Of a stretch of 64,000 nucleotides of DNA, positions 1 through 64,000 are shown one piece after another. How positions within the stretch are numbered: position 1 is the stretch's first letter; every line of letters begins with the position of its first letter. The notes beneath the pieces were generated by a model. The model did not search any database and had not been told where the DNA came from. It was given only the letters and a program-made list of their open reading frames with translations. This stretch comes from Escherichia coli (lineage in GTDB: Bacteria > Pseudomonadota > Gammaproteobacteria > Enterobacterales > Enterobacteriaceae), in assembly GCF_003790525.1 (NCBI RefSeq), contig NZ_CP033635.1, one strand, 5' to 3'. A program made the translations under genes and the position numbers.

Positions 1-42040: not shown

Positions 42041-42466
42041 TCACCGGTTCTGGTGCAGAAGTTGCAGTTGGTGCAGGGTACGGATATCCTCCCTGGCCTG
42101 TTCAATACAGGGCAGCAGTGCTGCCGAATCCGTTTTATCCTCATCGTTGTCGAAAATAATTCCGGACCCGCAGTCGATATTGTCCTGCAGCCACGCAATG
42201 AGGATATCCAGCGCTGTTTCAGTGGTTAATGGCATCACGCTCTGTATCACTGTATTGTCTTCCGGCAACTGATGAGAGCTGGCAGAAGTCGCCGGTGTTT
42301 CGGTAGCGTCACGTTCATCCACCACGCGGAGTGAATAACCGTATTCAGCGACCTTGTTAATCAGTTCAGTGAGCTCAACACCATCAATGTCAACGACAAT
42401 TCGCCCTATATTCAGTGCCTGTACGTTAACGCTGTCTGCTTCCAATGTCAGGGCCAGTTTCATCAT
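42041..42466 (-). CDS. island-associated hypothetical protein downstream of cbtA
   Basis: 141-aa acidic ORF whose start overlaps the cbtA stop. Confidence 0.5.
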
Positions 42467-42837
42467 TTCGCCTCCGGATACTTACCCAGGGTAATGTTAT
42501 TTACCGTTCTGTAATTGTCGCGGGTCATCAGGCCGGTCGCCCTGCGAGCCCGGAGGATATCGATGCTGTTTATTAACTGAGAGCGGGTACAGGCGCTGAA
42601 TCCCGGCTGGTCGGTACGTACCAGCGCGTATTTTTCCACGAGAAAGTTCACCGCATCACACAGTGAAATGCCCGCTTCAATATGCTGCTCAATCACACGT
42701 TCATCCGCGAACGGTGTGTCATTCAGCGCGAGGCCGTAGTGCTGGTCCAGTAACCGGGTGAGCAGTGTCTGCCAGATGGTGACGGGAGACGGGCAGCACG
42801 ATGCCTCCCGTACATGCGTGTCGGGTAATGTTTTCAT
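42463..42837 (-). CDS. cbtA: CbtA/YeeV-family toxin (cytoskeleton-binding toxin)
   Basis: 124 aa matching remembered YeeV/CbtA (...[86 protein letters not shown]...). Confidence 0.85.
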
Positions 42838-42926
42838 AATGAAGATTTTCCTGATATGCAGAGATAAAAAATGGGACAGTGGCGTGGTGAAAACACCAGG
42901 CCGGAGCAGAAGATTATTCTGATGAT

Positions 42927-43295
42927 TTACTTTTTCGTTTCGGGCGTCGGATAAACAGCCAGATAAACGTAACCACAGGAGCCGAGGGTGTCGGCTTCAC
43001 AGGTCAGCCCCTTCGCATACAGTGTCACGGTATGCTGATGGCGGGGATTCAGTTCACCGCTGGTGAGCATGAGCTCCAGTTGTTTCATCAGCAGCGGAAA
43101 GGCCTGGTCCGGATGGTACGCATCCGCATCTCTGAACCGGCCTCTGATACCGGCACGGTCGGCAAGGTAATGCAACCGGTTACCCTCCTGCACCAGACGT
43201 GCCCCGAAACAGGGCGTCACGGTGCAGGGCAGTCCCCACCAGAGGCGGTCGTGATTGTCGTCGTGATGCGTTGTCCCGGGGAGTGTGTCTGACAC
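42927..43295 (-). CDS. cbeA: CbeA/YeeU-family antitoxin
   Basis: matches remembered YeeU ([48 protein letters not shown]...); GTG start at 43295 preceded by GAGGA; track ORF extends further upstream. Confidence 0.8.
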
Positions 43296-43344
43296 GATAA
43301 AATCCTCACAGAAAATCGTTGAATGATAGTTTAACTTTGACAGG

Positions 43345-43989
43345 TCAGCCGGTGCGCAGACCGGCTTCGGTGAAGGTGTATTCGTTGATGAGAAGGGCCT
43401 CATCCACAGGGGCATCTGAGGTCAGCCTGTTGTGCTCGTTTTCCAGTTGACGGTACAGCCAGAAGGCCAGGTCGCGCAGGGCTTCGCTGACAGCGGCTTC
43501 CGCATCTGTTGTCATAGTCTGACCAGTCGGACTGTTCCGGGTGACGGTGATATCCATGCTGTACGGATGGCAGTAGCGTCCCCGGCGGTGGATTTCAGCC
43601 TGCAGTTGCCAGAAGTTACGCTTCTGCACCGCCTGCAGGGCATCCGCGATACGATGGAGTTCATGCTCCTGTGGGGCATACTTCCGGATTATCCGGGCTG
43701 TCGCCGGCTGCCAGTGCCAGCGTCCTTCAAAACAGGCTCCGTCCCCCTGGCTGCAGCATCCGCTGAACCAGATGCACGGCTCTTCCATAAACCTGCCGTT
43801 GCTGAGCCGGAAAACGCGCTGGCGGAGGTCAATTCCGAAAATGTCACAGACCGCCCTGAAGTCCTCATACACGTTTTCATACCAGTTGCTGTCAGCATGA
43901 TGCTGACGGTACCCGTCGCGGGCTTTTTCCCGTGCCGGGCAGGAAAGTTCATCCAGCGTATACACTGTGATGGTGATAATTCTGCTCAT
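43345..43989 (-). CDS. hypothetical Cys-rich protein (214 aa) between the DUF987 gene and cbeA
   Basis: long ORF co-directional with the operon; not a gene recalled from K-12 CP4-44/CP4-57 at this position. Confidence 0.45.
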   Translation of the reverse strand: MSRIITITVYTLDELSCPAREKARDGYRQHHADSNWYENVYEDFRAVCDIFGIDLRQRVFRLSNGRFMEEPCIWFSGCCSQGDGACFEGRWHWQPATARIIRKYAPQEHELHRIADALQAVQKRNFWQLQAEIHRRGRYCHPYSMDITVTRNSPTGQTMTTDAEAAVSEALRDLAFWLYRQLENEHNRLTSDAPVDEALLINEYTFTEAGLRTG

Positions 43990-44003
43990 CAGAATGCCCT
44001 GAC

Positions 44004-44225
44004 TCAGTTCAGGGTGACGCTCATCAGCCGGACATACGGGCCAAAACTGTCCTTACGACGTTCTGCAAACACAGCCAGCACACCGGGAATATCCTGCACT
44101 TCACGACCGGTATACGTTTCAGTGCTGCCGTGCCAGCGGTATTTGCCGGTACAGAACGGAAAAAGACGGGATGCAGGATGCTGTTGGTGAATACGCATGG
44201 CTTCACCACGGGTGATGATTTTCAT
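44004..44225 (-). CDS. yeeT: DUF987 protein (YeeT/YpjJ family)
   Basis: 73 aa (MKIITRGEAMRIHQQHPASRLFPFCTGKYRWHGS...) typical of YeeT-like island proteins. Confidence 0.75.
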   Translation of the reverse strand: MKIITRGEAMRIHQQHPASRLFPFCTGKYRWHGSTETYTGREVQDIPGVLAVFAERRKDSFGPYVRLMSVTLN

Positions 44226-44287
44226 AATGGGATACCTCTGAAGACAGAAGATAAAAGTGAAAACAGGTGTGATGTGGTTGTGACGGG

Positions 44288-44764
44288 TTAAAGCAGACCA
44301 TGTTCGGCAAAGGAGAAAACCTGGCTGCCACCGACTATCAGATGGTCCGGCACCCGGATATCCACCAGGGCCAGCGCCTGTACCAGACGTTCCGTAATAA
44401 GGCGGTCTGCCTTACTGGGTGTGACTTCACCGGACGGGTGATTGTGTGCCAGCACCACGGCAGCGGCATTGTGGTACAGGGCGCGTTTAATCACTTCCCG
44501 GGGATGGACTTCCGTGCGGTTGATGGTGCCGGTGAAGAGGGTTTCACCGGCAATCAGCTGATTCTGGTTGTTCAGATACAGCACCCGGAACTCTTCACGC
44601 TCCAGTCCCGCCATGTTCAGAATCAGCCATTCCCGTGCTGCACGGGTGGAGGTGAAGGCCACGCCGGGTTCATGAAGATGGCGGTCCAGGGCTTTCAGGG
44701 CCCGCTGAATGAGGCTGCGCTCTCTGGTTGTCATTTCTCCGGGCAGAAAGGAAATCTGTTGCAT
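44288..44764 (-). CDS. RadC-like JAB-domain protein (YeeS/YkfG/YfjY family)
   Basis: 158 aa with JAMM-like motif HNHPSG...S..D. Confidence 0.8.
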   Translation of the reverse strand: MQQISFLPGEMTTRERSLIQRALKALDRHLHEPGVAFTSTRAAREWLILNMAGLEREEFRVLYLNNQNQLIAGETLFTGTINRTEVHPREVIKRALYHNAAAVVLAHNHPSGEVTPSKADRLITERLVQALALVDIRVPDHLIVGGSQVFSFAEHGLL

Positions 44765-44779
44765 TGTTCCGGCCCCCTT

Positions 44780-45259
44780 TCAGTCAATGATGCGCATAAT
44801 GGCGCTGCATTCCGGATGCTGCAGGGCGTAATCCCGCAGACGGTAATAATGAACCGTCATGGCATAACACTCCGTACGGCAGGCGTGATGACTGTACGTC
44901 ATCAGACAGGCAGCAATGCCGGCGGCTTCCGGGCTCATTTCAGCGCGGTTACCGTTCATGGCATTGAACAGTACCCATGTTTCGTCATCATCATCATCCG
45001 GTTCGGGGGCCATAAATGCCCCGCCGTTGTTCAGGGTGTACAGATTCCAGATACCACCGCAGTAGTCTTCGCACAGACGGTCCATCCAGCCGAAGACACG
45101 GGGCTCCAGGGTCACCCACTGTGGAATGAGGCCAAAATGCTGCGGCCAGAAGCTGATGCGCTGTTCATCAGGGACGAGGCTGGCAACCAACTGAGGCGGA
45201 TTATTCTCTGGTGTTGTAGCTGAATAAATTGTGGGGGTATTCTGAGAAACGGTTTTCAT
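44780..45259 (-). CDS. antirestriction-like protein (YfjX/KlcA/ArdB-type, from memory)
   Basis: 159-aa acidic protein with motifs GGIWNLYTLNNGGAFMAP and YSHHAC seen in CP4-type island antirestriction proteins. Confidence 0.6.
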   Translation of the reverse strand: MKTVSQNTPTIYSATTPENNPPQLVASLVPDEQRISFWPQHFGLIPQWVTLEPRVFGWMDRLCEDYCGGIWNLYTLNNGGAFMAPEPDDDDDETWVLFNAMNGNRAEMSPEAAGIAACLMTYSHHACRTECYAMTVHYYRLRDYALQHPECSAIMRIID

Positions 45260-45340
45260 GAGATAACACCTTAAATAACAAATAAATGTGTGTTTTTCAG
45301 GAACGAAAGCTGAATGATTCCCTCACTCAGGGAAACGGCA

Positions 45341-46159
45341 TCAGCGCATGCTCTCCAGCAGCGTTTCTGCCATCACCCACAATGCGCGGTTGAGTTTTAT
45401 ATCGGTATCAATGCTGTGAATGGCCCGGGTATGGATACGTTTTCCTTTTGCACTGCGACCGGAAATCCCGCCTTTCAGCATATTCTCCTGGATGGTCTGA
45501 TAAGCACTCCACAGGTCCTTACCGTAATCCTCCCGGCGTCGTGGTGTCAGAATGTCGGCGGTGGTGACGGGCTGATGTTCGTCACCATAACGGTAAGTCA
45601 GTGCCGCCTGTGCCAGCGCCTGGCGTGCCGGTGGCGGCAGGACCAGCGACTGCATGGCATCACGCTTCTCCTCTATCCGGTCAAACACGCCCACCACCTC
45701 GTAAGCCCCTTCAATGACTCTGTCCACCACATTTCCCCGGTGCGGAACACGCACTTCCCCCAGAGACTGACCGCAGACGCATCCGTTCTGGCAGACGAAC
45801 CTGAAGTAACCCGGCAGCATCTGGTAGCTGGAGGTACCGTCATGGGAGTTCAGCAGGATGATTTCAGGGACATGTTGTCCGTTTATCTCCCCGTCACGGC
45901 GCAGACGCAGCATGTGTTTGGTATACCCCCGGCGGCCCGGGTCACGTACGCGGGTCTGGCAGGCGAAGAAGGGCTGAAAGCCTTCCCGCTGCAGGCTTTC
46001 CAGCACGGTGATGGTGGGGATGTATGTATAGTTCCGGCTCCGGGAGGTGTGTTTATCTTCCCCGAAAATCCCGGGCACATGGTGCATCAGCTCTTCACGG
46101 GTCAGCGGACGGTCACGGCGTATCTGGTTCGCATAACCAAAACGACTGGCTAATCGCAT
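45341..46159 (-). CDS. DUF932-family protein (YafZ/YfjQ-like)
   Basis: 272-aa ORF co-directional with the island operon; family from memory. Confidence 0.6.
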   Translation of the reverse strand: MRLASRFGYANQIRRDRPLTREELMHHVPGIFGEDKHTSRSRNYTYIPTITVLESLQREGFQPFFACQTRVRDPGRRGYTKHMLRLRRDGEINGQHVPEIILLNSHDGTSSYQMLPGYFRFVCQNGCVCGQSLGEVRVPHRGNVVDRVIEGAYEVVGVFDRIEEKRDAMQSLVLPPPARQALAQAALTYRYGDEHQPVTTADILTPRRREDYGKDLWSAYQTIQENMLKGGISGRSAKGKRIHTRAIHSIDTDIKLNRALWVMAETLLESMR

Positions 46160-46202
46160 ACTTTGCTCCTTATCAGTGGTTAAGACTGAATGACGTAATC
46201 AA

Positions 46203-46239
46203 TGAAAAAGCCGCGTCTCACGGAGAAGACGCGGCCTGA
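46203..46239 (-). terminator. Rho-independent terminator downstream of the GTPase gene
   Basis: gccgcgtct/agacgcggc hairpin followed by a T-run on the minus strand. Confidence 0.6.
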
Positions 46240-46344
46240 TGGATGAAATGAATGAGGGTTTACCGAAGCCCTTCAGCATTGTGGTGACGCAACCGGAAAT
46301 GCGTTTCCTGGTTATCGCCGGGGCCGGTCAAAAAGCGGGGACAT

Positions 46345-47229
46345 TCAGAACAGGCGATCCCACAGTGTGATCAGCAGGCGGATAATGCGATCACGGGCTT
46401 TGCGCAGAAGCTGCAGCATCCAGGCCGGAAAGCTGAACCGGGCAATGGCAGCGTCAAAACTCTGGCCGATGGCGTCACCAAAAGCCTGCTGTGCGTGTTG
46501 CTGATCCTGCGCAGTGCGCTTTTCATTCCGGATATGCGAATAAACCGCGCTGGTTGCCTGTGGTGGCAGGGCGTGGATCATCAGAGACACAAATGCCGGA
46601 AGATTCCAGCCGGCAGGAGCGGCTATGGGGAGTACCGGAAATGATGAAGGGAACAGGGTTGCCACCCGGGCTGTCACCGTCGCCAGTGAGAGTTCCTGCT
46701 GACGGGATGGCGTGCTGCTCTGGTTGTTCCATTCTTCAGCCGGGTGGATGCGATCGGCATGGCTGAGAACAAACAGAAAACGCGAGGGATCGGCACCTTC
46801 ATTCAGTAAAAACTGATGCATGGCGATGTCGGCAGCATACGCACGTTCATCAGCCCGCAGGATCCAGATAATCAGATCCAGTTCGGGCAGTAACTGACTG
46901 TAAAGTGCCCGGTATTCCTGATCATGCTGTGGTGTTTCGCCAGTGCCGGGCAGATCGACCAGCGTCATTCTTCGTTCACCGGGCTGAAAGGTAAGACGAT
47001 GAGCCTGACGGGTGCAGCCGTTCAGCGGATGCGTGGCGCAGACACGGGACTGAAAAATGGCATTGCACAGGCTGCTTTTTCCGGCACCGGATTTACCCAT
47101 AATGCCAATAACGGGTTCGTACTGAATGACGCTGCGAAGATGTTCAAGGATTTTCTGGCGAATTTCTTCAGGAAGAAAGGTCAGATGTGACTTTACGTGT
47201 GCGGAGAGGGAAGAATGGCTGAATGACAT
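46345..47229 (-). CDS. YeeP/YkfA/YfjP-family GTPase
   Basis: 294 aa with P-loop GIMGKSGAGKSS and DLPG switch motif; first gene of the minus-strand CP4-like operon. Confidence 0.8.
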   Translation of the reverse strand: MSFSHSSLSAHVKSHLTFLPEEIRQKILEHLRSVIQYEPVIGIMGKSGAGKSSLCNAIFQSRVCATHPLNGCTRQAHRLTFQPGERRMTLVDLPGTGETPQHDQEYRALYSQLLPELDLIIWILRADERAYAADIAMHQFLLNEGADPSRFLFVLSHADRIHPAEEWNNQSSTPSRQQELSLATVTARVATLFPSSFPVLPIAAPAGWNLPAFVSLMIHALPPQATSAVYSHIRNEKRTAQDQQHAQQAFGDAIGQSFDAAIARFSFPAWMLQLLRKARDRIIRLLITLWDRLF

Positions 47230-47329
47230 ACCGTTATCCTGTTGATTTCACTGAACCGGATCACATTAATCCGGCCTCTCAGTCAGGTAATATGGACGTG
47301 AAAATTTTTCCATTGACGGGAAGAAGAGT

Positions 47330-48553
47330 ATGGCTAAAAACAAAGGTATCTGTCGGAATAAAAAATGCAGCAATCCTGTTTCAGAATTTGATGAGGCAAA
47401 TGCCCTGAGGTTATGTGATGATCATTATCAGTTATGGAAACGAAATAAAGAGAACCGTCGGGTCAGGAATATTTGTCGTATAATCAGTAAATATGACAAA
47501 AGTCTGGACCGGGAGATATTTGACAGAGTAATAGATGCTGCAAGAAATCAAACGGGAAAGAGAATTGTTGAGGACGCAAAAATATTACATCAATTGCGCA
47601 ATTCAAAGCAAGTAAGAAAAAGTCTTCATAATGGAGTACTCCGGTCACGGGAATGGCTCAATACACAGGAGTTACTGAGAAGAAAAAATATATCTGTTAC
47701 AGGTGACTCATTTAAATCTTACATAAAGGATATTGTCAGATTATATTGCTATAAGTTTCTCTACAGCAGAGAATATCTTAATGAAAACGCATACAAAAAA
47801 CAATATCAGAGAGTTATTAACCCCAGAGAATTTAATGTTCCGATACTTCAACTTGAAGTTGCATGGATCAATAATAATTGCCGTTCAAGTGATTCAAGCT
47901 CTGATATTATCATCCTTCCCAGGATGATAAGAAGAATGGTTGTATTTAATGATACGAAGATAAATAAACAATTAGAGGAAATGTTGGGGGGGATAGCACG
48001 AAAAAAAGTCGCAGTAAGGAATAAAGGCGGTCTCTATACCAGAATAAAAAAAGAAAATGATTTTCGTTCTATGGATAGATTTATGGTGGAAATCGAAAAT
48101 ATCATAAGGCCTGAAATATTTCCGACATCAATTTACCCGCCTTTTTCACTTTCATTTATCGAGAGAGAATTGCCACTACTGAATCTGGCGCACTCACAGT
48201 ACAAAAGAGCAATAAGTAAAAAAGTGGCGAATTCAATTTTTTATACTTTGCGAAAAACTCACGTGGCATTATGGCTGCATCTTGAAATGTTTGCTCTTGT
48301 GGCATTCATCAAACTGTATACAGGAAAAGGGTTTGAATTCATGAAAAACATGTGTGTATTTATAGATTATGATAAAGGGATAATAAAATCCACGCATGAA
48401 GAACTGCTGAGTGAAATTAAGTGTAACATTCAGTTGAATTTAAAGGTGAATCCTGATAATTTTCCTGAATTAATAGAAGTATACAATTCATGCTTTAGTA
48501 AAAATATATTGTTGTATGATGTTCAGGATGATGGTTTTAAATGGTGTTTATGA
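47330..48553 (+). CDS. orphan AT-rich hypothetical protein (407 aa), Lys/Arg-rich, N-terminal C-x4-C...C-x2-H motif
   Basis: single long ORF in a visibly AT-rich tract, divergent from the GTPase gene; no recognised family. Confidence 0.6.
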   Translation: MAKNKGICRNKKCSNPVSEFDEANALRLCDDHYQLWKRNKENRRVRNICRIISKYDKSLDREIFDRVIDAARNQTGKRIVEDAKILHQLRNSKQVRKSLHNGVLRSREWLNTQELLRRKNISVTGDSFKSYIKDIVRLYCYKFLYSREYLNENAYKKQYQRVINPREFNVPILQLEVAWINNNCRSSDSSSDIIILPRMIRRMVVFNDTKINKQLEEMLGGIARKKVAVRNKGGLYTRIKKENDFRSMDRFMVEIENIIRPEIFPTSIYPPFSLSFIERELPLLNLAHSQYKRAISKKVANSIFYTLRKTHVALWLHLEMFALVAFIKLYTGKGFEFMKNMCVFIDYDKGIIKSTHEELLSEIKCNIQLNLKVNPDNFPELIEVYNSCFSKNILLYDVQDDGFKWCL

Positions 48554-50092
48554 TGTGAAAATATTAAATTTATATTACATTTTAATTATCGACAAAAAAC
48601 ACATAAAGAAATCTAAAGGGAATGAGCGTCAAATGAGCTGATATAGCGCCAGTTTGGTATGGTCATGTGATTTGATGATTAAAGCTTACGAATAATAACA
48701 CTCCTCTGTGAGCCATATAAATGAGCATGCCATAATCGTCAGTTCAGAGATAAAACTGACTGAATGATCTTATGTTATAGTAAGCAGTGTTTACCGGATA
48801 CGATGACTTATCTCTCTCACATCATATGGATTCACTTTCATGGGGTAAAGCGATGGGACTACAGACGCTGATTATGATGGTTTGCTGTAAAGTTAGCACA
48901 AGTTTTTGCTGTACAGAATACGGAGTAAGAAAAATAATTCCAGAGTAAATCTGCTCTGCTTTTGAACAGAAAAGATTCATGCTTACCGTGAAAAACTGAA
49001 ACCAACATTCAGTCTGCATGGATGTCTTAAGATGTTGAGAATGTCGGATATGGTATTATATACACCTTTTCCATTAGGTCCTTTTATGTTTTCATTAAGT
49101 CGTTTTGTATGTATTCCTCCAGTGATTCATTAGTGCCTGTTTACGCATTTACACACTTTCCCATTAATCTCCTTTAAATGTGTTTCATTACGCATTGCTG
49201 TACACATTTTTGAACTGATACACATCCAAGTTAGTAAACCTGTCAGTTCTGATTTTACGTTAACTAAATCAGTTTAATGCTGCTGTAAAACAATCCTTCC
49301 TGTTTAAGCAATCAATCTGCTATTCGATTTTACTGATGTGACGTTTAACCTTTCCTGAGCTTTGGTTGTTTGTGGTTTTTGGTTTGTGTTTCGACGTTAA
49401 GCTGAGAAAAGTATCTTTACGCTAAATCAACCCGAACTTTCCTGAGGTGATCTGACGTTCTTTTCGATGTGCTTACGACGATTCTGTTAAACGACTTTCT
49501 GGATGTTTTGATAACAATCAGATTGAGGCATTAACGATTCCTGACGTTTTGCTTTTTCATGTAAGGTCATTGTTTTCGTCATGATGTGGTTTTTCTTCTT
49601 GCATTGCGAAAGTGTGATGATTGGTTTTGGTTTTTTGATTCAGATGAGATTTACGTTATCGATGGTTAATCGTTTTTATGGTGCGTAGTGAAACGTAACA
49701 TTTTCGGGATGAGAAAATCGATTCTGATGGTGATGGGGATGATCGTGTTACGGCGTTATCTGTAAACAGGTTTTAAACGTGTCATTCGCATTCGTGATTG
49801 AGTTGTGTGATTAAGCTGTAGGTTTTGGCGTTGTTGTTGATTTGCATTGCCAGGAAGCGTTCTGGTTGCGTTTCTGGTGTTTTGTTCGAATGTTCTGTGG
49901 ATCCTTTTCCCTTCAGGCTTTTCTCGTCGTCCATGTCGTTTTTAAATCCATTCATGCTGTTGTTGCGTGTTTTGCTGCTGTGTGCAGGATTATCTTTTCG
50001 TTCCGGGATGGTTTGTTCCGTTTCAATCACTCTTAATCAGAGAGTTGTAGCATTGCTTAATGGCATGATGCCGTAAAGTTTTACCGCGGTGA

Positions 50093-50128
50093 TTAATGAT
50101 GTGAAGTCAATCCAAATCAACGGAGATC
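50093..50128 (+). promoter_or_regulatory. conserved leader motif upstream of yagK-like gene 1
   Basis: ttaatgatgtgaagtcaatccaaatcaacggagatc includes GGAG 8 nt before ATG 50136; repeated at 51034-51065. Confidence 0.4.
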
Positions 50129-50135
50129 TCTCATC

Positions 50136-50867
50136 ATGAATCAACCAATACACAATGCTTACTGGTTATCCCGTTTTGACAGCCTTCTCGACAGTGCCCT
50201 GTCGCAGCACCGTGCCGTCTCGTTAATCCGGGTGGATTTACGTTTCCCTGAGTATATGCCTGTCACCATCATGGATCCCGATCCGGATTCAGCGGTGATT
50301 TCTCGTTTTTTCGAATCCCTGAAAGCCAAAATCCAGGCTTACCAGCGGAAAAAACGACGTGCCAACAAGCGTGTGCGTGCAACCACTCTGCGTTATTTCT
50401 GGTGTCGGGAGTTTGGCAAGGAAAAAGGCAGGAAACATTATCACGTGATATTGCTGCTCAACAAAGATACCTGGTGCTCGCCAGGGGATTTCAGCGAACC
50501 ATCTTCGCTGGCGACGATGATCCTGGAGGCATGGTGCAGCGCCCTGCATCTTGAGGCCTGGCAAGGCGATGGCCTGGTCCATTTTTCCAGGTGGACGCCT
50601 TCCCGTAAACCAGCATCGTCTGATGCTCGCCCTTCTTCCGATGACACGCCTTTGTCGGGTGGATGTTCTGATACCAGGAAGGCTTCAGAAAAAAAGCCGG
50701 GTGAAGCCGCTGTTCTCTGGATCAAGCGTGGTGATGTGGAAGCGCTGCAGAAAGCCCGGAACAGAGCCAGTTATCTCGTGAAATATGAGACGAAGCAGCA
50801 TGACGGTTCCGGGCAACGTAATTATGGTTGCAGTCGTGGGCCGGGGCGTCTGCTGGATGGCAGGTGA
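50136..50867 (+). CDS. YagK/YfjJ-family (inovirus Gp2-like) island protein
   Basis: 243-aa ORF with family-typical basic stretch and VDLRFP-like block; family from memory. Confidence 0.65.
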   Translation: MNQPIHNAYWLSRFDSLLDSALSQHRAVSLIRVDLRFPEYMPVTIMDPDPDSAVISRFFESLKAKIQAYQRKKRRANKRVRATTLRYFWCREFGKEKGRKHYHVILLLNKDTWCSPGDFSEPSSLATMILEAWCSALHLEAWQGDGLVHFSRWTPSRKPASSDARPSSDDTPLSGGCSDTRKASEKKPGEAAVLWIKRGDVEALQKARNRASYLVKYETKQHDGSGQRNYGCSRGPGRLLDGR

Positions 50868-51033
50868 GCCCTGTAAAACGACATCCGGTGCCTGAGCTTA
50901 TGCTACAGGACGTTGGCTGACGCCCTTAGCTCGTTTTCTGAAAAAGTCGTCCTGAAGTCATGCAACGGTATTTTTCTCTGCTTTCGCTCCTGGAAACACT
51001 CCGTCGGTAAAACCTTACTGTCCTGCTTAATGA

Positions 51034-51065
51034 TGTGAACCGAAGTCAACGGAGATCATTCATTC
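51034..51065 (+). promoter_or_regulatory. second copy of the conserved leader motif
   Basis: cttaatgatgtgaaccgaagtcaacggagatc; the equivalent start position reads CTG followed by an early stop. Confidence 0.4.
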
Positions 51066-51211
51066 TGAACCTGCATCCGGTGTTCTTTCCCTTATCTTCC
51101 CGTTCTGCTTCGGTTCTTCACTTATTCCATCAATCTCATTCGTAAACCATAACACGTCAGCTCATTCACGGGCAGGACGCGTTGTGGGCTGCGCATAACG
51201 GAGCATATCTT

Positions 51212-51784
51212 ATGAATGCTATCCCTTATTTCGACTATAGCCTGGCCCCCTTCTGGCCATCTTATCAGAGCAAAGTTATCGGTGTCCTTGAGCGTGCGCT
51301 GCGTGAGCAGTCCGGCTCCAGGATACGGCGGATCCTGCTTCGTCTGCCGTGTGAATATGACAGTACCTTCAGCAGCAGAAAGACCTGGTTTGGTATGGAT
51401 TTTATCGAAACCGTCAGTGCGCTGATGAATGCAACCCCCGGACGCGACCTCTGCTGGCTCCTGACACGTCATCCTGAAAAACCGGAATACCACGTGGTGC
51501 TGTGCGTCAGACAGGAATATTTCGACGGCCCTGAGCTGGACCGGTTGATTCTGGATGCCTGGAGCAACGTACTGGGCTTCGCGGCACCGGGTGAAGCAGC
51601 ACCGTACCAGAAACAGATAACCCGGGATGTGGTGCTGGACAGTTGTTCACCGGACTGCGAAGAGAGACTCAAAGAGCTGATCTGGGCGTTCAGTGATTTC
51701 GCCCGCGATCGTCGTGGTGTGCGCGATCCGGAAGCCCGTTACCTCGCCGGTAATCCCTGGTATCCCGTAGCAGGCCAGCTCTGA
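51212..51784 (+). CDS. YagK/YfjJ-family paralog, N-terminally degenerate (possible pseudogene)
   Basis: ORF 51182-51784 shares family features (ILLRLPCEYD, HYHVVL); ancestral start region is disrupted. Confidence 0.5.
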   Translation: MNAIPYFDYSLAPFWPSYQSKVIGVLERALREQSGSRIRRILLRLPCEYDSTFSSRKTWFGMDFIETVSALMNATPGRDLCWLLTRHPEKPEYHVVLCVRQEYFDGPELDRLILDAWSNVLGFAAPGEAAPYQKQITRDVVLDSCSPDCEERLKELIWAFSDFARDRRGVRDPEARYLAGNPWYPVAGQL

Positions 51785-51852
51785 AAGCTCAGCTCAGCAG
51801 ATTCTCCCGCATTTGCCCAACATTCATAAATCTCACAGAGGACATTCTGACC

Positions 51853-52089
51853 ATGTTGACCTCAATGACAGGTCACGACAGCGTATTGCTGCGTGCCGAC
51901 GATCCCCTGATCGACATGAACTACATCACCAGCTTCACTGGTATGACCGACAAATGGTTTTACAAGCTGATCAGTGAAGGCCATTTCCCTAAACCCATCA
52001 AACTGGGGCGCAGCAGCCGCTGGTACAAAAGTGAAGTGGAGCAGTGGATGCAGCAACGAATCGAGGCATCACGAGGGGCAGCAGCATGA
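51853..52089 (+). CDS. alpA: AlpA-family phage/island transcriptional regulator
   Basis: small HTH protein with FPKPIKLGRSSRWYKSEVEQWM motif; alternative start ATG 51916. Confidence 0.7.
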   Translation: MLTSMTGHDSVLLRADDPLIDMNYITSFTGMTDKWFYKLISEGHFPKPIKLGRSSRWYKSEVEQWMQQRIEASRGAAA

Positions 52090-52289
52090 AACGTGTTGTA
52101 ATGCCGGTACGCTGGCAATGTGCAAAATACCAGCGTTGGTATTGTGGAAATCAGCCCTGTCCCTGGTGCTGGCGACCTGCTGCCCCCGTCTGTCATTCCT
52201 CGTTCTTCGCTGTAACAGGCATCGTACCGGTCTCGGCGTGCTTTCCTGCGTACCGACACCGGTTCAGCAACATTCAAGGGGATCAAATC

Positions 52290-52838
52290 GTGCAAATAAC
52301 CGAAACCGTACTTTCAGAGCCGGTGGAAATCCGGCGTTTTATTCAGCAGGCGGTGGATCACTGGCCGCGTCTGCTGGCCGTCCACTTCACACTCCATTCG
52401 GCAGAAGGAAACATCAACGGACAACAGATTCATGCATTCTGTACTTCCTTTTACCGACAGGTGCACGAGCGTATTACTGAACGTAATCACACGGCCAGTC
52501 CAGCACCACCGGTGGTATTACGCTGGTTGCGGGAACAACATGGAGGAGCAACAATGCGATGCCTGTTGCTGCTCAGCCAGACGAGCATTTGCCATCCACG
52601 GGTCAGTGCCACGGTTGATGAAGAATGTTCGCAACGGGTGGATTTATTGCAACAGACATGGCGGGTGATAAGTGCTGACGGACAATGCCGGGTGGAAAGG
52701 TGTTTTCAGGCTGCCCGGGGTGATACATCCGGCCAGTATATTGCGTTAAAAACAGTTGCATTGTCTCTGGGGTTACCGGTTGTGACCGGTATTACCCATC
52801 GCCCGGTACAGCGCTGTACATTGATTACAGCTCAGTGA
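52290..52838 (+). CDS. hypothetical island protein (possible third YagK/YfjJ-like paralog)
   Basis: ORF 52044-52838; plausible GTG start at 52290 after AAGGGGA; the Cys-rich segment upstream looks non-coding. Confidence 0.4.
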   Translation: MQITETVLSEPVEIRRFIQQAVDHWPRLLAVHFTLHSAEGNINGQQIHAFCTSFYRQVHERITERNHTASPAPPVVLRWLREQHGGATMRCLLLLSQTSICHPRVSATVDEECSQRVDLLQQTWRVISADGQCRVERCFQAARGDTSGQYIALKTVALSLGLPVVTGITHRPVQRCTLITAQ

Positions 52839-52855
52839 ACAGCGCTGTTGTGCAG

Positions 52856-53200
52856 TCAACGAGGTTTTCTGTCTTTTCGTCGGTCATTCAGCATCATTAA
52901 ACGGGTCTCTGCCTCTTTCTGTTCCTGTGGTGTCACTTCCCCGCACGGCTGACCGTTCAGGTTGTAACGGGCGCCACCTGCTATTAACGCACGGTAATAG
53001 CGCGGAGACTGCACATAAGACGCCACTGCTGCATGTAATGTACCAGCGCCAAACGCCAGTTCTCGGATGGCGATATCCTGTATCAGGTCGTCAGGTATCC
53101 CCACTTTAAGTGGTTTTGTTTTTTCCCGGTTGAATGACTCAGGCCAGAGTTCCACAAGACGAATAATGCGCTTACGGTTTTTGCTCTGGCGTTTTGTCAT
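52856..53200 (-). CDS. ProQ/FinO-domain RNA chaperone-like protein
   Basis: 114 aa resembling the ProQ N-terminal FinO domain (KPLKVGI.DDL, SPRYYRAL, NLNGQPCGEVT). Confidence 0.7.
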   Translation of the reverse strand: MTKRQSKNRKRIIRLVELWPESFNREKTKPLKVGIPDDLIQDIAIRELAFGAGTLHAAVASYVQSPRYYRALIAGGARYNLNGQPCGEVTPQEQKEAETRLMMLNDRRKDRKPR

Positions 53201-53838
53201 GTCGCCACGGTGTTTTATCAGCAGGTTTCTGTTTATCGTTCAACTGTGGTATCTGGTCACCGGCCTTCATTTTGTATGCTGTGTCCGTTTTATCCTGCAG
53301 CGGCGTTGCCGGTGATTTACTGAAAATACCCTGCGGTTTACGGTTAATGGTCAGCGTTACCATCAGTATTGTTACCTCGTGCTGTCAATGGAAGTGGTAC
53401 CTCATCCGGTATCTGAAAATGTTTTCCGGTGGATGGCACAGCGAATGTCATGTAAGACATGCTGTTGCCGGTATTGTTCAGTACTGTGAGTTGTGAGCGT
53501 ATTCGTTATCAGACAGAGGGGCAGGGAACAAACGTCAGAGGTTAAGGATATCCGGGAACAAATGGCGTAAACGGACATCTCAGTGCCTGAGAAACAGTAC
53601 AGGTCAGGCCATCATGGCCTGCAAACAGAGCCCTGGCGACCCCGTGGCCGAAAACGAAACAATAACCCGCGCGCAGTGCGAGGAATCCGGATGTGAAGCA
53701 ATCAGCAGGTAATATTAATGGCAGGACCAGCAGGTTCTTTAAACAAACGAACATGCTGTAATTGATATTTTGCTTATTGTATTTTCTTTTTAGTTATTAA
53801 ATTAATTTATTTACGAAAAATTTTCTGCAGATACAGGA

Positions 53839-53867
53839 TGGGAATTCAGGGTGTCATCACGCCTTAT
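53839..53867. other. perfect palindrome gggtgtcatca-N7-tgatgacaccc downstream of the LacI-family gene
   Basis: 11-bp inverted repeat; terminator or operator candidate. Confidence 0.3.
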
Positions 53868-53958
53868 GATGACACCCTTCCCCTGGTTGTGGAAAACCGA
53901 AGGATATATCAGGTTCAGCAACAAAATCAGTGAGCTGAAAGATACCAGTCCCCCAGCT

Positions 53959-54978
53959 TCAGCAGCTTTCACGTAAACATAAACAGGGCTCAATGAATAT
54001 CTGATTGCTCCAGTTACCTTCTTTAATTCGTTCCAGCAAAACATTTCCTGCTTCCAGACCAATTTTCCTGTGAGGAACGGCCATTGTTGTTAATGATGGT
54101 TGGCAAACTTTGCTGACGTCACTGTCACCAAATCCTACTACGGCGAGCTCGTCTGGAACTTTGATCCGTCTTCGTTGACATTCATAGAGAACACCGCAGG
54201 CTAACTCATCTGACACACATACCAGGGCATCCAGTTCCGGCCATGCGAGCAAAAATTCCGGTAGTTGTGATGCTCCGGTGGAAAAAACAGGTGGCAGAGC
54301 AGCGTTAATAACACGGTTGGGAGACATATGATGGCGTAACATAGCTTTATACCATCCCTGTAAATGCTGCTGAAAGATCCACTGTTCCTGGTTAGCGCAT
54401 AGCAAACCGATATTCTGATAACCACGTTGTACCAGCATATCCGTCAGCTCGAACATTGCTGCAACATTATCAATACCAATGTTGATATCTATCGGATCAG
54501 TACGAATGGCACCGATTTCTATAACAGGAATCGAGGCATTTTTGAGCAAGTGACGCACGGTACTATTATGATCAACACTAAGCAAAATTGCTGCAGCGAT
54601 ATTAGAAGCCAGCAGGGTTTCCAGCAGTTTTTCTTCTTGTTCCAGACGATGGCGTGACTCAGCCAGGATTATTTGATACCCCGCTGGTTGTAGCACATGT
54701 TGCAGCCCGGCAAACATTTCCGTGCATCCCGCTTCAGCCAGGTTTGGCACGACCATTGCGATCGTGTGTGAAGATGCCGATGCCAGTGCGCTTGCAGTGA
54801 GGTTGGGCATATACCCTAATTCATTAACTGCGGCTTCAATCTTCTCCCTCAATTTATCTGAAACTTGTTCGGGAGTGCGTAACGCTCTGGATACAGTCAT
54901 TGTGCCAACTCCCGCGAGTTGCGCGACATCAGCAATAGTGACTTTACCTGTACTACGACGTTTTCGGGTTATTGCCAT
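53959..54978 (-). CDS. LacI/GalR-family transcriptional regulator
   Basis: 339 aa with N-terminal HTH (TIADVAQLAGVGTMTVSRAL) and periplasmic-binding-fold core; divergent from the PTS operon. Confidence 0.8.
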   Translation of the reverse strand: MAITRKRRSTGKVTIADVAQLAGVGTMTVSRALRTPEQVSDKLREKIEAAVNELGYMPNLTASALASASSHTIAMVVPNLAEAGCTEMFAGLQHVLQPAGYQIILAESRHRLEQEEKLLETLLASNIAAAILLSVDHNSTVRHLLKNASIPVIEIGAIRTDPIDINIGIDNVAAMFELTDMLVQRGYQNIGLLCANQEQWIFQQHLQGWYKAMLRHHMSPNRVINAALPPVFSTGASQLPEFLLAWPELDALVCVSDELACGVLYECQRRRIKVPDELAVVGFGDSDVSKVCQPSLTTMAVPHRKIGLEAGNVLLERIKEGNWSNQIFIEPCLCLRESC

Positions 54979-55229
54979 ACAAAATCCTGCTCAGCGACTA
55001 CATATGGAGATCTTTTATTACTTATCATCAACGGCTTCCTGCACTGCCAGTAGCAGAGTATACCTCTTAATATCTGCCATAAGTCTGGATTTAATCAGTG
55101 AAATCTATTTTGATAGCGCTATCACAAATTCGAACAATACCTCCTGATAGCGCTATCTTTGTGATATTGATCGCAGATATACCGTCGTTACTTGAATACA
55201 TTCTGGTCATATAAATAAGAAATTAGGGG

Positions 55230-55679
55230 GTGGGAGTGCTTAATATCTGGCTTTCTGATTCAACAATCGCATTACGAAAGAATGCCGCAACCTGGCAGCA
55301 GGCATTAGATATCTGTGCCAGACCGTTACTGGATGCAGAGATAATTACGACGGATTATCTCAGTGCGATAAAGACACAACATGAAAAACTGGGGCCTTAT
55401 TATGTCCTGGCACCCGGGCTGGCCATGCCGCATGCCCGACCAGAAGAAGGGGCAAAAGGATTAGGTTTATCATTATTAAAACTTGAAGAAGGTGTCAGTT
55501 TTCATACAGAGGAATTTGATCCTGTAGATGTTATCATTTTACTTGCCGCACCAGACAAACACAGTCATATCGAAATGATATCTGCACTGGCTGAGTTATT
55601 CTCCAGCGAAAAAGATTTACATGAATTGCATCAGGCTCGCAATGTGGAGGAAATAAAAAAGATAATTTCACGGTTCTGA
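55230..55679 (+). CDS. PTS EIIA component, ascorbate (UlaC/SgaA) type
   Basis: 149 aa with APGLAMPHARPEEG active-site region resembling UlaC. Confidence 0.8.
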   Translation: MGVLNIWLSDSTIALRKNAATWQQALDICARPLLDAEIITTDYLSAIKTQHEKLGPYYVLAPGLAMPHARPEEGAKGLGLSLLKLEEGVSFHTEEFDPVDVIILLAAPDKHSHIEMISALAELFSSEKDLHELHQARNVEEIKKIISRF

Positions 55680-55757
55680 TTACATTATAAATTCAGTCTT
55701 TTCACAACATTGCGCCGTTGCGTGATGGGACTTCTTCAACTTAAAATGGTGAATATA

Positions 55758-56030
55758 ATGAAAATTATGGCTATTTGTGGCTCAGGGCTTGGTAGTAGTT
55801 TTATGGTCGAAATGAATATTAAAAAAGTTCTGAAAAAAATGGATATAGAGGCGGAAGTGGAACATTCCGATCTCTCATCAGCAACGCCAGGGGCTGCCGA
55901 TTTATTTGTGATGGCCAAAGATATTGCTGCCAGTGCCAGCGTACCGGAAAGTCAGTTGGTGGTTATCAACAACATCATTGATATTAATGAACTCGAAACG
56001 CAACTGCGTAACTGGTTAGCAAAACAATAA
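55758..56030 (+). CDS. PTS EIIB component, ascorbate (UlaB) type
   Basis: 90 aa from MKIMAICGSGLGSSFM...; Cys-containing phosphorylation loop. Confidence 0.8.
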   Translation: MKIMAICGSGLGSSFMVEMNIKKVLKKMDIEAEVEHSDLSSATPGAADLFVMAKDIAASASVPESQLVVINNIIDINELETQLRNWLAKQ

Positions 56031-56052
56031 CCTTAATTGAAGCGAGGTGGAT

Positions 56053-57441
56053 ATGTTTATCCTTGAAACGCTGAATTTTGTTGTTGATATACTTAAAGTG
56101 CCCGCGATACTGGTCGGCTTGATTGCCTTAATTGGTCTGGTTGCCCAGAAAAAATCTTTTTCAGATGTTGTTAAAGGTACAATTAAAACTATTCTCGGCT
56201 TTATTGTACTGGGCGGTGGTGCCACTGTTTTGGTTGGTTCGTTAAATCCTCTTGGGAGTATGTTTGAACATGCCTTTAATATTCAGGGCATCATTCCGAA
56301 TAATGAGGCTATTGTTTCTATTGCGCTGGAAAAATATGGCGCATCGACGGCCCTTATTATGGCATTTGGTATGGTGGCGAATATTATTGTTGCCCGCTTT
56401 ACCCGCCTTAAATATATCTTCCTGACCGGACACCACACATTTTACATGGCCTGCATGATTGGTGTGATTCTGACAGTGGCTGGTTTTGAAGGTATATCAC
56501 TGGTCTTTACCGGTTCTCTTATTCTGGGACTTGTGATGGCATTTTTCCCGGCATTAGCACAACGCTATATGAAGCGTATTACGGGGAATGATGACATTGC
56601 TTTTGGTCACTTTGGCACTCTGGGATATGTACTTTCTGGCTGGATTGGCAGCGTGTGCGGTAAAGGTTCCCGCTCCACCGAAGAGATGAATTTGCCCAAA
56701 AATCTGAGCTTCCTGCGCGACAGTTCCATCTCTATTTCTCTTACGATGATGGTGATTTATCTGATCATGGCGATCAGTGCTGGTCGTGAGTTCGTTGAAA
56801 GCCAGTTCAGTGGTGGTCAAAACTACCTTGTCTACGCCATCATAATGGCCATCACCTTCGCTGCTGGTGTATTTATTATTCTGCAAGGCGTGCGTTTAAT
56901 CCTTGCTGAAATAGTTCCGGCATTTACCGGGTTTTCAGAAAAGCTGGTGCCGAATGCCCGTCCGGCCCTCGATTGCCCGGTTGTGTATCCGTATGCGCCA
57001 AACGCAGTGTTAGTTGGTTTCTTGTTTAGCTTTTTTGGCGGTCTGGTAGGGCTATTTTTGTTGGGACAGATGAAACTGGTGTTGATTCTTCCGGGTGTCG
57101 TTCCTCACTTTTTTACCGGGGCGGCTGCTGGCGTATTTGGTAACGCTACGGGGGGACGTCGTGGCGCAATGATTGGTGCTTTTGCGAATGGCTTATTGAT
57201 TACCTTCCTGCCAGTACTGTTATTGCCGGTTCTTGGGGCGATAGGCTTTGCTAATACGACCTTTTCCGATGCAGATTTTGGTGCTGTCGGCATCGTCCTC
57301 GGAAACCTGGCACGTTATCTCTCACCTTTTGCCATCACCGGACTTGTAGTAGCGCTATTTGTGCTGCTGGTTGCCTGGAACATTTTCGCCAGTAACAAAA
57401 TCGCTGCCAAAGCGCAGAAGAAGAGCGGAGCCAAATCATGA
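56053..57441 (+). CDS. PTS EIIC permease, ascorbate (UlaA/SgaT) family
   Basis: 463-aa polytopic membrane protein; ATG 56053 after GAGGTGG. Confidence 0.85.
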   Translation: MFILETLNFVVDILKVPAILVGLIALIGLVAQKKSFSDVVKGTIKTILGFIVLGGGATVLVGSLNPLGSMFEHAFNIQGIIPNNEAIVSIALEKYGASTALIMAFGMVANIIVARFTRLKYIFLTGHHTFYMACMIGVILTVAGFEGISLVFTGSLILGLVMAFFPALAQRYMKRITGNDDIAFGHFGTLGYVLSGWIGSVCGKGSRSTEEMNLPKNLSFLRDSSISISLTMMVIYLIMAISAGREFVESQFSGGQNYLVYAIIMAITFAAGVFIILQGVRLILAEIVPAFTGFSEKLVPNARPALDCPVVYPYAPNAVLVGFLFSFFGGLVGLFLLGQMKLVLILPGVVPHFFTGAAAGVFGNATGGRRGAMIGAFANGLLITFLPVLLLPVLGAIGFANTTFSDADFGAVGIVLGNLARYLSPFAITGLVVALFVLLVAWNIFASNKIAAKAQKKSGAKS

Positions 57442-58268
57442 ATGTTAAAGAATTGACTCAATTTGCACGGGATATACGTATCCAGACGCTTAAATCATTA
57501 ACTCATCTCGGCTTCGGTCATTATGGTGGCAGCATGTCGGTTGTGGAAACGCTGGCAGTGCTTTATGGCGCTGTAATGAAAATTGATCCTGCTGCTCCCG
57601 ACTGGCCTGAGCGTGACTATTTTATCCTGTCCAAAGGACATGCCGGACCTGCTCTCTACAGTACTCTGGCGCTGAAAGGCTACTTTCCACTGGAAGAATT
57701 AAGCACCTTAAATCAGAACGGAACCCGCTTACCAAGTCATCCGGATCGGCTAAAAACGTGTGGTGTTGATAGCACCACAGGATCGCTGGGGCAGGGGATA
57801 TCCATTGCCGGAGGGATGGCGCTGTCGCATAAACTGGCGGGGCGCAAGAATCGGGTTTTTTGTATTGTCGGCGATGGCGAACTTAATGAAGGCCAATGTT
57901 GGGAAGCTTTCCAGTTTATCGCGCATCATCGTTTGAATAACCTCACTGTGTTTGTGGACTGGAACAAACAGCAGCTTGATGGTCAACTGGATGAAATTAT
58001 TAATCCATTTGATTTGGAAGGAAAATTCCGGGCTTTCGGTTTTGATGTCGTGACAGTGAAGGGCGATGATATTGAGGGCTTGTTGAATGTAGTTAAACCT
58101 GTCCTGCCAGCTGAGGCCAGACCGAGAGTGGTCATTCTCGATAGCATTAAAGGGCAGGGGGTGCCGTGTCTCGAGCAACTCAGTAATTCTCATCACTTAC
58201 GCCTCACAGAAGAGATGAAGGGGACGCTAAACGAAACAATTCGCCAACTGGAGGATATGCATGATTAA
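57438..58268 (+). CDS. transketolase, N-terminal (ThDP-binding) subunit
   Basis: 276 aa with GDGE...NEGQ ThDP motif; start overlaps the EIIC stop. Confidence 0.85.
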   Translation: MNVKELTQFARDIRIQTLKSLTHLGFGHYGGSMSVVETLAVLYGAVMKIDPAAPDWPERDYFILSKGHAGPALYSTLALKGYFPLEELSTLNQNGTRLPSHPDRLKTCGVDSTTGSLGQGISIAGGMALSHKLAGRKNRVFCIVGDGELNEGQCWEAFQFIAHHRLNNLTVFVDWNKQQLDGQLDEIINPFDLEGKFRAFGFDVVTVKGDDIEGLLNVVKPVLPAEARPRVVILDSIKGQGVPCLEQLSNSHHLRLTEEMKGTLNETIRQLEDMHD

Positions 58269-59214
58269 TCTCGCACCGGCAGGACAAAAAGACAGCATTG
58301 AAATGCGCAAAGTTTATGCAGATTTTATCGCGCAACAGAGTAAAAACGTCAGTTCTGTCATTGCTCTTGAGGCTGATTTAATGAGTTCCATGGCAATGGA
58401 CAGCGTGGCGCAGGATTATCCAGATCACGTCATTAATTGCGGCATTATGGAAGCCAATGTTATCGGCACAGCTGCAGGGCTGGCCTTAACCGGGCGCAAG
58501 CCATTCGTGCATACCTTTACCGCATTTGCCAGTCGTCGCTGTTTTGATCAACTCTTTATGTCGCTTGATTACCAGGGCGCTAACGTCAAAGTTATAGCTT
58601 CTGATGCGGGTGTTGCTGCTTGCCACAATGGCGGAACACATATGTCATTTGAAGATATGGGAATTGTGCGCGGGCTGGCGCATTCGGTGGTGATGGAGAT
58701 GACAGATGCCGTAATGTTCAGCGATATCTTGCGTCAACTCGTTGCACTGGAAGGATTTTATTGGATTCGTACCATTCGGAAGCAAGCAGCGAGTATTTAC
58801 GCACCAGGTACAACCTTTACAATTGGCAAAGGGCAGGTATTACGTGAAGGTACGGATGTCACCTTAATTGCTAATGGCATTATGGTGGTGGAAGCCCTGG
58901 AGGCCGCACGTCAACTTGAGCTGGCTGGGGTAAGTGTAGCGGTGATTGATATGTTTACGCTCAAACCCGTTGATCGGATGTTAATTAAAAATTATGCCGA
59001 AAAAACAGGACGGATCGTAACATGTGAAAACCATAGTATTCATAATGGATTAGGTTCAGCAGTTGCTGAAGTGCTTGTAGAAACTTGTCCTGTGCCCATG
59101 CGTCGGGTGGGGGTTAAAGAGCGGTATGGCCAGGTTGGAACTCAGGACTTTTTACAGAGAGAGTACGGGTTAACCGCGCAAGATATTGTGGCGGCAGCCA
59201 GAGAGCTATTGTAA
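58261..59214 (+). CDS. transketolase, C-terminal (pyrimidine-binding) subunit
   Basis: 317 aa; overlaps and is co-transcribed with the N-terminal subunit gene. Confidence 0.85.
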   Translation: MINLAPAGQKDSIEMRKVYADFIAQQSKNVSSVIALEADLMSSMAMDSVAQDYPDHVINCGIMEANVIGTAAGLALTGRKPFVHTFTAFASRRCFDQLFMSLDYQGANVKVIASDAGVAACHNGGTHMSFEDMGIVRGLAHSVVMEMTDAVMFSDILRQLVALEGFYWIRTIRKQAASIYAPGTTFTIGKGQVLREGTDVTLIANGIMVVEALEAARQLELAGVSVAVIDMFTLKPVDRMLIKNYAEKTGRIVTCENHSIHNGLGSAVAEVLVETCPVPMRRVGVKERYGQVGTQDFLQREYGLTAQDIVAAARELL

Positions 59215-59304
59215 TTCATGGAGTTTGTTTACCATTCTGTTTTTCTTAAAAGTGAGTGTCTGTGCGGTCACTAAACTCGGTAATAAAGCAGTTCATTGCA
59301 GGAT

Positions 59305-60657
59305 AAGAAGCGTTTGGTTGGAGCCTGTTTAGGATTCTGTGTAAATGCCTTTTCTCAGAAGTGACCGTCCAGGCGGTCACCGAACTCGATAATAAAGCGG
59401 CTCATTGCCATTCGCCAGTCCTTCAACGGCATCGTCCATTTCTGGGACGCAGACTGGATTGCCAGCCACACCACTTTTTTCACCGAGTCGTCTGTCGGGA
59501 ACACTTTACGCTTTTTGATCGCATGGCGGATCACGCTGTTTAGCGACTCGATGGCATTCGTCGTATAGATCACTTTGCGGATGTCCGTTGGATAAGCGAA
59601 GAACGTGGCAAGATTCGGCCAGTTAGCCTGCCAGCTTCGGCTTATCTGAGGATAGCGACTGTCCCAGGCCGCAGCGAACGCTTCCAGTGCCTGCTGACCT
59701 GCCTCTTCCGTGGGAGCCTGATAAATCGCTTTCAGGTCGCGAGTGACGGCTTTGTAGTCCTTCCATGACACGAAGCGCAGGCTGTTGCGCACCATATGCA
59801 CGATGCATAACTGGATGCGGGCCTTCGGATATACTGTGTTGATGGCATCCGGGAAGCCTTTCAGGCCATCCACACAGGCGATGAGGATATCGTTCAGACC
59901 GCGGTTTTTCAGTTCAGTCAGCACATTGAGCCAGAACTTCGCCCCTTCATTTTCGGCCAGCCACATACCCAGCAGTTCTTTCTGACCTTCGATATTGATG
60001 CCCAGTGCCAGGAACACCGATTTGTTGATGACGCGACTGTCCTGCCGAACTTTCAGGACGATACAGTCAAGATAAACAATGGGGTAAACAGCATCCAGTG
60101 GTCTGTTTTGCCATTCTACAACCTGCTCCATCACGGCATCGGTGACCTTTGATATCAGTGCCGGTGAAACATCTGCGTCATACAGTTCTTTGAACGCAGT
60201 AGCTATCTCACGGGTGGTCATCCCTTTGGCATACAACGAGAGGATCTGGTTATCCATCCCGGTAATACGGGTCTGATTTTTCTTTACCAGTTGTGGTTCG
60301 AAGGTACCGTCACGATCGCGCGGAGTACGCAGTTCCAGTGGACCGTCGCCTGTGATAACGGTCTTTGTGTAATAACCGTTGCGGGAGTTAGCTCCTGGTC
60401 TGGACTGATTTTTCTCATACCCAAGATGGTGTGTCATCTCTGCATTGAGAGCGGCTTCAACGCTGAGCTTTTTCAGCAGCCGATCAAACTGACTGAGGTC
60501 TTCAGGGGTTTTGAGGTTTTTGGCCAGTTCGTTAGCCAGAGCCTGTAACTGTTTTTCGTCCATAAATTAACCTTCATTTGATGCTGGATTGAACATATCA
60601 AAATCAGGCAATTACACAAATCTATGTACAGGCTCTTTGGTTGTGTCGTTTTACCGT
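59305..60657 (-). mobile_element. IS256-family insertion sequence
   Basis: transposase gene flanked by imperfect inverted ends (...ttggttggagcctgt... at 59310-59350 against ...acaggctctttggttgtg... at 60620-60650); about 1.35 kb. Confidence 0.6.
59355..60563 (-). CDS. IS256-family (mutator-type) transposase
   Basis: 402-aa ORF with IS256-family hallmarks including C-terminal motifs (YTTNAIESLN). Confidence 0.85.
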   Translation of the reverse strand: MDEKQLQALANELAKNLKTPEDLSQFDRLLKKLSVEAALNAEMTHHLGYEKNQSRPGANSRNGYYTKTVITGDGPLELRTPRDRDGTFEPQLVKKNQTRITGMDNQILSLYAKGMTTREIATAFKELYDADVSPALISKVTDAVMEQVVEWQNRPLDAVYPIVYLDCIVLKVRQDSRVINKSVFLALGINIEGQKELLGMWLAENEGAKFWLNVLTELKNRGLNDILIACVDGLKGFPDAINTVYPKARIQLCIVHMVRNSLRFVSWKDYKAVTRDLKAIYQAPTEEAGQQALEAFAAAWDSRYPQISRSWQANWPNLATFFAYPTDIRKVIYTTNAIESLNSVIRHAIKKRKVFPTDDSVKKVVWLAIQSASQKWTMPLKDWRMAMSRFIIEFGDRLDGHF

Positions 60658-60748
60658 AAGAACCGACCGCCGTATGTAGCCATTAAGCCAGTATTGGTAA
60701 CGTAGGTGCCCACCTTTTCAATGTACTGCGCCCCAAATCTTGGACATC

Positions 60749-61590
60749 CTATGAAAAATGTTTAAGTCGATATTGAACCGGACTCATACCATCGAGTTTC
60801 TCTTTAATGCGATGGTGATTGTAGTATTCAATGTAATCAATTATATCTTGCTTTAGATGATGTAACTTATTGTATTTATTTAGATAGTAACATTCTGATT
60901 TTAATGTACTAAAAAAGCTTTCCATTGCTGCATTATCTAAGCAGTTACCACGTCGGGACATGCTTTGTGTTATGCCATTATCACTCAACCAACGTTGCCA
61001 ACGAGGCATCTGATATTGCCACCCCTGATCACTATGCAACAAGGGCTTATCGTCTTTATTGAGTTGTTCTACCGCATCTAATAGCATGCTCTTTACCATT
61101 GATGCTAATGGGCGCTCAGTAAGGTTATATGAGACTATTTCTCCATTATACAGGTCCATGATTGGTGATAAATAGAGCTTCCTGCCATCGACCTTAAACT
61201 CAGTGACATCTGTTACCCACTTTTGATTTGGGCGGTCAGCATAAAATTGTCTCTTCAGTAAATTATTACAAGTTCGCCCCTGTTCTCCACGATAGGCACG
61301 GTACTTCTTGCGCCTGATAAGTGAGCTGATACCCAGTTCCTTCATTAACTTTCTGATGGTTTTACCATTAAGTAAAATGCCTCGTTACGGCAGGCAAGTC
61401 TGATGCGTCGATAACCATAACGCCCTTTATGCTGATGGTATATTCTCAATATTACTTGTTTAACAAGTTGATATGGATCTGGCGCATTAAGGCGTTTCAC
61501 GTGATAGTAAAATGTACTACGTGGCAAATCAGCGATAACCAGTAATTGTGATAATGGATGACATTGCCTTAACTCATTAATAATGATTAC
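60749..61590 (-). pseudogene. IS3-family transposase orfB (DDE integrase core) carrying an extra frameshift
   Basis: N-terminal part (stop at 61345) is in the -1 frame relative to orfA; the remainder continues in a third frame from an overlapping TAATG at 61343-61347. Confidence 0.7.
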
Positions 61591-62087
61591 TTTTTCTTTT
61601 GTTCCAATCGTAATTTTTCCTGAGCTAAGGCTTTCAGCTTTTTTAGATAAGCGTTCTCAACTCTCAGAAACTCAAGTTCTTCCCGTTCACTGATTGTCAG
61701 TTGTGTCGAACGATTTCGTTGATAAACAGCAGGAGTTTTCGGCCTCAAATCTTCCTTTTGTCCCTTCATCGAAAAATCAACCTCACTGTATTTTTTAATC
61801 CATTTGGATATGGTGTTAAAAGCAGGGATCCCATACTTCACTGCAGCTTCCCTTATAGAAAGAGAATTATCAATAACATCTCTGACCACATTCAATCTGA
61901 AGTTATCGTCATAACGTCTTTTTTGCCCAGTCAGTGTTTTTAATCCGTGCTTACGGTAAACATAAGCCCATTTCCTTACCGTGCTGGGGTCAATATTGTA
62001 CATTTTTCCAACAGACTTCAAACTCAGCTCACCTTCCAGGTATTTTTCTGATACTTCCCTTTTGAATTCTAATGAAAATTTGCTCAT
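61587..62087 (-). CDS. IS3-family transposase orfA (HTH, leucine zipper)
   Basis: 166 aa ending ...YLKKLKALAQEKLRLEQKKK, IS150 InsJ-like. Confidence 0.8.
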   Translation of the reverse strand: MSKFSLEFKREVSEKYLEGELSLKSVGKMYNIDPSTVRKWAYVYRKHGLKTLTGQKRRYDDNFRLNVVRDVIDNSLSIREAAVKYGIPAFNTISKWIKKYSEVDFSMKGQKEDLRPKTPAVYQRNRSTQLTISEREELEFLRVENAYLKKLKALAQEKLRLEQKKK

Positions 62088-62204
62088 ACGCTCCTCAGTT
62101 ACAGATCTGGTGTCTAACTATTGGGGCGCACTTCATCAAACTGGTGGACGCCTGTTATGGAGCAAAAACATTATCCGCAGAACCCCGCAGATCATTTTCA
62201 AATG

Positions 62205-64000: not shown

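Follow-up and report, generated by a model that had tools for sequence, protein, structure and literature searches.

The gene at 43345..43989 (minus strand) of the stretch of Escherichia coli DNA analysed here (64,000 nucleotides of contig NZ_CP033635.1, assembly GCF_003790525.1; hereafter the window) is an ATG-started open reading frame of 214 aa, referred to as X, that lies between a DUF987 gene and the antitoxin gene cbeA. X is a genuine gene and not a chance ORF, and it belongs to the ordinary and catalogued gene content of these islands, as it is frequent in E. coli genomes and modules and carries the RefSeq family label DUF8835. It is under purifying selection yet dispensable in resident islands, and its absence from the corresponding K-12 island, CP4-44, is a loss by deletion and not the original state. 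The role of the family is placed here, tentatively, in the entry and establishment phase of mobile DNA, i.e., as a mobile-element establishment or anti-defence factor.

The module that holds X begins at its upstream edge with a YeeP-like GTPase gene (46345..47229, minus strand; PF01926, E 2e-14). A tightly packed, co-oriented run follows, of which the first member is a DUF932 gene (45341..46159, minus; PF06067, E 6e-52), succeeded by a KlcA/ArdB-type antirestriction gene (44780..45259, minus; PF03230, E 2.4e-37), a yeeS-like gene with a RadC-like JAB domain (44288..44764, minus; PF04002, E 5e-45) and the yeeT-like DUF987 gene, the immediate upstream neighbour of X (44004-44225, minus; PF06174, E 3.7e-39). 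Downstream of X lie cbeA, encoding a YeeU-family type IV antitoxin (42927..43295, minus; PF06154, E 5.8e-53) with 91% identity to CbeA of K-12, the toxin gene cbtA (42463..42837, minus; PF06755, E 3e-63), and a yeeW-like DUF5983_N ORF that continues in frame into a C-terminus resembling DUF957 (42041..42466, minus; PF25638, E 2.5e-27). A near-identical copy of this last ORF is given as two separate features in PGAP annotation. A DUF4942 gene recognised by Pfam (41115-41765) has the same orientation as the run. The eight Pfam families (GTPase, DUF932, Antirestrict, RadC, DUF987, CbeA, CbtA and DUF5983) are found on the minus strand from 42041-47229 in CP4-44-type order, which is also the gene order of K-12 and of other E. 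coli annotations, apart from X in K-12. In the window, the island adjoins setC, yicL and nlpA. An earlier, sequence-only reading of this DNA had placed a 214-aa ORF between the DUF987 gene and cbeA, in the same orientation, and both the ORF call and the Pfam assignments of the neighbours bear this out.

The spacing of the genes around X is close. Fourteen nucleotides separate the stop codon of the DUF987 gene from the start of X (43990..44003, minus strand), and 49 nt lie between X and cbeA (43296..43344, minus), the latter including the ribosome-binding site of cbeA (GAGGA). Another E. coli lineage has an in-frame spacer of 15 nt at this place, about 34 nt fewer than here. A 162-aa ORF with an ATG start overlaps X, but it is over-extended; the real start of cbeA is the GTG at 43295, which is preceded by the GAGGA. 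No promoter-like sites were found on the minus strand from 45310 to 42463. Terminator-like sites occur on this strand at 45330-45310, just downstream of the DUF932 gene, and at 42667-42647, inside cbtA, and none was found between these two; a scan of the module with Rfam returned no RNA element. X is probably co-transcribed with the neighbouring genes of the co-oriented run.

That X is a real gene follows from its many homologs, its substitution pattern, a confident AlphaFold2 model and a conserved alignment core. A word-indexed search returned 2,461 homologs at E≤1e-3, and an exhaustive search gave 2,967 clusters at 50% identity, almost all of about 210 aa. Pairwise dN/dS values among E. coli alleles of 91-95% identity range from 0.14-0.44, and the value against Salmonella is about 0.2. 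The AlphaFold2 model, built with 114 diverse sequences in the alignment, has a mean pLDDT of 96.2 and a pTM of 0.88. The GC content of X (57.8%; GC3 68%) is like that of cbeA, radC and the DUF932 gene, the whole window having 47.8%. X is a soluble and mildly acidic alpha/beta protein (family median pI 4.8), and the family to which it belongs is very large and uncharacterised. Searches of the PDB with X, by sequence and by profile, gave chance-level matches only. The fold is confidently predicted and has no solved relative; structure prediction and a profile search had been proposed as checks in the sequence-only reading, and gave a pLDDT of 96 and chance-level PDB matches, respectively. Longer members of the family were checked for informative domain fusions and none was found.

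The conserved core of the family consists of E14, L15, G52, the motif FSGFxSQGDGA(C/S)FEG (residues 75-89), H141, W177, Y179, L182, F206 and G210. The most conserved stretch is encoded by codons 72-89 of X (43723..43776, minus strand) and reads (C/x)IxFSGFxSQGDGA(C/S)FEG, with Q81, G82, D83, G84, A85, F87 and G89 each conserved in at least 93% of family members. His141, a candidate functional residue (codon at 43567..43569, minus strand), is kept in 95% of the family according to the same alignment. The polar residues E14, Q81, D83, H141, W177 and Y179 are near-invariant down to about 35% identity. The window allele matches 48 of the 55 consensus positions, every near-invariant polar residue among them, and departs from the consensus at the conserved positions 26 (W26G) and 78 (F78C).

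The peptide CIWFSGCCSQGDGAC, picked out in the sequence-only reading, corresponds to residues 72-86 of X and hence to part of this motif. The same reading had described the protein as Cys-rich, which holds in a weak sense for the window allele, with seven cysteines in 214 residues (3.3%, the family mean being 1.8%), and does not hold as a property of the family, in which C86 is the sole cysteine of X that is common (61%; Ser in 34%). The 'GCC' of the peptide arises from the allele-specific F78C change, 89% of the family having Phe at position 78. Since the cysteines are not conserved, metal binding through them, and a Cys-rich identity for X in general, can be ruled out.

X is widely distributed within E. 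coli. By megablast it is present, intact or partial, in 2,045 of 5,426 complete E. coli genomes (38%), and 1,942 genomes carry it at full length. In total there are 2,953 places with X, with up to eight per genome, compared with 12,918 places for the DUF987 gene and 13,159 for cbeA, and from these counts about 23% of the DUF987/cbeA modules carry X and about 77% are without it. Five copies of 91-99% identity were inspected, and each has the DUF987 gene on one side and cbeA on the other. Of the 1,942 genomes in which X is complete, 1,938 contain the junction of the DUF987 gene with X.

The gene has also been catalogued. A RefSeq CDS (WP_073313425.1), labelled as DUF8835 domain-containing, matches 645 of the 645 nt of X with 99.4% nucleotide identity, and alleles with 91.9-92.7% nucleotide identity to X bear the same label. 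These DUF8835 proteins share with X the length of 214 aa and the slot between DUF987 and cbeA, and X differs from them only by W26G and F78C. A scan of X and the other 113 aligned members against Pfam (models to 2025) gave no meaningful match, the copy used holding no DUF8835 model, and scans of X against NCBIfam (release 20) and PADLOC were likewise without a match. No paper that mentions DUF8835, or that treats X under other names, was found in a literature search. The legacy database name of X is that of an antitoxin, a name that in the literature denotes RelB proteins; in Pfam, NCBIfam and PADLOC, X matched neither a RelB model nor that of another antitoxin family. The sequence-only reading had taken X for an extra gene and had itself named routine membership of these islands, with an assigned family, as the finding that would speak against this. 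The survey of occurrence, with X in 38% of genomes, and the existing DUF8835 label show exactly such membership. X is a variable component of this island lineage, being present in about 23% of the modules, and it may have the cargo or regulatory role suggested in that reading.

The K-12 modules of CP4-44, CP4-57 and CP4-6 have the same families as the window, in the same order and orientation, and differ in being without X. As the sequence-only reading had stated, the DUF987 gene directly precedes the antitoxin gene in K-12, with gaps of 73 nt between yeeT and cbeA (CP4-44), 37 nt between ypjJ and yfjZ (CP4-57) and 18 nt between ykfH and yafW (CP4-6). The yeeT-cbeA spacer of CP4-44 retains the ribosome-binding region of X, its ATG and its first six codons. 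In this scar, positions 7042-7070 of the K-12 stretch L009 correspond to 43999-43971 of the window with 93% identity, including an exact 18-mer, CTGATGAGCAGAATTATC. The scar comprises the 14-nt DUF987-X spacer and the first 19 nt of X, after which come the final ~23 nt of the spacer between X and cbeA. Strain FDAARGOS_1266 carries X intact at the chromosomal site of CP4-44, flanked by tmaR and yeeA. A separate and clean deletion of 546 bp is found in strain W46, in which the DUF987 stop codon abuts the equivalent of 43457 and the last 37 codons of X are left. Remnants of this kind are common, as the 3′ end of X adjoining cbeA (at least 80% coverage) is found in 3,123 genomes, compared with 1,942 having the full gene.

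The scar in CP4-44, the intact locus of FDAARGOS_1266, the W46 deletion and the neighbour-like composition together show that X belonged to the operon from the start and was removed from it more than once, by at least two deletions (the K-12 type and the W46 type). The sequence-only reading had described X as inserted into the island, and the event ran the other way, CP4-44 having deleted X and kept its start codon in the scar while the FDAARGOS_1266 locus remained intact. A recent foreign insertion of X is ruled out by the same deletion scars and by a GC content like that of the neighbouring genes. With a deletion scar as its yeeT-cbeA spacer, K-12 misleads when it is taken as the reference for a 'canonical' CP4-44 module.

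In all of the enterobacterial lineages examined, X abuts CbeA/CbtA, but the order of the genes differs between them. In E. coli, including a lineage with 63% identity, the order is DUF987, X, CbeA, CbtA. The Klebsiella michiganensis type has DUF987, CbeA, X, CbtA, and Salmonella has DUF987, CbeA, CbeA, X, CbtA, where cbeA and X overlap by 4 nt (ATGA). In two of the three lineages X therefore lies between the antitoxin and the toxin genes. Direct adjacency to a toxin-antitoxin operon, or a place inside one, was thus found in E. coli, Klebsiella and Salmonella, and obligate co-occurrence of X with the pair was not (2,953 places for X, about 13,000 for each of DUF987 and cbeA). In the E. coli lineage with the 15-nt, in-frame spacer, a single change of TGA to TTA has produced X::CbeA fusions of 343 aa, which are present in several complete genomes with the exact junction RAG-L-PEDFI-VSDKL.

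These arrangements would fit a role of X, in enterobacteria, as a third component of the type IV CbeA/CbtA unit, i.e., a modulator, adaptor, sensor or second antitoxin that would be co-translated with CbeA and act on CbtA, CbeA or their cytoskeletal targets. The persistence of the fusions in complete genomes is in keeping with such a role, as are the legacy name and a Pseudosulfitobacter homolog that stands directly before a different pair, ParS/RES. We regard this explanation as the main rival of the establishment role and as less likely than it. Against it, about 77% of the E. coli DUF987-cbeA-cbtA modules do without X. CbeA and CbtA of K-12 are an experimentally characterised working pair, and this pair functions after the loss of X. 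Most of the family, moreover, occurs without CbeA/CbtA, in alphaproteobacterial ICEs and in lytic phages, and only about five of the 80 loci surveyed, almost all of them alphaproteobacterial, have a toxin-antitoxin-type gene just downstream of X.

Comparison of the proteins points the same way. Neither by sequence nor by profile does X resemble CbeA or an antitoxin family, and the possibility that it is a paralogue of CbeA was rejected, as hhalign against the CbeA alignment gave a probability of 0.3% (E 0.22) and there is no match to PF06154. An AlphaFold2 model of the natural X::CbeA fusion, made with paired rows, had a pTM of 0.61 and no confident docking of the two parts, a weak test because the CbeA alignment is shallow; pLDDT was below 50 for residues 217-275 (the linker and the start of CbeA) and reached only 50-67 over the remainder of CbeA. 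Three-gene toxin-antitoxin operons, e.g., TAC with its SecB-like chaperone, resemble the present case in that X lies between cbeA and cbtA in Klebsiella and Salmonella and is closely joined to cbeA in E. coli. They differ from it in that X is not obligatory, has no similarity to known third components, and belongs to a family of which most members are unlinked to any toxin-antitoxin pair.

Outside the enterobacteria, a search of one genome per species with the family motif as pattern found relatives in 544 stretches. The best 80 of these are almost all from Alphaproteobacteria, with 56-60% identity to X and a length of exactly 214 aa; these closest relatives outside the enterobacteria are located in the backbones of ICEs or plasmids. 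In 70 of the 78 alphaproteobacterial loci among them, a conserved gene of 138-145 aa overlaps the start of the X homolog by 8 nt, and the same overlap is seen on pCHQ1, on a Pseudosulfitobacter plasmid and in a metagenomic ICE. The small upstream protein has no match in Pfam. Downstream, 41 of the best 80 loci carry a gene of more than 1,000 aa within three genes of X, typically of about 1,450 aa and resembling an annotated strawberry-notch helicase, and after this large gene there is usually a toprim/DUF7146 gene. What stands directly after X varies, and sometimes it is an unrelated toxin-antitoxin gene (AbiEi, TacA, ParS).

The surroundings of X on mobile elements are illustrated by two plasmids. 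On pCHQ1 the run comprises ArdC, DUF2958, ParB, the upstream partner, X, strawberry notch and toprim, and then RepA, ParA, a VirD2 relaxase, TraG and Trb; X shares its strand with the relaxase and Trb genes, the relaxase being about 17 kb away, and a leading-region position of X is conjectural. The Pseudosulfitobacter plasmid has H-NS, SSB, DUF932, two RadC genes, DUF6878, the partner and X, followed by ParS/RES. No transfer genes are in view around the E. coli islands.

The family extends to phages. The profile of phrog_5162, a phage family of unknown function, matches X over its full length (E 7.8e-33; residues 2-212 of X against 2-197 of 201 positions), with the phage members being only about 30-37% identical to X. 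Structure searches of BFVD matched X to uncharacterised phage proteins, with E down to 3e-7 and TM values of about 0.6. The homologs of Pseudomonas and Acinetobacter phages are placed among many consecutive small genes that lack annotation, and those of giant Caulobacter phages inside the terminal repeats. In contrast to enterobacterial X, these lytic-phage homologs have neither CbeA nor CbtA in their vicinity.

The frequent overlap with the small upstream gene raises a further explanation, namely that X is one half of a two-gene module (enzyme and regulator, or toxin-antitoxin-like) and that in enterobacteria the original partner has disappeared or given way to another gene, so that X is now an orphan beside DUF987 or CbeA. 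The 8-nt overlap in 70 of 78 alphaproteobacterial loci would fit such a module, and in Salmonella it is cbeA that holds the overlapping upstream position. A six-frame HMM search for a partner hidden in the window or in enterobacterial loci, however, found no homolog, and profile comparison (hhalign) ruled out the partner as a homolog of CbeA or a relative of X. X is under purifying selection where the partner is missing, and no conserved partner is evident for the homologs examined in phages, all of which makes this explanation improbable.

That X in E. coli, and the window allele above all, is a decaying passenger with no current function is more improbable still, since the signs that could be taken for decay (the repeated independent deletions, the many partial remnants already described, the W26G and F78C changes at conserved positions, and dN/dS values of 0.27-0.44 for pairs with the window-allele lineage compared with 0.14-0.31 among the others) are set against an ORF that about 1,940 genomes carry intact and for which dN/dS is far below 1, that keeps 48 of 55 consensus positions, including all of the near-invariant polar residues, and that has the same length of 214 aa in E. 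coli and in Alphaproteobacteria.

A role in the establishment of incoming mobile DNA is favoured, at the tentative level stated at the outset, because of the company that the family keeps on ICEs and plasmids (KlcA/ArdB, ArdC, SSB, ParB nucleases, RadC, DUF932 and large helicases) and because of its occurrence in phages. The first-entering regions of conjugative elements have been found to hold clusters of klcA, SSB, methyltransferase and toxin-antitoxin genes together with many uncharacterised families (PMC11541004), and the gene company of X fits these published anti-defence and establishment islands of first-entering DNA (PMC11541004). According to this explanation, an ICE, plasmid or phage that enters a cell would express X early, and X would target a component of the host, its most likely nature being that of a small enzyme or of a specific ligand or protein binder, with the effect that a host defence or stress response would be blunted. 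The near-invariant SQGDGA loop (Q81, D83), together with E14 and His141, is the putative functional site. Once an island had become fixed in the chromosome, the function of X would no longer be needed, which could account for the repeated losses. The closeness of X to CbeA/CbtA in enterobacteria would then reflect a shared operon history and no shared mechanism. It should be noted that the abutment of X with CbeA/CbtA in every enterobacterial lineage examined counts against the establishment role, as a pure role of this kind does not require it.

ArdA, ArdB/KlcA, ArdC, PsiB and SSB provide the closest known parallels to an establishment factor of this type. X shares with them its genomic company, its acidic character and its occurrence on plasmids, ICEs and phages, but has no sequence or structural similarity to any of them. 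Compared with a DNA mimic, the strongly conserved polar motif of X looks more like that of an enzyme or a specific binder, and it is this near-invariance, unlike the rapid evolution of mimic inhibitors, that argues for an enzymatic or specific binding function.

As a discovery in itself, X carries little weight, being already catalogued, and its absence from K-12 being a local deletion. The interest lies in the family. DUF8835 is common to ICEs, plasmids, genomic islands and lytic phages, and is both very large and well conserved. It may represent, though we put this forward with considerable reserve, either a widespread and structurally novel entry effector that disarms a host defence or stress pathway, or a third partner that tunes the cytoskeletal toxin of the enterobacterial CbeA/CbtA unit, the latter suggested by Klebsiella and Salmonella, in which X stands after the antitoxin gene and before the toxin gene. 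Either, if true, would be the first function for a family of about 3,000 sequence clusters that has no solved structural relative. With its size and conservation, its confidently predicted fold that lacks a solved relative, its spread on mobile elements and its embedding in the CbeA/CbtA operon of enterobacteria, DUF8835 is therefore a reasonable and cheap candidate for screens of anti-defence activity or of toxin-antitoxin modulation.

The short yeeT-cbeA spacer of Escherichia coli K-12 MG1655 (yeeT being the K-12 DUF987 gene) retains the beginning of the DUF8835 gene, which occupies 43345-43989 on the minus strand of the window. In the CP4-44 island (locus L009), positions 7042-7070 of this spacer match window positions 43999-43971. 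This stretch is a deletion scar, in which the DUF8835 gene keeps its ribosome-binding region, its ATG and its six opening codons. Alignments of many other E. coli loci that lack the gene also run through the same initial ~20 nt. A different remnant is present in W46 (L108 1441-1722), where the equivalent of window 43458-44003 is missing, a 546-bp deletion after which only the final 37 codons of the gene are left, immediately 3′ of the DUF987 stop codon. This is a second loss, independent of the one that left the K-12 scar. Genomes with a remnant of the gene's 3′ end beside cbeA outnumber those with the intact gene by about 1,200. In several of the matched RefSeq genomes (H2, H3, H30, H95 and H99) the product name is misspelt as 'DUF8835 domain-containing pootine'.

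A mechanical ORF listing gives a 162-aa ATG ORF at 42927-43415 (minus strand), sharing sequence with the 3′ end of the DUF8835 gene. As a call for cbeA it is over-extended; the true start codon, with GAGGA ahead of it, is the GTG at 43295, and the resulting 122-aa product is 91% identical to K-12 CbeA. The spacer between the DUF8835 gene and cbeA is 49 nt in the window versus 15 nt, in frame, in one E. coli lineage (L092 4143-4163), and relative to that lineage the extra ~34 nt lie at about 43307-43340 (minus strand). A TGA-to-TTA change in the 15-nt-spacer lineage produces DUF8835::CbeA fusion proteins of 343 aa, and such fusions occur in several assemblies, complete genomes among them (matched proteins P0003, P0006-P0008, P0011-P0017 and others).

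In Salmonella islands, two CbeA-family genes lie in tandem 5′ of the DUF8835 gene (L041 5260-6004; L102 4293-5004); the second shares a 4-nt overlap with it, and cbtA comes next. At alphaproteobacterial loci, the upstream position is taken by a conserved family of 138-145-aa proteins (L013-L091, L007 and L008; for example, L013 2312-2728, L007 7589-8008 and L008 7592-8008), with the consensus MADYFTHFSCLLDVG...GLWGFQYANTCS...GGGAHVLDL and no match in a Pfam search. In 70 of the 78 alphaproteobacterial loci, its gene shares exactly 8 nt with the start of the DUF8835 gene, an arrangement that makes the 138-145-aa protein a likely functional partner of the DUF8835 protein. Homologs are also encoded by giant Caulobacter phages, including CcrPW, CcrBL9 and CcrSC (records H108-H127, e.g., NC_048046.1 9714-10355; L105 5001-5648), where they lie within the annotated terminal repeats, so that each phage genome has two copies.

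In the 141-aa ORF at 42041-42466 (minus strand), an N-terminal DUF5983 domain is fused in frame with a DUF957-like C-terminus. PGAP annotates the counterpart in the near-identical RefSeq copy L001 as two features, a truncated DUF5983 pseudogene and a separate DUF957 gene, an annotation that suggests an internal deletion. The DUF4942 ORF (41115-41765, minus strand) encodes 216 aa versus 277-281 aa in other islands (e.g., L001, L096 and L102), and may be truncated at its N-terminus or have an upstream stop. The gap between the genes for the YeeP-like GTPase and DUF932 holds a strong terminator-like hairpin (46208-46237, minus strand; 12-bp stem with seven GC pairs, followed by a T-run), which may split them into two transcription units. 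Divergent from the adjoining GTPase gene is a 407-aa ORF (47330-48553, plus strand), annotated only as hypothetical in RefSeq (WP_186187211.1 in L001).

In the K-12 CP4-57 island (L010 5920-6869), yfjX and yfjY are now named lfgA and lfgB. LfgB, the RadC-like JAB protein, is reported to be a protease with the antitoxin MqsA as its cleavage target (PMC10846083); on that account, the RadC gene of these modules is tied to antitoxin turnover.

Follow-up and report, generated by a model that had tools for sequence, protein, structure and literature searches.

A candidate nuclease-derived DNA-binding protein encoded by divergent alleles at a fixed position in CP4/P4-like islands

Among the mobile elements of Escherichia coli and related bacteria, CP4/P4-like islands are some of the most common, and virulence, defence, and toxin-antitoxin genes are part of their contents. 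For the tmRNA-integrated IntY/AlpA islands of Pseudomonas, the probable core functions are reported to include RadC, inovirus Gp2-like proteins, helix-turn-helix (HTH) proteins, and AlpA (PMC12595487), and the island analyzed here has backbone genes in common with them. Islands CP4-57, CP4-6, and CP4-44 of E. coli K-12 share with it a YfjP-type GTPase, DUF932, antirestriction, RadC, CbtA/CbeA, Gp2-like, and AlpA proteins. In contrast, CP4-57 and CP4-6 lack any member of the protein superfamily that is the subject of this report. In CP4-57, the genes rnlAB and abpAB are found upstream of the GTPase gene yfjP, in place of the gene that we call X.

Gene X is located in a 64,000-nucleotide stretch of E. 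coli DNA (the window), and all positions refer to this stretch (Table 1). Names of island genes are taken from the annotation of a near-identical island in strain AR_0085, and Pfam MMR_HSR1 matches the neighbours of X homologues.

Table 1. Features of the X locus, with positions in the window
Feature	Position	Strand	Basis or remarks
YfjP/YeeP-type GTPase, first gene of leftward operon	46345..47229	-	ORF; AR_0085 annotation
Divergent intergenic region, 100 bp	47230..47329	.	Between GTPase gene and X; seven-locus alignment
Allele-specific cassette, ~1.6 kb	47305..48930	.	Replaced as a block; flanks ~88-94% identical
Gene X	47330..48553	+	ATG-started 407-aa ORF (ORF list)
Putative zinc finger, C8-x4-C13-x15-C29-x2-H32	47351..47425	+	Cys/His conservation in alignment
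Predicted beta-beta-alpha unit, X residues 173-218	47846..47983	+	Aligns with sister-clade HNH motif; W179, D192, R201
AT-rich stretch, no ORF >82 aa, conserved island backbone	48931..50135	.	82-91% identity in islands with other X allele
Inovirus Gp2-family protein	50136-50867	+	ORF; AR_0085 annotation
Second Gp2-like ORF	51182-51784 (from 51209 in AR_0085)	+	ORF; AR_0085 annotation
AlpA-like HTH	51853-52089	+	ORF; AR_0085 annotation

Gene X and its island neighbourhood

The original prediction, made from the sequence of the window, described X as a single long AT-rich reading frame that is divergent from the GTPase operon and encodes a highly basic protein. The ORF call and the GC profile confirm the reading frame, and the GTPase ORF is indeed on the opposite strand, 100 bp away. 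The GC content of X is 0.341, compared with 0.550 in the adjoining GTPase gene; along the DNA, it is 0.32-0.37 over positions 47250-49750 and 0.52-0.60 at 45500-47000. Because residues M1, G6, C8, and C13 are invariant in eight homologues, the ATG at 47330 is taken to be the start of X. The protein has a pI of 9.6, with 72 Lys and Arg residues against 47 Asp and Glu residues. Its basic charge is distributed over residues 1-330, and acidity is confined to the C-terminal ~77 residues. A borderline hydrophobic helix is present at residues 312-330 (Kyte-Doolittle score of 1.68); it is unexplained by the reading that we favour below, and it is counted against that reading.

X is a real gene under purifying selection. 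Frame disruption in other strains had been named beforehand as evidence that would speak against the original prediction, but the frame holds: among 974 complete E. coli genomes with the gene, 967 have it at full length. For two E. coli alleles, dN/dS is 0.27, compared with 0.22 for the GTPase gene, and these alleles are 91% identical over the ORF versus 68% in the noncoding DNA directly downstream.

After the GTPase gene, the leftward operon contains genes for DUF932, antirestriction, and RadC proteins, and CbtA-type toxin-antitoxin genes and DUF4942 are found further left. The synteny of X is conserved across genera. Homologues with 27-37% identity occur in Citrobacter, Klebsiella, and further assemblies, where a GTPase or WYL operon diverges from them and AlpA and YagK/YfjJ-like Gp2 genes lie downstream. 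The gene types that make up the rightward backbone in the window (50136..52089) also follow X homologues in other genera. Wherever a GTPase gene directly adjoins an X homologue, the spacer is ~95-105 bp, and the gap from X homologues to the next called downstream gene (AlpA or Gp2-like) is about 0.3 to 1.6 kb. Members of a sister clade of X are located within an int/AlpA/DUF3987 module or beside a GTPase gene.

X was originally thought to occupy a variable cargo slot of the kind that holds Ag43 or defence genes. The content of this position does vary between strains, but it is filled by homologues. A superfamily member was present in every island examined, with no unrelated gene in the X slot, and the truly variable cargo is found elsewhere, beyond the Gp2 gene (type I restriction-modification, pseudouridine genes, and IS100 with SLATT/SMODS). 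In K-12 CP4-44, Ag43 is downstream of the GTPase gene and not at the position of X. The AT-rich composition had also been interpreted as a mark of recent horizontal acquisition. It gives no sign of this, because all X-clade homologues, in every genus sampled, have a GC content of 0.32-0.37 beside a GTPase/WYL neighbour of 0.49-0.59.

Nor is X an orphan gene, as had been proposed. Judged by sequence similarity, X is a member of an uncharacterised superfamily that is restricted to Enterobacterales islands and has homologues across genera. The accompanying statement that X belongs to no recognised family stands. X has no match in Pfam, NCBIfam, or PDB sequences and profiles, and comparison with PHROGs gave one nonsignificant match of unknown function (E = 0.043). 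Scans of 16 and 9 superfamily members with Pfam revealed nothing significant. No PADLOC family (PADLOC-DB v2) matched X at E-values up to 1; among nine other superfamily members, eight had no PADLOC match, and one had a spurious match to DpdJ (E = 0.031). These searches therefore included no confident match to a characterised nondefence family, which the original prediction had regarded as contrary evidence. The AF2 model of X (pLDDT of 79.7) has no fold match in the PDB, nor in AFDB50 outside its own family, and thus no solved fold resembles X. Literature searches found nothing on the protein accessions of the superfamily and nothing specific on X around YeeP/YfjP/YkfA, YfjJ/YagK/AlpA, or degenerate HNH, and a paper on a ROD21-like island mentions none of the searched terms.

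Two other affiliations were considered and rejected. The UniRef name of the K. michiganensis homologue (P0016), reverse transcriptase, is likely an annotation artefact, as no Pfam RVT domain was detected among 16 members. Also, hmmsearch found no kinship of X to K-12 YfjH, YfjI, YfjJ, YfjM, or YfjW, or to any other CP4-57/CP4-6 protein.

Allelic replacement at the X slot

The X slot undergoes allelic replacement in E. coli. Approximately 1885 E. coli genomes contain a GTPase gene that is ~90% identical to that in the window, and X is found in 970 of these. In genomes without X, homology apparently breaks at 47304, as seen in a sample of matches with partial coverage, and this fits the count of ~900 genomes. 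Homology resumes at 48931 in one such island (L021) and at 49254 in another (L023). In all three X-lacking islands examined (L021, L022, and L023), the replaced segment contains a distant X homologue, and none has an empty slot. The alternative homologue comprises 376 or 316 amino acids (HMM E-values of 3e-28 and 1e-9, respectively) and is 17-20% identical to X, in islands whose GTPase, DUF932, and Gp2 proteins are 87-88%, 96-100%, and 90% identical to their counterparts. Strain N50 carries two different alleles at two islands. Among 5426 complete E. coli genomes, 974 contain X, 463 contain the 376-aa allele, and up to 741 contain the 316-aa type, although these sets may overlap. Overall, a large share of complete E. 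coli genomes have X or a distant allele at this fixed position, and every copy seen is annotated as a hypothetical protein.

The intergenic region between the GTPase gene and X might serve as a promoter or operator. It includes a palindrome, CCGGAT-N7-ATCCGG, at 47256-47274 and a -10-like GTAATAT at 47287-47293 that is invariant in seven loci across genera. Inspection by eye indicates that an inverted repeat is kept at the same place in most of these seven loci, with different stem sequences (locus L003 is ambiguous). Because positions 47230-47304 are ~88% conserved between islands with different X alleles, an allele-specific operator, if any, is not located there. A scan for promoters and terminators was uninformative, as it returned fewer promoter-like sites (7) than were found in shuffled sequences (11.6).

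The AT-rich stretch on the other side of X has an AT skew of -0.24 to -0.40 over 49000-50000, such that the plus strand is strongly T-skewed. Locus L006 has a 176-aa protein annotated at the corresponding place, but the stretch in the window has no similarity to that protein and is not a remnant of it. A replication origin or initiator in the AT-rich gap was likewise rejected, as no iterons or meaningful repeats are present near X. A search of positions 40000-54000 with Rfam gave no match at E-values up to 0.1.

A Cys/His motif and similarity to HNH endonucleases

The N-terminal C-x4-C-x15-C-x2-H arrangement in the original prediction exists as described and is conserved among homologues. In an alignment of 16 sequences with identities as low as 21%, residues C8, C13, C29, and H32 are kept in 90% or more of the sequences. 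Four conserved Cys/His ligands at fixed spacing are what is expected of a zinc-finger or zinc-ribbon module, which suggests that X binds zinc. The motif is duplicated in one homologue (P0018), members of the sister clade contain a further Cys/His motif, and the 316-aa allele has no zinc finger. X has no profile match to any named zinc-finger family in Pfam or PHROGs. The zinc-finger segments have weak matches in PHROGs, and the sole named function among these is an HNH endonuclease family (E = 0.047).

The sister clade provides a further connection to HNH endonucleases. Its members share an invariant core, H...P...GG.N...N....P..INR, with a conserved L-[ED] ahead of it. The resulting motif, E-x-x-H-x-x-P-x3-G-G-x-N-x3-N...N, has its elements in the correct order when compared with McrA, the HNH domains of Cas9d/IscB, and phage HNH endonucleases and endonuclease VII. 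In searches of the PDB, the motif matched McrA and Cas8f-HNH with E-values of 0.24-1.1 (0.24 for McrA), and segments of the motif matched Cas9d (E = 4e-4) and IscB (E = 6e-4). PHROGs families of HNH endonuclease/endonuclease VII (PHROG 1035, 1271, and 8660) were matched with E-values of 0.006-0.007, together with a few unnamed families. All named matches of the motif are HNH nucleases.

X itself has no HNH profile match in Pfam, NCBIfam, or PHROGs, and only the motif segments of the sister clade match. A search with a superfamily profile for a link to an annotated HNH family returned only more hypothetical proteins. However, alignment of the two clades by hhalign (probability of 99.9%, E = 5e-34, 367 columns) indicates that the X clade is solidly homologous to the sister clade. 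Common descent with HNH endonucleases is therefore likely, although not membership as an active enzyme; this link rests on a short motif, with marginal-to-moderate E-values, and on the alignment register.

In the alignment, the HNH residues are lost throughout the X clade. Where the first beta strand ends, the catalytic His is replaced by W179 in X and by W, F, Y, or K across the clade. Also, D192 and R201 of X replace N164 and N173 (P0034 numbering), which are invariant in the sister clade. In the AF2 model, a beta-beta-alpha unit is predicted exactly at the segment of X that corresponds to the HNH motif in the alignment; fold search retrieved no HNH structure. Because the catalytic His and two Asn residues are replaced and the remainder of the protein is under purifying selection, X most likely performs no HNH-type cutting and probably acts as a DNA-binding protein. 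Compared with McrA-type HNH endonucleases, then, X is homologous over its full length to a clade that bears the motif, but its catalytic His and the two Asn residues are missing, and the helical architecture of ~300 of its 407 residues has no known counterpart.

Possible roles of X

The reading that we favour, with a probability of roughly 0.4, is that X, a zinc-finger DNA-binding protein of HNH descent that is no longer a nuclease, serves as a regulator or specificity factor for its particular island. X would be a backbone gene of the CP4/P4-like Enterobacterales island family and not passenger cargo. Its ancestor would have been an HNH endonuclease whose N-terminus carried a Cys/His zinc finger, and with HNH-type cutting lost, X would now bind DNA. 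X lies at the divergent junction of two core sets, which are the GTPase-DUF932-antirestriction-RadC-toxin/antitoxin operon and the AlpA/Gp2-like genes, and from there it would control how its own island is expressed, excised, or replicated. Perhaps it is analogous to the immunity repressors or replication initiators that differ between related mobile elements in one cell. The junction position and the extremely divergent alleles within near-identical flanks are suggestive of such a regulatory or specificity role. Several observations count against a regulator: the 316-aa allele has no zinc finger, no iterons or repeated sites are found near X, and positions 47230-47304 are shared across alleles. 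Moreover, extreme divergence within conserved flanks is equally expected of a defence gene in an arms race.

X might accordingly be an anti-phage defence or abortive-infection protein, either sensor or effector, whose allelic diversity results from an arms race with phages. Defence cargo is found nearby in several islands (type I restriction-modification in L003 and L017, GmrSD/AAA_15 in L014, and SLATT/SMODS in L007), and the abpAB and rnlAB genes of CP4-57 could be viewed in the same way. The nuclease ancestry of X, its borderline hydrophobic helix, and its AT-richness, which may lead to silencing, are also consistent with this role. However, neither X nor the nine other superfamily members had a significant PADLOC match, the HNH catalytic residues are gone from the X clade, and there is no conserved partner gene. 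Also, the slot holds the same superfamily in every island examined, at a position kept across genera, unlike defence hotspots, which hold unrelated systems. We consider a defence function unlikely.

Free-standing phage HNH endonucleases carry zinc-finger modules, and X resembles them in combining such a module with HNH ancestry. X could thus be a free-standing homing-endonuclease gene or its relic, that is, a selfish HNH cassette without function that hitch-hikes in an intergenic site. A discrete single-gene cassette with sharp edges in conserved flanks and a composition unlike its neighbours are in keeping with this possibility, and in the degeneration phase of a homing cycle, catalytic residues would be expected to disappear. 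However, purifying selection has persisted long after catalytic loss, as reflected in the dN/dS ratio and the proportion of intact copies, and about ten non-HNH motifs are kept down to about 30% identity. The lack of an empty slot in three islands and the conserved position across genera also argue against a homing gene, which is less likely still.

The antirestriction/RadC/DUF932 gene set resembles plasmid leading regions, and X is divergently paired with the operon that encodes this set. X might therefore act alongside these proteins as an establishment or anti-defence factor on entry to a new cell, perhaps through binding to the incoming DNA or to that of the host, and its rapid diversification would suit a counter-defence role. 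However, X is transcribed separately from the antirestriction operon and in the opposite direction, and it has no similarity to known anti-defence proteins in Pfam, PHROGs, or the PDB, so we view this role as improbable. A stand-alone toxin or toxin-antitoxin component is most improbable of all: although X is basic and nuclease-derived and the islands carry several toxin-antitoxin pairs, no small adjacent partner ORF is conserved across loci, the catalytic residues are lost, and 407 amino acids is large for a toxin.

A nuclease-dead DNA-binding protein exchanged as a cassette would, if our preferred reading is correct, give clear experimental access to the regulation of islands, to their coexistence, or to the sensing of phages. 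X would also be another homing-type nuclease recruited to a noncatalytic role. A bolder proposal, which we regard as doubtful, is that the superfamily represents a new class of mobile-element specificity determinant, in which an inactivated HNH domain and a zinc finger are swapped as a single-gene cassette. In one version, X may set the signal to which each island responds, such that several related islands coexist in a cell, as in immunity or incompatibility. Alternatively, as a hypervariable sensor of phages, X may switch on the adjacent GTPase/toxin-antitoxin operon as a defence output.

The lambda-type cI immunity regions and SaPI Stl encode immunity or master repressors of phages and satellites, and X might be compared with them in how it works. 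X has a predicted DNA-binding module, but it contains no helix-turn-helix and resembles these repressors in neither sequence nor fold, and the shared intergenic region at X does not co-vary with the allele. Like the cI and Stl repressors, X is divergent from the main operon of its element, and likewise it is very different between related elements whose flanks are conserved.

Distribution and age of the gene

The 407-aa gene lies in a CP4/P4-like island and is divergent from a gene for a YfjP-type GTPase, with a 100-bp spacer between them. GC content is 0.32-0.37 across ~47250 to 49750 versus 0.52-0.60 immediately leftward, and is 0.341 in the gene itself versus 0.550 in the adjoining GTPase gene. 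The encoded protein has a pI of 9.6 (72 K+R versus 47 D+E), with basic charge distributed over residues 1-330 and an acidic C-terminal segment of ~77 residues. Its Cys/His arrangement is C8-x4-C13-x15-C29-x2-H32, and these four positions are kept by at least 90% of 16 aligned sequences, with identities down to 21%. No described family was matched in Pfam, NCBIfam, PADLOC, PHROGs, or PDB sequences. The original observation of a real, AT-rich, divergent, basic, Cys/His-bearing and family-less gene is therefore confirmed on every element.

The most hydrophobic segment of the protein, residues 312-330 (window 48263-48319; VALWLHLEMFALVAFIKLY), has a Kyte-Doolittle value of 1.68 over 19 residues and may be a membrane helix. 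E319, in the middle of this segment, is invariant in the 16-sequence alignment, and the segment is modelled with high confidence as a buried helix.

The gene is found in 974 of 5426 complete E. coli genomes, with at least 80% coverage in 967 of these; the copies sampled are always intact and annotated "hypothetical protein." Two allele classes occur, one of at least 99% nucleotide identity (35 genomes) and one of ~91% (933 genomes). A comparison of the two gives a dN/dS of 0.27, close to the 0.22 of the neighbouring GTPase gene, and the ORF is 91% identical versus only 68% over 1.1 kb for the noncoding DNA directly 3'. Judged from these sequence comparisons, the gene is real and under selection. 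In the orthologous lineage, it evolves at approximately twice the rate of the GTPase gene (Citrobacter identities of 34% and 68%, respectively).

The family is small, with 26 representatives at 50% clustering among 1.84 billion proteins, and all members whose organism is named by the source are from Enterobacterales. Full-length homologues with 27-37% identity are present in Citrobacter, Klebsiella michiganensis, and several further assemblies. All are in the same place, divergent from a YfjP-type GTPase gene across a spacer of ~95-105 bp, with AlpA and YagK/YfjJ-type (inovirus Gp2-like) genes downstream; one lineage instead has the WYL regulator, usually found after the GTPase, as its divergent neighbour. 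The truly variable cargo is past the Gp2 gene, and includes a type I R-M system (locus L003), pseudouridine catabolism (L006), and IS100 with SLATT/SMODS (L007). Every clade member has a GC content of 0.32-0.37, compared with 0.49-0.59 for the adjacent GTPase or WYL gene, which indicates that the low GC is old and maintained, and not a sign of recent arrival. Thus, of the original prediction, the novelty of the gene and the variability of its slot stand, whereas its status as an orphan, as island cargo, and as a recent acquisition does not.

The hypervariable slot and its surroundings

The GTPase junction (window 46630-47630) was used as a probe against E. coli genomes. A ~90%-identical GTPase gene is present in 1885 genomes, and the match continues into the 407-aa gene in only 970. 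Among the remaining genomes sampled, homology ends at query position 675 (window 47304), 25 nt ahead of the start codon, and picks up again at 48931 or 49254, so the exchanged cassette is ~1.6 kb and comprises the gene plus ~380 bp downstream. In three such islands, the slot is occupied by a 376-aa or 316-aa "hypothetical protein," and both are distant homologues of the 407-aa protein (family HMM E-values of 3e-28 and 1e-9). At the amino acid level, the slot gene shares 17-20% identity with the window; the corresponding values are 87-88% (GTPase), 96-100% (DUF932), and 90% (Gp2 protein). Genomes with the 376-aa allele number 463; those with the 316-aa type number 741, of which 379 have it in full length. 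By homology, the slot is hypervariable, yet always filled by one superfamily in the islands examined. E. coli N50 (NZ_CM165889.1) has an allele of the 407-aa type (4457353-4458576) and a 316-aa allele (50793-51743) in different islands; this single genome, an anecdote, is consistent with co-resident islands that have different alleles.

Features of the island and its flanks (window positions)
Feature	Position	Strand	Remarks
GTPase ORF, 294 aa	46345..47229	-	ORF scan
Palindrome CCGGAT-N7-ATCCGG	47256-47274		GTPase/407-aa gene spacer
GTAATAT, after palindrome	47287-47293		invariant in seven loci, different genera
407-codon ORF, ATG start	47330..48553	+	ORF scan
AT-rich stretch, 1.2 kb	48931-50135		conserved backbone; no ORF >82 aa
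Gp2/YagK-YfjJ-like ORFs, tandem	50136-50867, 51182-51784
AlpA-like gene	51853-52089
Left junction region of island	35997-41765
Module right of island	53959-62087

An inverted repeat is found at the same place of the spacer in most loci, with differing stems (ATCCTGGC/GCCAGGAT in Citrobacter, GCCGG/CCGGC in others), and could be an operator or an RNA/DNA hairpin. The palindrome and GTAATAT are on the conserved GTPase-side DNA, not within the allele-specific cassette. The AT-rich stretch is 82-91% conserved in islands with different slot alleles and its + strand is strongly T-skewed (AT skew as low as -0.40). It has no Rfam match and no iterons, and bears no similarity to a 176-aa protein annotated there in other strains. 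It might contain an origin or a transfer site, or encode an unannotated RNA. Farther right, the Gp2-like ORFs precede the AlpA-like gene, the reverse of the order in Citrobacter and Klebsiella.

The left edge of the island adjoins nlpA, yicL, and a SetC-like sugar efflux gene, which we take to be the selC neighbourhood, with a SicA-like type III chaperone gene further left. ARAGORN found no tRNA in the entire window, no integrase is among the long ORFs scanned on either side of the island, and strain SCPM-O-B-9427 (L023) shares this left junction, with a rhuM fragment. The island resembles a remnant that has become immobilised. To its right, LacI/GntR-type regulator, PTS ascorbate-type IIA/IIC, and split transketolase genes, with an IS256-family transposase and IS3-family fragments, form a separate accessory metabolic module with insertion sequences at its bounds.

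Probable HNH ancestry of the superfamily

An AlphaFold2 model of the 407-aa protein, built from the 16-sequence alignment, is mostly helical and fairly confident (pLDDT 79.7, pTM 0.69), with one predicted beta-beta-alpha unit at residues 175-218. In AFDB50, it matches nothing beyond its own family and more remote proteins of Enterobacterales. A sister clade (P0034, P0038-P0046), 21-25% identical to the 407-aa protein, aligns with its clade in hhalign over 367 columns (probability 99.9%, E 5e-34). The beta-beta-alpha unit of the sister clade carries the invariant motif H-x-Y-P-x3-G-G-x-N-x3-N-x4-P-x2-I-N-R, with a conserved L-[ED] ahead of it. The named matches of this segment searched alone are HNH nucleases only: McrA and three Cas8f-HNH fusions in PDB, aligned at the catalytic motif (E 0.24-1.1); HNH regions of Cas9d (E 4e-4, three sequences) and IscB (E 6e-4) in NCBIfam; and "HNH endonuclease" and "endonuclease VII" (E 0.006-0.05), with a few unnamed families, in PHROGs. 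These matches are individually weak to moderate, but are concordant in three libraries. The corresponding segment of the 407-aa protein matches no named family in NCBIfam or PHROGs. In its clade, the catalytic His is replaced by W, F, Y, or K (W179 here), the strand-2 Asn by an invariant Asp (D192), and the helix Asn by Arg (R201). The protein is very probably a descendant of HNH nucleases that is unable to use the canonical HNH catalytic mechanism. Because ~10 further motifs are still conserved, including SREWxNTQEL, SREYL, LPLFxLA, LExFAL, and YNSxFS, it has retained some other function. The most apt description is that of a novel, catalytically degenerate HNH/zinc-finger variant in a dedicated hypervariable slot of a widespread island family.

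Public names are inconsistent. A few AFDB50 matches (A0AAW5Z627, A0AAW5Z6I9, and A0AAU7N7V1, two of them E. coli entries) are automatically named "HNH endonuclease," which would fit only the sister clade, and one, the K. michiganensis homologue P0016 (A0AAX3CP38), is named "Reverse transcriptase," although an RVT domain is not detectable.

The number of zinc fingers varies in the superfamily. P0018 (465 aa; L011/L012) has two copies of the N-terminal Cys/His motif, the sister clade (P0034-P0046) has a second, distinct C-x2-C...C-x3-H motif behind the first, and the 316-aa allele has none.

Sister-clade genes, whose HNH residues are intact, also occur in island core modules, which ties the whole superfamily to the integrase/AlpA/GTPase backbone. 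They come after int and two small genes (L008); after int, AlpA, DUF3987, and ParM/StbB, ahead of type I R-M cargo (L017); after DUF3987 (L018); or between an AlpA-like HTH gene and the GTPase gene, all on the same strand (L020). In comparable Pseudomonas islands, RadC, Gp2-like, HTH proteins, IntY, and AlpA are the likely core, and defence systems are cargo (PMC12595487).

Possible roles

It is directly supported that the protein is under selection and has a conserved Cys/His motif, that it is of HNH ancestry but has lost the catalytic residues, that its gene keeps a fixed place in the backbone at a divergent junction, and that its alleles replace one another like cassettes. Our tentative reading, with a probability of about 0.4, is that the protein is an island-specific regulator or specificity factor that binds zinc and DNA. 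Against a regulator, the intergenic region that the islands share does not change with the allele, a search for repeated sites near the gene found none, and the 316-aa allele lacks the zinc finger.

Alternately, the protein might serve in defence or abortive infection, which the divergence pattern of the slot alleles fits; this is unlikely, with PADLOC negative and a slot that, unlike a defence hotspot, is filled by a single superfamily. Somewhat less likely is a selfish homing-endonuclease relic: a discrete cassette suits it, but purifying selection has long outlasted the loss of catalysis, and the gene is intact in 967 of 974 copies. The pairing of the gene with an antirestriction/RadC/DUF932 operon is suggestive of an establishment or anti-defence factor, an improbable role for a protein without similarity to known anti-defence proteins. 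A toxin is very improbable, given the loss of the catalytic residues and the lack of any conserved partner gene.

The gene is common and wholly unannotated, and its evolutionary pattern is unusual. The reading as a regulator draws on an analogy with immunity repressors and replication initiators, which are sharply different from one mobile element to the next where related elements have to coexist.

Follow-up and report, generated by a model that had tools for sequence, protein, structure and literature searches.

The 1.6-kb tract at positions 48554–50135 of the 64-kb window (the whole stretch of Escherichia coli DNA analyzed here, 64,000 nt) is, judging from its sequence and its homologs, the non-coding upstream region of a Rep-like gene, and tract and gene together appear to form a backbone module of CP4-type islands. 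It is flanked exactly by the stop codon of a 407-aa open reading frame (ORF; 47330–48553, plus strand) and the ATG of a 243-aa ORF (50136–50867, plus strand), within a CP4-type island that adjoins cadC. Of 5426 complete E. coli genomes, 1877 have a homologous tract immediately upstream of the Rep-like gene, at up to seven places per genome, and this adjacency held in every fetched locus, despite varying genes on both sides. As an account of the whole, we propose a shared control cassette joined to a weakly constrained, AT-rich spacer that would silence and buffer transcription; this is a tentative reading, which we would place somewhat short of probable.

The gene at 50136–50867 belongs to the YagK/YfjJ or “inovirus Gp2” family. 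Its product matches PF11726 (3.6e-37) and PF23343, REP_ORF2-G2P (1.9e-10), as well as PHROG replication-initiation families (8e-8 to 3e-4), and its translation holds the sequences HYHVILLL and YLVKYETK, which are HUH-like and YxxxY-like motifs. An intact copy is present in 97 of 110 loci, and the 243-aa, tract-bearing subfamily is only about 30% identical to YagK. An AlpA-family gene lies at 51853–52089. Searches of the variable neighboring genes, and of a 176-aa ORF found in sister alleles (see below), against Pfam, PADLOC, PHROGs, and NCBIfam were uninformative.

An earlier note on this DNA had reported that no reading frame above about 80 codons crosses the tract and that its plus strand is skewed toward G+T, especially at 49300–50050. 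We confirmed both observations. The longest stop-free run in any of the six frames is 84 codons, compared to 87 ± 19 in shuffled sequence, so the lack of ORFs represents no depletion beyond chance. Overall base composition is A 0.254, C 0.164, G 0.210, and T 0.371, with a G+T of 0.50–0.53 in 48554–49300 and 0.657 in the skewed segment at 49300–50050 (plus strand; T 0.41, G 0.24, A 0.19, C 0.15). The peak 750-nt value, 0.66 at 49318–50067, is the highest in the whole 64 kb (mean 0.521, standard deviation 0.037, runner-up 0.624), and G+T in the homologous segment is 0.62–0.66 in all 64 distinct standard alleles. The skew is local rather than island-wide; at third codon positions of the flanking genes, plus-strand G+T is 0.45–0.60. 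GC content is 0.375 in the tract, 0.341 in the upstream 407-aa gene, 0.531 in the downstream gene, and 0.478 in the window, and the low-GC block (0.34–0.38) spans about 3 kb (47.2–50.1 kb) within surroundings of 0.48–0.53. Among stretches of the window that lack an ORF of at least 100 aa, the tract ranks second in length; the longest such stretch extends past the window end.

The view that this is non-coding DNA rather than decayed coding sequence, also advanced in the earlier note, was supported. No ORF common in position or frame was found among 12 loci of the tract, and its substitutions show no three-base periodicity, with flat counts per phase, while the adjacent Gp2 gene, serving as a control, does show phase-biased substitutions. 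Of the indels, 14 are multiples of three and 44 are not; Fourier analysis gave no 3-nt spectral peak, and a six-frame Pfam search at E ≤ 1 gave no match. An 82-aa ORF on the minus strand (49782–50030), listed as a “hypothetical protein” in RefSeq relatives, was rejected as a gene, as its open frame differs by allele (26–82 aa) and it has neither codon periodicity nor a family match. The note had named as one refutation an intact gene in homologous islands that is disrupted here, and this was not seen. The one intact sister-allele gene (176 aa) sits in a non-homologous 1154-bp replacement, not in sequence that has decayed in this strain, and tblastn with it found no credible match (E of at least 0.38). 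Short “hypothetical proteins” annotated inside the tract are artefacts, produced by an A/C-rich strand with few stop codons.

Two functions suggested earlier for the tract, a structured non-coding RNA and a protein-binding array, found no support. An Rfam scan of 47000–52000 on both strands (E ≤ 1) returned no match, and sliding 150-nt RNA folding of both strands against dinucleotide shuffles gave z-scores from −2.0 to +1.5, with none below −2. Consensus folding of 24 diverse alleles with RNAalifold gave 0 to −17 kcal/mol per ~150 nt, with nothing significant against column shuffles, and single-strand DNA folding of the cassettes, the hairpin, and the left boundary described below revealed no significant fold. 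With regard to protein binding, Fourier analysis of the tract showed neither a 10–11-bp nor any other period, and searches for direct, inverted, and tandem repeats recovered no iteron families and no strong inverted repeats, only chance-level pairs. None of the known motifs searched for in the tract (the TCGATAAATT-like high-affinity H-NS nucleation site, ops, boxA, Chi, IHF, DnaA box, GATC) was enriched. The recurring motifs that the earlier note had quoted are all present, with TTTCCTGAG at 49351 and 49438 and GACGTT at 49340, 49393, 49454, and 49543. The number of repeated 9-mers in the tract, however, is at chance level (16 vs. 12.4 ± 4.5 in shuffles), and the quoted motifs are not conserved in other alleles. 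A k-mer search yielded GCATTGC, which occurs four times and is allele-specific, and a mildly recurrent TTTACG.

Alignment of the homologous loci separates a distal, allele-specific part from a conserved core. The distal part (48554–48914) is AT-rich with a G+T of 0.50 and no strand skew, and aligns only in islands that also have the 407-aa gene upstream; in all other alleles, homology begins at about 48917–48931 (query positions 364–379). The core (48915–50072, plus strand) always immediately precedes the Rep-like gene and is weakly constrained and mosaic. Among the 64 distinct standard alleles it is 866–1206 nt long, with a minimum all-pairs identity of 0.73 and a median of 0.85. Core divergence (23–31%) is about that of third codon positions in the neighboring GTPase gene (24%), from which sequence constraint would be close to nil; third-position divergence of the 407-aa and Gp2 genes (8–15%) is below that of the core. 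Some blocks, e.g., 49036–49060 and 49311–49360, are conserved clearly above their surroundings. The left boundary of the core is marked by a 17-mer, AATAATTCCAGAGTAAA (48933–48949, plus strand), which varies hardly at all among the aligned alleles and occurs only once in the window, and its region has a 20/22 match upstream of a Gp2 homolog (42% identical) carried by a Klebsiella plasmid. The hairpin that follows the 17-mer is weak, variable, and not significant.

Indels in the core include slippage-type expansions, and larger rearrangements are found as well. In about 20 alleles, here called L004-type, the 300 bp at 49648–49949 have been swapped for the non-homologous 1154 bp mentioned above, in which the conserved 176-aa ORF lies on the minus strand, convergent to the Rep-like gene. 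In other alleles the tract has lost ~330 bp, gained 1.8 kb, or taken up IS66. The downstream gene persists despite removal, exchange, or interruption of these segments. The distal core is missing from its usual place in one of 86 unique upstream sequences (L072), and a few further alleles share only the last ~190 bp, two of them with IS66 insertions (L032 and L095) and one probably a chimeric contig (L035).

Searches with the tract found no similarity in phage records and no match in a viral contig scan; plasmid matches were limited to four, all from E. coli, and a species-wide genome scan outside E. coli returned two metagenome-assembled contigs only. Upstream regions of distant Gp2-family genes are either short, or long and unskewed, with no consistent long skewed tract. 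We found no description of the tract in the literature, where Gp2-like proteins appear only as functionally uncharacterized core genes of islands.

The last part of the tract behaves differently from the core. Cassette 1 (50073–50135, plus strand) is near-invariant and comprises a palindrome, GTAAAGTTTTAC (50073–50084), a box, TTAATGATGTGAA (50093–50105), and a second box, CAACGGAGATC (50118–50128), whose GGAG is a Shine-Dalgarno sequence, followed by the ATG of the Rep-like gene. Its conservation is 97–100% in 12 loci collected by BLAST. In the 64-allele alignment, the only long invariant runs are GTAAAGTTTTAC at 50073–50084 and the stretch 50095–50140, although the last 41 nt of the cassette served as the search pattern for these alleles; elsewhere there are a few runs of 9–12 nt.

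A direct repeat of this arrangement, cassette 2 (51005–51057, plus strand), consists of GGTAAAACCTTAC, TTAATGATGTGAA, and GTCAACGGAGATC. A second cassette in the same orientation occurs in 39 of 102 loci, at +0.89 kb or at +4 to +10 kb relative to the ATG of Gp2, and in none of the 102 is it inverted. By our own estimate, the chance of a one-mismatch copy of the 13-mer within 1 kb is roughly 0.002. Wherever downstream sequence sufficed (all loci but one, which had 149 nt), the second cassette stands immediately 5′ of the hyp200 gene, which is followed by alpA wherever the sequence extends that far. Since the same cassette precedes both units, we infer that the Rep-like gene and hyp200-alpA may be controlled together through it. 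Within the proximal cassette itself, scans gave no convincing sigma-70 promoter. Alleles with a convergent gene inside the tract argue that the Rep-like gene probably has its own promoter within the last ~190 bp.

In the reading that we propose, the last ~65 bp (50073–50135) would be a tightly constrained cis-regulatory cassette made up of an operator-like palindrome, TTAATGATGTGAA, and the RBS-containing CAACGGAGATC. The ~1.1-kb core and the 360-bp distal part would be a spacer that acts, if at all, via bulk properties of its DNA or transcripts, and not through a specific sequence or fold. AT-rich composition is what H-NS targets in E. coli, and the spacer may provide a platform for H-NS-type silencing. 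A further role may be to separate the potentially harmful Rep-like gene from the variable cargo slot upstream, as a one-way buffer for transcription. In the sense RNA of the skewed segment, no 80-nt window has C exceeding G by 8 points, compared to 53% of windows in the antisense RNA, and antisense RNA of 49525–49975 folds weakly (−9 to −16 kcal/mol per 150 nt). Sense transcripts, C-poor and G-rich, would be poor Rho substrates, while antisense transcripts, C-rich, G-poor, and unstructured, would be expected to undergo Rho termination. We counted retention of the core in favor of a functional spacer, as the 64 alleles differ by up to 27% yet keep 866–1206 nt. Counted against it were the near-neutral divergence, the tolerated loss of segments, the unenriched H-NS motif, and a flux of variants against the skew, as well as the lack of a convincing sigma-70 promoter in the cassette and of a consistent tract upstream of distant Gp2-family genes.

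That flux was estimated from rare variants among the alleles, of which 134 change G or T to A or C and 87 the reverse. The equilibrium G+T they imply is about 0.56, less than the observed 0.66, so the skew could have been inherited and persist as a relic, without selection for it. The rare variants show a mild strand bias, with C>T occurring at 1.1–1.2 times the rate of G>A. Two candidate causes of the skew, island-wide single-strand exposure and ongoing transcription-coupled bias, were rejected as sufficient explanations in view of the mild asymmetry and adverse flux of the variants and of the unskewed third codon positions in flanking genes.

Two elements within the core resemble transcription signals. 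The first is a putative promoter at 49036–49065 (plus strand), a sigma-70-like element with TTGAGA, a 17–18-nt spacer, and TATACA, that overlaps a TATGGT/TATGAT variant. It scored ~9 bits in a position-weight-matrix scan in all 64 alleles, lies ~1.07 kb upstream of the gene, and falls in a block with a majority frequency of 0.93; its −10 hexamer is without the final T. The other, from a consensus scan, is a terminator-like hairpin followed by UGUUUUGUU (49849–49886, plus strand), which folds at −12.7 kcal/mol here and at −8.9 to −11.7 kcal/mol in other alleles. Most of its pairs are retained in 56–63 of the 64 alleles, with one-sided changes only and no compensatory pairs, and it is missing from L004-type alleles.

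Four other explanations were weighed. The tract may, apart from the proximal cassette, be an evolutionary relic, i.e., functionless DNA that hitchhikes with a retained Rep-like gene. It could derive from the remains of old cargo or cassettes, or from a gene decayed past recognition, with a G+T skew that was inherited and is slowly eroding. We consider such an origin rather doubtful. In its favor, divergence is near-neutral; the core is rich in indels, including slippage-type expansions; replacement, deletion, and insertion are tolerated; conserved elements outside the cassette are limited to a few 9–12-nt runs; and the net flux of rare variants opposes the skew. However, bacterial genomes have a deletional bias, and a core of 0.9–1.2 kb, kept in 64 alleles up to 27% diverged and in about one-third of E. 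coli genomes, is longer than expected if it were useless. Detectable coding ancestry is also lacking, and blocks such as 49036–49060 and 49311–49360 are better conserved than their surroundings, both of which speak against a relic. An unlikely alternative is a long conditional leader, in which transcription would start at the putative promoter (49036–49065), ~1.07 kb from the Rep-like gene, usually stop at the hairpin and U-run (49849–49886), and read through when an island regulator modifies RNA polymerase, with the excess of G over C shielding the transcript from Rho. To our knowledge, no comparable leader of >1 kb exists in bacteria. The candidate regulator, by analogy, would be the nearby alpA-family gene (51853–52089), since in P. 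aeruginosa AlpA is loaded at the promoter and acts as an antiterminator, carrying transcription past intrinsic terminators of 5′ untranslated regions (PMC7969949, PMC9371919). Presence of the promoter-like element in 64 of 64 alleles, the largely retained hairpin, and a sense RNA with no C-rich window favor a leader, whereas the weak −10 hexamer and the absence of compensatory changes in the hairpin do not. Further against it, L004-type alleles keep the Rep-like gene while lacking the hairpin and carrying the convergent 176-aa gene inside the tract, and the P. aeruginosa AlpA-binding element, GGGACGN5GGTA, is absent at the promoter-like sites.

Another possible role for the tract is as a cis-acting site for the Rep-like HUH protein, such as a rolling-circle or mobilization origin or nick site, whose T/G-rich strand would at times be single-stranded. 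Its membership in Rep families and its HUH-like and YxxxY-like motifs favor such a site, as do the Ff-like layout of a long intergenic region before a same-strand gene II-type gene and the two direct cassette copies that bracket the Rep-like gene and cargo. In addition, the copy number of an integrase and a Gp2-family gene was reported to rise during gut passage of E. coli Nissle (bioRxiv 10.1101/364505). We nevertheless judge such a site to be quite improbable, given that neither cassette nor tract has significant single-strand DNA hairpins, that there are no iterons and no similarity to phage sequence, that strand bias of rare variants is mild (1.1–1.2), and that third codon positions of neighboring genes are unskewed. 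Still less likely, in our estimation, is the specific proposal that this protein recognizes or nicks DNA at the cassette (GTAAAGTTTTAC … TTAATGATGTGAA … CAACGGAGATC), whose two direct copies would act like a rolling-circle origin and terminator. Were that so, the Rep gene and cargo between the copies could be copied out as a circle, with the long T/G-rich tract as the unit's leader or displaced-strand region. We give only the slimmest chance to a long unstructured non-coding RNA as the functional product. This might be, for example, an antisense, A/C-rich RNA of ~1.1 kb that starts at a leftward cassette promoter (TTCACA, 16 nt, TAAAAC) and ends near the hairpin at 48950–48970, or a sense, U/G-rich RNA that ends at 49886. 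The leftward promoter-like match is present in 64 of 64 alleles, with a similar one in cassette 2, and a minus-strand terminator-like site (48970–48950) lies at the core boundary. Against these stand the lack of conserved structure and of an Rfam family, near-neutral evolution, two −10 hexamers that are both without the key final T, and a weak boundary hairpin below significance; Rho would, moreover, be expected to truncate a C-rich RNA that is not translated.

The tract partly resembles several known systems. The Ff phages (f1/M13) have a long non-coding region 5′ of gene II, with a T-rich sense strand, and the tract is likewise directly 5′ of a same-strand, gene II-type Rep gene and T-rich in the sense strand. 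It differs in having no phage similarity and no stable hairpins on either strand, in its length (1.2–1.6 kb vs. ~0.5 kb), and in its location in a chromosomal island, where it would be a putative origin only. The dso and sso of rolling-circle plasmids are also non-coding DNA beside a Rep gene, for which strand-specific properties are expected; however, they are 100–300 nt long, highly structured, and conserved within families, whereas the tract is without structure or conserved repeats. The order of a promoter-like element, an untranslated region, and a terminator-like hairpin, with an AlpA-family gene in the module, recalls lambda PR′-tR′/Q and P. aeruginosa PalpB-tB/AlpA (PMC7969949). Leaders of the Q/AlpA type are tens to a few hundred nt long, whereas here the hairpin lies ~0.8 kb and the gene ~1.07 kb from the promoter-like element, and the tract has no AlpA-binding motif and lacks the hairpin in a whole allele class. 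H-NS-silenced island DNA of enterobacteria is similar in that the tract is AT-rich, lies in a mobile island, and evolves fast under weak constraint. Such DNA is not known for strong keto (G+T) strand skew, unlike the tract, whose H-NS motif is unenriched and whose silencing is predicted only. Prophage CP4-57 of E. coli K-12 is an island of the same kind and shares the AlpA, YfjI/DUF3987 (here in sister alleles), and YagK/YfjJ families, as well as cargo beside the module, but has the order alpA-yfjI-yfjJ, with a gap of 152 bp upstream of yfjJ and no skewed tract.

The cargo of CP4-type islands includes virulence, iron-uptake, and anti-phage functions. The islands occur in a large share of E. 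coli genomes, often in several copies, and their backbone functions (the Rep-like YagK/YfjJ, YfjI, and AlpA) are almost unstudied. Two features of this backbone emerge here: the Rep-like gene is always accompanied by a long non-coding tract that has no annotation, and a ~55-nt cassette is repeated before two backbone units and delimits a cargo slot. Tract and cassettes thus provide concrete cis elements through which regulation, excision-linked replication, or cargo exchange of these islands may operate.

The tract lies at window 48554-50135. It begins after the stop of a 407-aa reading frame (47330-48553, plus strand), reaches to the ATG of a 243-aa frame (50136-50867, plus strand), and is the second-longest stretch in the window without an ORF of at least 100 aa. 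The earlier note had reported no frame above about 80 codons here, and indeed the longest six-frame stop-free run is 84 codons, compared to 87 ± 19 in shuffles of equal composition; the tract is therefore simply free of genes, with no depletion of ORFs beyond chance. The reported G+T strand skew is likewise real, and localized: from 0.50-0.53 before 49300, G+T rises to 0.657 in 49300-50050, and no 750-nt window of the 64 kb exceeds the one at 49318-50067 (0.66, against a mean of 0.521, sd 0.037). The strings and recurring motifs quoted alongside it do exist, but repeated 9-mers show no excess (16 vs. 12.4 ± 4.5 in shuffles), and GCATTGC (four copies), TTTCCTGAG, and GACGTT are largely limited to this allele type.

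Searched by blastn, 1877 of 5426 complete E. coli genomes carry the tract, at 2575 places (up to seven per genome, 70-99% identity), where annotation shows nothing or short hypothetical proteins. Plasmid occurrences are confined to four E. coli plasmids, and phage records gave no match. A gene of the inovirus Gp2 family (YagK/YfjJ; the 243-aa gene in the window) directly follows the tract in all loci retrieved; the intergenic region measures 1.45-1.75 kb, except in one allele class, where it reaches 2.36 kb. K-12 yfjJ differs from these in having an upstream gap of only 152 bp. In more distant members of the Gp2 family the upstream gap is either short, or long and ORF-poor with partial skew or none; the tract is therefore a property of the E. 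coli 243-aa subfamily. On the Klebsiella plasmid pRWS292.s3 (locus L016, 1843-3988), an ORF-poor region of about 2.1 kb precedes a 42%-identical Gp2-family gene; 700 bp of this region are G+T-rich (0.61-0.67), and it matches the window boundary motif GAAAAATAATTCCAGAGTAAA at 20 of 22 positions. Another Gp2-family gene is found 2 kb downstream.

Homology common to all alleles starts at about 48917-48931, so that the first 360 bp of the tract belong with the 407-aa gene variant, leaving a conserved core at about 48915-50135. Scanning metagenome contigs with the exact invariant 41-mer before the ATG yielded 117 loci, which together with those already collected gave 86 unique upstream sequences. 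Sixty-four count as "standard" alleles, their cores measuring 866-1206 nt; in about 20, window 49648-49949 is swapped for a non-homologous 1154-bp segment (5029-6182 in locus L004; also in L012, L027, L037, and about 20 metagenome loci), and the remainder carry IS66 or other insertions. The minus strand of the replacement carries a conserved ORF of 176 aa, transcribed divergently from the Gp2-family gene, with no Pfam, PADLOC, or NCBIfam match and a faint PHROG "transcriptional regulator" match (E = 0.003).

We rejected a coding gene or recognizable pseudogene as an explanation of the tract. The 12 BLAST-collected loci share no ORF, and the RefSeq-annotated 82-aa ORF (49782-50030, minus strand) is open in one of two frames, and at widely varying length, depending on which of the 64 alleles is considered, which fits an A/C-rich strand poor in stop codons. 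Substitutions show codon phase in the Gp2 gene and none in the tract, tract indels are mostly off-phase (14 multiples of three, 44 not), there is no 3-nt spectral peak, and six-frame conceptual translations matched nothing in Pfam at E ≤ 1. The 176-aa gene of the sister alleles sits wholly within the replacement segment and has no detectable counterpart here, so it is not a gene disrupted in this strain, and the earlier reading of the tract as non-coding rather than recognizably decayed stands.

Two other proposals of that note, a structured RNA and a protein-binding array, found no support. An Rfam scan of the tract region was empty, no 150-nt window on either strand folded better than dinucleotide shuffles (z from -2.0 to +1.5), and RNAalifold on 24 diverse alleles gave a weak consensus, between 0 and -17 kcal/mol per ~150 nt. 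Antisense RNA from the skewed segment has almost no structure. No iterons, tandem units, or helical periodicity emerged from repeat finders, TRF, k-mer statistics, or Fourier analysis, and the tract shows no enrichment of sites for H-NS, RfaH (ops), boxA, Chi, IHF, or DnaA.

Constraint is concentrated in the last ~65 bp, which comprise a palindrome, GTAAAGTTTTAC (GTAAA..TTTAC, 50073-50084, plus strand), the plus-strand boxes TTAATGATGTGAA and CAACGGAGATC (the latter up to 50128, with GGAG 10 nt before the ATG), and the start codon. This cassette (50073-50135; ~55 nt to the end of CAACGGAGATC) recurs in the same orientation at 51005-51057 as GGTAAAACCTTAC, TTAATGATGTGAA, and GTCAACGGAGATC, with ~75% identity over ~70 nt. 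Among 102 loci with enough downstream sequence, the second copy lies at about +0.89 kb in 22 and at +4 to +10 kb, with cargo genes between the copies, in 17; it is never inverted. In all loci but one (149 nt downstream only) it immediately precedes a ~200-aa gene, followed, where the sequence reaches, by alpA (51853-52089 in the window). The backbone order is thus tract, first cassette, Gp2-family gene, variable cargo (0-9 kb), second cassette, and the ~200-aa gene with alpA. We tentatively read the cassette as a shared operator, promoter, or 5'-UTR element; we found no convincing sigma-70 promoter in it, and a leftward TTCACA-16-TAAAAC match present in all alleles has a poor -10 hexamer.

Homologous intergenic tracts are 68-96% identical to that of the window, and the Gp2 genes 89-95%. 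Third codon positions diverge by 8-15% (Gp2), 14% (407-aa gene), and 24% (GTPase gene), compared to 23-31% for the tract in the same pairs; the core thus evolves about as fast as the fastest silent sites. Recombination has made it a mosaic in which two or three haplotype classes can be told apart and slippage-type expansions occur, and its conservation is fairly even (majority-base frequency 0.8-0.9), with better-conserved blocks at 49036-49060, 49311-49360, 49461-49535, and 49861-49885. The sole long invariant runs are GTAAAGTTTTAC and 50095-50140, the latter partly imposed by the search pattern and also invariant in a pattern-free set. In the skewed segment, G/T-rich microsatellite-like units (GGTGAT/GGGGAT, 49727-49745) expand in some alleles, and one allele (L006) has two copies of a 14-nt TGACGTTTTGTTTG unit near 49880, which indicates replication slippage.

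Rare variants show a mild strand asymmetry (C>T vs. G>A rate ratio 1.1-1.2) and a net flux from G/T to A/C (134 vs. 87 events), implying an equilibrium G+T of ~0.56, below the observed 0.66. Third codon positions of the flanking genes are unskewed (plus-strand G+T 0.45-0.60). An island-wide single-strand or transcription bias was rejected as the source on these grounds; the skew is local and old, and is being either maintained weakly or lost slowly.

The window comes from the E. coli chromosome beside cadC, the usual location of pheU, yet ARAGORN found no tRNA gene in the entire window, 40339-41114 included. Judging from a 99.8%-identical annotated genome, a CP4-type island probably runs from ~41 kb onward. 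Genes for CbtA/YeeU, DUF987, RadC, antirestriction, DUF932, and YeeP/YfjP-GTPase proteins lie to the left of the tract region on the minus strand; the 407-aa gene, tract, 243-aa gene, ~200-aa gene, and AlpA-family gene follow in order on the plus strand. Between the GTPase gene and the tract, a slot (window 47330-48553; also in L002 and L008-L011) is occupied by unrelated genes in different islands (407 aa; 316 aa + 262 aa; 376 aa; 306 aa), none with a family match, and genes downstream of the Gp2-family gene also vary (YfjI, restriction endonuclease, TIR protein, ireA, acyltransferase); both slots look like cargo hotspots. The near-identical genome has a fragmentary integrase and frameshifted DUF4942, CbtA, and antitoxin genes at the adjoining island end. 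Its annotation (L001, 12469-17471) also places a frameshifted ProQ/FinO-family gene, IS1 and IS2 copies, transposase fragments, and a truncated YadA-like adhesin gene at ~52.8-58 kb, downstream of the alpA-like gene, so the island is heavily decayed at this end.

The 243-aa protein matches PF11726 (YagK_YfjJ_C, 3.6e-37), PF23343 (REP_ORF2-G2P, 1.9e-10), and several PHROG "replication initiation" families, and contains HYHVILLL and YLVKYETK, which resemble the HUH and two-tyrosine motifs of rolling-circle initiators. Sequence comparison links it to no solved structure. The gene is intact in 97 of 110 loci, and codon positions 1 and 2 diverge about half as fast as position 3, which suggests fairly relaxed constraint. 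One preprint describes an integrase plus Gp2-family gene whose copy number rose in E. coli Nissle during gut passage (bioRxiv 10.1101/364505), a hint that Gp2-type modules can amplify.

The tract is thus real, positionally conserved, widespread, and truly non-coding, and we tentatively favor a two-part explanation for it. The gene-proximal end would be a tightly constrained, repeated control cassette, and the rest a weakly constrained, AT-rich, T/G-skewed spacer that may work through bulk properties, by H-NS-type silencing and as a directional transcription buffer separating the cargo slot from the Rep-like gene. Rho prefers C-rich, G-poor, unstructured RNA. In sense RNA of 49300-50050, no 80-nt window has C exceeding G by 8 points, compared to 53% in antisense, so the tract would be expected to pass sense transcription and stop antisense transcription. 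The main rival, rather unlikely in our estimate, is that the fast-evolving, mosaic spacer is an old relic without function.

A conditional leader is less probable still. All 64 standard alleles have a sigma-70-like element (TTGAGA, 17-18 nt, TATACA, with an overlapping TATGAT variant; -10 ends at 49054-49064), and a hairpin followed by UGUUUUGUU (49849-49878, -12.7 kcal/mol) is largely kept, by one-sided changes only; together they could yield a ~0.8-kb terminated transcript or such a leader. A mechanistic precedent exists in P. aeruginosa with the antiterminator AlpA (PMC7969949, PMC9371919), but its binding motif is absent here, and L004-type alleles (those with the 1154-bp segment) lack the hairpin and place a convergent gene in the transcript path. 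An origin or nick region for the Rep-like protein, whose family matches would suit it, seems improbable in a tract devoid of iterons, and a long unstructured RNA as the product is very doubtful. The searchable literature yielded no description of the tract or the repeated cassette. We regard the tract as a feature that is very common yet unannotated, in islands of a family still poorly understood, with no sign of an unusual mechanism.

Follow-up and report, generated by a model that had tools for sequence, protein, structure and literature searches.

A direct repeat preceding two adjacent genes in the core of an Escherichia coli genomic island probably represents two copies of a cis-acting control region usually situated at the head of the Gp2-like/AlpA module in P4-integrase-type islands, a reading that we hold with moderate confidence. 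The position, conservation, and recurrence of the repeat suggest its regulatory role. The control region would consist of an A/T-rich tract ending in TTTAC, a gap of exactly 15 nt, a TRTGAA box, and an inverted repeat. The first copy would add GGAG and a start codon after the inverted repeat and would serve the first gene (ORF1) directly. The second copy would head a unit made up of ORF2, alpA, and a UCP030791-type gene, with a fast-evolving leader of ∼150 nt placed before ORF2's own ribosome-binding site and ATG. Under this arrangement, the CTG that lies opposite ORF1's ATG in the second copy would have no coding meaning, and the element would act as a regulatory site placing both units under the same control.

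The element heading the module is strictly spaced and hitherto undescribed. As a shared regulatory sequence the finding is ordinary; as an element of a very common island module it is modestly interesting. Thousands of E. coli genomes and many other Proteobacteria carry the Gp2-like/AlpA backbone, the function of which is uncharacterized, and a search of the literature on yagK and yfjJ returned nothing functional. A strictly spaced element that marks the module head in most arrangements would offer a handle on the control of island core genes and could assist in drawing the boundaries of modules within mosaic islands.

The direct repeat and its genomic setting

The repeat was analyzed in a window of 64,000 nucleotides (the whole stretch of E. 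coli DNA under study), the relevant region of which is the conserved backbone of a P4-integrase-type genomic island carried by ∼1,900 of 5,426 complete E. coli genomes. A GTPase gene (46345-47229, minus strand) is separated from ORF1 by a 407-aa ORF of unknown function and then a gene-poor stretch of 1.6 kb. ORF1 (243 aa; 50136..50867, plus strand) is a member of the inovirus-Gp2/YagK_YfjJ_C family (PF11726, PF23343), and ORF2 (190 aa; 51200..51784 on the plus strand including its Shine-Dalgarno [SD] sequence, with the coding sequence at 51212-51784) begins at an ATG at 51212 behind its own SD, GGAG, at 51200-51203. These genes are followed by one for a 78-aa AlpA-family helix-turn-helix (HTH) regulator (51853..52089, plus strand), which matches PF05930 at 2e-10 as well as excisionase/regulator families of PHROG. 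The third module gene, of the UCP030791 type (182 aa, GTG start; 52290..52838, plus strand), is taken from the RefSeq annotation of loci L001 and L002, where it carries the label "YagK/YfjJ domain-containing." Convergent with the module lies a ProQ/FinO-family gene (52856..53200, minus strand; PF04352 at 3e-21). RefSeq loci that are 97.8% identical (L001 and L002, near-identical) have the same genes annotated, with ORF2 begun at the ATG equivalent to 51212, which is also the PGAP start in L002.

The sequence TTAATGATGTGAA occurs exactly twice in the 64 kb, at 50093 and 51027, and the pattern GTCAA-N(0-10)-CGGAGATC likewise has exactly two occurrences in the window, compared to an expectation of 0.01. 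A shared motif of ∼32 nt before both paralogs, as reported in the first-pass annotation, was thereby confirmed, but the repeat is longer: positions 50073-50140 align with 51007-51069 (68 versus 63 nt, with one 5-nt gap) at ∼78% identity. The local alignment score is 41, while shuffled sequences score 21.9 ± 2.3 with a maximum of 31. Copy 1 (50073..50140, plus strand; repeat families D1 and D2 and the local alignment) comprises the palindrome GTAAAGTTTTAC, TTAATGATGTGAA, a CA-rich stretch, GGAG at 50122-50125, and ATG at 50136. The GGAG serves ORF1 as ribosome-binding site and the ATG as start codon, in agreement with the earlier description. Copy 2 (51007..51069, plus strand) comprises CGGTAAAACCTTAC, TTAATGATGTGAA, and GTCAACGGAGATC, with GGAG at 51051-51054 and, in the position aligned with the copy 1 ATG, CTG at 51065-51067. 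A regular-expression scan located a bipartite box in copy 1 (50080..50105, plus strand), where TTTAC at 50080 is followed after 15 nt by TGTGAA at 50100. The spacing is identical in copy 2, which reads CTTAC (51014-18)-N15-TGTGAA (51034-39).

DNA similarity between the two copies stops exactly at ATGAA/CTGAA. Alignments of the sequences that follow the motif scored 23 and 19, inside the range of shuffled sequences, and no similarity was detectable between them at the DNA level. The two upstream regions also proved unrelated apart from the leader when they were aligned, the outcome that the first-pass annotation had named as refuting its proposal of a tandem duplication.

Integrity and kinship of ORF2

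ORF1 matches PF11726 (YagK_YfjJ_C, "inovirus Gp2 family") with 128.3 bits (E = 3.6e-37), above the gathering cut-off of 25.8 bits, and PF23343 (REP_ORF2-G2P) with 41.3 bits (1.9e-10). ORF2 scores 11.9 bits against PF11726 (E = 0.22), under the same cut-off. Comparison of the ORF1 family with ORF2 by hhalign gave a probability of 73% (E = 3e-5) over 112 columns, placing ORF1 residues 6-143 opposite ORF2 residues 14-127. Relatives of ORF2 were restricted to E. coli in a word-indexed search; an exhaustive hidden Markov model (HMM) search with the ORF2 alignment yielded P0197 and P0209, two distant relatives of full length. The former bridges the two families, since it is matched by the ORF2 profile at E = 7e-16 and itself matches PF11726 with 41.8 bits. 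On this profile evidence, ORF1 and ORF2 are remote adjacent paralogs of the YagK/YfjJ superfamily. The earlier description of neighboring YagK/YfjJ-like paralogs is upheld to that extent, directly for ORF1 through PF11726 and distantly for ORF2 through hhalign and P0197. Judged by the curated cut-off, ORF2 is a superfamily relative of PF11726 and not a member. It has E92-Y93-H94 (EYH) where the family has HUH, and a Tyr-x-x-Lys motif was not visible in its C-terminal region, which lies beyond the reach of the profile alignment (residues 14-127). With EYH in place of HUH and no tyrosine motif visible, ORF2 is probably a catalytically inactive paralog. The AF2 model of ORF2 (pLDDT 47) was too poor for a fold search.

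The first-pass annotation explained the pair by duplication of leader and gene in tandem, after which the second start would have decayed from ATG to CTG, a premature stop would have closed the frame, and translation would re-initiate at 51182/51212, leaving ORF2 truncated or repaired. The codon-level observations behind this proposal are accurate. ATG is indeed aligned with CTG (51065); the CTG frame closes after 26 codons at TAA 51143-51145; and the starts that follow in this frame are TTG 51182 and ATG 51212. Moreover, the CTG frame and ORF2 lie in one and the same reading frame, which is interrupted by one stop in the window and is open from the element into ORF2 in CFT073 and L097, and the two proteins are remote homologs. 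The locus resembles 5′-decayed tandem duplicates in its neighboring homologous genes and in the start codon replaced at the aligned position. It differs from them in that the DNA homology stops before the coding region and ORF2 is untruncated: the leaders are ∼78% identical between the copies, whereas the coding DNA is without similarity.

Several lines of evidence argue that nothing has been lost from the N terminus of ORF2. Homology to ORF1, P0197, and P0209 sets in within the first 7 to 14 residues of ORF2, and both P0197 and P0209 begin at the residue equivalent to the ORF2 start at 51212. All 62 ORF2 protein clusters start with MNAIPYFDY, their longer members being C-terminal fusions, and an N-terminal extension was sought among these 62 clusters and found in none. 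The ORF2 ribosome-binding site and start, GGAG/GGAA-N8-ATGAAT at 51200-51217, are invariant in nine alleles, including the allele with the divergent type B spacer. By contrast, ATG in place of the CTG (51065) was seen in none of the nine alleles; type B shows TTA there or lacks the position. ORF2 is intact and full length from ATG 51212, with a complete N terminus. Given a complete ORF2 with a start of its own, the "lost ATG" has to be assigned to the second copy of the upstream element and not to a decaying gene. A duplication followed by decay is therefore largely refuted, and we regard it as scarcely credible; what stands of the earlier interpretation is a pair of paralogs that share a leader element, and what falls is the lost start, the N-terminal decay, and the re-initiation. 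In annotation, ORF2 should be given as an intact gene beginning at 51212 and not as a decayed duplicate.

The spacer between copy 2 and the ORF2 ribosome-binding site (51063..51195, plus strand; its length is given as 153 nt, or ∼150 nt) evolves fast, as seen from the divergence between type A and type B alleles. A short frame in phase with ORF2 runs from GTG 51035 or CTG 51065 to TAA 51143 (51035..51145, plus strand) and is unconserved as an ORF. Read from the CTG, the frame stays open in CFT073 and L097, meets a stop in the window and L001, and is shifted in L005, L006, L096, and type B. It is stopped or shifted in most alleles because the spacer carries indels of 12, 13, and 16 nt; frame-breaking indels occur in 3/7 type A and 2/2 type B alleles, a further point against decay of a coding region. 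Substitutions in the spacer were examined for a bias toward third codon positions, and none was seen. Given its pyrimidine-rich composition, the chance that the spacer is open in a given frame is 18%. A conserved small protein encoded in the spacer was considered and rejected, as several alleles interrupt the plus-frame ORF, and a 49-aa minus-strand ORF annotated in the type B spacer was likewise rejected, having no counterpart in type A. The spacer also contains a GC-rich hairpin (about 51146-51190, plus strand; the fold of 51085-51230 has −38.9 kcal/mol, z = −4.2), which is partly retained in type B alleles.

Conservation and recurrence of the leader element

Among E. coli alleles, both copies stand out from their surroundings. 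From GTAAAG (50073) onward and into the coding region, copy 1 hardly varies among 11 alleles, and the sequence upstream of ∼50072 is variable in the same 11 alleles. The most conserved intergenic block (50984..51062, plus strand) consists of a conserved 5′ flank of 23 nt and leader copy 2 up to GGAGATCA. In an alignment of nine alleles (A5), invariant columns make up 80 to 87% of this block, compared to 33% of the spacer and 9% of the region after ORF1. Type A and type B alleles are 85% identical in the copy 2 element, versus 38% in the spacer.

These figures bear on the possibility that copy 2 is a nonfunctional scar, i.e., a leader-only segment copied or left by recombination between modules and conserved through youth or hitch-hiking. 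The loss of the ATG in copy 2, its CTTAC in place of TTTAC, and a predicted fold no better than that of shuffled sequences would all fit such a remnant; the weakened first half-site and the weak hairpin are also the weak points of the control-region reading. In addition, recombination breakpoints lie nearby, with homology to other island types ending at ∼50962-50983 and spacer alleles switching directly after GGAGATCA. It is nevertheless hard to square with neutrality that no intergenic block is better conserved than copy 2, directly beside a spacer with 38% identity, and a box placed far upstream precedes alpA in unrelated lineages as well (see below). On balance, we consider a scar unlikely.

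To compare leaders beyond E. coli, 80 loci with Gp2-like homologs from other species were gathered. The leaders of other genera repeatedly showed an A/T run ending in TTTAC or TTAAC, 15 nt, TATGAA/C, an A/C-rich stretch, an SD, and ATG. In generalized form, the box is an A/T run ending in TTTAC, N15, and TRTGAA, accompanied by an inverted repeat and located before Gp2-like genes or alpA. From the T run to TATGA, 21 Enterobacterales leaders, Morganellaceae included, could be aligned without gaps. TATGA was found at −26 to −34 in 29 of 73 nonredundant leaders, compared to 4.6% of background windows. Where inverted repeats are present in these leaders, the 3′ arm usually includes the SD.

The position of the box also recurs. 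In all arrangements seen except three, it heads a unit that contains alpA and/or a Gp2-like gene. The first exception is Providencia locus L008, where a second, weaker box-like sequence (TTTAC-N15-CTGAGC) lies upstream of alpA, and the other two (L055 and L063) are unexplained matches downstream of the gene. In L100, L023, and L098, the box together with a GGAGAT-like sequence lies ∼96 nt upstream of alpA, which is the first module gene there; the distance of copy 2 from a start codon thus corresponds to a normal layout. The leaders of K-12 yfjJ, alpA, and yagK contained no box. A sequence-only covariance model (R1), derived from 21 leaders of organisms other than E. coli, scored copy 1 at E = 2.5 and did not detect copy 2. 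Since the model fails to retrieve the E. coli copies, the case for their kinship to the wider leader family is made by position, spacing, and the boxes in common.

The gene set itself, here denoted type 1 (Gp2-like), type 2 (ORF2-like), and type 3 (UCP030791), also occurs in other lineages. Gp2-like genes of other genera are directly followed by alpA, and an ORF2-like gene adjoins Gp2-like and UCP030791 genes in at least two other lineages. L100 and L023 share the order Zn-ribbon gene, alpA, type 1, type 2, type 3, with a gap of 46 nt between types 1 and 2, and L098 has the same genes in a different order; PF27752 genes adjoin the ORF2-like genes in L098 and L100. Because the set of Gp2-like, ORF2-like, UCP030791, and AlpA genes is found in other enterobacterial lineages, the pair in the window is not the product of a recent tandem duplication, contrary to the first-pass proposal. 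The protein pair is old, yet the leaders are so similar; their likeness therefore points to later copying or to strong constraint and does not date the duplication.

Possible modes of action

If the repeat is a control region, its candidate modes of action would be those of an operator or activator-dependent promoter region recognized by a module protein, for instance the AlpA-like HTH protein or the Gp2-like protein, and/or of a leader hairpin that limits translation. No sigma-70 consensus was found overlapping either copy in the window or the box in L100, L024, and L014, and the spacing of TTTAC-N15-TRTGAA does not suit a −35/−10 pair, for which 16 to 18 nt would separate the hexamers. Copy 1 contains TAAAGTTT, a match to the sigma-28 −35 consensus; a sigma-28 promoter was dismissed, as the −10 part fails to match.

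The evidence from RNA folding is mixed. A hairpin predicted in copy 1 (50091..50142, plus strand) would pair the SD and the start codon (RNAfold, −14.1 kcal/mol) with a modest z score of −1.85, and the hairpin predicted for copy 2 is weak (−7.4 kcal/mol, z = +0.27), no better than chance. Leaders of the family fold better than their shuffled versions, with a mean z score of −2.03 versus −0.43 for 257 control leaders (p = 4e-12). RNAalifold found no consensus structure in 31 hand-picked leaders, clear covariation was not seen, and the named helix was paired in 59% versus 53.5% when shuffled, which lends it weak support. No Rfam family matched the element. A strand asymmetry test for an RNA-level hairpin was negative, the plus and minus strands folding equally well, and leader folding therefore does not separate action at the DNA level from action at the RNA level.

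A precedent for a leader-level mode is the mRNA leader of Ff gene II, which serves as a translational operator for the gene V protein. The parallel is that a gene resembling a Gp2-type replication initiator stands behind a conserved leader with a plausible limiting effect on its expression. The differences are that the leaders are unrelated in sequence and that the genes lie in chromosomal islands instead of a filamentous phage. No gene V homolog was identified at the module, and the folding gave no sign of RNA-level action.

The equal folding of the inverted repeats on both strands would also be expected if the box and inverted repeat were a DNA target, i.e., an origin, nick, or binding site of an HUH-like Gp2-family protein, with the two copies bracketing ORF1 and defining the segment acted upon. 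HUH origins usually adjoin the rep gene and contain inverted repeats. The motif pattern of HUH endonucleases (His-hydrophobic-His plus a YxxK/YxxxY tyrosine motif) is present in ORF1, which has retained HYH (residues 101-103) and YLVKY (residues 213-217; YxxKY), with H101, H103, Y213, and K216 invariant in 14 homologs. ORF1 matches Rep families, and the best PDB matches of its AF2 model (pLDDT 76) are HUH Rep nuclease domains; these fold matches are weak and not significant (E > 0.01). In most cases the SD and the 3′ arm of the inverted repeat fall on one another, an overlap that speaks for control of expression instead. Furthermore, in L100, L023, and L098 the box precedes alpA and not the Gp2-like gene, and no known nick-site consensus is present. 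We therefore consider a DNA target quite improbable. The more specific proposal that the TTTAC-N15-TRTGAA box and inverted repeat are the cognate site of the HUH-like Gp2 proteins at the core of a very widespread class of P4-integrase islands, marking the initiation of island replication or mobilization and not merely expression control, seems to us very doubtful. A likeness of GCTTAATGATGTGAAC to the f1 gene II nick site was dismissed, because it is not conserved in other genera.

A control region acting through an AlpA-like protein would be in line with AlpA/Vis-type regulators: the module encodes a 78-aa PF05930 protein, and the box heads the alpA unit in most arrangements, as would be the case for an auto-regulated operator. 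Among such regulators of P4-like elements, the AlpA of CP4-57 activates intA (cited in bioRxiv 10.1101/2024.08.29.610337). The present case departs from that of CP4-57 AlpA in the leaders of the K-12 genes named above, which have no box. The AlpA of Pseudomonas aeruginosa is a larger, Q-like antiterminator with an HTH involving residues 128-142, and its binding element (ABE), GGGACG, lies between the −35 and −10 elements (PMC9371919). It shares with the regulator discussed here its name and a scheme in which a promoter-embedded element is followed by a leader traversed by RNA polymerase; the P. aeruginosa AlpA/ABE model was rejected for the island, as neither the protein (78 aa here) nor the site matches.

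A Gp2-like gene and AlpA, with RadC, are reported to form the conserved backbone of tmRNA-integrating Pseudomonas islands (bioRxiv 10.1101/2024.08.29.610337). Hosts and integration sites differ from those of the E. coli island, and the leader element and the ORF2-like and UCP030791 paralogs are not described there. The window nevertheless resembles those islands in having the pair of a Gp2-like gene and AlpA with the same neighbors.

Breakpoint and allelic spacer upstream of ORF2

The window contains a recombination breakpoint at positions 50962-50983, just before leader copy 2 (51007-51069), the second occurrence of the repeated upstream element. Many Escherichia coli islands, including L011, L092, and L093, have in common the Gp2-like gene ORF1 (50136-50867) and about 100 nt downstream of it, and islands of this type change to unrelated cargo (a TIR-like protein and an acyltransferase) just 5′ of the position of leader copy 2.

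The spacer between leader copy 2 and the ribosome-binding site of the divergent paralog ORF2 (51063-51195) occurs as type A and type B alleles, which are only about 38% identical to each other, whereas the sequence flanking both sides is near invariant. A 12-nt indel polymorphism, GTCGGTTACCTG, was found in the spacer (insertion point at window position ∼51098; positions 7262-7273 in L001), and other spacer alleles carry additional indels of 1 and 4 nt. A strong GC-rich hairpin is located on the plus strand at 51146-51190, directly 5′ of the ORF2 ribosome-binding site. The segment containing it (51085-51230) folds with −38.9 kcal/mol (z, −4.2), and the hairpin is kept in part in the divergent type B allele. 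Its interpretation as an intrinsic terminator was rejected because a T-run is absent.

Box-like sequences and the surroundings of ORF1

Sequences resembling the box of the leader (TTTAC-N15-TRTGAA) were identified in other genera. In Cedecea and Pectobacterium loci, TTTACGCCACCGAGCAGTTTATGAG (L055, ∼5620, and L063, ∼5938 [+]) is located about 2.5 kb 3′ of the Gp2-like gene. In Providencia heimbachae, GTAAAGTTTTACC lies 5′ of alpA (L008, ∼4620 [+]) and is identical to E. coli copy 1.

ORF1 includes a Ser/Pro/Asp-rich insertion of ∼40 residues (residues ∼150 to 190; window 50580-50710) that is predicted to be disordered (pLDDT, <50) and is missing from Gp2-like homologs in other genera. The 1.6-kb stretch 5′ of ORF1 (48554-50135) is gene poor and T/G rich; its sole RefSeq annotation is a small hypothetical minus-strand ORF (49782-50030) with no Pfam match.

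Downstream of alpA and the chromosomal end

A Cys-rich stretch, WQCAKYQRWYCGNQPCPWCW (52086-52289, plus strand), overlaps the alpA stop codon in the same frame as the UCP030791-type ORF. Pfam gives no match to this stretch, and a 41-amino-acid ORF is annotated at its position in other strains. In related islands, alpA is preceded by a complete zinc-ribbon protein gene (L023, 1972-2406; L100, 1323-1751), and the stretch may therefore be either a small gene of the zinc-ribbon type or a remnant. The UCP030791-type and ProQ/FinO genes are convergent, and the inverted repeat between them, ACAGCGCTGTACATTGA/TCAGTGAACAGCGCTGT (52808-52848; 88% complementary, 7-nt loop), is probably a bidirectional terminator.

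The chromosomal end of the window carries the tisB/istR locus, marked by a full-length Rfam match (150 bits) to the Hfq-binding antitoxin RNA istR (3602-3731, plus strand).

Follow-up and report, generated by a model that had tools for sequence, protein, structure and literature searches.

A frameshifted FinO/ProQ-domain gene and its flanking DNA in an Escherichia coli island

Does a short open reading frame (ORF) with a FinO/ProQ domain on an Escherichia coli island encode a free-standing RNA chaperone, and does the apparently non-coding DNA beside it encode the RNA on which such a protein would act? The question is raised by the window, a 64,000-nt stretch of E. coli DNA (contig NZ_CP033635.1), in which a 114-aa ORF (52856-53200, minus strand) adjoins about 750 bp that had been read as a possible locus for a cognate structured RNA. 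As the original prediction placed it, the ORF lies between a module with alpA and a YfjJ-like gene and a LacI-PTS-transketolase module, and the FinO-like gene to which it belongs is part of the island backbone, downstream of alpA and convergent with the YfjJ-like gene. The locus is probably an eroded mobile-element FinO-domain gene beside a recombination scar, and not an RNA locus.

The FinO/ProQ domain and the lesions in its gene

The domain assignment of the original prediction was borne out, and it withstood the test of the fold that the prediction had set for it. The 114-aa ORF, which starts with ATG, matches the Pfam ProQ/FINO family (PF04352) with E=3.4e-21 over residues 9-112 (model positions 5-107 of 109), and an intact ortholog from the genome EC11 matches the same model with E=3.9e-21. 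Among solved structures, the 114-aa sequence is most similar to the N-terminal domain of ProQ (5nb9, E=1.8e-10), followed by NMB1681, RocC, Lpp1663, and FinO (1dvo). The structural comparison was made with an AlphaFold model of the intact EC11 ortholog, in which the domain has a pLDDT of 82-90 and comprises helices at residues 57-72, 89-100, 106-117, 120-128, and 145-163 and strands at 131-133 and 139-142; residues 1-47 are predicted to be disordered. In a Foldseek search of the PDB with this model, the top 26 matches were all FinO-domain proteins (FinO 1dvo, RocC, NMB1681, Lpp1663; the structures matched include 3mw6 and 6s10), with target-normalised TM scores of up to 0.85 (RocC 7rgt), and the next match had E>1. 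As modelled, the intact ortholog has the FinO fold, with a helical core and a beta-hairpin, and the window ORF is by family assignment a FinO/ProQ RNA-binding domain, RNA binding itself being predicted.

What did not hold is the reading of this ORF as a complete, small stand-alone gene. Intact homologs are 158-180 aa long, and the 114-aa ORF corresponds to the C-terminal two thirds of such a gene, from which a 55-residue N-terminal extension has been cut off. The whole gene occupies 52856-53363 (minus strand) and can be aligned over its full length to the 165-aa gene of EC11, which is intact, at 92.8% nucleotide identity. Its disrupted state is already known from RefSeq, where PGAP annotates the equivalent of 52856-53364 in the near-identical genomes TUM9803, LR-31, and 33F4 as a pseudogene, "ProQ/FINO family protein, frameshifted"; in some genomes the 114-aa forms are entered as ordinary proteins. 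The detached N-terminal extension is found in a 63-aa ORF (53172-53363, minus strand), which matches residues 1-55 of the intact homologs (MVTLTINRKPQ...TPWRH) and ends in eight out-of-frame codons. The gene is split by a 2-bp (AT) deletion at 53200-53201 (minus strand, reference position 163), just upstream of the ATG, where the window reads CGTGGCGACATG and the intact alleles read CGTGGCGACATATG; the deletion is seen against four intact alleles. Given this deletion and the PGAP flag, the window gene lacks an uninterrupted frame collinear with the full-length homologs. At the deletion site, 369 of 374 matching complete genomes carry the window allele at 99% identity or more, and the exact 63-aa product, which marks the deletion, occurs on at least 1000 public contigs. 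We considered whether ribosomes might be programmed to shift frame across the deletion and rejected this, since a slippery heptamer is not present in the required frame and the common allele described below would spread the gene over three frames. The gene has also been hit independently in the lineage of AR_0374, which has a separate 5-nt insertion (MINF_1D has the same insertion and a premature stop), and an intact 159-aa allele adjoins the same LacI-PTS cargo in APEC 102026.

A second site of damage is a homopolymer inside the FinO domain, at 53119-53124 (minus strand), which is A6 in the window. A7 was read directly in three other loci (L001, L002, and L003), and translation breaks there after codon 27. 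When the region around the tract was compared across 400 matching complete genomes, a single one (APEC IMT5155) matched the window exactly and the other 399 did so at 95-99% identity; the 11 listed among these all span 72 rather than 71 bases. These alignments indicate that 399 of the 400 genomes have a tract one base longer than the window and with it a second frameshift, confirmed as A7 in the three loci above, and that the A6 state with its open ORF is a rare one. The window keeps A6, and therefore its 114-codon ORF remains open.

An open ORF with a complete domain could also mean that the frameshift gave rise to a functional minimal FinO-domain protein, with translation beginning at the internal ATG (53200) and possibly coupled to the 63-codon ORF. 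Such a protein, devoid of the N-terminal extension, would recognise terminator hairpins in RNAs of the island or the host. Its size would be comparable to the approximately 120-140 aa of NMB1681 (Neisseria meningitidis) and Lpp1663 (Legionella pneumophila), which likewise have little beyond the domain; however, these two and RocC are encoded by intact chromosomal genes and have demonstrated RNA ligands, whereas the window ORF is a truncation product that is disrupted in nearly all carriers. The upstream 63-codon ORF stops 26 nt past the ATG, so that reinitiation is conceivable, yet no Shine-Dalgarno-like sequence was read before the ATG at 53200 and there is no promoter-like site within 1 kb. 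The AR_0374 lineage, although frameshifted separately, also retains an open 114-aa domain ORF, but the extra base in the A-tract destroys this ORF in the 399 genomes, and the exact 114-aa product is present on 19 public contigs, against the far larger count for the deletion marker. The residues themselves point both ways. K35, R58, R69, Y70, and R80 are RNA-contact residues of ProQ according to mutagenesis of that protein, and the equivalents of K35, R69, Y70, and R80 are kept in the window ORF, but that of R58, which is Arg in at least 90% of 53 homologs, is His. This change (R56H, R56 aligning with Arg58 of ProQ) and L22S, the replacement of a nearly invariant Leu by Ser, are the substitutions on the window branch that fall in columns conserved to at least 90%. 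Pairwise dN/dS values for the domain lie between 0.12 and 0.38 (about 0.2 overall), and the window branch has six non-synonymous and eight synonymous changes; judged from these values relaxation is not obvious, and most of the divergence may predate the frameshift. Taken together, we consider a working minimal protein unlikely.

A further reading would have slipped-strand changes in the length of the A-tract (A6/A7) switch the FinO-domain ORF on and off. The tract differs by one base between sequences that are otherwise 99.9% identical, and A6 occurs in two backgrounds about 1% apart (the window and IMT5155). A distribution of 1:399 is, however, far from balanced, six or seven A are short for efficient slippage, and assemblies also often err in homopolymer length; moreover, neither state restores the full protein, because the gene is already split upstream. 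A switch is hardly credible on these grounds, and a gene in decay remains the preferred explanation of the lesions.

Composition of the adjoining DNA and the search for a cognate RNA

The description of the adjoining DNA as about 750 bp without a credible ORF is correct insofar as no intact ORF with homolog support exists between 53201 and 53958, but the stretch contains former coding sequence, the stub of an ORF, and a fimbrial fragment, so that by homology more than half of it is gene debris. The first 163 bp (53201-53363) are the former N-terminal coding sequence of the FinO-like gene. A divergent intergenic region of 355 bp (53364-53717) follows, which belongs to the island backbone and separates the FinO-like gene (minus strand) from a 75-aa backbone ORF (plus strand). 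The region is carried by 776 genomes, is unannotated in the listed ones with near-full-length matches, and differs between lineages by indels of 30, 5, and 4 nt and, in one lineage, by a 219-nt deletion. Of the 75-aa ORF (WP_155522400-type), the first 12 codons are left (53718-53753, plus strand; 11 of 12 residues identical in tblastn); the full ORF is annotated in three other loci (L085, L087, and L004), and the homology of most islands to the window stops at 53751-53753. The 75-aa ORF has no similarity to Rpn nucleases, of which it was considered as a possible fragment, and searches of the neighbours with PHROG and NCBIfam gave no functional clue to the YfjJ-like and backbone ORFs beyond a weak replication-initiator similarity of a Gp2-family protein.

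The last segment (53749-53949, plus strand) is a degraded 5' fragment, approximately codons 3-78 and 200 bp, of an F4 family fimbrial subunit-like gene, identified by blastn (annotated chromosomal and plasmid genes at 70-86% identity) and tblastn (E=2e-13, two in-frame stops); the alignment contains deletions of 31 and 2 nt. The cargo module begins directly afterwards with the gene for a LacI-family regulator (53959-54978, minus strand), as annotated in a 99.9%-identical record. The published tkt1 island, which sits between metE and ysgA (PMC3349570), was considered as the window island and is a different one.

Of the two palindromes noted in this DNA, one lies in the same debris. The larger one is real, a perfect inverted repeat of 12 + 12 nt with a 7-nt loop, AGGGTGTCATCA-N7-TGATGACACCCT, but it lies at 53848-53878 and not at 53839-53867, that is, within the fimbrial fragment. 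It forms a very stable hairpin (fold z of -4.0 and -5.1), has no T-run after it on either strand, and is former coding sequence (...TITPYDD...) that is imperfect as a repeat in intact fimbrial homologs. The smaller palindrome, GGCCATCATGGCC, is present at 53607-53619, but it folds no better than shuffled sequence (z of +0.13 and -1.2) and is broken in homologous islands, by a 5-nt deletion in EC11 and by substitutions in RIVM_C019217. A further, imperfect hairpin of 17 bp (52808-52848; fold z of -2.6 on the plus and -3.7 on the minus strand) is located on the other side of the gene, between the convergent UCP030791/YfjJ-like gene, which ends at 52838, and the FinO-like gene, which ends at 52856; it has no U-tract and its arms are less complementary in other islands, and it is possibly a 3'-end structure shared by the two genes.

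Within the intergenic region, the 151 nt proximal to the ancestral start codon (53364-53514, minus strand) are better conserved than the rest: identity between lineages is 92-100% (96-100% without L003, three lineages being mutually 100% identical), compared with 84-87% in the middle segment (53515-53649) and 93-95% in the distal segment. Something is or was constrained here, most likely the 5' untranslated or promoter region of the FinO-like gene, and a GAGG upstream of the ancestral start is conserved. A 38-codon upstream ORF (53344-53460, minus strand) was rejected as a leader peptide, because a 4-nt deletion breaks its frame in EC11 although the main gene is intact there.

The same conservation could be taken as a sign that the region encodes the cognate RNA, as a FinP-like antisense RNA or a leader-derived small RNA, with the proximal 151 nt being the RNA or its target. 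Such an arrangement would have precedent, since characterised plasmid FinO-family proteins act on cis-encoded antisense RNAs (PMC9977716), and two structural features could be cited for it, namely an 81-nt sub-window of the proximal segment with a fold z of -3.2 on the minus strand and a weak hairpin at 53682-53666 (minus strand) that resembles a terminator and has a T-rich tail. In EC11, which has an intact gene, the main hairpin of the sub-window has, however, decayed with no compensating changes, and the hairpin region at 53640-53700 folds worse than shuffles (z=+2.2). In the folding screen, only the sub-window and the hairpin of the fimbrial fragment stood out, and neither is backed by conservation; the intergenic region as a whole has z scores of -1.9 and -1.4 on the two strands. 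Its homologs, at 84-100% identity, are too alike for a covariation test, and no compensatory changes were seen. The region also carries large indels in its middle, has lost 219 nt in one lineage, and has no homology around the satellite-borne paralogs described below.

Signals of transcription are equally scarce. Sigma-70-like promoter sites are absent from both strands of 53364-53958, against 2.1 expected, and terminator-like sites are at shuffle expectation (4 versus 2.2±1.5, and 11 versus 7.9 in a second scan), none of them paired with a promoter. A permissive Rfam 15 search gave no match at E≤1 within 45000-64000, and at gathering score nothing relevant was found in the window and seven satellite loci, the sole match being istR at 3602-3731. 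Searched against the rest of the island and window, the intergenic region showed no complementary or repeated stretch longer than 12 nt, and the E-values of the matches were those expected by chance. The proposal that the adjoining DNA is a cognate structured-RNA locus thus found no backing, and as far as these signals can be read, nothing in 53364-53958 points to such an RNA; we regard its presence as very unlikely, and the composition described above leaves the reading of an eroded gene beside a recombination scar as the better one.

Relatives on islands and satellite-like elements

The FinO-like gene is accessory, being carried by a minority of 5426 complete E. coli genomes, and all 1533 matching places are chromosomal, with none on plasmids. 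Intact relatives occur in tRNA-site islands and in small phage-satellite-like elements, where paralogs of 57-69% identity are found in IMG/VR contigs of 10-16 kb. Their surroundings are recurrent: in 78 satellite loci, a primase gene lies upstream in 71 and a gene for a single-stranded DNA-binding protein (SSB) in 38, and a PerC-like gene lies downstream in 55, each of them on the same strand; one satellite-like locus with the paralog also encodes a small terminase. In contrast, the window copy is convergent with the YfjJ-like gene and is accompanied by neither primase nor SSB. Nucleotide homology between the window gene and these paralogs begins at approximately 53358, and its flanks have no homology to the 78 loci in blastn or tblastx, by which the upstream DNA was also rejected as a degraded ssb or other satellite gene. 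When one satellite locus (L007) was mapped for coverage against the 77 others, the FinO-like gene proved to be the segment with the widest coverage, and no non-coding block conserved between loci lay close to it. Species-representative genomes were scanned with the family alignment as well, but none of the 177 pattern matches was confirmed, and because of this the range beyond E. coli and close relatives comes only from database names (Salmonella, Citrobacter, Shigella). No functional characterisation or RNA partner of the island- or satellite-borne genes was found in the searchable literature.

Among characterised proteins, FinO of IncF plasmids resembles this family in having an N-terminal extension before the domain and in being encoded on a mobile element. 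The EC11 model superposes on 1dvo with 1.9 Å over 102 columns at 29% identity, and in the NCBIfam FinO model residues 48-161 correspond to 58-171 of FinO. Against that model (NF010317), the window ORF nevertheless reaches 50.5 bits and the intact ortholog 57.1 bits, far below the cut-off of 136, the N-terminal extension is predicted to be disordered here whereas that of FinO is a long helix, and the family is chromosomal and island-borne, without a tra operon and with no FinP-like antisense RNA found; the window copy is in addition frameshifted. ProQ, despite providing the best sequence match among solved structures, differs as well: the score of 50.8 bits for NF003434 compares with an equivalog cut-off of 127, the domain of the family is C-terminal with nothing after it, in place of the linker and C-terminal Tudor-like domain of ProQ, the FinO-like gene is accessory, and the window copy has His at the R58 equivalent. 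FopA (YafB) of pCol1B9 (IncI) is another mobile-element FinO-domain protein, whose distinct N-terminal region has positively charged stretches and which has homologs on Escherichia chromosomes (PMC7491321). By description only, the window family is similar in that a basic stretch (KRQRKNRKR) precedes the domain; the RNA targeted by FopA, however, is the Inc antisense RNA of repZ, and the window has neither a plasmid replicon nor an Inc-like RNA.

Erosion of the window gene and its meaning for the family

With the identity of the domain, the lesions and their frequencies, and the origin of each segment in hand, the history of the locus may be sketched as follows. The ancestral protein would have had approximately 160-175 aa, with a disordered basic extension followed by a FinO domain that, by homology, would recognise terminator hairpins, the stem-loops at the 3' ends of RNAs, and it may have been an RNA chaperone for an RNA encoded by its own element. 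Its gene belongs to the backbone of CP4-type tRNA-site islands and is also found in small phage-satellite-like elements. In the window lineage, the 2-bp deletion parted the extension from the domain, after which nearly all carriers gained the second frameshift in the A-tract, with A6 retained in the window; the 114-codon ORF that this leaves open lacks an evident ribosome-binding site. At the join of the LacI-PTS-transketolase cargo, a truncated fimbrial subunit-like gene would have been left behind. In its present state, the FinO-like gene is presumably non-functional in the window.

For the window, the outcome is chiefly a correction, as what appeared to be a chaperone and its RNA partner is a decaying gene flanked by the debris of module shuffling. 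This agrees with the published view that FinO-like genes integrated into chromosomes "likely suffered erosion" (PMC9977716). The wider family is of modest interest, since FinO-domain genes are regular and well conserved in small satellite-like elements and in the backbones of E. coli islands. It is a speculative and unlikely idea that the intact relatives make up a clade of RNA chaperones, each with a FinO domain behind a disordered basic extension, that might act through an element-encoded RNA on the replication, immunity, or induction of satellites, and that the 114-aa domain of the A6 allele could still be produced and compete with host ProQ for terminator hairpins; the candidate settings of this clade would be the satellite replication operon (primase-SSB-FinO-like-PerC-like) and the alpA backbone of tRNA-site islands. 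The right entry point for work on RNA partners is provided by the intact alleles, such as those of EC11 and APEC 102026, and not by the window copy.

Identity and truncation of the FinO-like gene

The predicted 114-aa ORF is present on the minus strand (52856-53200), and its assignment to the FinO/ProQ family is borne out by a match to nearly the full Pfam model PF04352 (E=3.4e-21) and by phmmer matches to the solved structures of the ProQ N-terminal domain (1.8e-10), NMB1681, RocC, Lpp1663 and FinO. In the AlphaFold model of the intact ortholog from genome EC11, for which 53 sequences were used, the domain reaches a pLDDT of 82-90, and the best 26 PDB matches of this model are all FinO-domain structures, the next match having E>1. 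Rejection of the FinO/ProQ fold, which had been named as a refutation of the prediction, did not occur, and the FinO-domain identity, already known from public annotation, is correct. The protein is not orthologous to FinO or to ProQ: its scores of 50-57 bits fall below the curated cut-offs of 127-136, no Tudor domain is present and it is not plasmid-borne.

The ORF is a fragment of a larger gene. In TUM9803, LR-31 and 33F4, near-identical carriers of a frameshifted copy, PGAP annotates the 509 bp equivalent to 52856-53364 as one frameshifted pseudogene, and intact homologs of 165, 174, 158 and 159 aa are found in the genomes EC11, GTEN_23, RIVM_C019217 and APEC 102026, respectively, the last adjoining the same LacI-PTS cargo as in the window. 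The intact homologs have in common an N-terminal extension of ~55 residues (MVTLTINRKPxGIY ... TPWRHM), which is predicted by AlphaFold to be disordered. In the window, two bases are missing directly before the internal Met (CGACATATG to CGACATG), and therefore the extension now forms a separate 63-codon ORF (53172-53363) that is out of frame beyond the ATG. The stretch 53201-53363 was once coding sequence of the FinO-like gene, as confirmed by nucleotide homology to distant paralogs starting at about 53358.

Decay of the gene across the population

Of 374 complete genomes that match around the deletion, 369 carry the window allele at an identity of 99% or more. Within the domain, the A-tract at 53119-53124 has six adenines (A6) in the window and seven (A7) in TUM9803, LR-31 and 33F4, where A7 interrupts the domain ORF after codon 27. 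The A6 form is matched by one of 400 complete genomes (IMT5155); the remaining 399 fall into the 95-99% identity band and, among the matches listed, their span is one base longer. In a collection of 15 billion proteins, the exact 114-aa product occurs on 19 contigs and the 63-aa marker of the deletion on at least 1000. A separate lineage, represented by AR_0374, has an independent 5-nt insertion in the FinO-like gene, to which its relative MINF_1D adds a premature stop.

The branch leading to the window carries six non-synonymous and eight synonymous changes, among them L22S and R56H, the second of which aligns with ProQ Arg58; in 53 homologs, each of these two columns is conserved to 90% or more. 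Purifying selection acts on the intact gene, as family-wide dN/dS values of 0.12-0.38 show, but does not rescue the window copy. Inspection of the sequence before the ATG at 53200 revealed no Shine-Dalgarno-like sequence, and no sigma-70-like promoter was detected within 1 kb of it. The FinO-like gene in the window is eroded and probably non-functional; the main alternative, that the A6 allele with its open 114-aa frame still produces a residual minimal FinO-domain protein, is improbable.

The neighboring DNA and its hairpins

The original prediction described the ~750 bp up to 53958 as non-coding, yet a four-part dissection resolved them mostly into gene debris and an ordinary upstream region. 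The former coding sequence is followed by an island-backbone intergenic region (53364-53717, ~355 bp; unannotated among the near-full-length matches listed), the first 12 codons of a divergent 75-aa backbone ORF (53718-53753) and a degraded 5' fragment (53749-53949) of a gene that bears the label "F4 family fimbrial subunit" in other annotations, with the LacI gene ending at 53959. The fimbrial-like fragment (70-86% nucleotide identity, tblastn E=2e-13) contains 31-nt and 2-nt deletions and in-frame stops. Across 1208 genomes, homology breaks off near 53355 and 53514 and most frequently at 53751-53753. The intergenic region is carried by 776 genomes and, in islands consisting of the backbone alone, lies between the FinO-like gene and the divergent 75-aa ORF.

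Nothing points to a cognate RNA encoded beside the ORF, as had been suggested. Over 53364-53717, Rfam gave no match at E<=1 and none at the gathering score, terminator-like sites occur at chance level, the fold z-scores of the whole region are -1.9 and -1.4, and any complementarity with other parts of the window stays within chance. Lineages differ here by indels of 30, 5 and 4 nt and, in one case, a 219-nt deletion, and no counterpart was found beside satellite-borne paralogs. One sub-window of 81 nt reaches a fold z of -3.2, but in EC11, where the gene is intact, its main hairpin is disrupted and no compensatory change restores it, and identity is too high for covariation. A genuine feature is the conservation of the 151 nt adjoining the ancestral start codon (53364-53514): most lineages share 96-100% identity there, and three have the same sequence, whereas the middle segment shows 84-87% identity. 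This is most simply read as constraint on a promoter or 5' UTR of the FinO-like gene, or as recent recombination. In the variable middle, a 30-nt insertion (53515-53544) flanked by the repeat TTTGTTCCC is found in the window and 33F4, is missing from four other lineages, and looks like a slippage-type duplication.

The large palindrome exists, ~10 nt to the right of its predicted position, at 53848-53878, as a perfect 12-bp inverted repeat whose hairpin is highly stable, with z of -4.0 and -5.1. Within the fimbrial-like fragment, it occupies what used to be the codons for ...TITPYDD...; its counterpart in intact F4-like genes is imperfect and no T-run follows it, and it looks like a quasi-palindrome perfected by template switching after gene inactivation. 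Its left arm adjoins the 31-nt deletion, and about 140 genomes with the LacI-PTS cargo carry the repeat with 100% conservation. The small palindrome GGCCATCATGGCC (53607-53619) is likewise present, but is neither more stable than shuffled sequence nor conserved.

Another hairpin (52808-52848, 17 bp; z -2.6 and -3.7) straddles both convergent 3' ends, overlapping the YfjJ-like stop codon and lying 8 nt beyond the FinO-like one, and may be a bidirectional 3'-end structure of both. The two genes are always convergent in the island family, with a gap of 1-19 nt in most loci. A 1-nt deletion in the window, relative to other islands, strengthens this hairpin.

Island setting and the wider family

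Segment 52700-54100 matches the TUM9803 chromosome with 99.9% identity and one gap, and many avian and human extraintestinal strains, BEN2908 and IMT5155 among them, with ~99%; all 1533 matching places are chromosomal. From left to right, the TUM9803 annotation lists CbtA/YeeU toxin-antitoxin, antirestriction, DUF932 and GTPase genes (minus strand), a Gp2-family/YfjJ-like gene, a hypothetical gene, an AlpA-type HTH regulator (51853-52089) and a UCP030791/YagK-YfjJ-domain gene (52290-52838; all plus), the "ProQ/FINO family protein, frameshifted" and a LacI-family regulator (both minus), and PTS IIA/IIB/IIC genes with two transketolase subunits (plus). The flanking genes yicL and setC (38120-40338 and 40339-41100; 99% protein identity) place the island at the selC-side locus, and, judging from the 99% match to BEN2908, it may be of the AGI-3 type. 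No tRNA was detected by ARAGORN anywhere in the window, nor a tRNA-Sec by Rfam at the gathering score; selC may be situated beyond the window or have been lost.

Near the window start, a full-length istR sRNA (3602-3731; Rfam RF01400, 150 bits) marks the tisB/istR locus. Two copies of a ~65-nt leader (50073-50140 and 51007-51069, 76-77% identical) stand directly upstream of two YfjJ/Gp2-like paralogs (starts 50136 and about 51182) and may be a common regulatory element or leader RNA. One arm of a 22-nt inverted repeat (48702-48723/51821-51842, 82% complementary) covers the alpA ribosome-binding region (CATTCATAAATCTCACAGAGGA); the far arm lies ~3.1 kb upstream, next to a minus-strand promoter-like site, and may represent an oppositely oriented second alpA-type leader.

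Paralogs with 57-69% identity occur on 78 IMG/VR contigs, mostly of 10-16 kb, which are phage-satellite-like elements. Upstream lie a primase gene in 71 of the 78 and an SSB gene in 38, and downstream a PerC-like gene in 55, with all of these genes on one strand; a small terminase gene and repressor/antirepressor genes appear in two examples. Among these loci, no segment is shared more widely at the nucleotide level than the FinO-like gene, which recurs regularly in a primase-(SSB)-FinO-like-PerC-like operon (e.g., L007:1810-5812, in one such contig). Similar genes are mentioned in passing for E. coli 042 (PMC2808357) and Vibrio satellite-plasmids (PMC13230959), and no functional study of them was found in the literature searched. 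Characterized relatives carried by mobile elements act as helpers of antisense RNAs encoded in cis, which repress transfer or replication (PMC9977716, PMC7491321). By homology, the ancestral protein would have been a FinO-type RNA-binding protein recognizing stem-loops at RNA 3' ends, for which, speculatively, the hairpin across the FinO-like and YfjJ-like 3' ends would be a conceivable ligand.

Follow-up and report, generated by a model that had tools for sequence, protein, structure and literature searches.

Several described loci bear comparison with the one analysed in this work. The tkt1 island of ExPEC is a set of 15 ORFs in which a single 1,998-bp tkt1 gene lies beside a glucose-type IIBC, and the tkt1 product is 68% identical to the TktA of Vibrio (Li et al., 2012; PMC3349570). 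The vpe locus (Martinez-Jehanne et al., 2012) is presented in citing papers as four ORFs adjoining deoK on an island with a CdiA homologue; for the comparisons below it was identified in Nissle 1917 from those descriptions. In S. pneumoniae, EIIB, EIIC, tktN and tktC of the ula2 locus (SP_2127-2131 / SPD_1957-1961) are transcribed together and controlled by a regulator of their own, with ketopentoses as the proposed substrate. The split transketolase of C. hydrogenoformans (6YAK/6YAJ) has been reconstituted as an active alpha2beta2 enzyme, and the paper on that enzyme states that split transketolases are absent from mesophiles. Next to pta-ackA, Salmonella has a cassette that probably corresponds to the tktC locus of Shaw et al. 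(2018, J Biol Chem), with the tags STM2340-2345 / STM14_2885-2886.

The locus under study lies in a 64,000-nucleotide stretch of the E. coli genome GCF_003790525.1 (NZ_CP033635.1), here called the window. Its proper comparators are the Salmonella cassette (an orthologue), E. coli vpe (a paralogue) and pneumococcal ula2 (an analogue). The original prediction had instead named tkt-containing ExPEC islands as comparable, a parallel which did not hold. The likeness is that of an accessory ExPEC/APEC island with a transketolase-like gene and a PTS component; the tkt1 island was rejected as the identity of the cassette since it is non-homologous, with a full-length tkt1, a glucose-type IIBC, and another chromosomal site and gene set. 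CFT073 c3405-3410 was also rejected, its PTS being of the maltose/glucose type. With vpe the cassette shares a divergent LacI-family regulator, EIIA-EIIB-EIIC of the L-ascorbate family, and a control region containing the predicted operator motif TGATAGCGCTATCA and variants of it together with a CRP-like site. The vpe locus differs in that transketolase genes are missing and its EIIC, of 418 aa, is shorter; protein identities to the cassette are 43%, 43.5%, 42% and 63% (the last for EIIC) and nucleotide identity is about 67%. Being without transketolase, beside deoK and 42-63% identical in protein, vpe was rejected as the identity of the cassette and is its paralogue. Pneumococcal ula2 has EIIB-EIIC of the L-ascorbate family followed by split tktN/tktC, as in the cassette, but is controlled by a PRD/EIIA-type activator and not a LacI-type regulator, and lacks a separate EIIA.

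The core loci of E. coli K-12 were also compared. Here the families are the same, and the phosphorylation-site His and Cys as well as the ThDP-binding and catalytic residues are common to the cassette and to K-12 ulaABC and TktA/TktB. However, the K-12 gene order is C-B-A against A-B-C in the cassette, which has no ulaG, ulaD, ulaE or ulaF; the K-12 ula regulator UlaR is of the DeoR type, not the LacI type, and TktA/TktB are fused where the cassette enzyme is split. Identity is 29% to UlaA (EIIC), 27% to UlaB (EIIB) and 40% to UlaC (EIIA), and about 25% to TktA for the transketolase pair; the neighbours and regulator are different from those of core ula, and the cassette occurs in just 132 of the 5,426 complete E. 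coli genomes. That these genes might simply be core ulaABC or tktA/tktB, the outcome that would have refuted the original prediction, was therefore rejected.

Gene content and boundaries

A divergent LacI-family regulator, an EIIA-EIIB-EIIC set of the ascorbate PTS family and a two-subunit transketolase had been predicted, and the six ORFs were all found, with Pfam and NCBIfam in agreement at their coordinates (Table 1). RefSeq starts were used for EIIA, EIIB and EIIC (55236, 55758 and 56053), the longest-ORF starts being 55230, 55710 and 56047. The start of TktN overlaps the EIIC stop by 4 nt and that of TktC overlaps the TktN gene by 8 nt, which indicates translational coupling. All six genes are intact and show purifying selection with dN/dS of 0.06-0.15 (0.10 for the regulator gene), a signal which is mostly pre-transfer. 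Homology to the locus that other Escherichia species have at its native chromosomal site extends over exactly the block 53955-59215, so the boundaries originally proposed correspond to a real evolutionary unit; the terminator-like hairpin falls outside this block. A 402-aa ORF lies downstream at 59355-60563; the features annotated under the best genome match to this part of the window include an "IS256-like element IS1414 family transposase".

Table 1. Features of the cassette and its immediate surroundings (positions in the window).
Feature	Position	Strand	Basis
Predicted terminator-like hairpin, directly 3' of regulator gene	53933..53958	-	Consensus scan: 10-bp stem, then T-run
LacI/GalR-family regulator, 339 aa	53959..54978	-	Pfam LacI HTH + Peripla_BP_1/3
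Predicted operator O1, perfect palindrome TGATAGCGCTATCA	55111..55124		Motif scan + cross-species conservation
Predicted operator O2, TGATAGCGCTATCT, 34 bp downstream of O1	55145..55158		Motif scan + cross-species conservation
CRP-like site TGTGATATTGATCGCA, directly abutting O2	55160..55175		Sequence match, conservation
Predicted -10 element TACATT	55197..55202	+	TAnAnT positions invariant in 4 genera
EIIA, 147 aa	55236..55679	+	PTS_EIIA_2; predicted phosphorylatable His66 in LAMPH
EIIB, 90 aa	55758..56030	+	PTS_IIB; predicted phosphorylatable Cys7
EIIC permease, L-ascorbate (SgaT/UlaA) family, 462 aa	56053..57441	+	Pfam EIIC-GAT + NCBIfam NF009549
Transketolase N-terminal (PP-domain) subunit (TktN), 276 aa	57438..58268	+	Pfam Transketolase_N
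Transketolase C-terminal (Pyr+TKC) subunit (TktC), 317 aa	58261..59214	+	Pfam Transket_pyr + Transketolase_C
Putative IS256-family transposase ORF, 402 aa, directly downstream	59355..60563	-	Island context, outside operon

Orthologues at the native site and origin of the cassette

In the Salmonella cassette the six genes are those of the island copy, collinear and in matching orientation, with amino acid identities of 87.6% (regulator), 72.8% (EIIA), 94.4% (EIIB), 92.4% (EIIC), 88.8% (TktN) and 86.1% (TktC), and nucleotide identity of only 68-83% to the island copy. Its predicted operators, CRP site and atypical transketolase loop match those of the E. coli cassette; it lies between yfcD and yfcC-pta-ackA with a GC content of 52.6%, whereas the island-borne E. 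coli copy has one of 45.7%. Among the best 80 species hits, the six genes are complete and identically ordered at every locus with enough flank, no extra catabolic genes were found inside the block, and nearly all of those with flanks are located in the yfcD-(yfcC)-pta-ackA region. The nearest relatives are E. whittamii, E. albertii and a cryptic Escherichia clade (protein identity 93-98%), whose native cassettes, with GC of 46-47%, occupy the yfcD / yfcC-pta-ackA site; that of E. whittamii is 93.4% identical in nucleotide sequence over exactly 53955-59215, and its regulator is 96% identical.

K-12 has no cassette at the native site, where the gap between yfcC and yfcD is 32 bp, and a cassette at this site was found in none of the 5,426 complete E. 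coli genomes. The cassette is ancestral to Enterobacterales; E. coli lost it from its native site, and a minority of strains then re-acquired it on an island, the source of the island copy being a whittamii-like Escherichia lineage. The position of the window cassette away from the native site reflects relocation, not non-orthology. The original prediction had not mentioned an ancestral Enterobacterales origin, loss or re-acquisition.

PTS components and split transketolase

The EIIC scores 510 bits against PF03611 (EIIC-GAT; residues 14-410) and 989.5 bits, with a cutoff of 890, against NF009549 "PTS ascorbate transporter subunit IIC". Cys7 of EIIB aligns with Cys9 of UlaB, and His66 of EIIA aligns with the His in the LAMPH of UlaC. 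An EIIC-GAT EIIC, a separate EIIB with an N-terminal Cys and a PTS_EIIA_2 EIIA with its His place the set in the PTS L-ascorbate family (TC 4.A.7). At 29% identity to UlaA, however, the family name would not fix the substrate of the EIIC.

The transketolase has its PP domain on one chain and its Pyr and TKC domains on the second, as judged by Pfam, and the closest solved structure for both chains is the split enzyme of C. hydrogenoformans (N chain, 6YAK, E=3e-64; C chain, 6YAJ, E=1e-70). The two enzymes share this domain split; that of C. hydrogenoformans comes from a thermophile and has the canonical THAG...GEDGASHQ loop. The presence of a split transketolase in this cassette contradicts the published statement that such enzymes are absent from mesophiles. 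No PTS linkage was seen for the C. hydrogenoformans enzyme.

Alignment with E. coli TktA showed that the ThDP-binding, Mg-binding and catalytic residues are all conserved: TktN keeps H26, H66, H100, D155, G156, N185 and H261 (TktA numbering), and the TktC chain keeps R358, S385, E411, H473 and R520. The canonical substrate-channel set (R358, S385, H461, D469, R520) is incomplete. Residues 113-128 of the TktC chain form an atypical loop, ASDAGVAACHNGGTHM, in which the positions of TktA His461, Glu468 and Asp469 read Asp115, His122 and Asn123. This remodelled loop is kept in 79 of 80 species, and the His461 to Asp, Glu468 to His and Asp469 to Asn changes are newly described here as a feature that alignment indicates to be family-wide. 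In the two distant PTS-linked split transketolases that were sampled (loci L023 and L106), unlike in the cassette, the canonical His/Asp loop is kept. The noncanonical channel residues lower confidence in canonical specificity, with none lost for fold or chemistry, and with two specificity positions altered the physiological reaction may differ from the textbook one.

Regulator and control region

The regulator contains PF00356 (LacI HTH, residues 14-59), PF00532 and PF13377 (Peripla_BP effector domain), and its top NCBIfam matches are to the GntR, IdnR and CytR types, every one below cutoff. It has the features of LacI/GalR proteins, with an N-terminal LacI HTH, a periplasmic-binding-protein-like domain and, in the control region of its gene, a predicted palindromic operator centred on CG. 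The 54979-55235 intergenic region holds two such palindromes, whereas chance alone would give 0.24 in the entire window. Of 76 intergenic regions from other species, 75 have an O1 identical to that of the window, and O1 is invariant in a four-genus alignment; the O2 form TG(G/A)TAGCGCTATCT is likewise present in 75 of the 76, spaced 34-35 bp from O1. The CRP-like site has at most one mismatch in its right half in 62 of the 76 and is a perfect TGTGA-N6-TCACA in Serratia and Rahnella, and in most species TAAAGT or TAGAGT is found as far from it as the predicted -10 element is here. A transcription start near 55209 would put the CRP centre at about -41.5, that is, in class II geometry. The arrangement of two conserved predicted operators abutting a putative CRP site in class II position is newly described, as is the predicted operator motif common to vpe and the cassette.

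O1 would be bound by the regulator, and the operon is probably CRP-dependent. The LacI-family protein would most likely repress the operon, and probably its own gene too, through O1 and O2. Since O2 abuts the class II CRP site, expression should need both inducer and cAMP-CRP. The predicted operators lie upstream of the promoter core and not over it, so it is not obvious that a bound repressor would sterically exclude RNA polymerase. Given the common motif, vpe could belong to the same regulon as the cassette in strains that have both.

Proposed function and substrate

Our reading of the cassette, to which we give a probability of about 75%, is that of a self-contained inducible catabolic operon, a relocated Enterobacterales locus in which an L-ascorbate-family PTS is combined with a split transketolase. 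Phosphate would pass from His66 of EIIA to Cys7 of EIIB, and the sugar would be phosphorylated during import by EIIC. A two-chain ThDP transketolase, of the alpha2beta2 type, would then move the sugar phosphate into the non-oxidative pentose phosphate pathway. A route for a sugar into the pentose phosphate pathway had been part of the original prediction and is supported, with flux probably in that direction.

As to the substrate, a split transketolase is the neighbour of distant EIIC relatives (44-49% identity) at L023 and L106; at L018 the neighbour is a full-length transketolase together with two GmhA-like isomerases, and at L014 a true transaldolase. These pairings within the EIIC clade suggest that a ketose or heptose phosphate is delivered to the non-oxidative pentose phosphate pathway. 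As a guess, we favour a ketose or heptose with a phosphate that transketolase or transaldolase could use directly, e.g., sedoheptulose giving S7P or a ketopentose giving Xu5P; none of the sampled genomic contexts names the substrate. More tentatively, the TktC-type enzyme might be a specificity-shifted transketolase which with the PTS makes up a one-enzyme route for a rare ketose or heptose, such as a heptose imported as the 7-phosphate; the pairing of distant EIIC relatives with transaldolase or GmhA-like phosphoheptose isomerases points to a heptose or rare-ketose route. If true, this would be an undescribed one-enzyme catabolic route.

The strongest alternative, though still an unlikely one, sees the cassette as a "ula2"-type second system for L-ascorbate, importing L-ascorbate or a close analogue such as erythorbate, with core UlaG, UlaD, UlaE and UlaF making xylulose-5-P and the extra transketolase absorbing the surge of pentose phosphate. 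The EIIC does pass the curated cutoff of the NCBIfam "ascorbate transporter IIC" model, but that name is an annotation and not a tested function, and identity to UlaA is low. The pneumococcal EIIB-EIIC-tktN-tktC genes are induced by ascorbate through UlaR2, and by no other tested sugar, and pneumococcal growth on ascorbate survives loss of the main ula PTS; induction is, however, just 2-3-fold, against 5-37-fold for the true ula operon. The cassette regulator is moreover LacI-type and not a DeoR-type UlaR, and in none of 80 species does the cassette come with a lactonase, decarboxylase or epimerase.

We consider it improbable that the main role is non-catabolic, the transketolase serving as a stress-phase or back-up isozyme in the pentose phosphate pathway, with the PTS proteins being mainly regulatory. 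Salmonella tktB and tktC show RpoS-like regulation according to a citing review, and a Salmonella triple tkt mutant is avirulent. Nevertheless, tight translational coupling to a full EII, together with a sugar-type repressor of its own and a CRP site, is the way catabolic operons are normally laid out, and in more than one phylum members of this PTS clade are repeatedly paired with transketolase or transaldolase. The Salmonella TktC enzyme, 86-89% identical to that of the cassette if the two loci correspond, is reportedly active, and a reportedly low Vmax on canonical substrates would fit a back-up role.

Distribution and island context in E. coli

The intact cassette was found in 2.4% of complete E. 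coli genomes (132 of 5,426), and many of the carriers are from poultry; vpe is present in about 1,300 genomes (about 24%). Carriers have the cassette on an island adjoining setC or, in APEC, on PAI I5155. That of the window sits in the genomic island beyond setC, so the accessory nature of the cassette and its island location were predicted correctly. A further 239 genomes gave a partial match only, and in most of these the same island backbone has an IS1 followed by just the final 177 bp of the transketolase gene. This IS1 deletion scar outnumbers the intact cassette within the islands, a finding newly described here. The scar has one identical boundary, indicating a single event and not repeated independent losses. 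Loss of the native copy in all 5,426 genomes, together with the greater frequency of the scar, shows that the operon is dispensable in most E. coli niches.

These patterns bear on the idea that in E. coli the cassette is a functionless island passenger, hitch-hiking with virulence or fitness genes nearby, such as ireA and YadA-like adhesins, and on its way to loss. The universal loss of the native copy and the prevalence of the scar among the partial matches speak for it, and with identity of at least 99.9% among the 132 intact copies, their spread is too recent for decay to show. Against it, the six ORFs, both predicted operators, the CRP-like site and the catalytic residues are all intact, dN/dS is low even if that signal mostly built up before transfer, and the scar is one event. 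We hold the passenger explanation to be doubtful, with odds far below those of the catabolic operon. That the cassette is an ExPEC locus already described is refuted by the direct comparisons with tkt1, c3405-3410 and vpe, and its probability is negligible.

The islands that carry the cassette also hold, elsewhere along their length, a block homologous to CFT073 c3405-3410.

An Island Copy of an Ancient Operon

The six-gene cassette, composed of a divergent LacI-family regulator, the PTS components EIIA, EIIB and EIIC and the split transketolase subunits TktN and TktC, is an island-borne copy of a known and ancient enterobacterial operon, orthologous to the tktC-type locus. The original prediction of an accessory ascorbate-type PTS and two-subunit transketolase operon carried by an island was right in outline: ORF calls and Pfam/NCBIfam families agree with its six ORFs and their positions, and among 5,426 complete E. 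coli genomes 132 carry the complete block, in every case in the chromosome. RefSeq annotates identical DNA with the same genes and makes EIIA, EIIB and EIIC slightly shorter at the start. No stop codons interrupt any of the six genes, which are under purifying selection (dN/dS of 0.06-0.15 with respect to Escherichia whittamii). EIIC and TktN overlap by 4 nt, and TktN and TktC by 8 nt, so translation of the transketolase is coupled to that of the permease. Of the phosphorelay residues, EIIA has His66, which aligns with UlaC, and EIIB has Cys7, which aligns with UlaB. For the regulator the top curated NCBIfam models were of the GntR, IdnR and CytR types, every one below cutoff, and an Rfam scan of 53000-60000 identified no known RNA element.

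Genes and sequence elements of the cassette (window positions)
Feature	Position	Strand	Sequence	Evidence or remark
LacI-family regulator	53959-54978	-		LacI HTH plus Peripla_BP domains (Pfam, NCBIfam)
O1	55111-55124		TGATAGCGCTATCA	Perfect palindrome, predicted operator
O2	55145-55158		TGATAGCGCTATCT	Predicted operator
CRP-like site	55160-55175		TGTGATATTGATCGCA	
Predicted -10	55197-55202		TACATT	
PTS EIIA	55236-55679	+		PTS_EIIA_2 (Pfam/NCBIfam)
PTS EIIB	55758-56030	+		PTS_IIB (Pfam/NCBIfam)
EIIC, SgaT/UlaA type	56053-57441	+		EIIC-GAT 510 bits; NF009549 989.5 bits (cutoff 890)
Transketolase PP-domain chain (TktN)	57438-58268	+		Pfam/NCBIfam
Transketolase Pyr+TKC chain (TktC)	58261-59214	+		Pfam/NCBIfam
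Substrate-channel loop	58597-58644		ASDAGVAACHNGGTHM	TktC-subunit residues 113-128

Relatives of the cassette's EIIC occur in Salmonella enterica (92% identity) and in Serratia, Rahnella, Gibbsiella and others (83-89%). Next to pta-ackA, Salmonella, Serratia and Rahnella have all six genes with unchanged order and orientation. Amino acid identities to the Salmonella proteins are 87.6% for the regulator, 72.8% for EIIA, 94.4% for EIIB, 92.4% for EIIC, 88.8% for TktN and 86.1% for TktC. From its position we take the Salmonella cassette to be the STM2340-2345 or tktC locus; searches with these locus tags returned nothing useful. The enzyme of this operon is reportedly already characterized in Salmonella, where Shaw and colleagues (2018) are said to have identified TktC with the split enzyme and to have determined its kinetics. 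According to papers citing that work, Salmonella has TktA, TktB and TktC and the triple mutant is avirulent. What is added here are the assignments of a tktC-type orthologue and of a vpe paralogue, the history of loss and reacquisition, the operator/CRP architecture, the conserved remodeling of the active site, the commoner IS1 deletion allele and testable hypotheses on the substrate.

A scan with one genome per species identified 159 relatives, and the best 80 of these, which were examined, belong to more than 25 genera. They include E. whittamii, E. albertii, a cryptic Escherichia clade, Enterobacter, the Klebsiella oxytoca group, Raoultella, Citrobacter, Salmonella arizonae, Kosakonia, Cedecea, Pluralibacter, Trabulsiella, Mangrovibacter, Pantoea coffeiphila, Mixta, Serratia, Rahnella and Hafnia. 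Among these best 80 of 159, every sufficiently long locus holds the six genes in the same order, the surroundings are nearly always yfcD(nudix)-[cassette]-(yfcC)-pta-ackA, and the block never contains a further catabolic gene. The only full-length plasmid matches in PLSDB were Salmonella records of about 500 kb (CP148755.1, CP148763.1 and NZ_CP148876.1; 76.8% nucleotide identity) which, given this size and their "single cell" source, are probably mis-binned chromosome and not evidence of plasmid carriage.

Other Loci Considered

The original prediction would have fallen had the genes turned out, by synteny and identity, to be the core ulaABC or tktA/tktB loci. Identity with core ula can be dismissed, as the PTS proteins are only 29%, 27% and 40% identical to UlaA, UlaB and UlaC of K-12 (BLASTP), and identity with core tkt likewise, as the concatenated cassette transketolase is about 25% identical to TktA in alignment; a frequency of 132/5,426 genomes also excludes both. 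The CFT073 genes c3405-3410, considered as a possible PTS/transketolase locus, encode a maltose/glucose-type PTS and so are not the cassette; a block related to them (nanE/PTS/MurR) is found elsewhere on the same islands. The comparison with tkt-containing islands of extraintestinal E. coli, made in the original prediction, did not survive, since the published gene table of the tkt1 island shows a different locus, with a single 1,998-bp tkt1 gene whose neighbors include a glucose-type IIBC, a sugar isomerase and a carbamate kinase.

A further rejected candidate is vpe, which published accounts describe as four ORFs adjoining the deoK operon, on an island also bearing a CdiA homologue, and which has been linked to urovirulence and gut colonization. 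A more sensitive DNA search detected a diverged EIIC (about 67% nucleotide identity) in about 1,300 more genomes, Nissle 1917 and ST131 strains among them. In Nissle 1917 (comparison locus L011, 6898-10215) the order is cdiA ... LacI-family regulator, EIIA, EIIB, EIIC (418 aa), a transposase and four genes of the deoK operon. The transketolase genes are absent there, in contrast to the cassette, and the four proteins share 43%, 43.5%, 42% and 63% identity with their counterparts in the cassette; with no transketolase and 42-63% protein identity, vpe is a paralogue.

Loss and Return in E. coli

The yfcD / yfcC-pta-ackA site is the ancestral position of the cassette across the Enterobacterales (the 80 species loci, L025-L104). 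In K-12 (L105, 7602-7635) the gap between yfcC and yfcD is 32 bp, with no trace of the cassette. When the native region of E. whittamii, including both junctions, was used as query against all complete E. coli genomes, the flanks matched in all and the cassette was present at this site in 0 of 5,426. The cassette was lost from E. coli and later reacquired on an island. Among themselves the 132 island copies have at least 99.9% identity. The island copy has 93.4% nucleotide identity to the native cassette of E. whittamii, and the homologous stretch (53955-59215) has its ends a few bases at most from the first and the last stop codon. The core genes flanking the E. whittamii cassette are 94.1% and 90.1% identical to those of K-12, and all Escherichia cassettes are low in GC (45.7-47.3%). 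Salmonella was rejected as direct donor on nucleotide identity (68-83%) and a GC mismatch; so was the cryptic clade nearest to E. coli, whose cassette is only 84.5% identical to the island copy despite flanks 96.9% identical to K-12. Set against these values, the 93.4% match to E. whittamii shows that the donor was an unsampled whittamii-like Escherichia lineage.

The island begins just past setC (39154-40338), which by K-12 gene order is the selC side, but the window contains no tRNA gene. Directly downstream of the cassette there are IS256-family and IS3-family elements. In the APEC strain IMT5155 the same cassette, with identical neighbors on either side, belongs to PAI I5155; the genome paper of this strain gives it one sentence. 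In a sample of 60 of the 132 carriers, poultry or other birds were the source of 34 and humans of 16.

A further 239 genomes match partly, and most of these retain only the last 265 bp of the query, comprising the final 177 bp of the gene for the TktC subunit and DNA downstream of it (window 59036-59300; for example L012, 7001-7265, from strain XH992). The island backbone is the same, with an IS1 immediately ahead of the remnant, and the scars all have an identical boundary; a single deletion, mediated by IS1, has therefore spread more widely than the intact cassette. E. coli thereby constitutes a natural experiment with three genotypes: most strains have a cleanly empty ancestral site, 132 complete genomes have an intact island copy, and more have the IS1-deleted island.

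A Remodeled Split Transketolase

The nearest solved structures for both chains are those of the split transketolase of C. hydrogenoformans (E=3e-64 and 1e-70), which is active only as a reconstituted alpha2beta2 complex (PMC7661550). The same paper restricts split-gene transketolases to archaea and some thermophiles and credits mesophiles, E. coli among them, with full-length enzymes only (PMC7661550). The cassette, like its relatives in streptococci and in more than 25 genera of enterobacteria, contradicts and corrects this statement. An L-ascorbate-family PTS combined with a split transketolase is a widespread module, found as the Salmonella cassette, as pneumococcal ula2 and in many Firmicutes; otherwise the cassette is an ordinary accessory sugar operon and no new kind of system.

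The TktA residues H26, H66, H100, D155, G156, N185 and H261 are conserved, as are R358, S385, E411, F434, F437, H473 and R520 in the second chain. The substrate-channel loop differs: the cassette has S-D-A-G...C-H-N-G-G-T-H-M in place of the canonical A-T-H-x-G...G-E-D-G-x-S/T-H-Q, so that His461, Glu468 and Asp469 of TktA are replaced by Asp115, His122 and Asn123, as an independent HMMER alignment to 6YAJ and human TKT confirmed. In TktA, His461 contributes to binding of the phosphate group of the substrate, and stereoselectivity and acceptor selectivity are set by Asp469. The remodeled loop is kept in 79 of the 80 enterobacterial species (the best 80 of 159), and two distant PTS-linked split transketolases are without it (ATHAG...GEDGATHQ and ATHAG...GKDGGSHE). 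One study describes an S385Y/D469T/R520Q variant with an acceptor preference shifted away from phosphorylated aldehydes (PMC5073344). The remodeled loop suggests that the preferred substrate may be non-canonical.

Divergent Control Region

Generic promoter and terminator scanning was no better than chance (13 sites, against 10.9 expected in shuffled sequence), and the control elements of the 257-bp divergent region rest instead on a phylogenetic footprint. Intergenic regions from four genera have a mean column identity of 53% and are otherwise unalignable, the invariant columns lying almost all in O1, O2, the CRP-like site, the -10 and the ribosome-binding region of the regulator. Among 76 species regions O1 is identical in 75 and O2 reads TG(G/A)TAGCGCTATCT in 75, with a spacing of 34 or 35 bp between the two; in 62/76 the CRP-like site follows O2, and across the species set TAAAGT, TAGAGT or a similar hexamer stands at a constant distance from it. 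Transcription is predicted to start near 55209, about 7 nt after the -10, which would center the CRP site at -41.5 (class II geometry), O2 at about -57.5 and O1 at about -91.5. The LacI-family protein would repress by occupying the DNA just upstream of CRP, where it could interfere with CRP or with the alpha-CTD of RNA polymerase; looping between O1 and O2 possibly contributes to repression, and the regulator could also control its own divergent gene.

The control region of Nissle 1917 vpe (L011, 7930-8199) has the operator motif three times (TGATAGCGCTATCA, TGGTAGCGTTATCA and AGATAGCGCTATCA), followed by a CRP-like TGCGA-N6-TCACA. As vpe and the cassette carry the same motif, their regulators may cross-talk in strains with both loci. 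The operators, the CRP site and the three active-site substitutions are handles for finding the inducer and the substrate.

Candidate Substrates

Because no species adds catabolic genes to the block, the product of the PTS should be a direct transketolase substrate or one step off via core enzymes. Hints on its nature were drawn from distant EIIC relatives (44-49% identity), in which a PRD-regulator, EIIB and EIIC are found with different partners: a split transketolase (loci L023/L024 and L106), a canonical full-length transketolase with one GmhA-like isomerase ahead of EIIB and a second behind the transketolase (L018), or a true transaldolase (L014/L015; TIGR02134, 403 bits against a cutoff of 282). 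With 156 and 95 bits, the GmhA-like proteins stay under the 209-bit cutoff of the gmhA model; they are therefore members of the family but may not be isofunctional. Several further distant neighborhoods were uninformative (short contigs or unrelated neighbors), and Pantoea megaplasmid relatives, with the PTS alone and a GntR-type regulator, gave no hint.

Sedoheptulose-7-P is the only metabolite common to transketolase, transaldolase and GmhA, which makes a heptose or ketoheptose an attractive candidate; a literature search on PTS-dependent sedoheptulose or heptose catabolism found nothing relevant. Ketopentoses would fit the transketolase and transaldolase partners equally well, and have been proposed for the pneumococcal ula2 system, though never validated. 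An ascorbate-like substrate is kept as a further candidate on account of the 2-3-fold induction of the pneumococcal operon by ascorbate, a response that is however exceeded by that of the true pneumococcal ula operon (5-37-fold). The reachable literature holds no established substrate for the Salmonella tktC-type cassette, pneumococcal ula2 or vpe.

Other Genes of the Window

The part of the island upstream of the cassette (40400-53900) is a CP4-like backbone with a DUF4942 gene, a CbtA/YeeU toxin-antitoxin pair, antirestriction, DUF932 and GTPase genes, and inovirus-Gp2-family, YagK/YfjJ-like and ProQ/FinO-family genes, the last of these frameshifted in strain TUM9803. The same backbone flanks the cassette in PAI I5155 of APEC IMT5155, with ireA and IS elements inserted. 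At 7100-9350, ilvN and uhpA are separated by an insertion of two hypothetical genes of low GC (about 35%); the same two are annotated there in strain HS4, and TUM9803 has none. Between yicN and nepI (18378-19038) the annotation of a genome identical there gives a RelE/ParE-family toxin and an HTH antitoxin gene, both absent from TUM9803. On the core side, the annotation of an identical genome identifies a 2,933-aa inverse autotransporter adhesin (EaeX/Air; 20659-29460), the HilA-family regulator eilA (29512-31209) and, within 20659-36500, low-GC type III secretion translocon and chaperone genes (IpaD/SipD-like, YopB/SseC-like and SycD-like).
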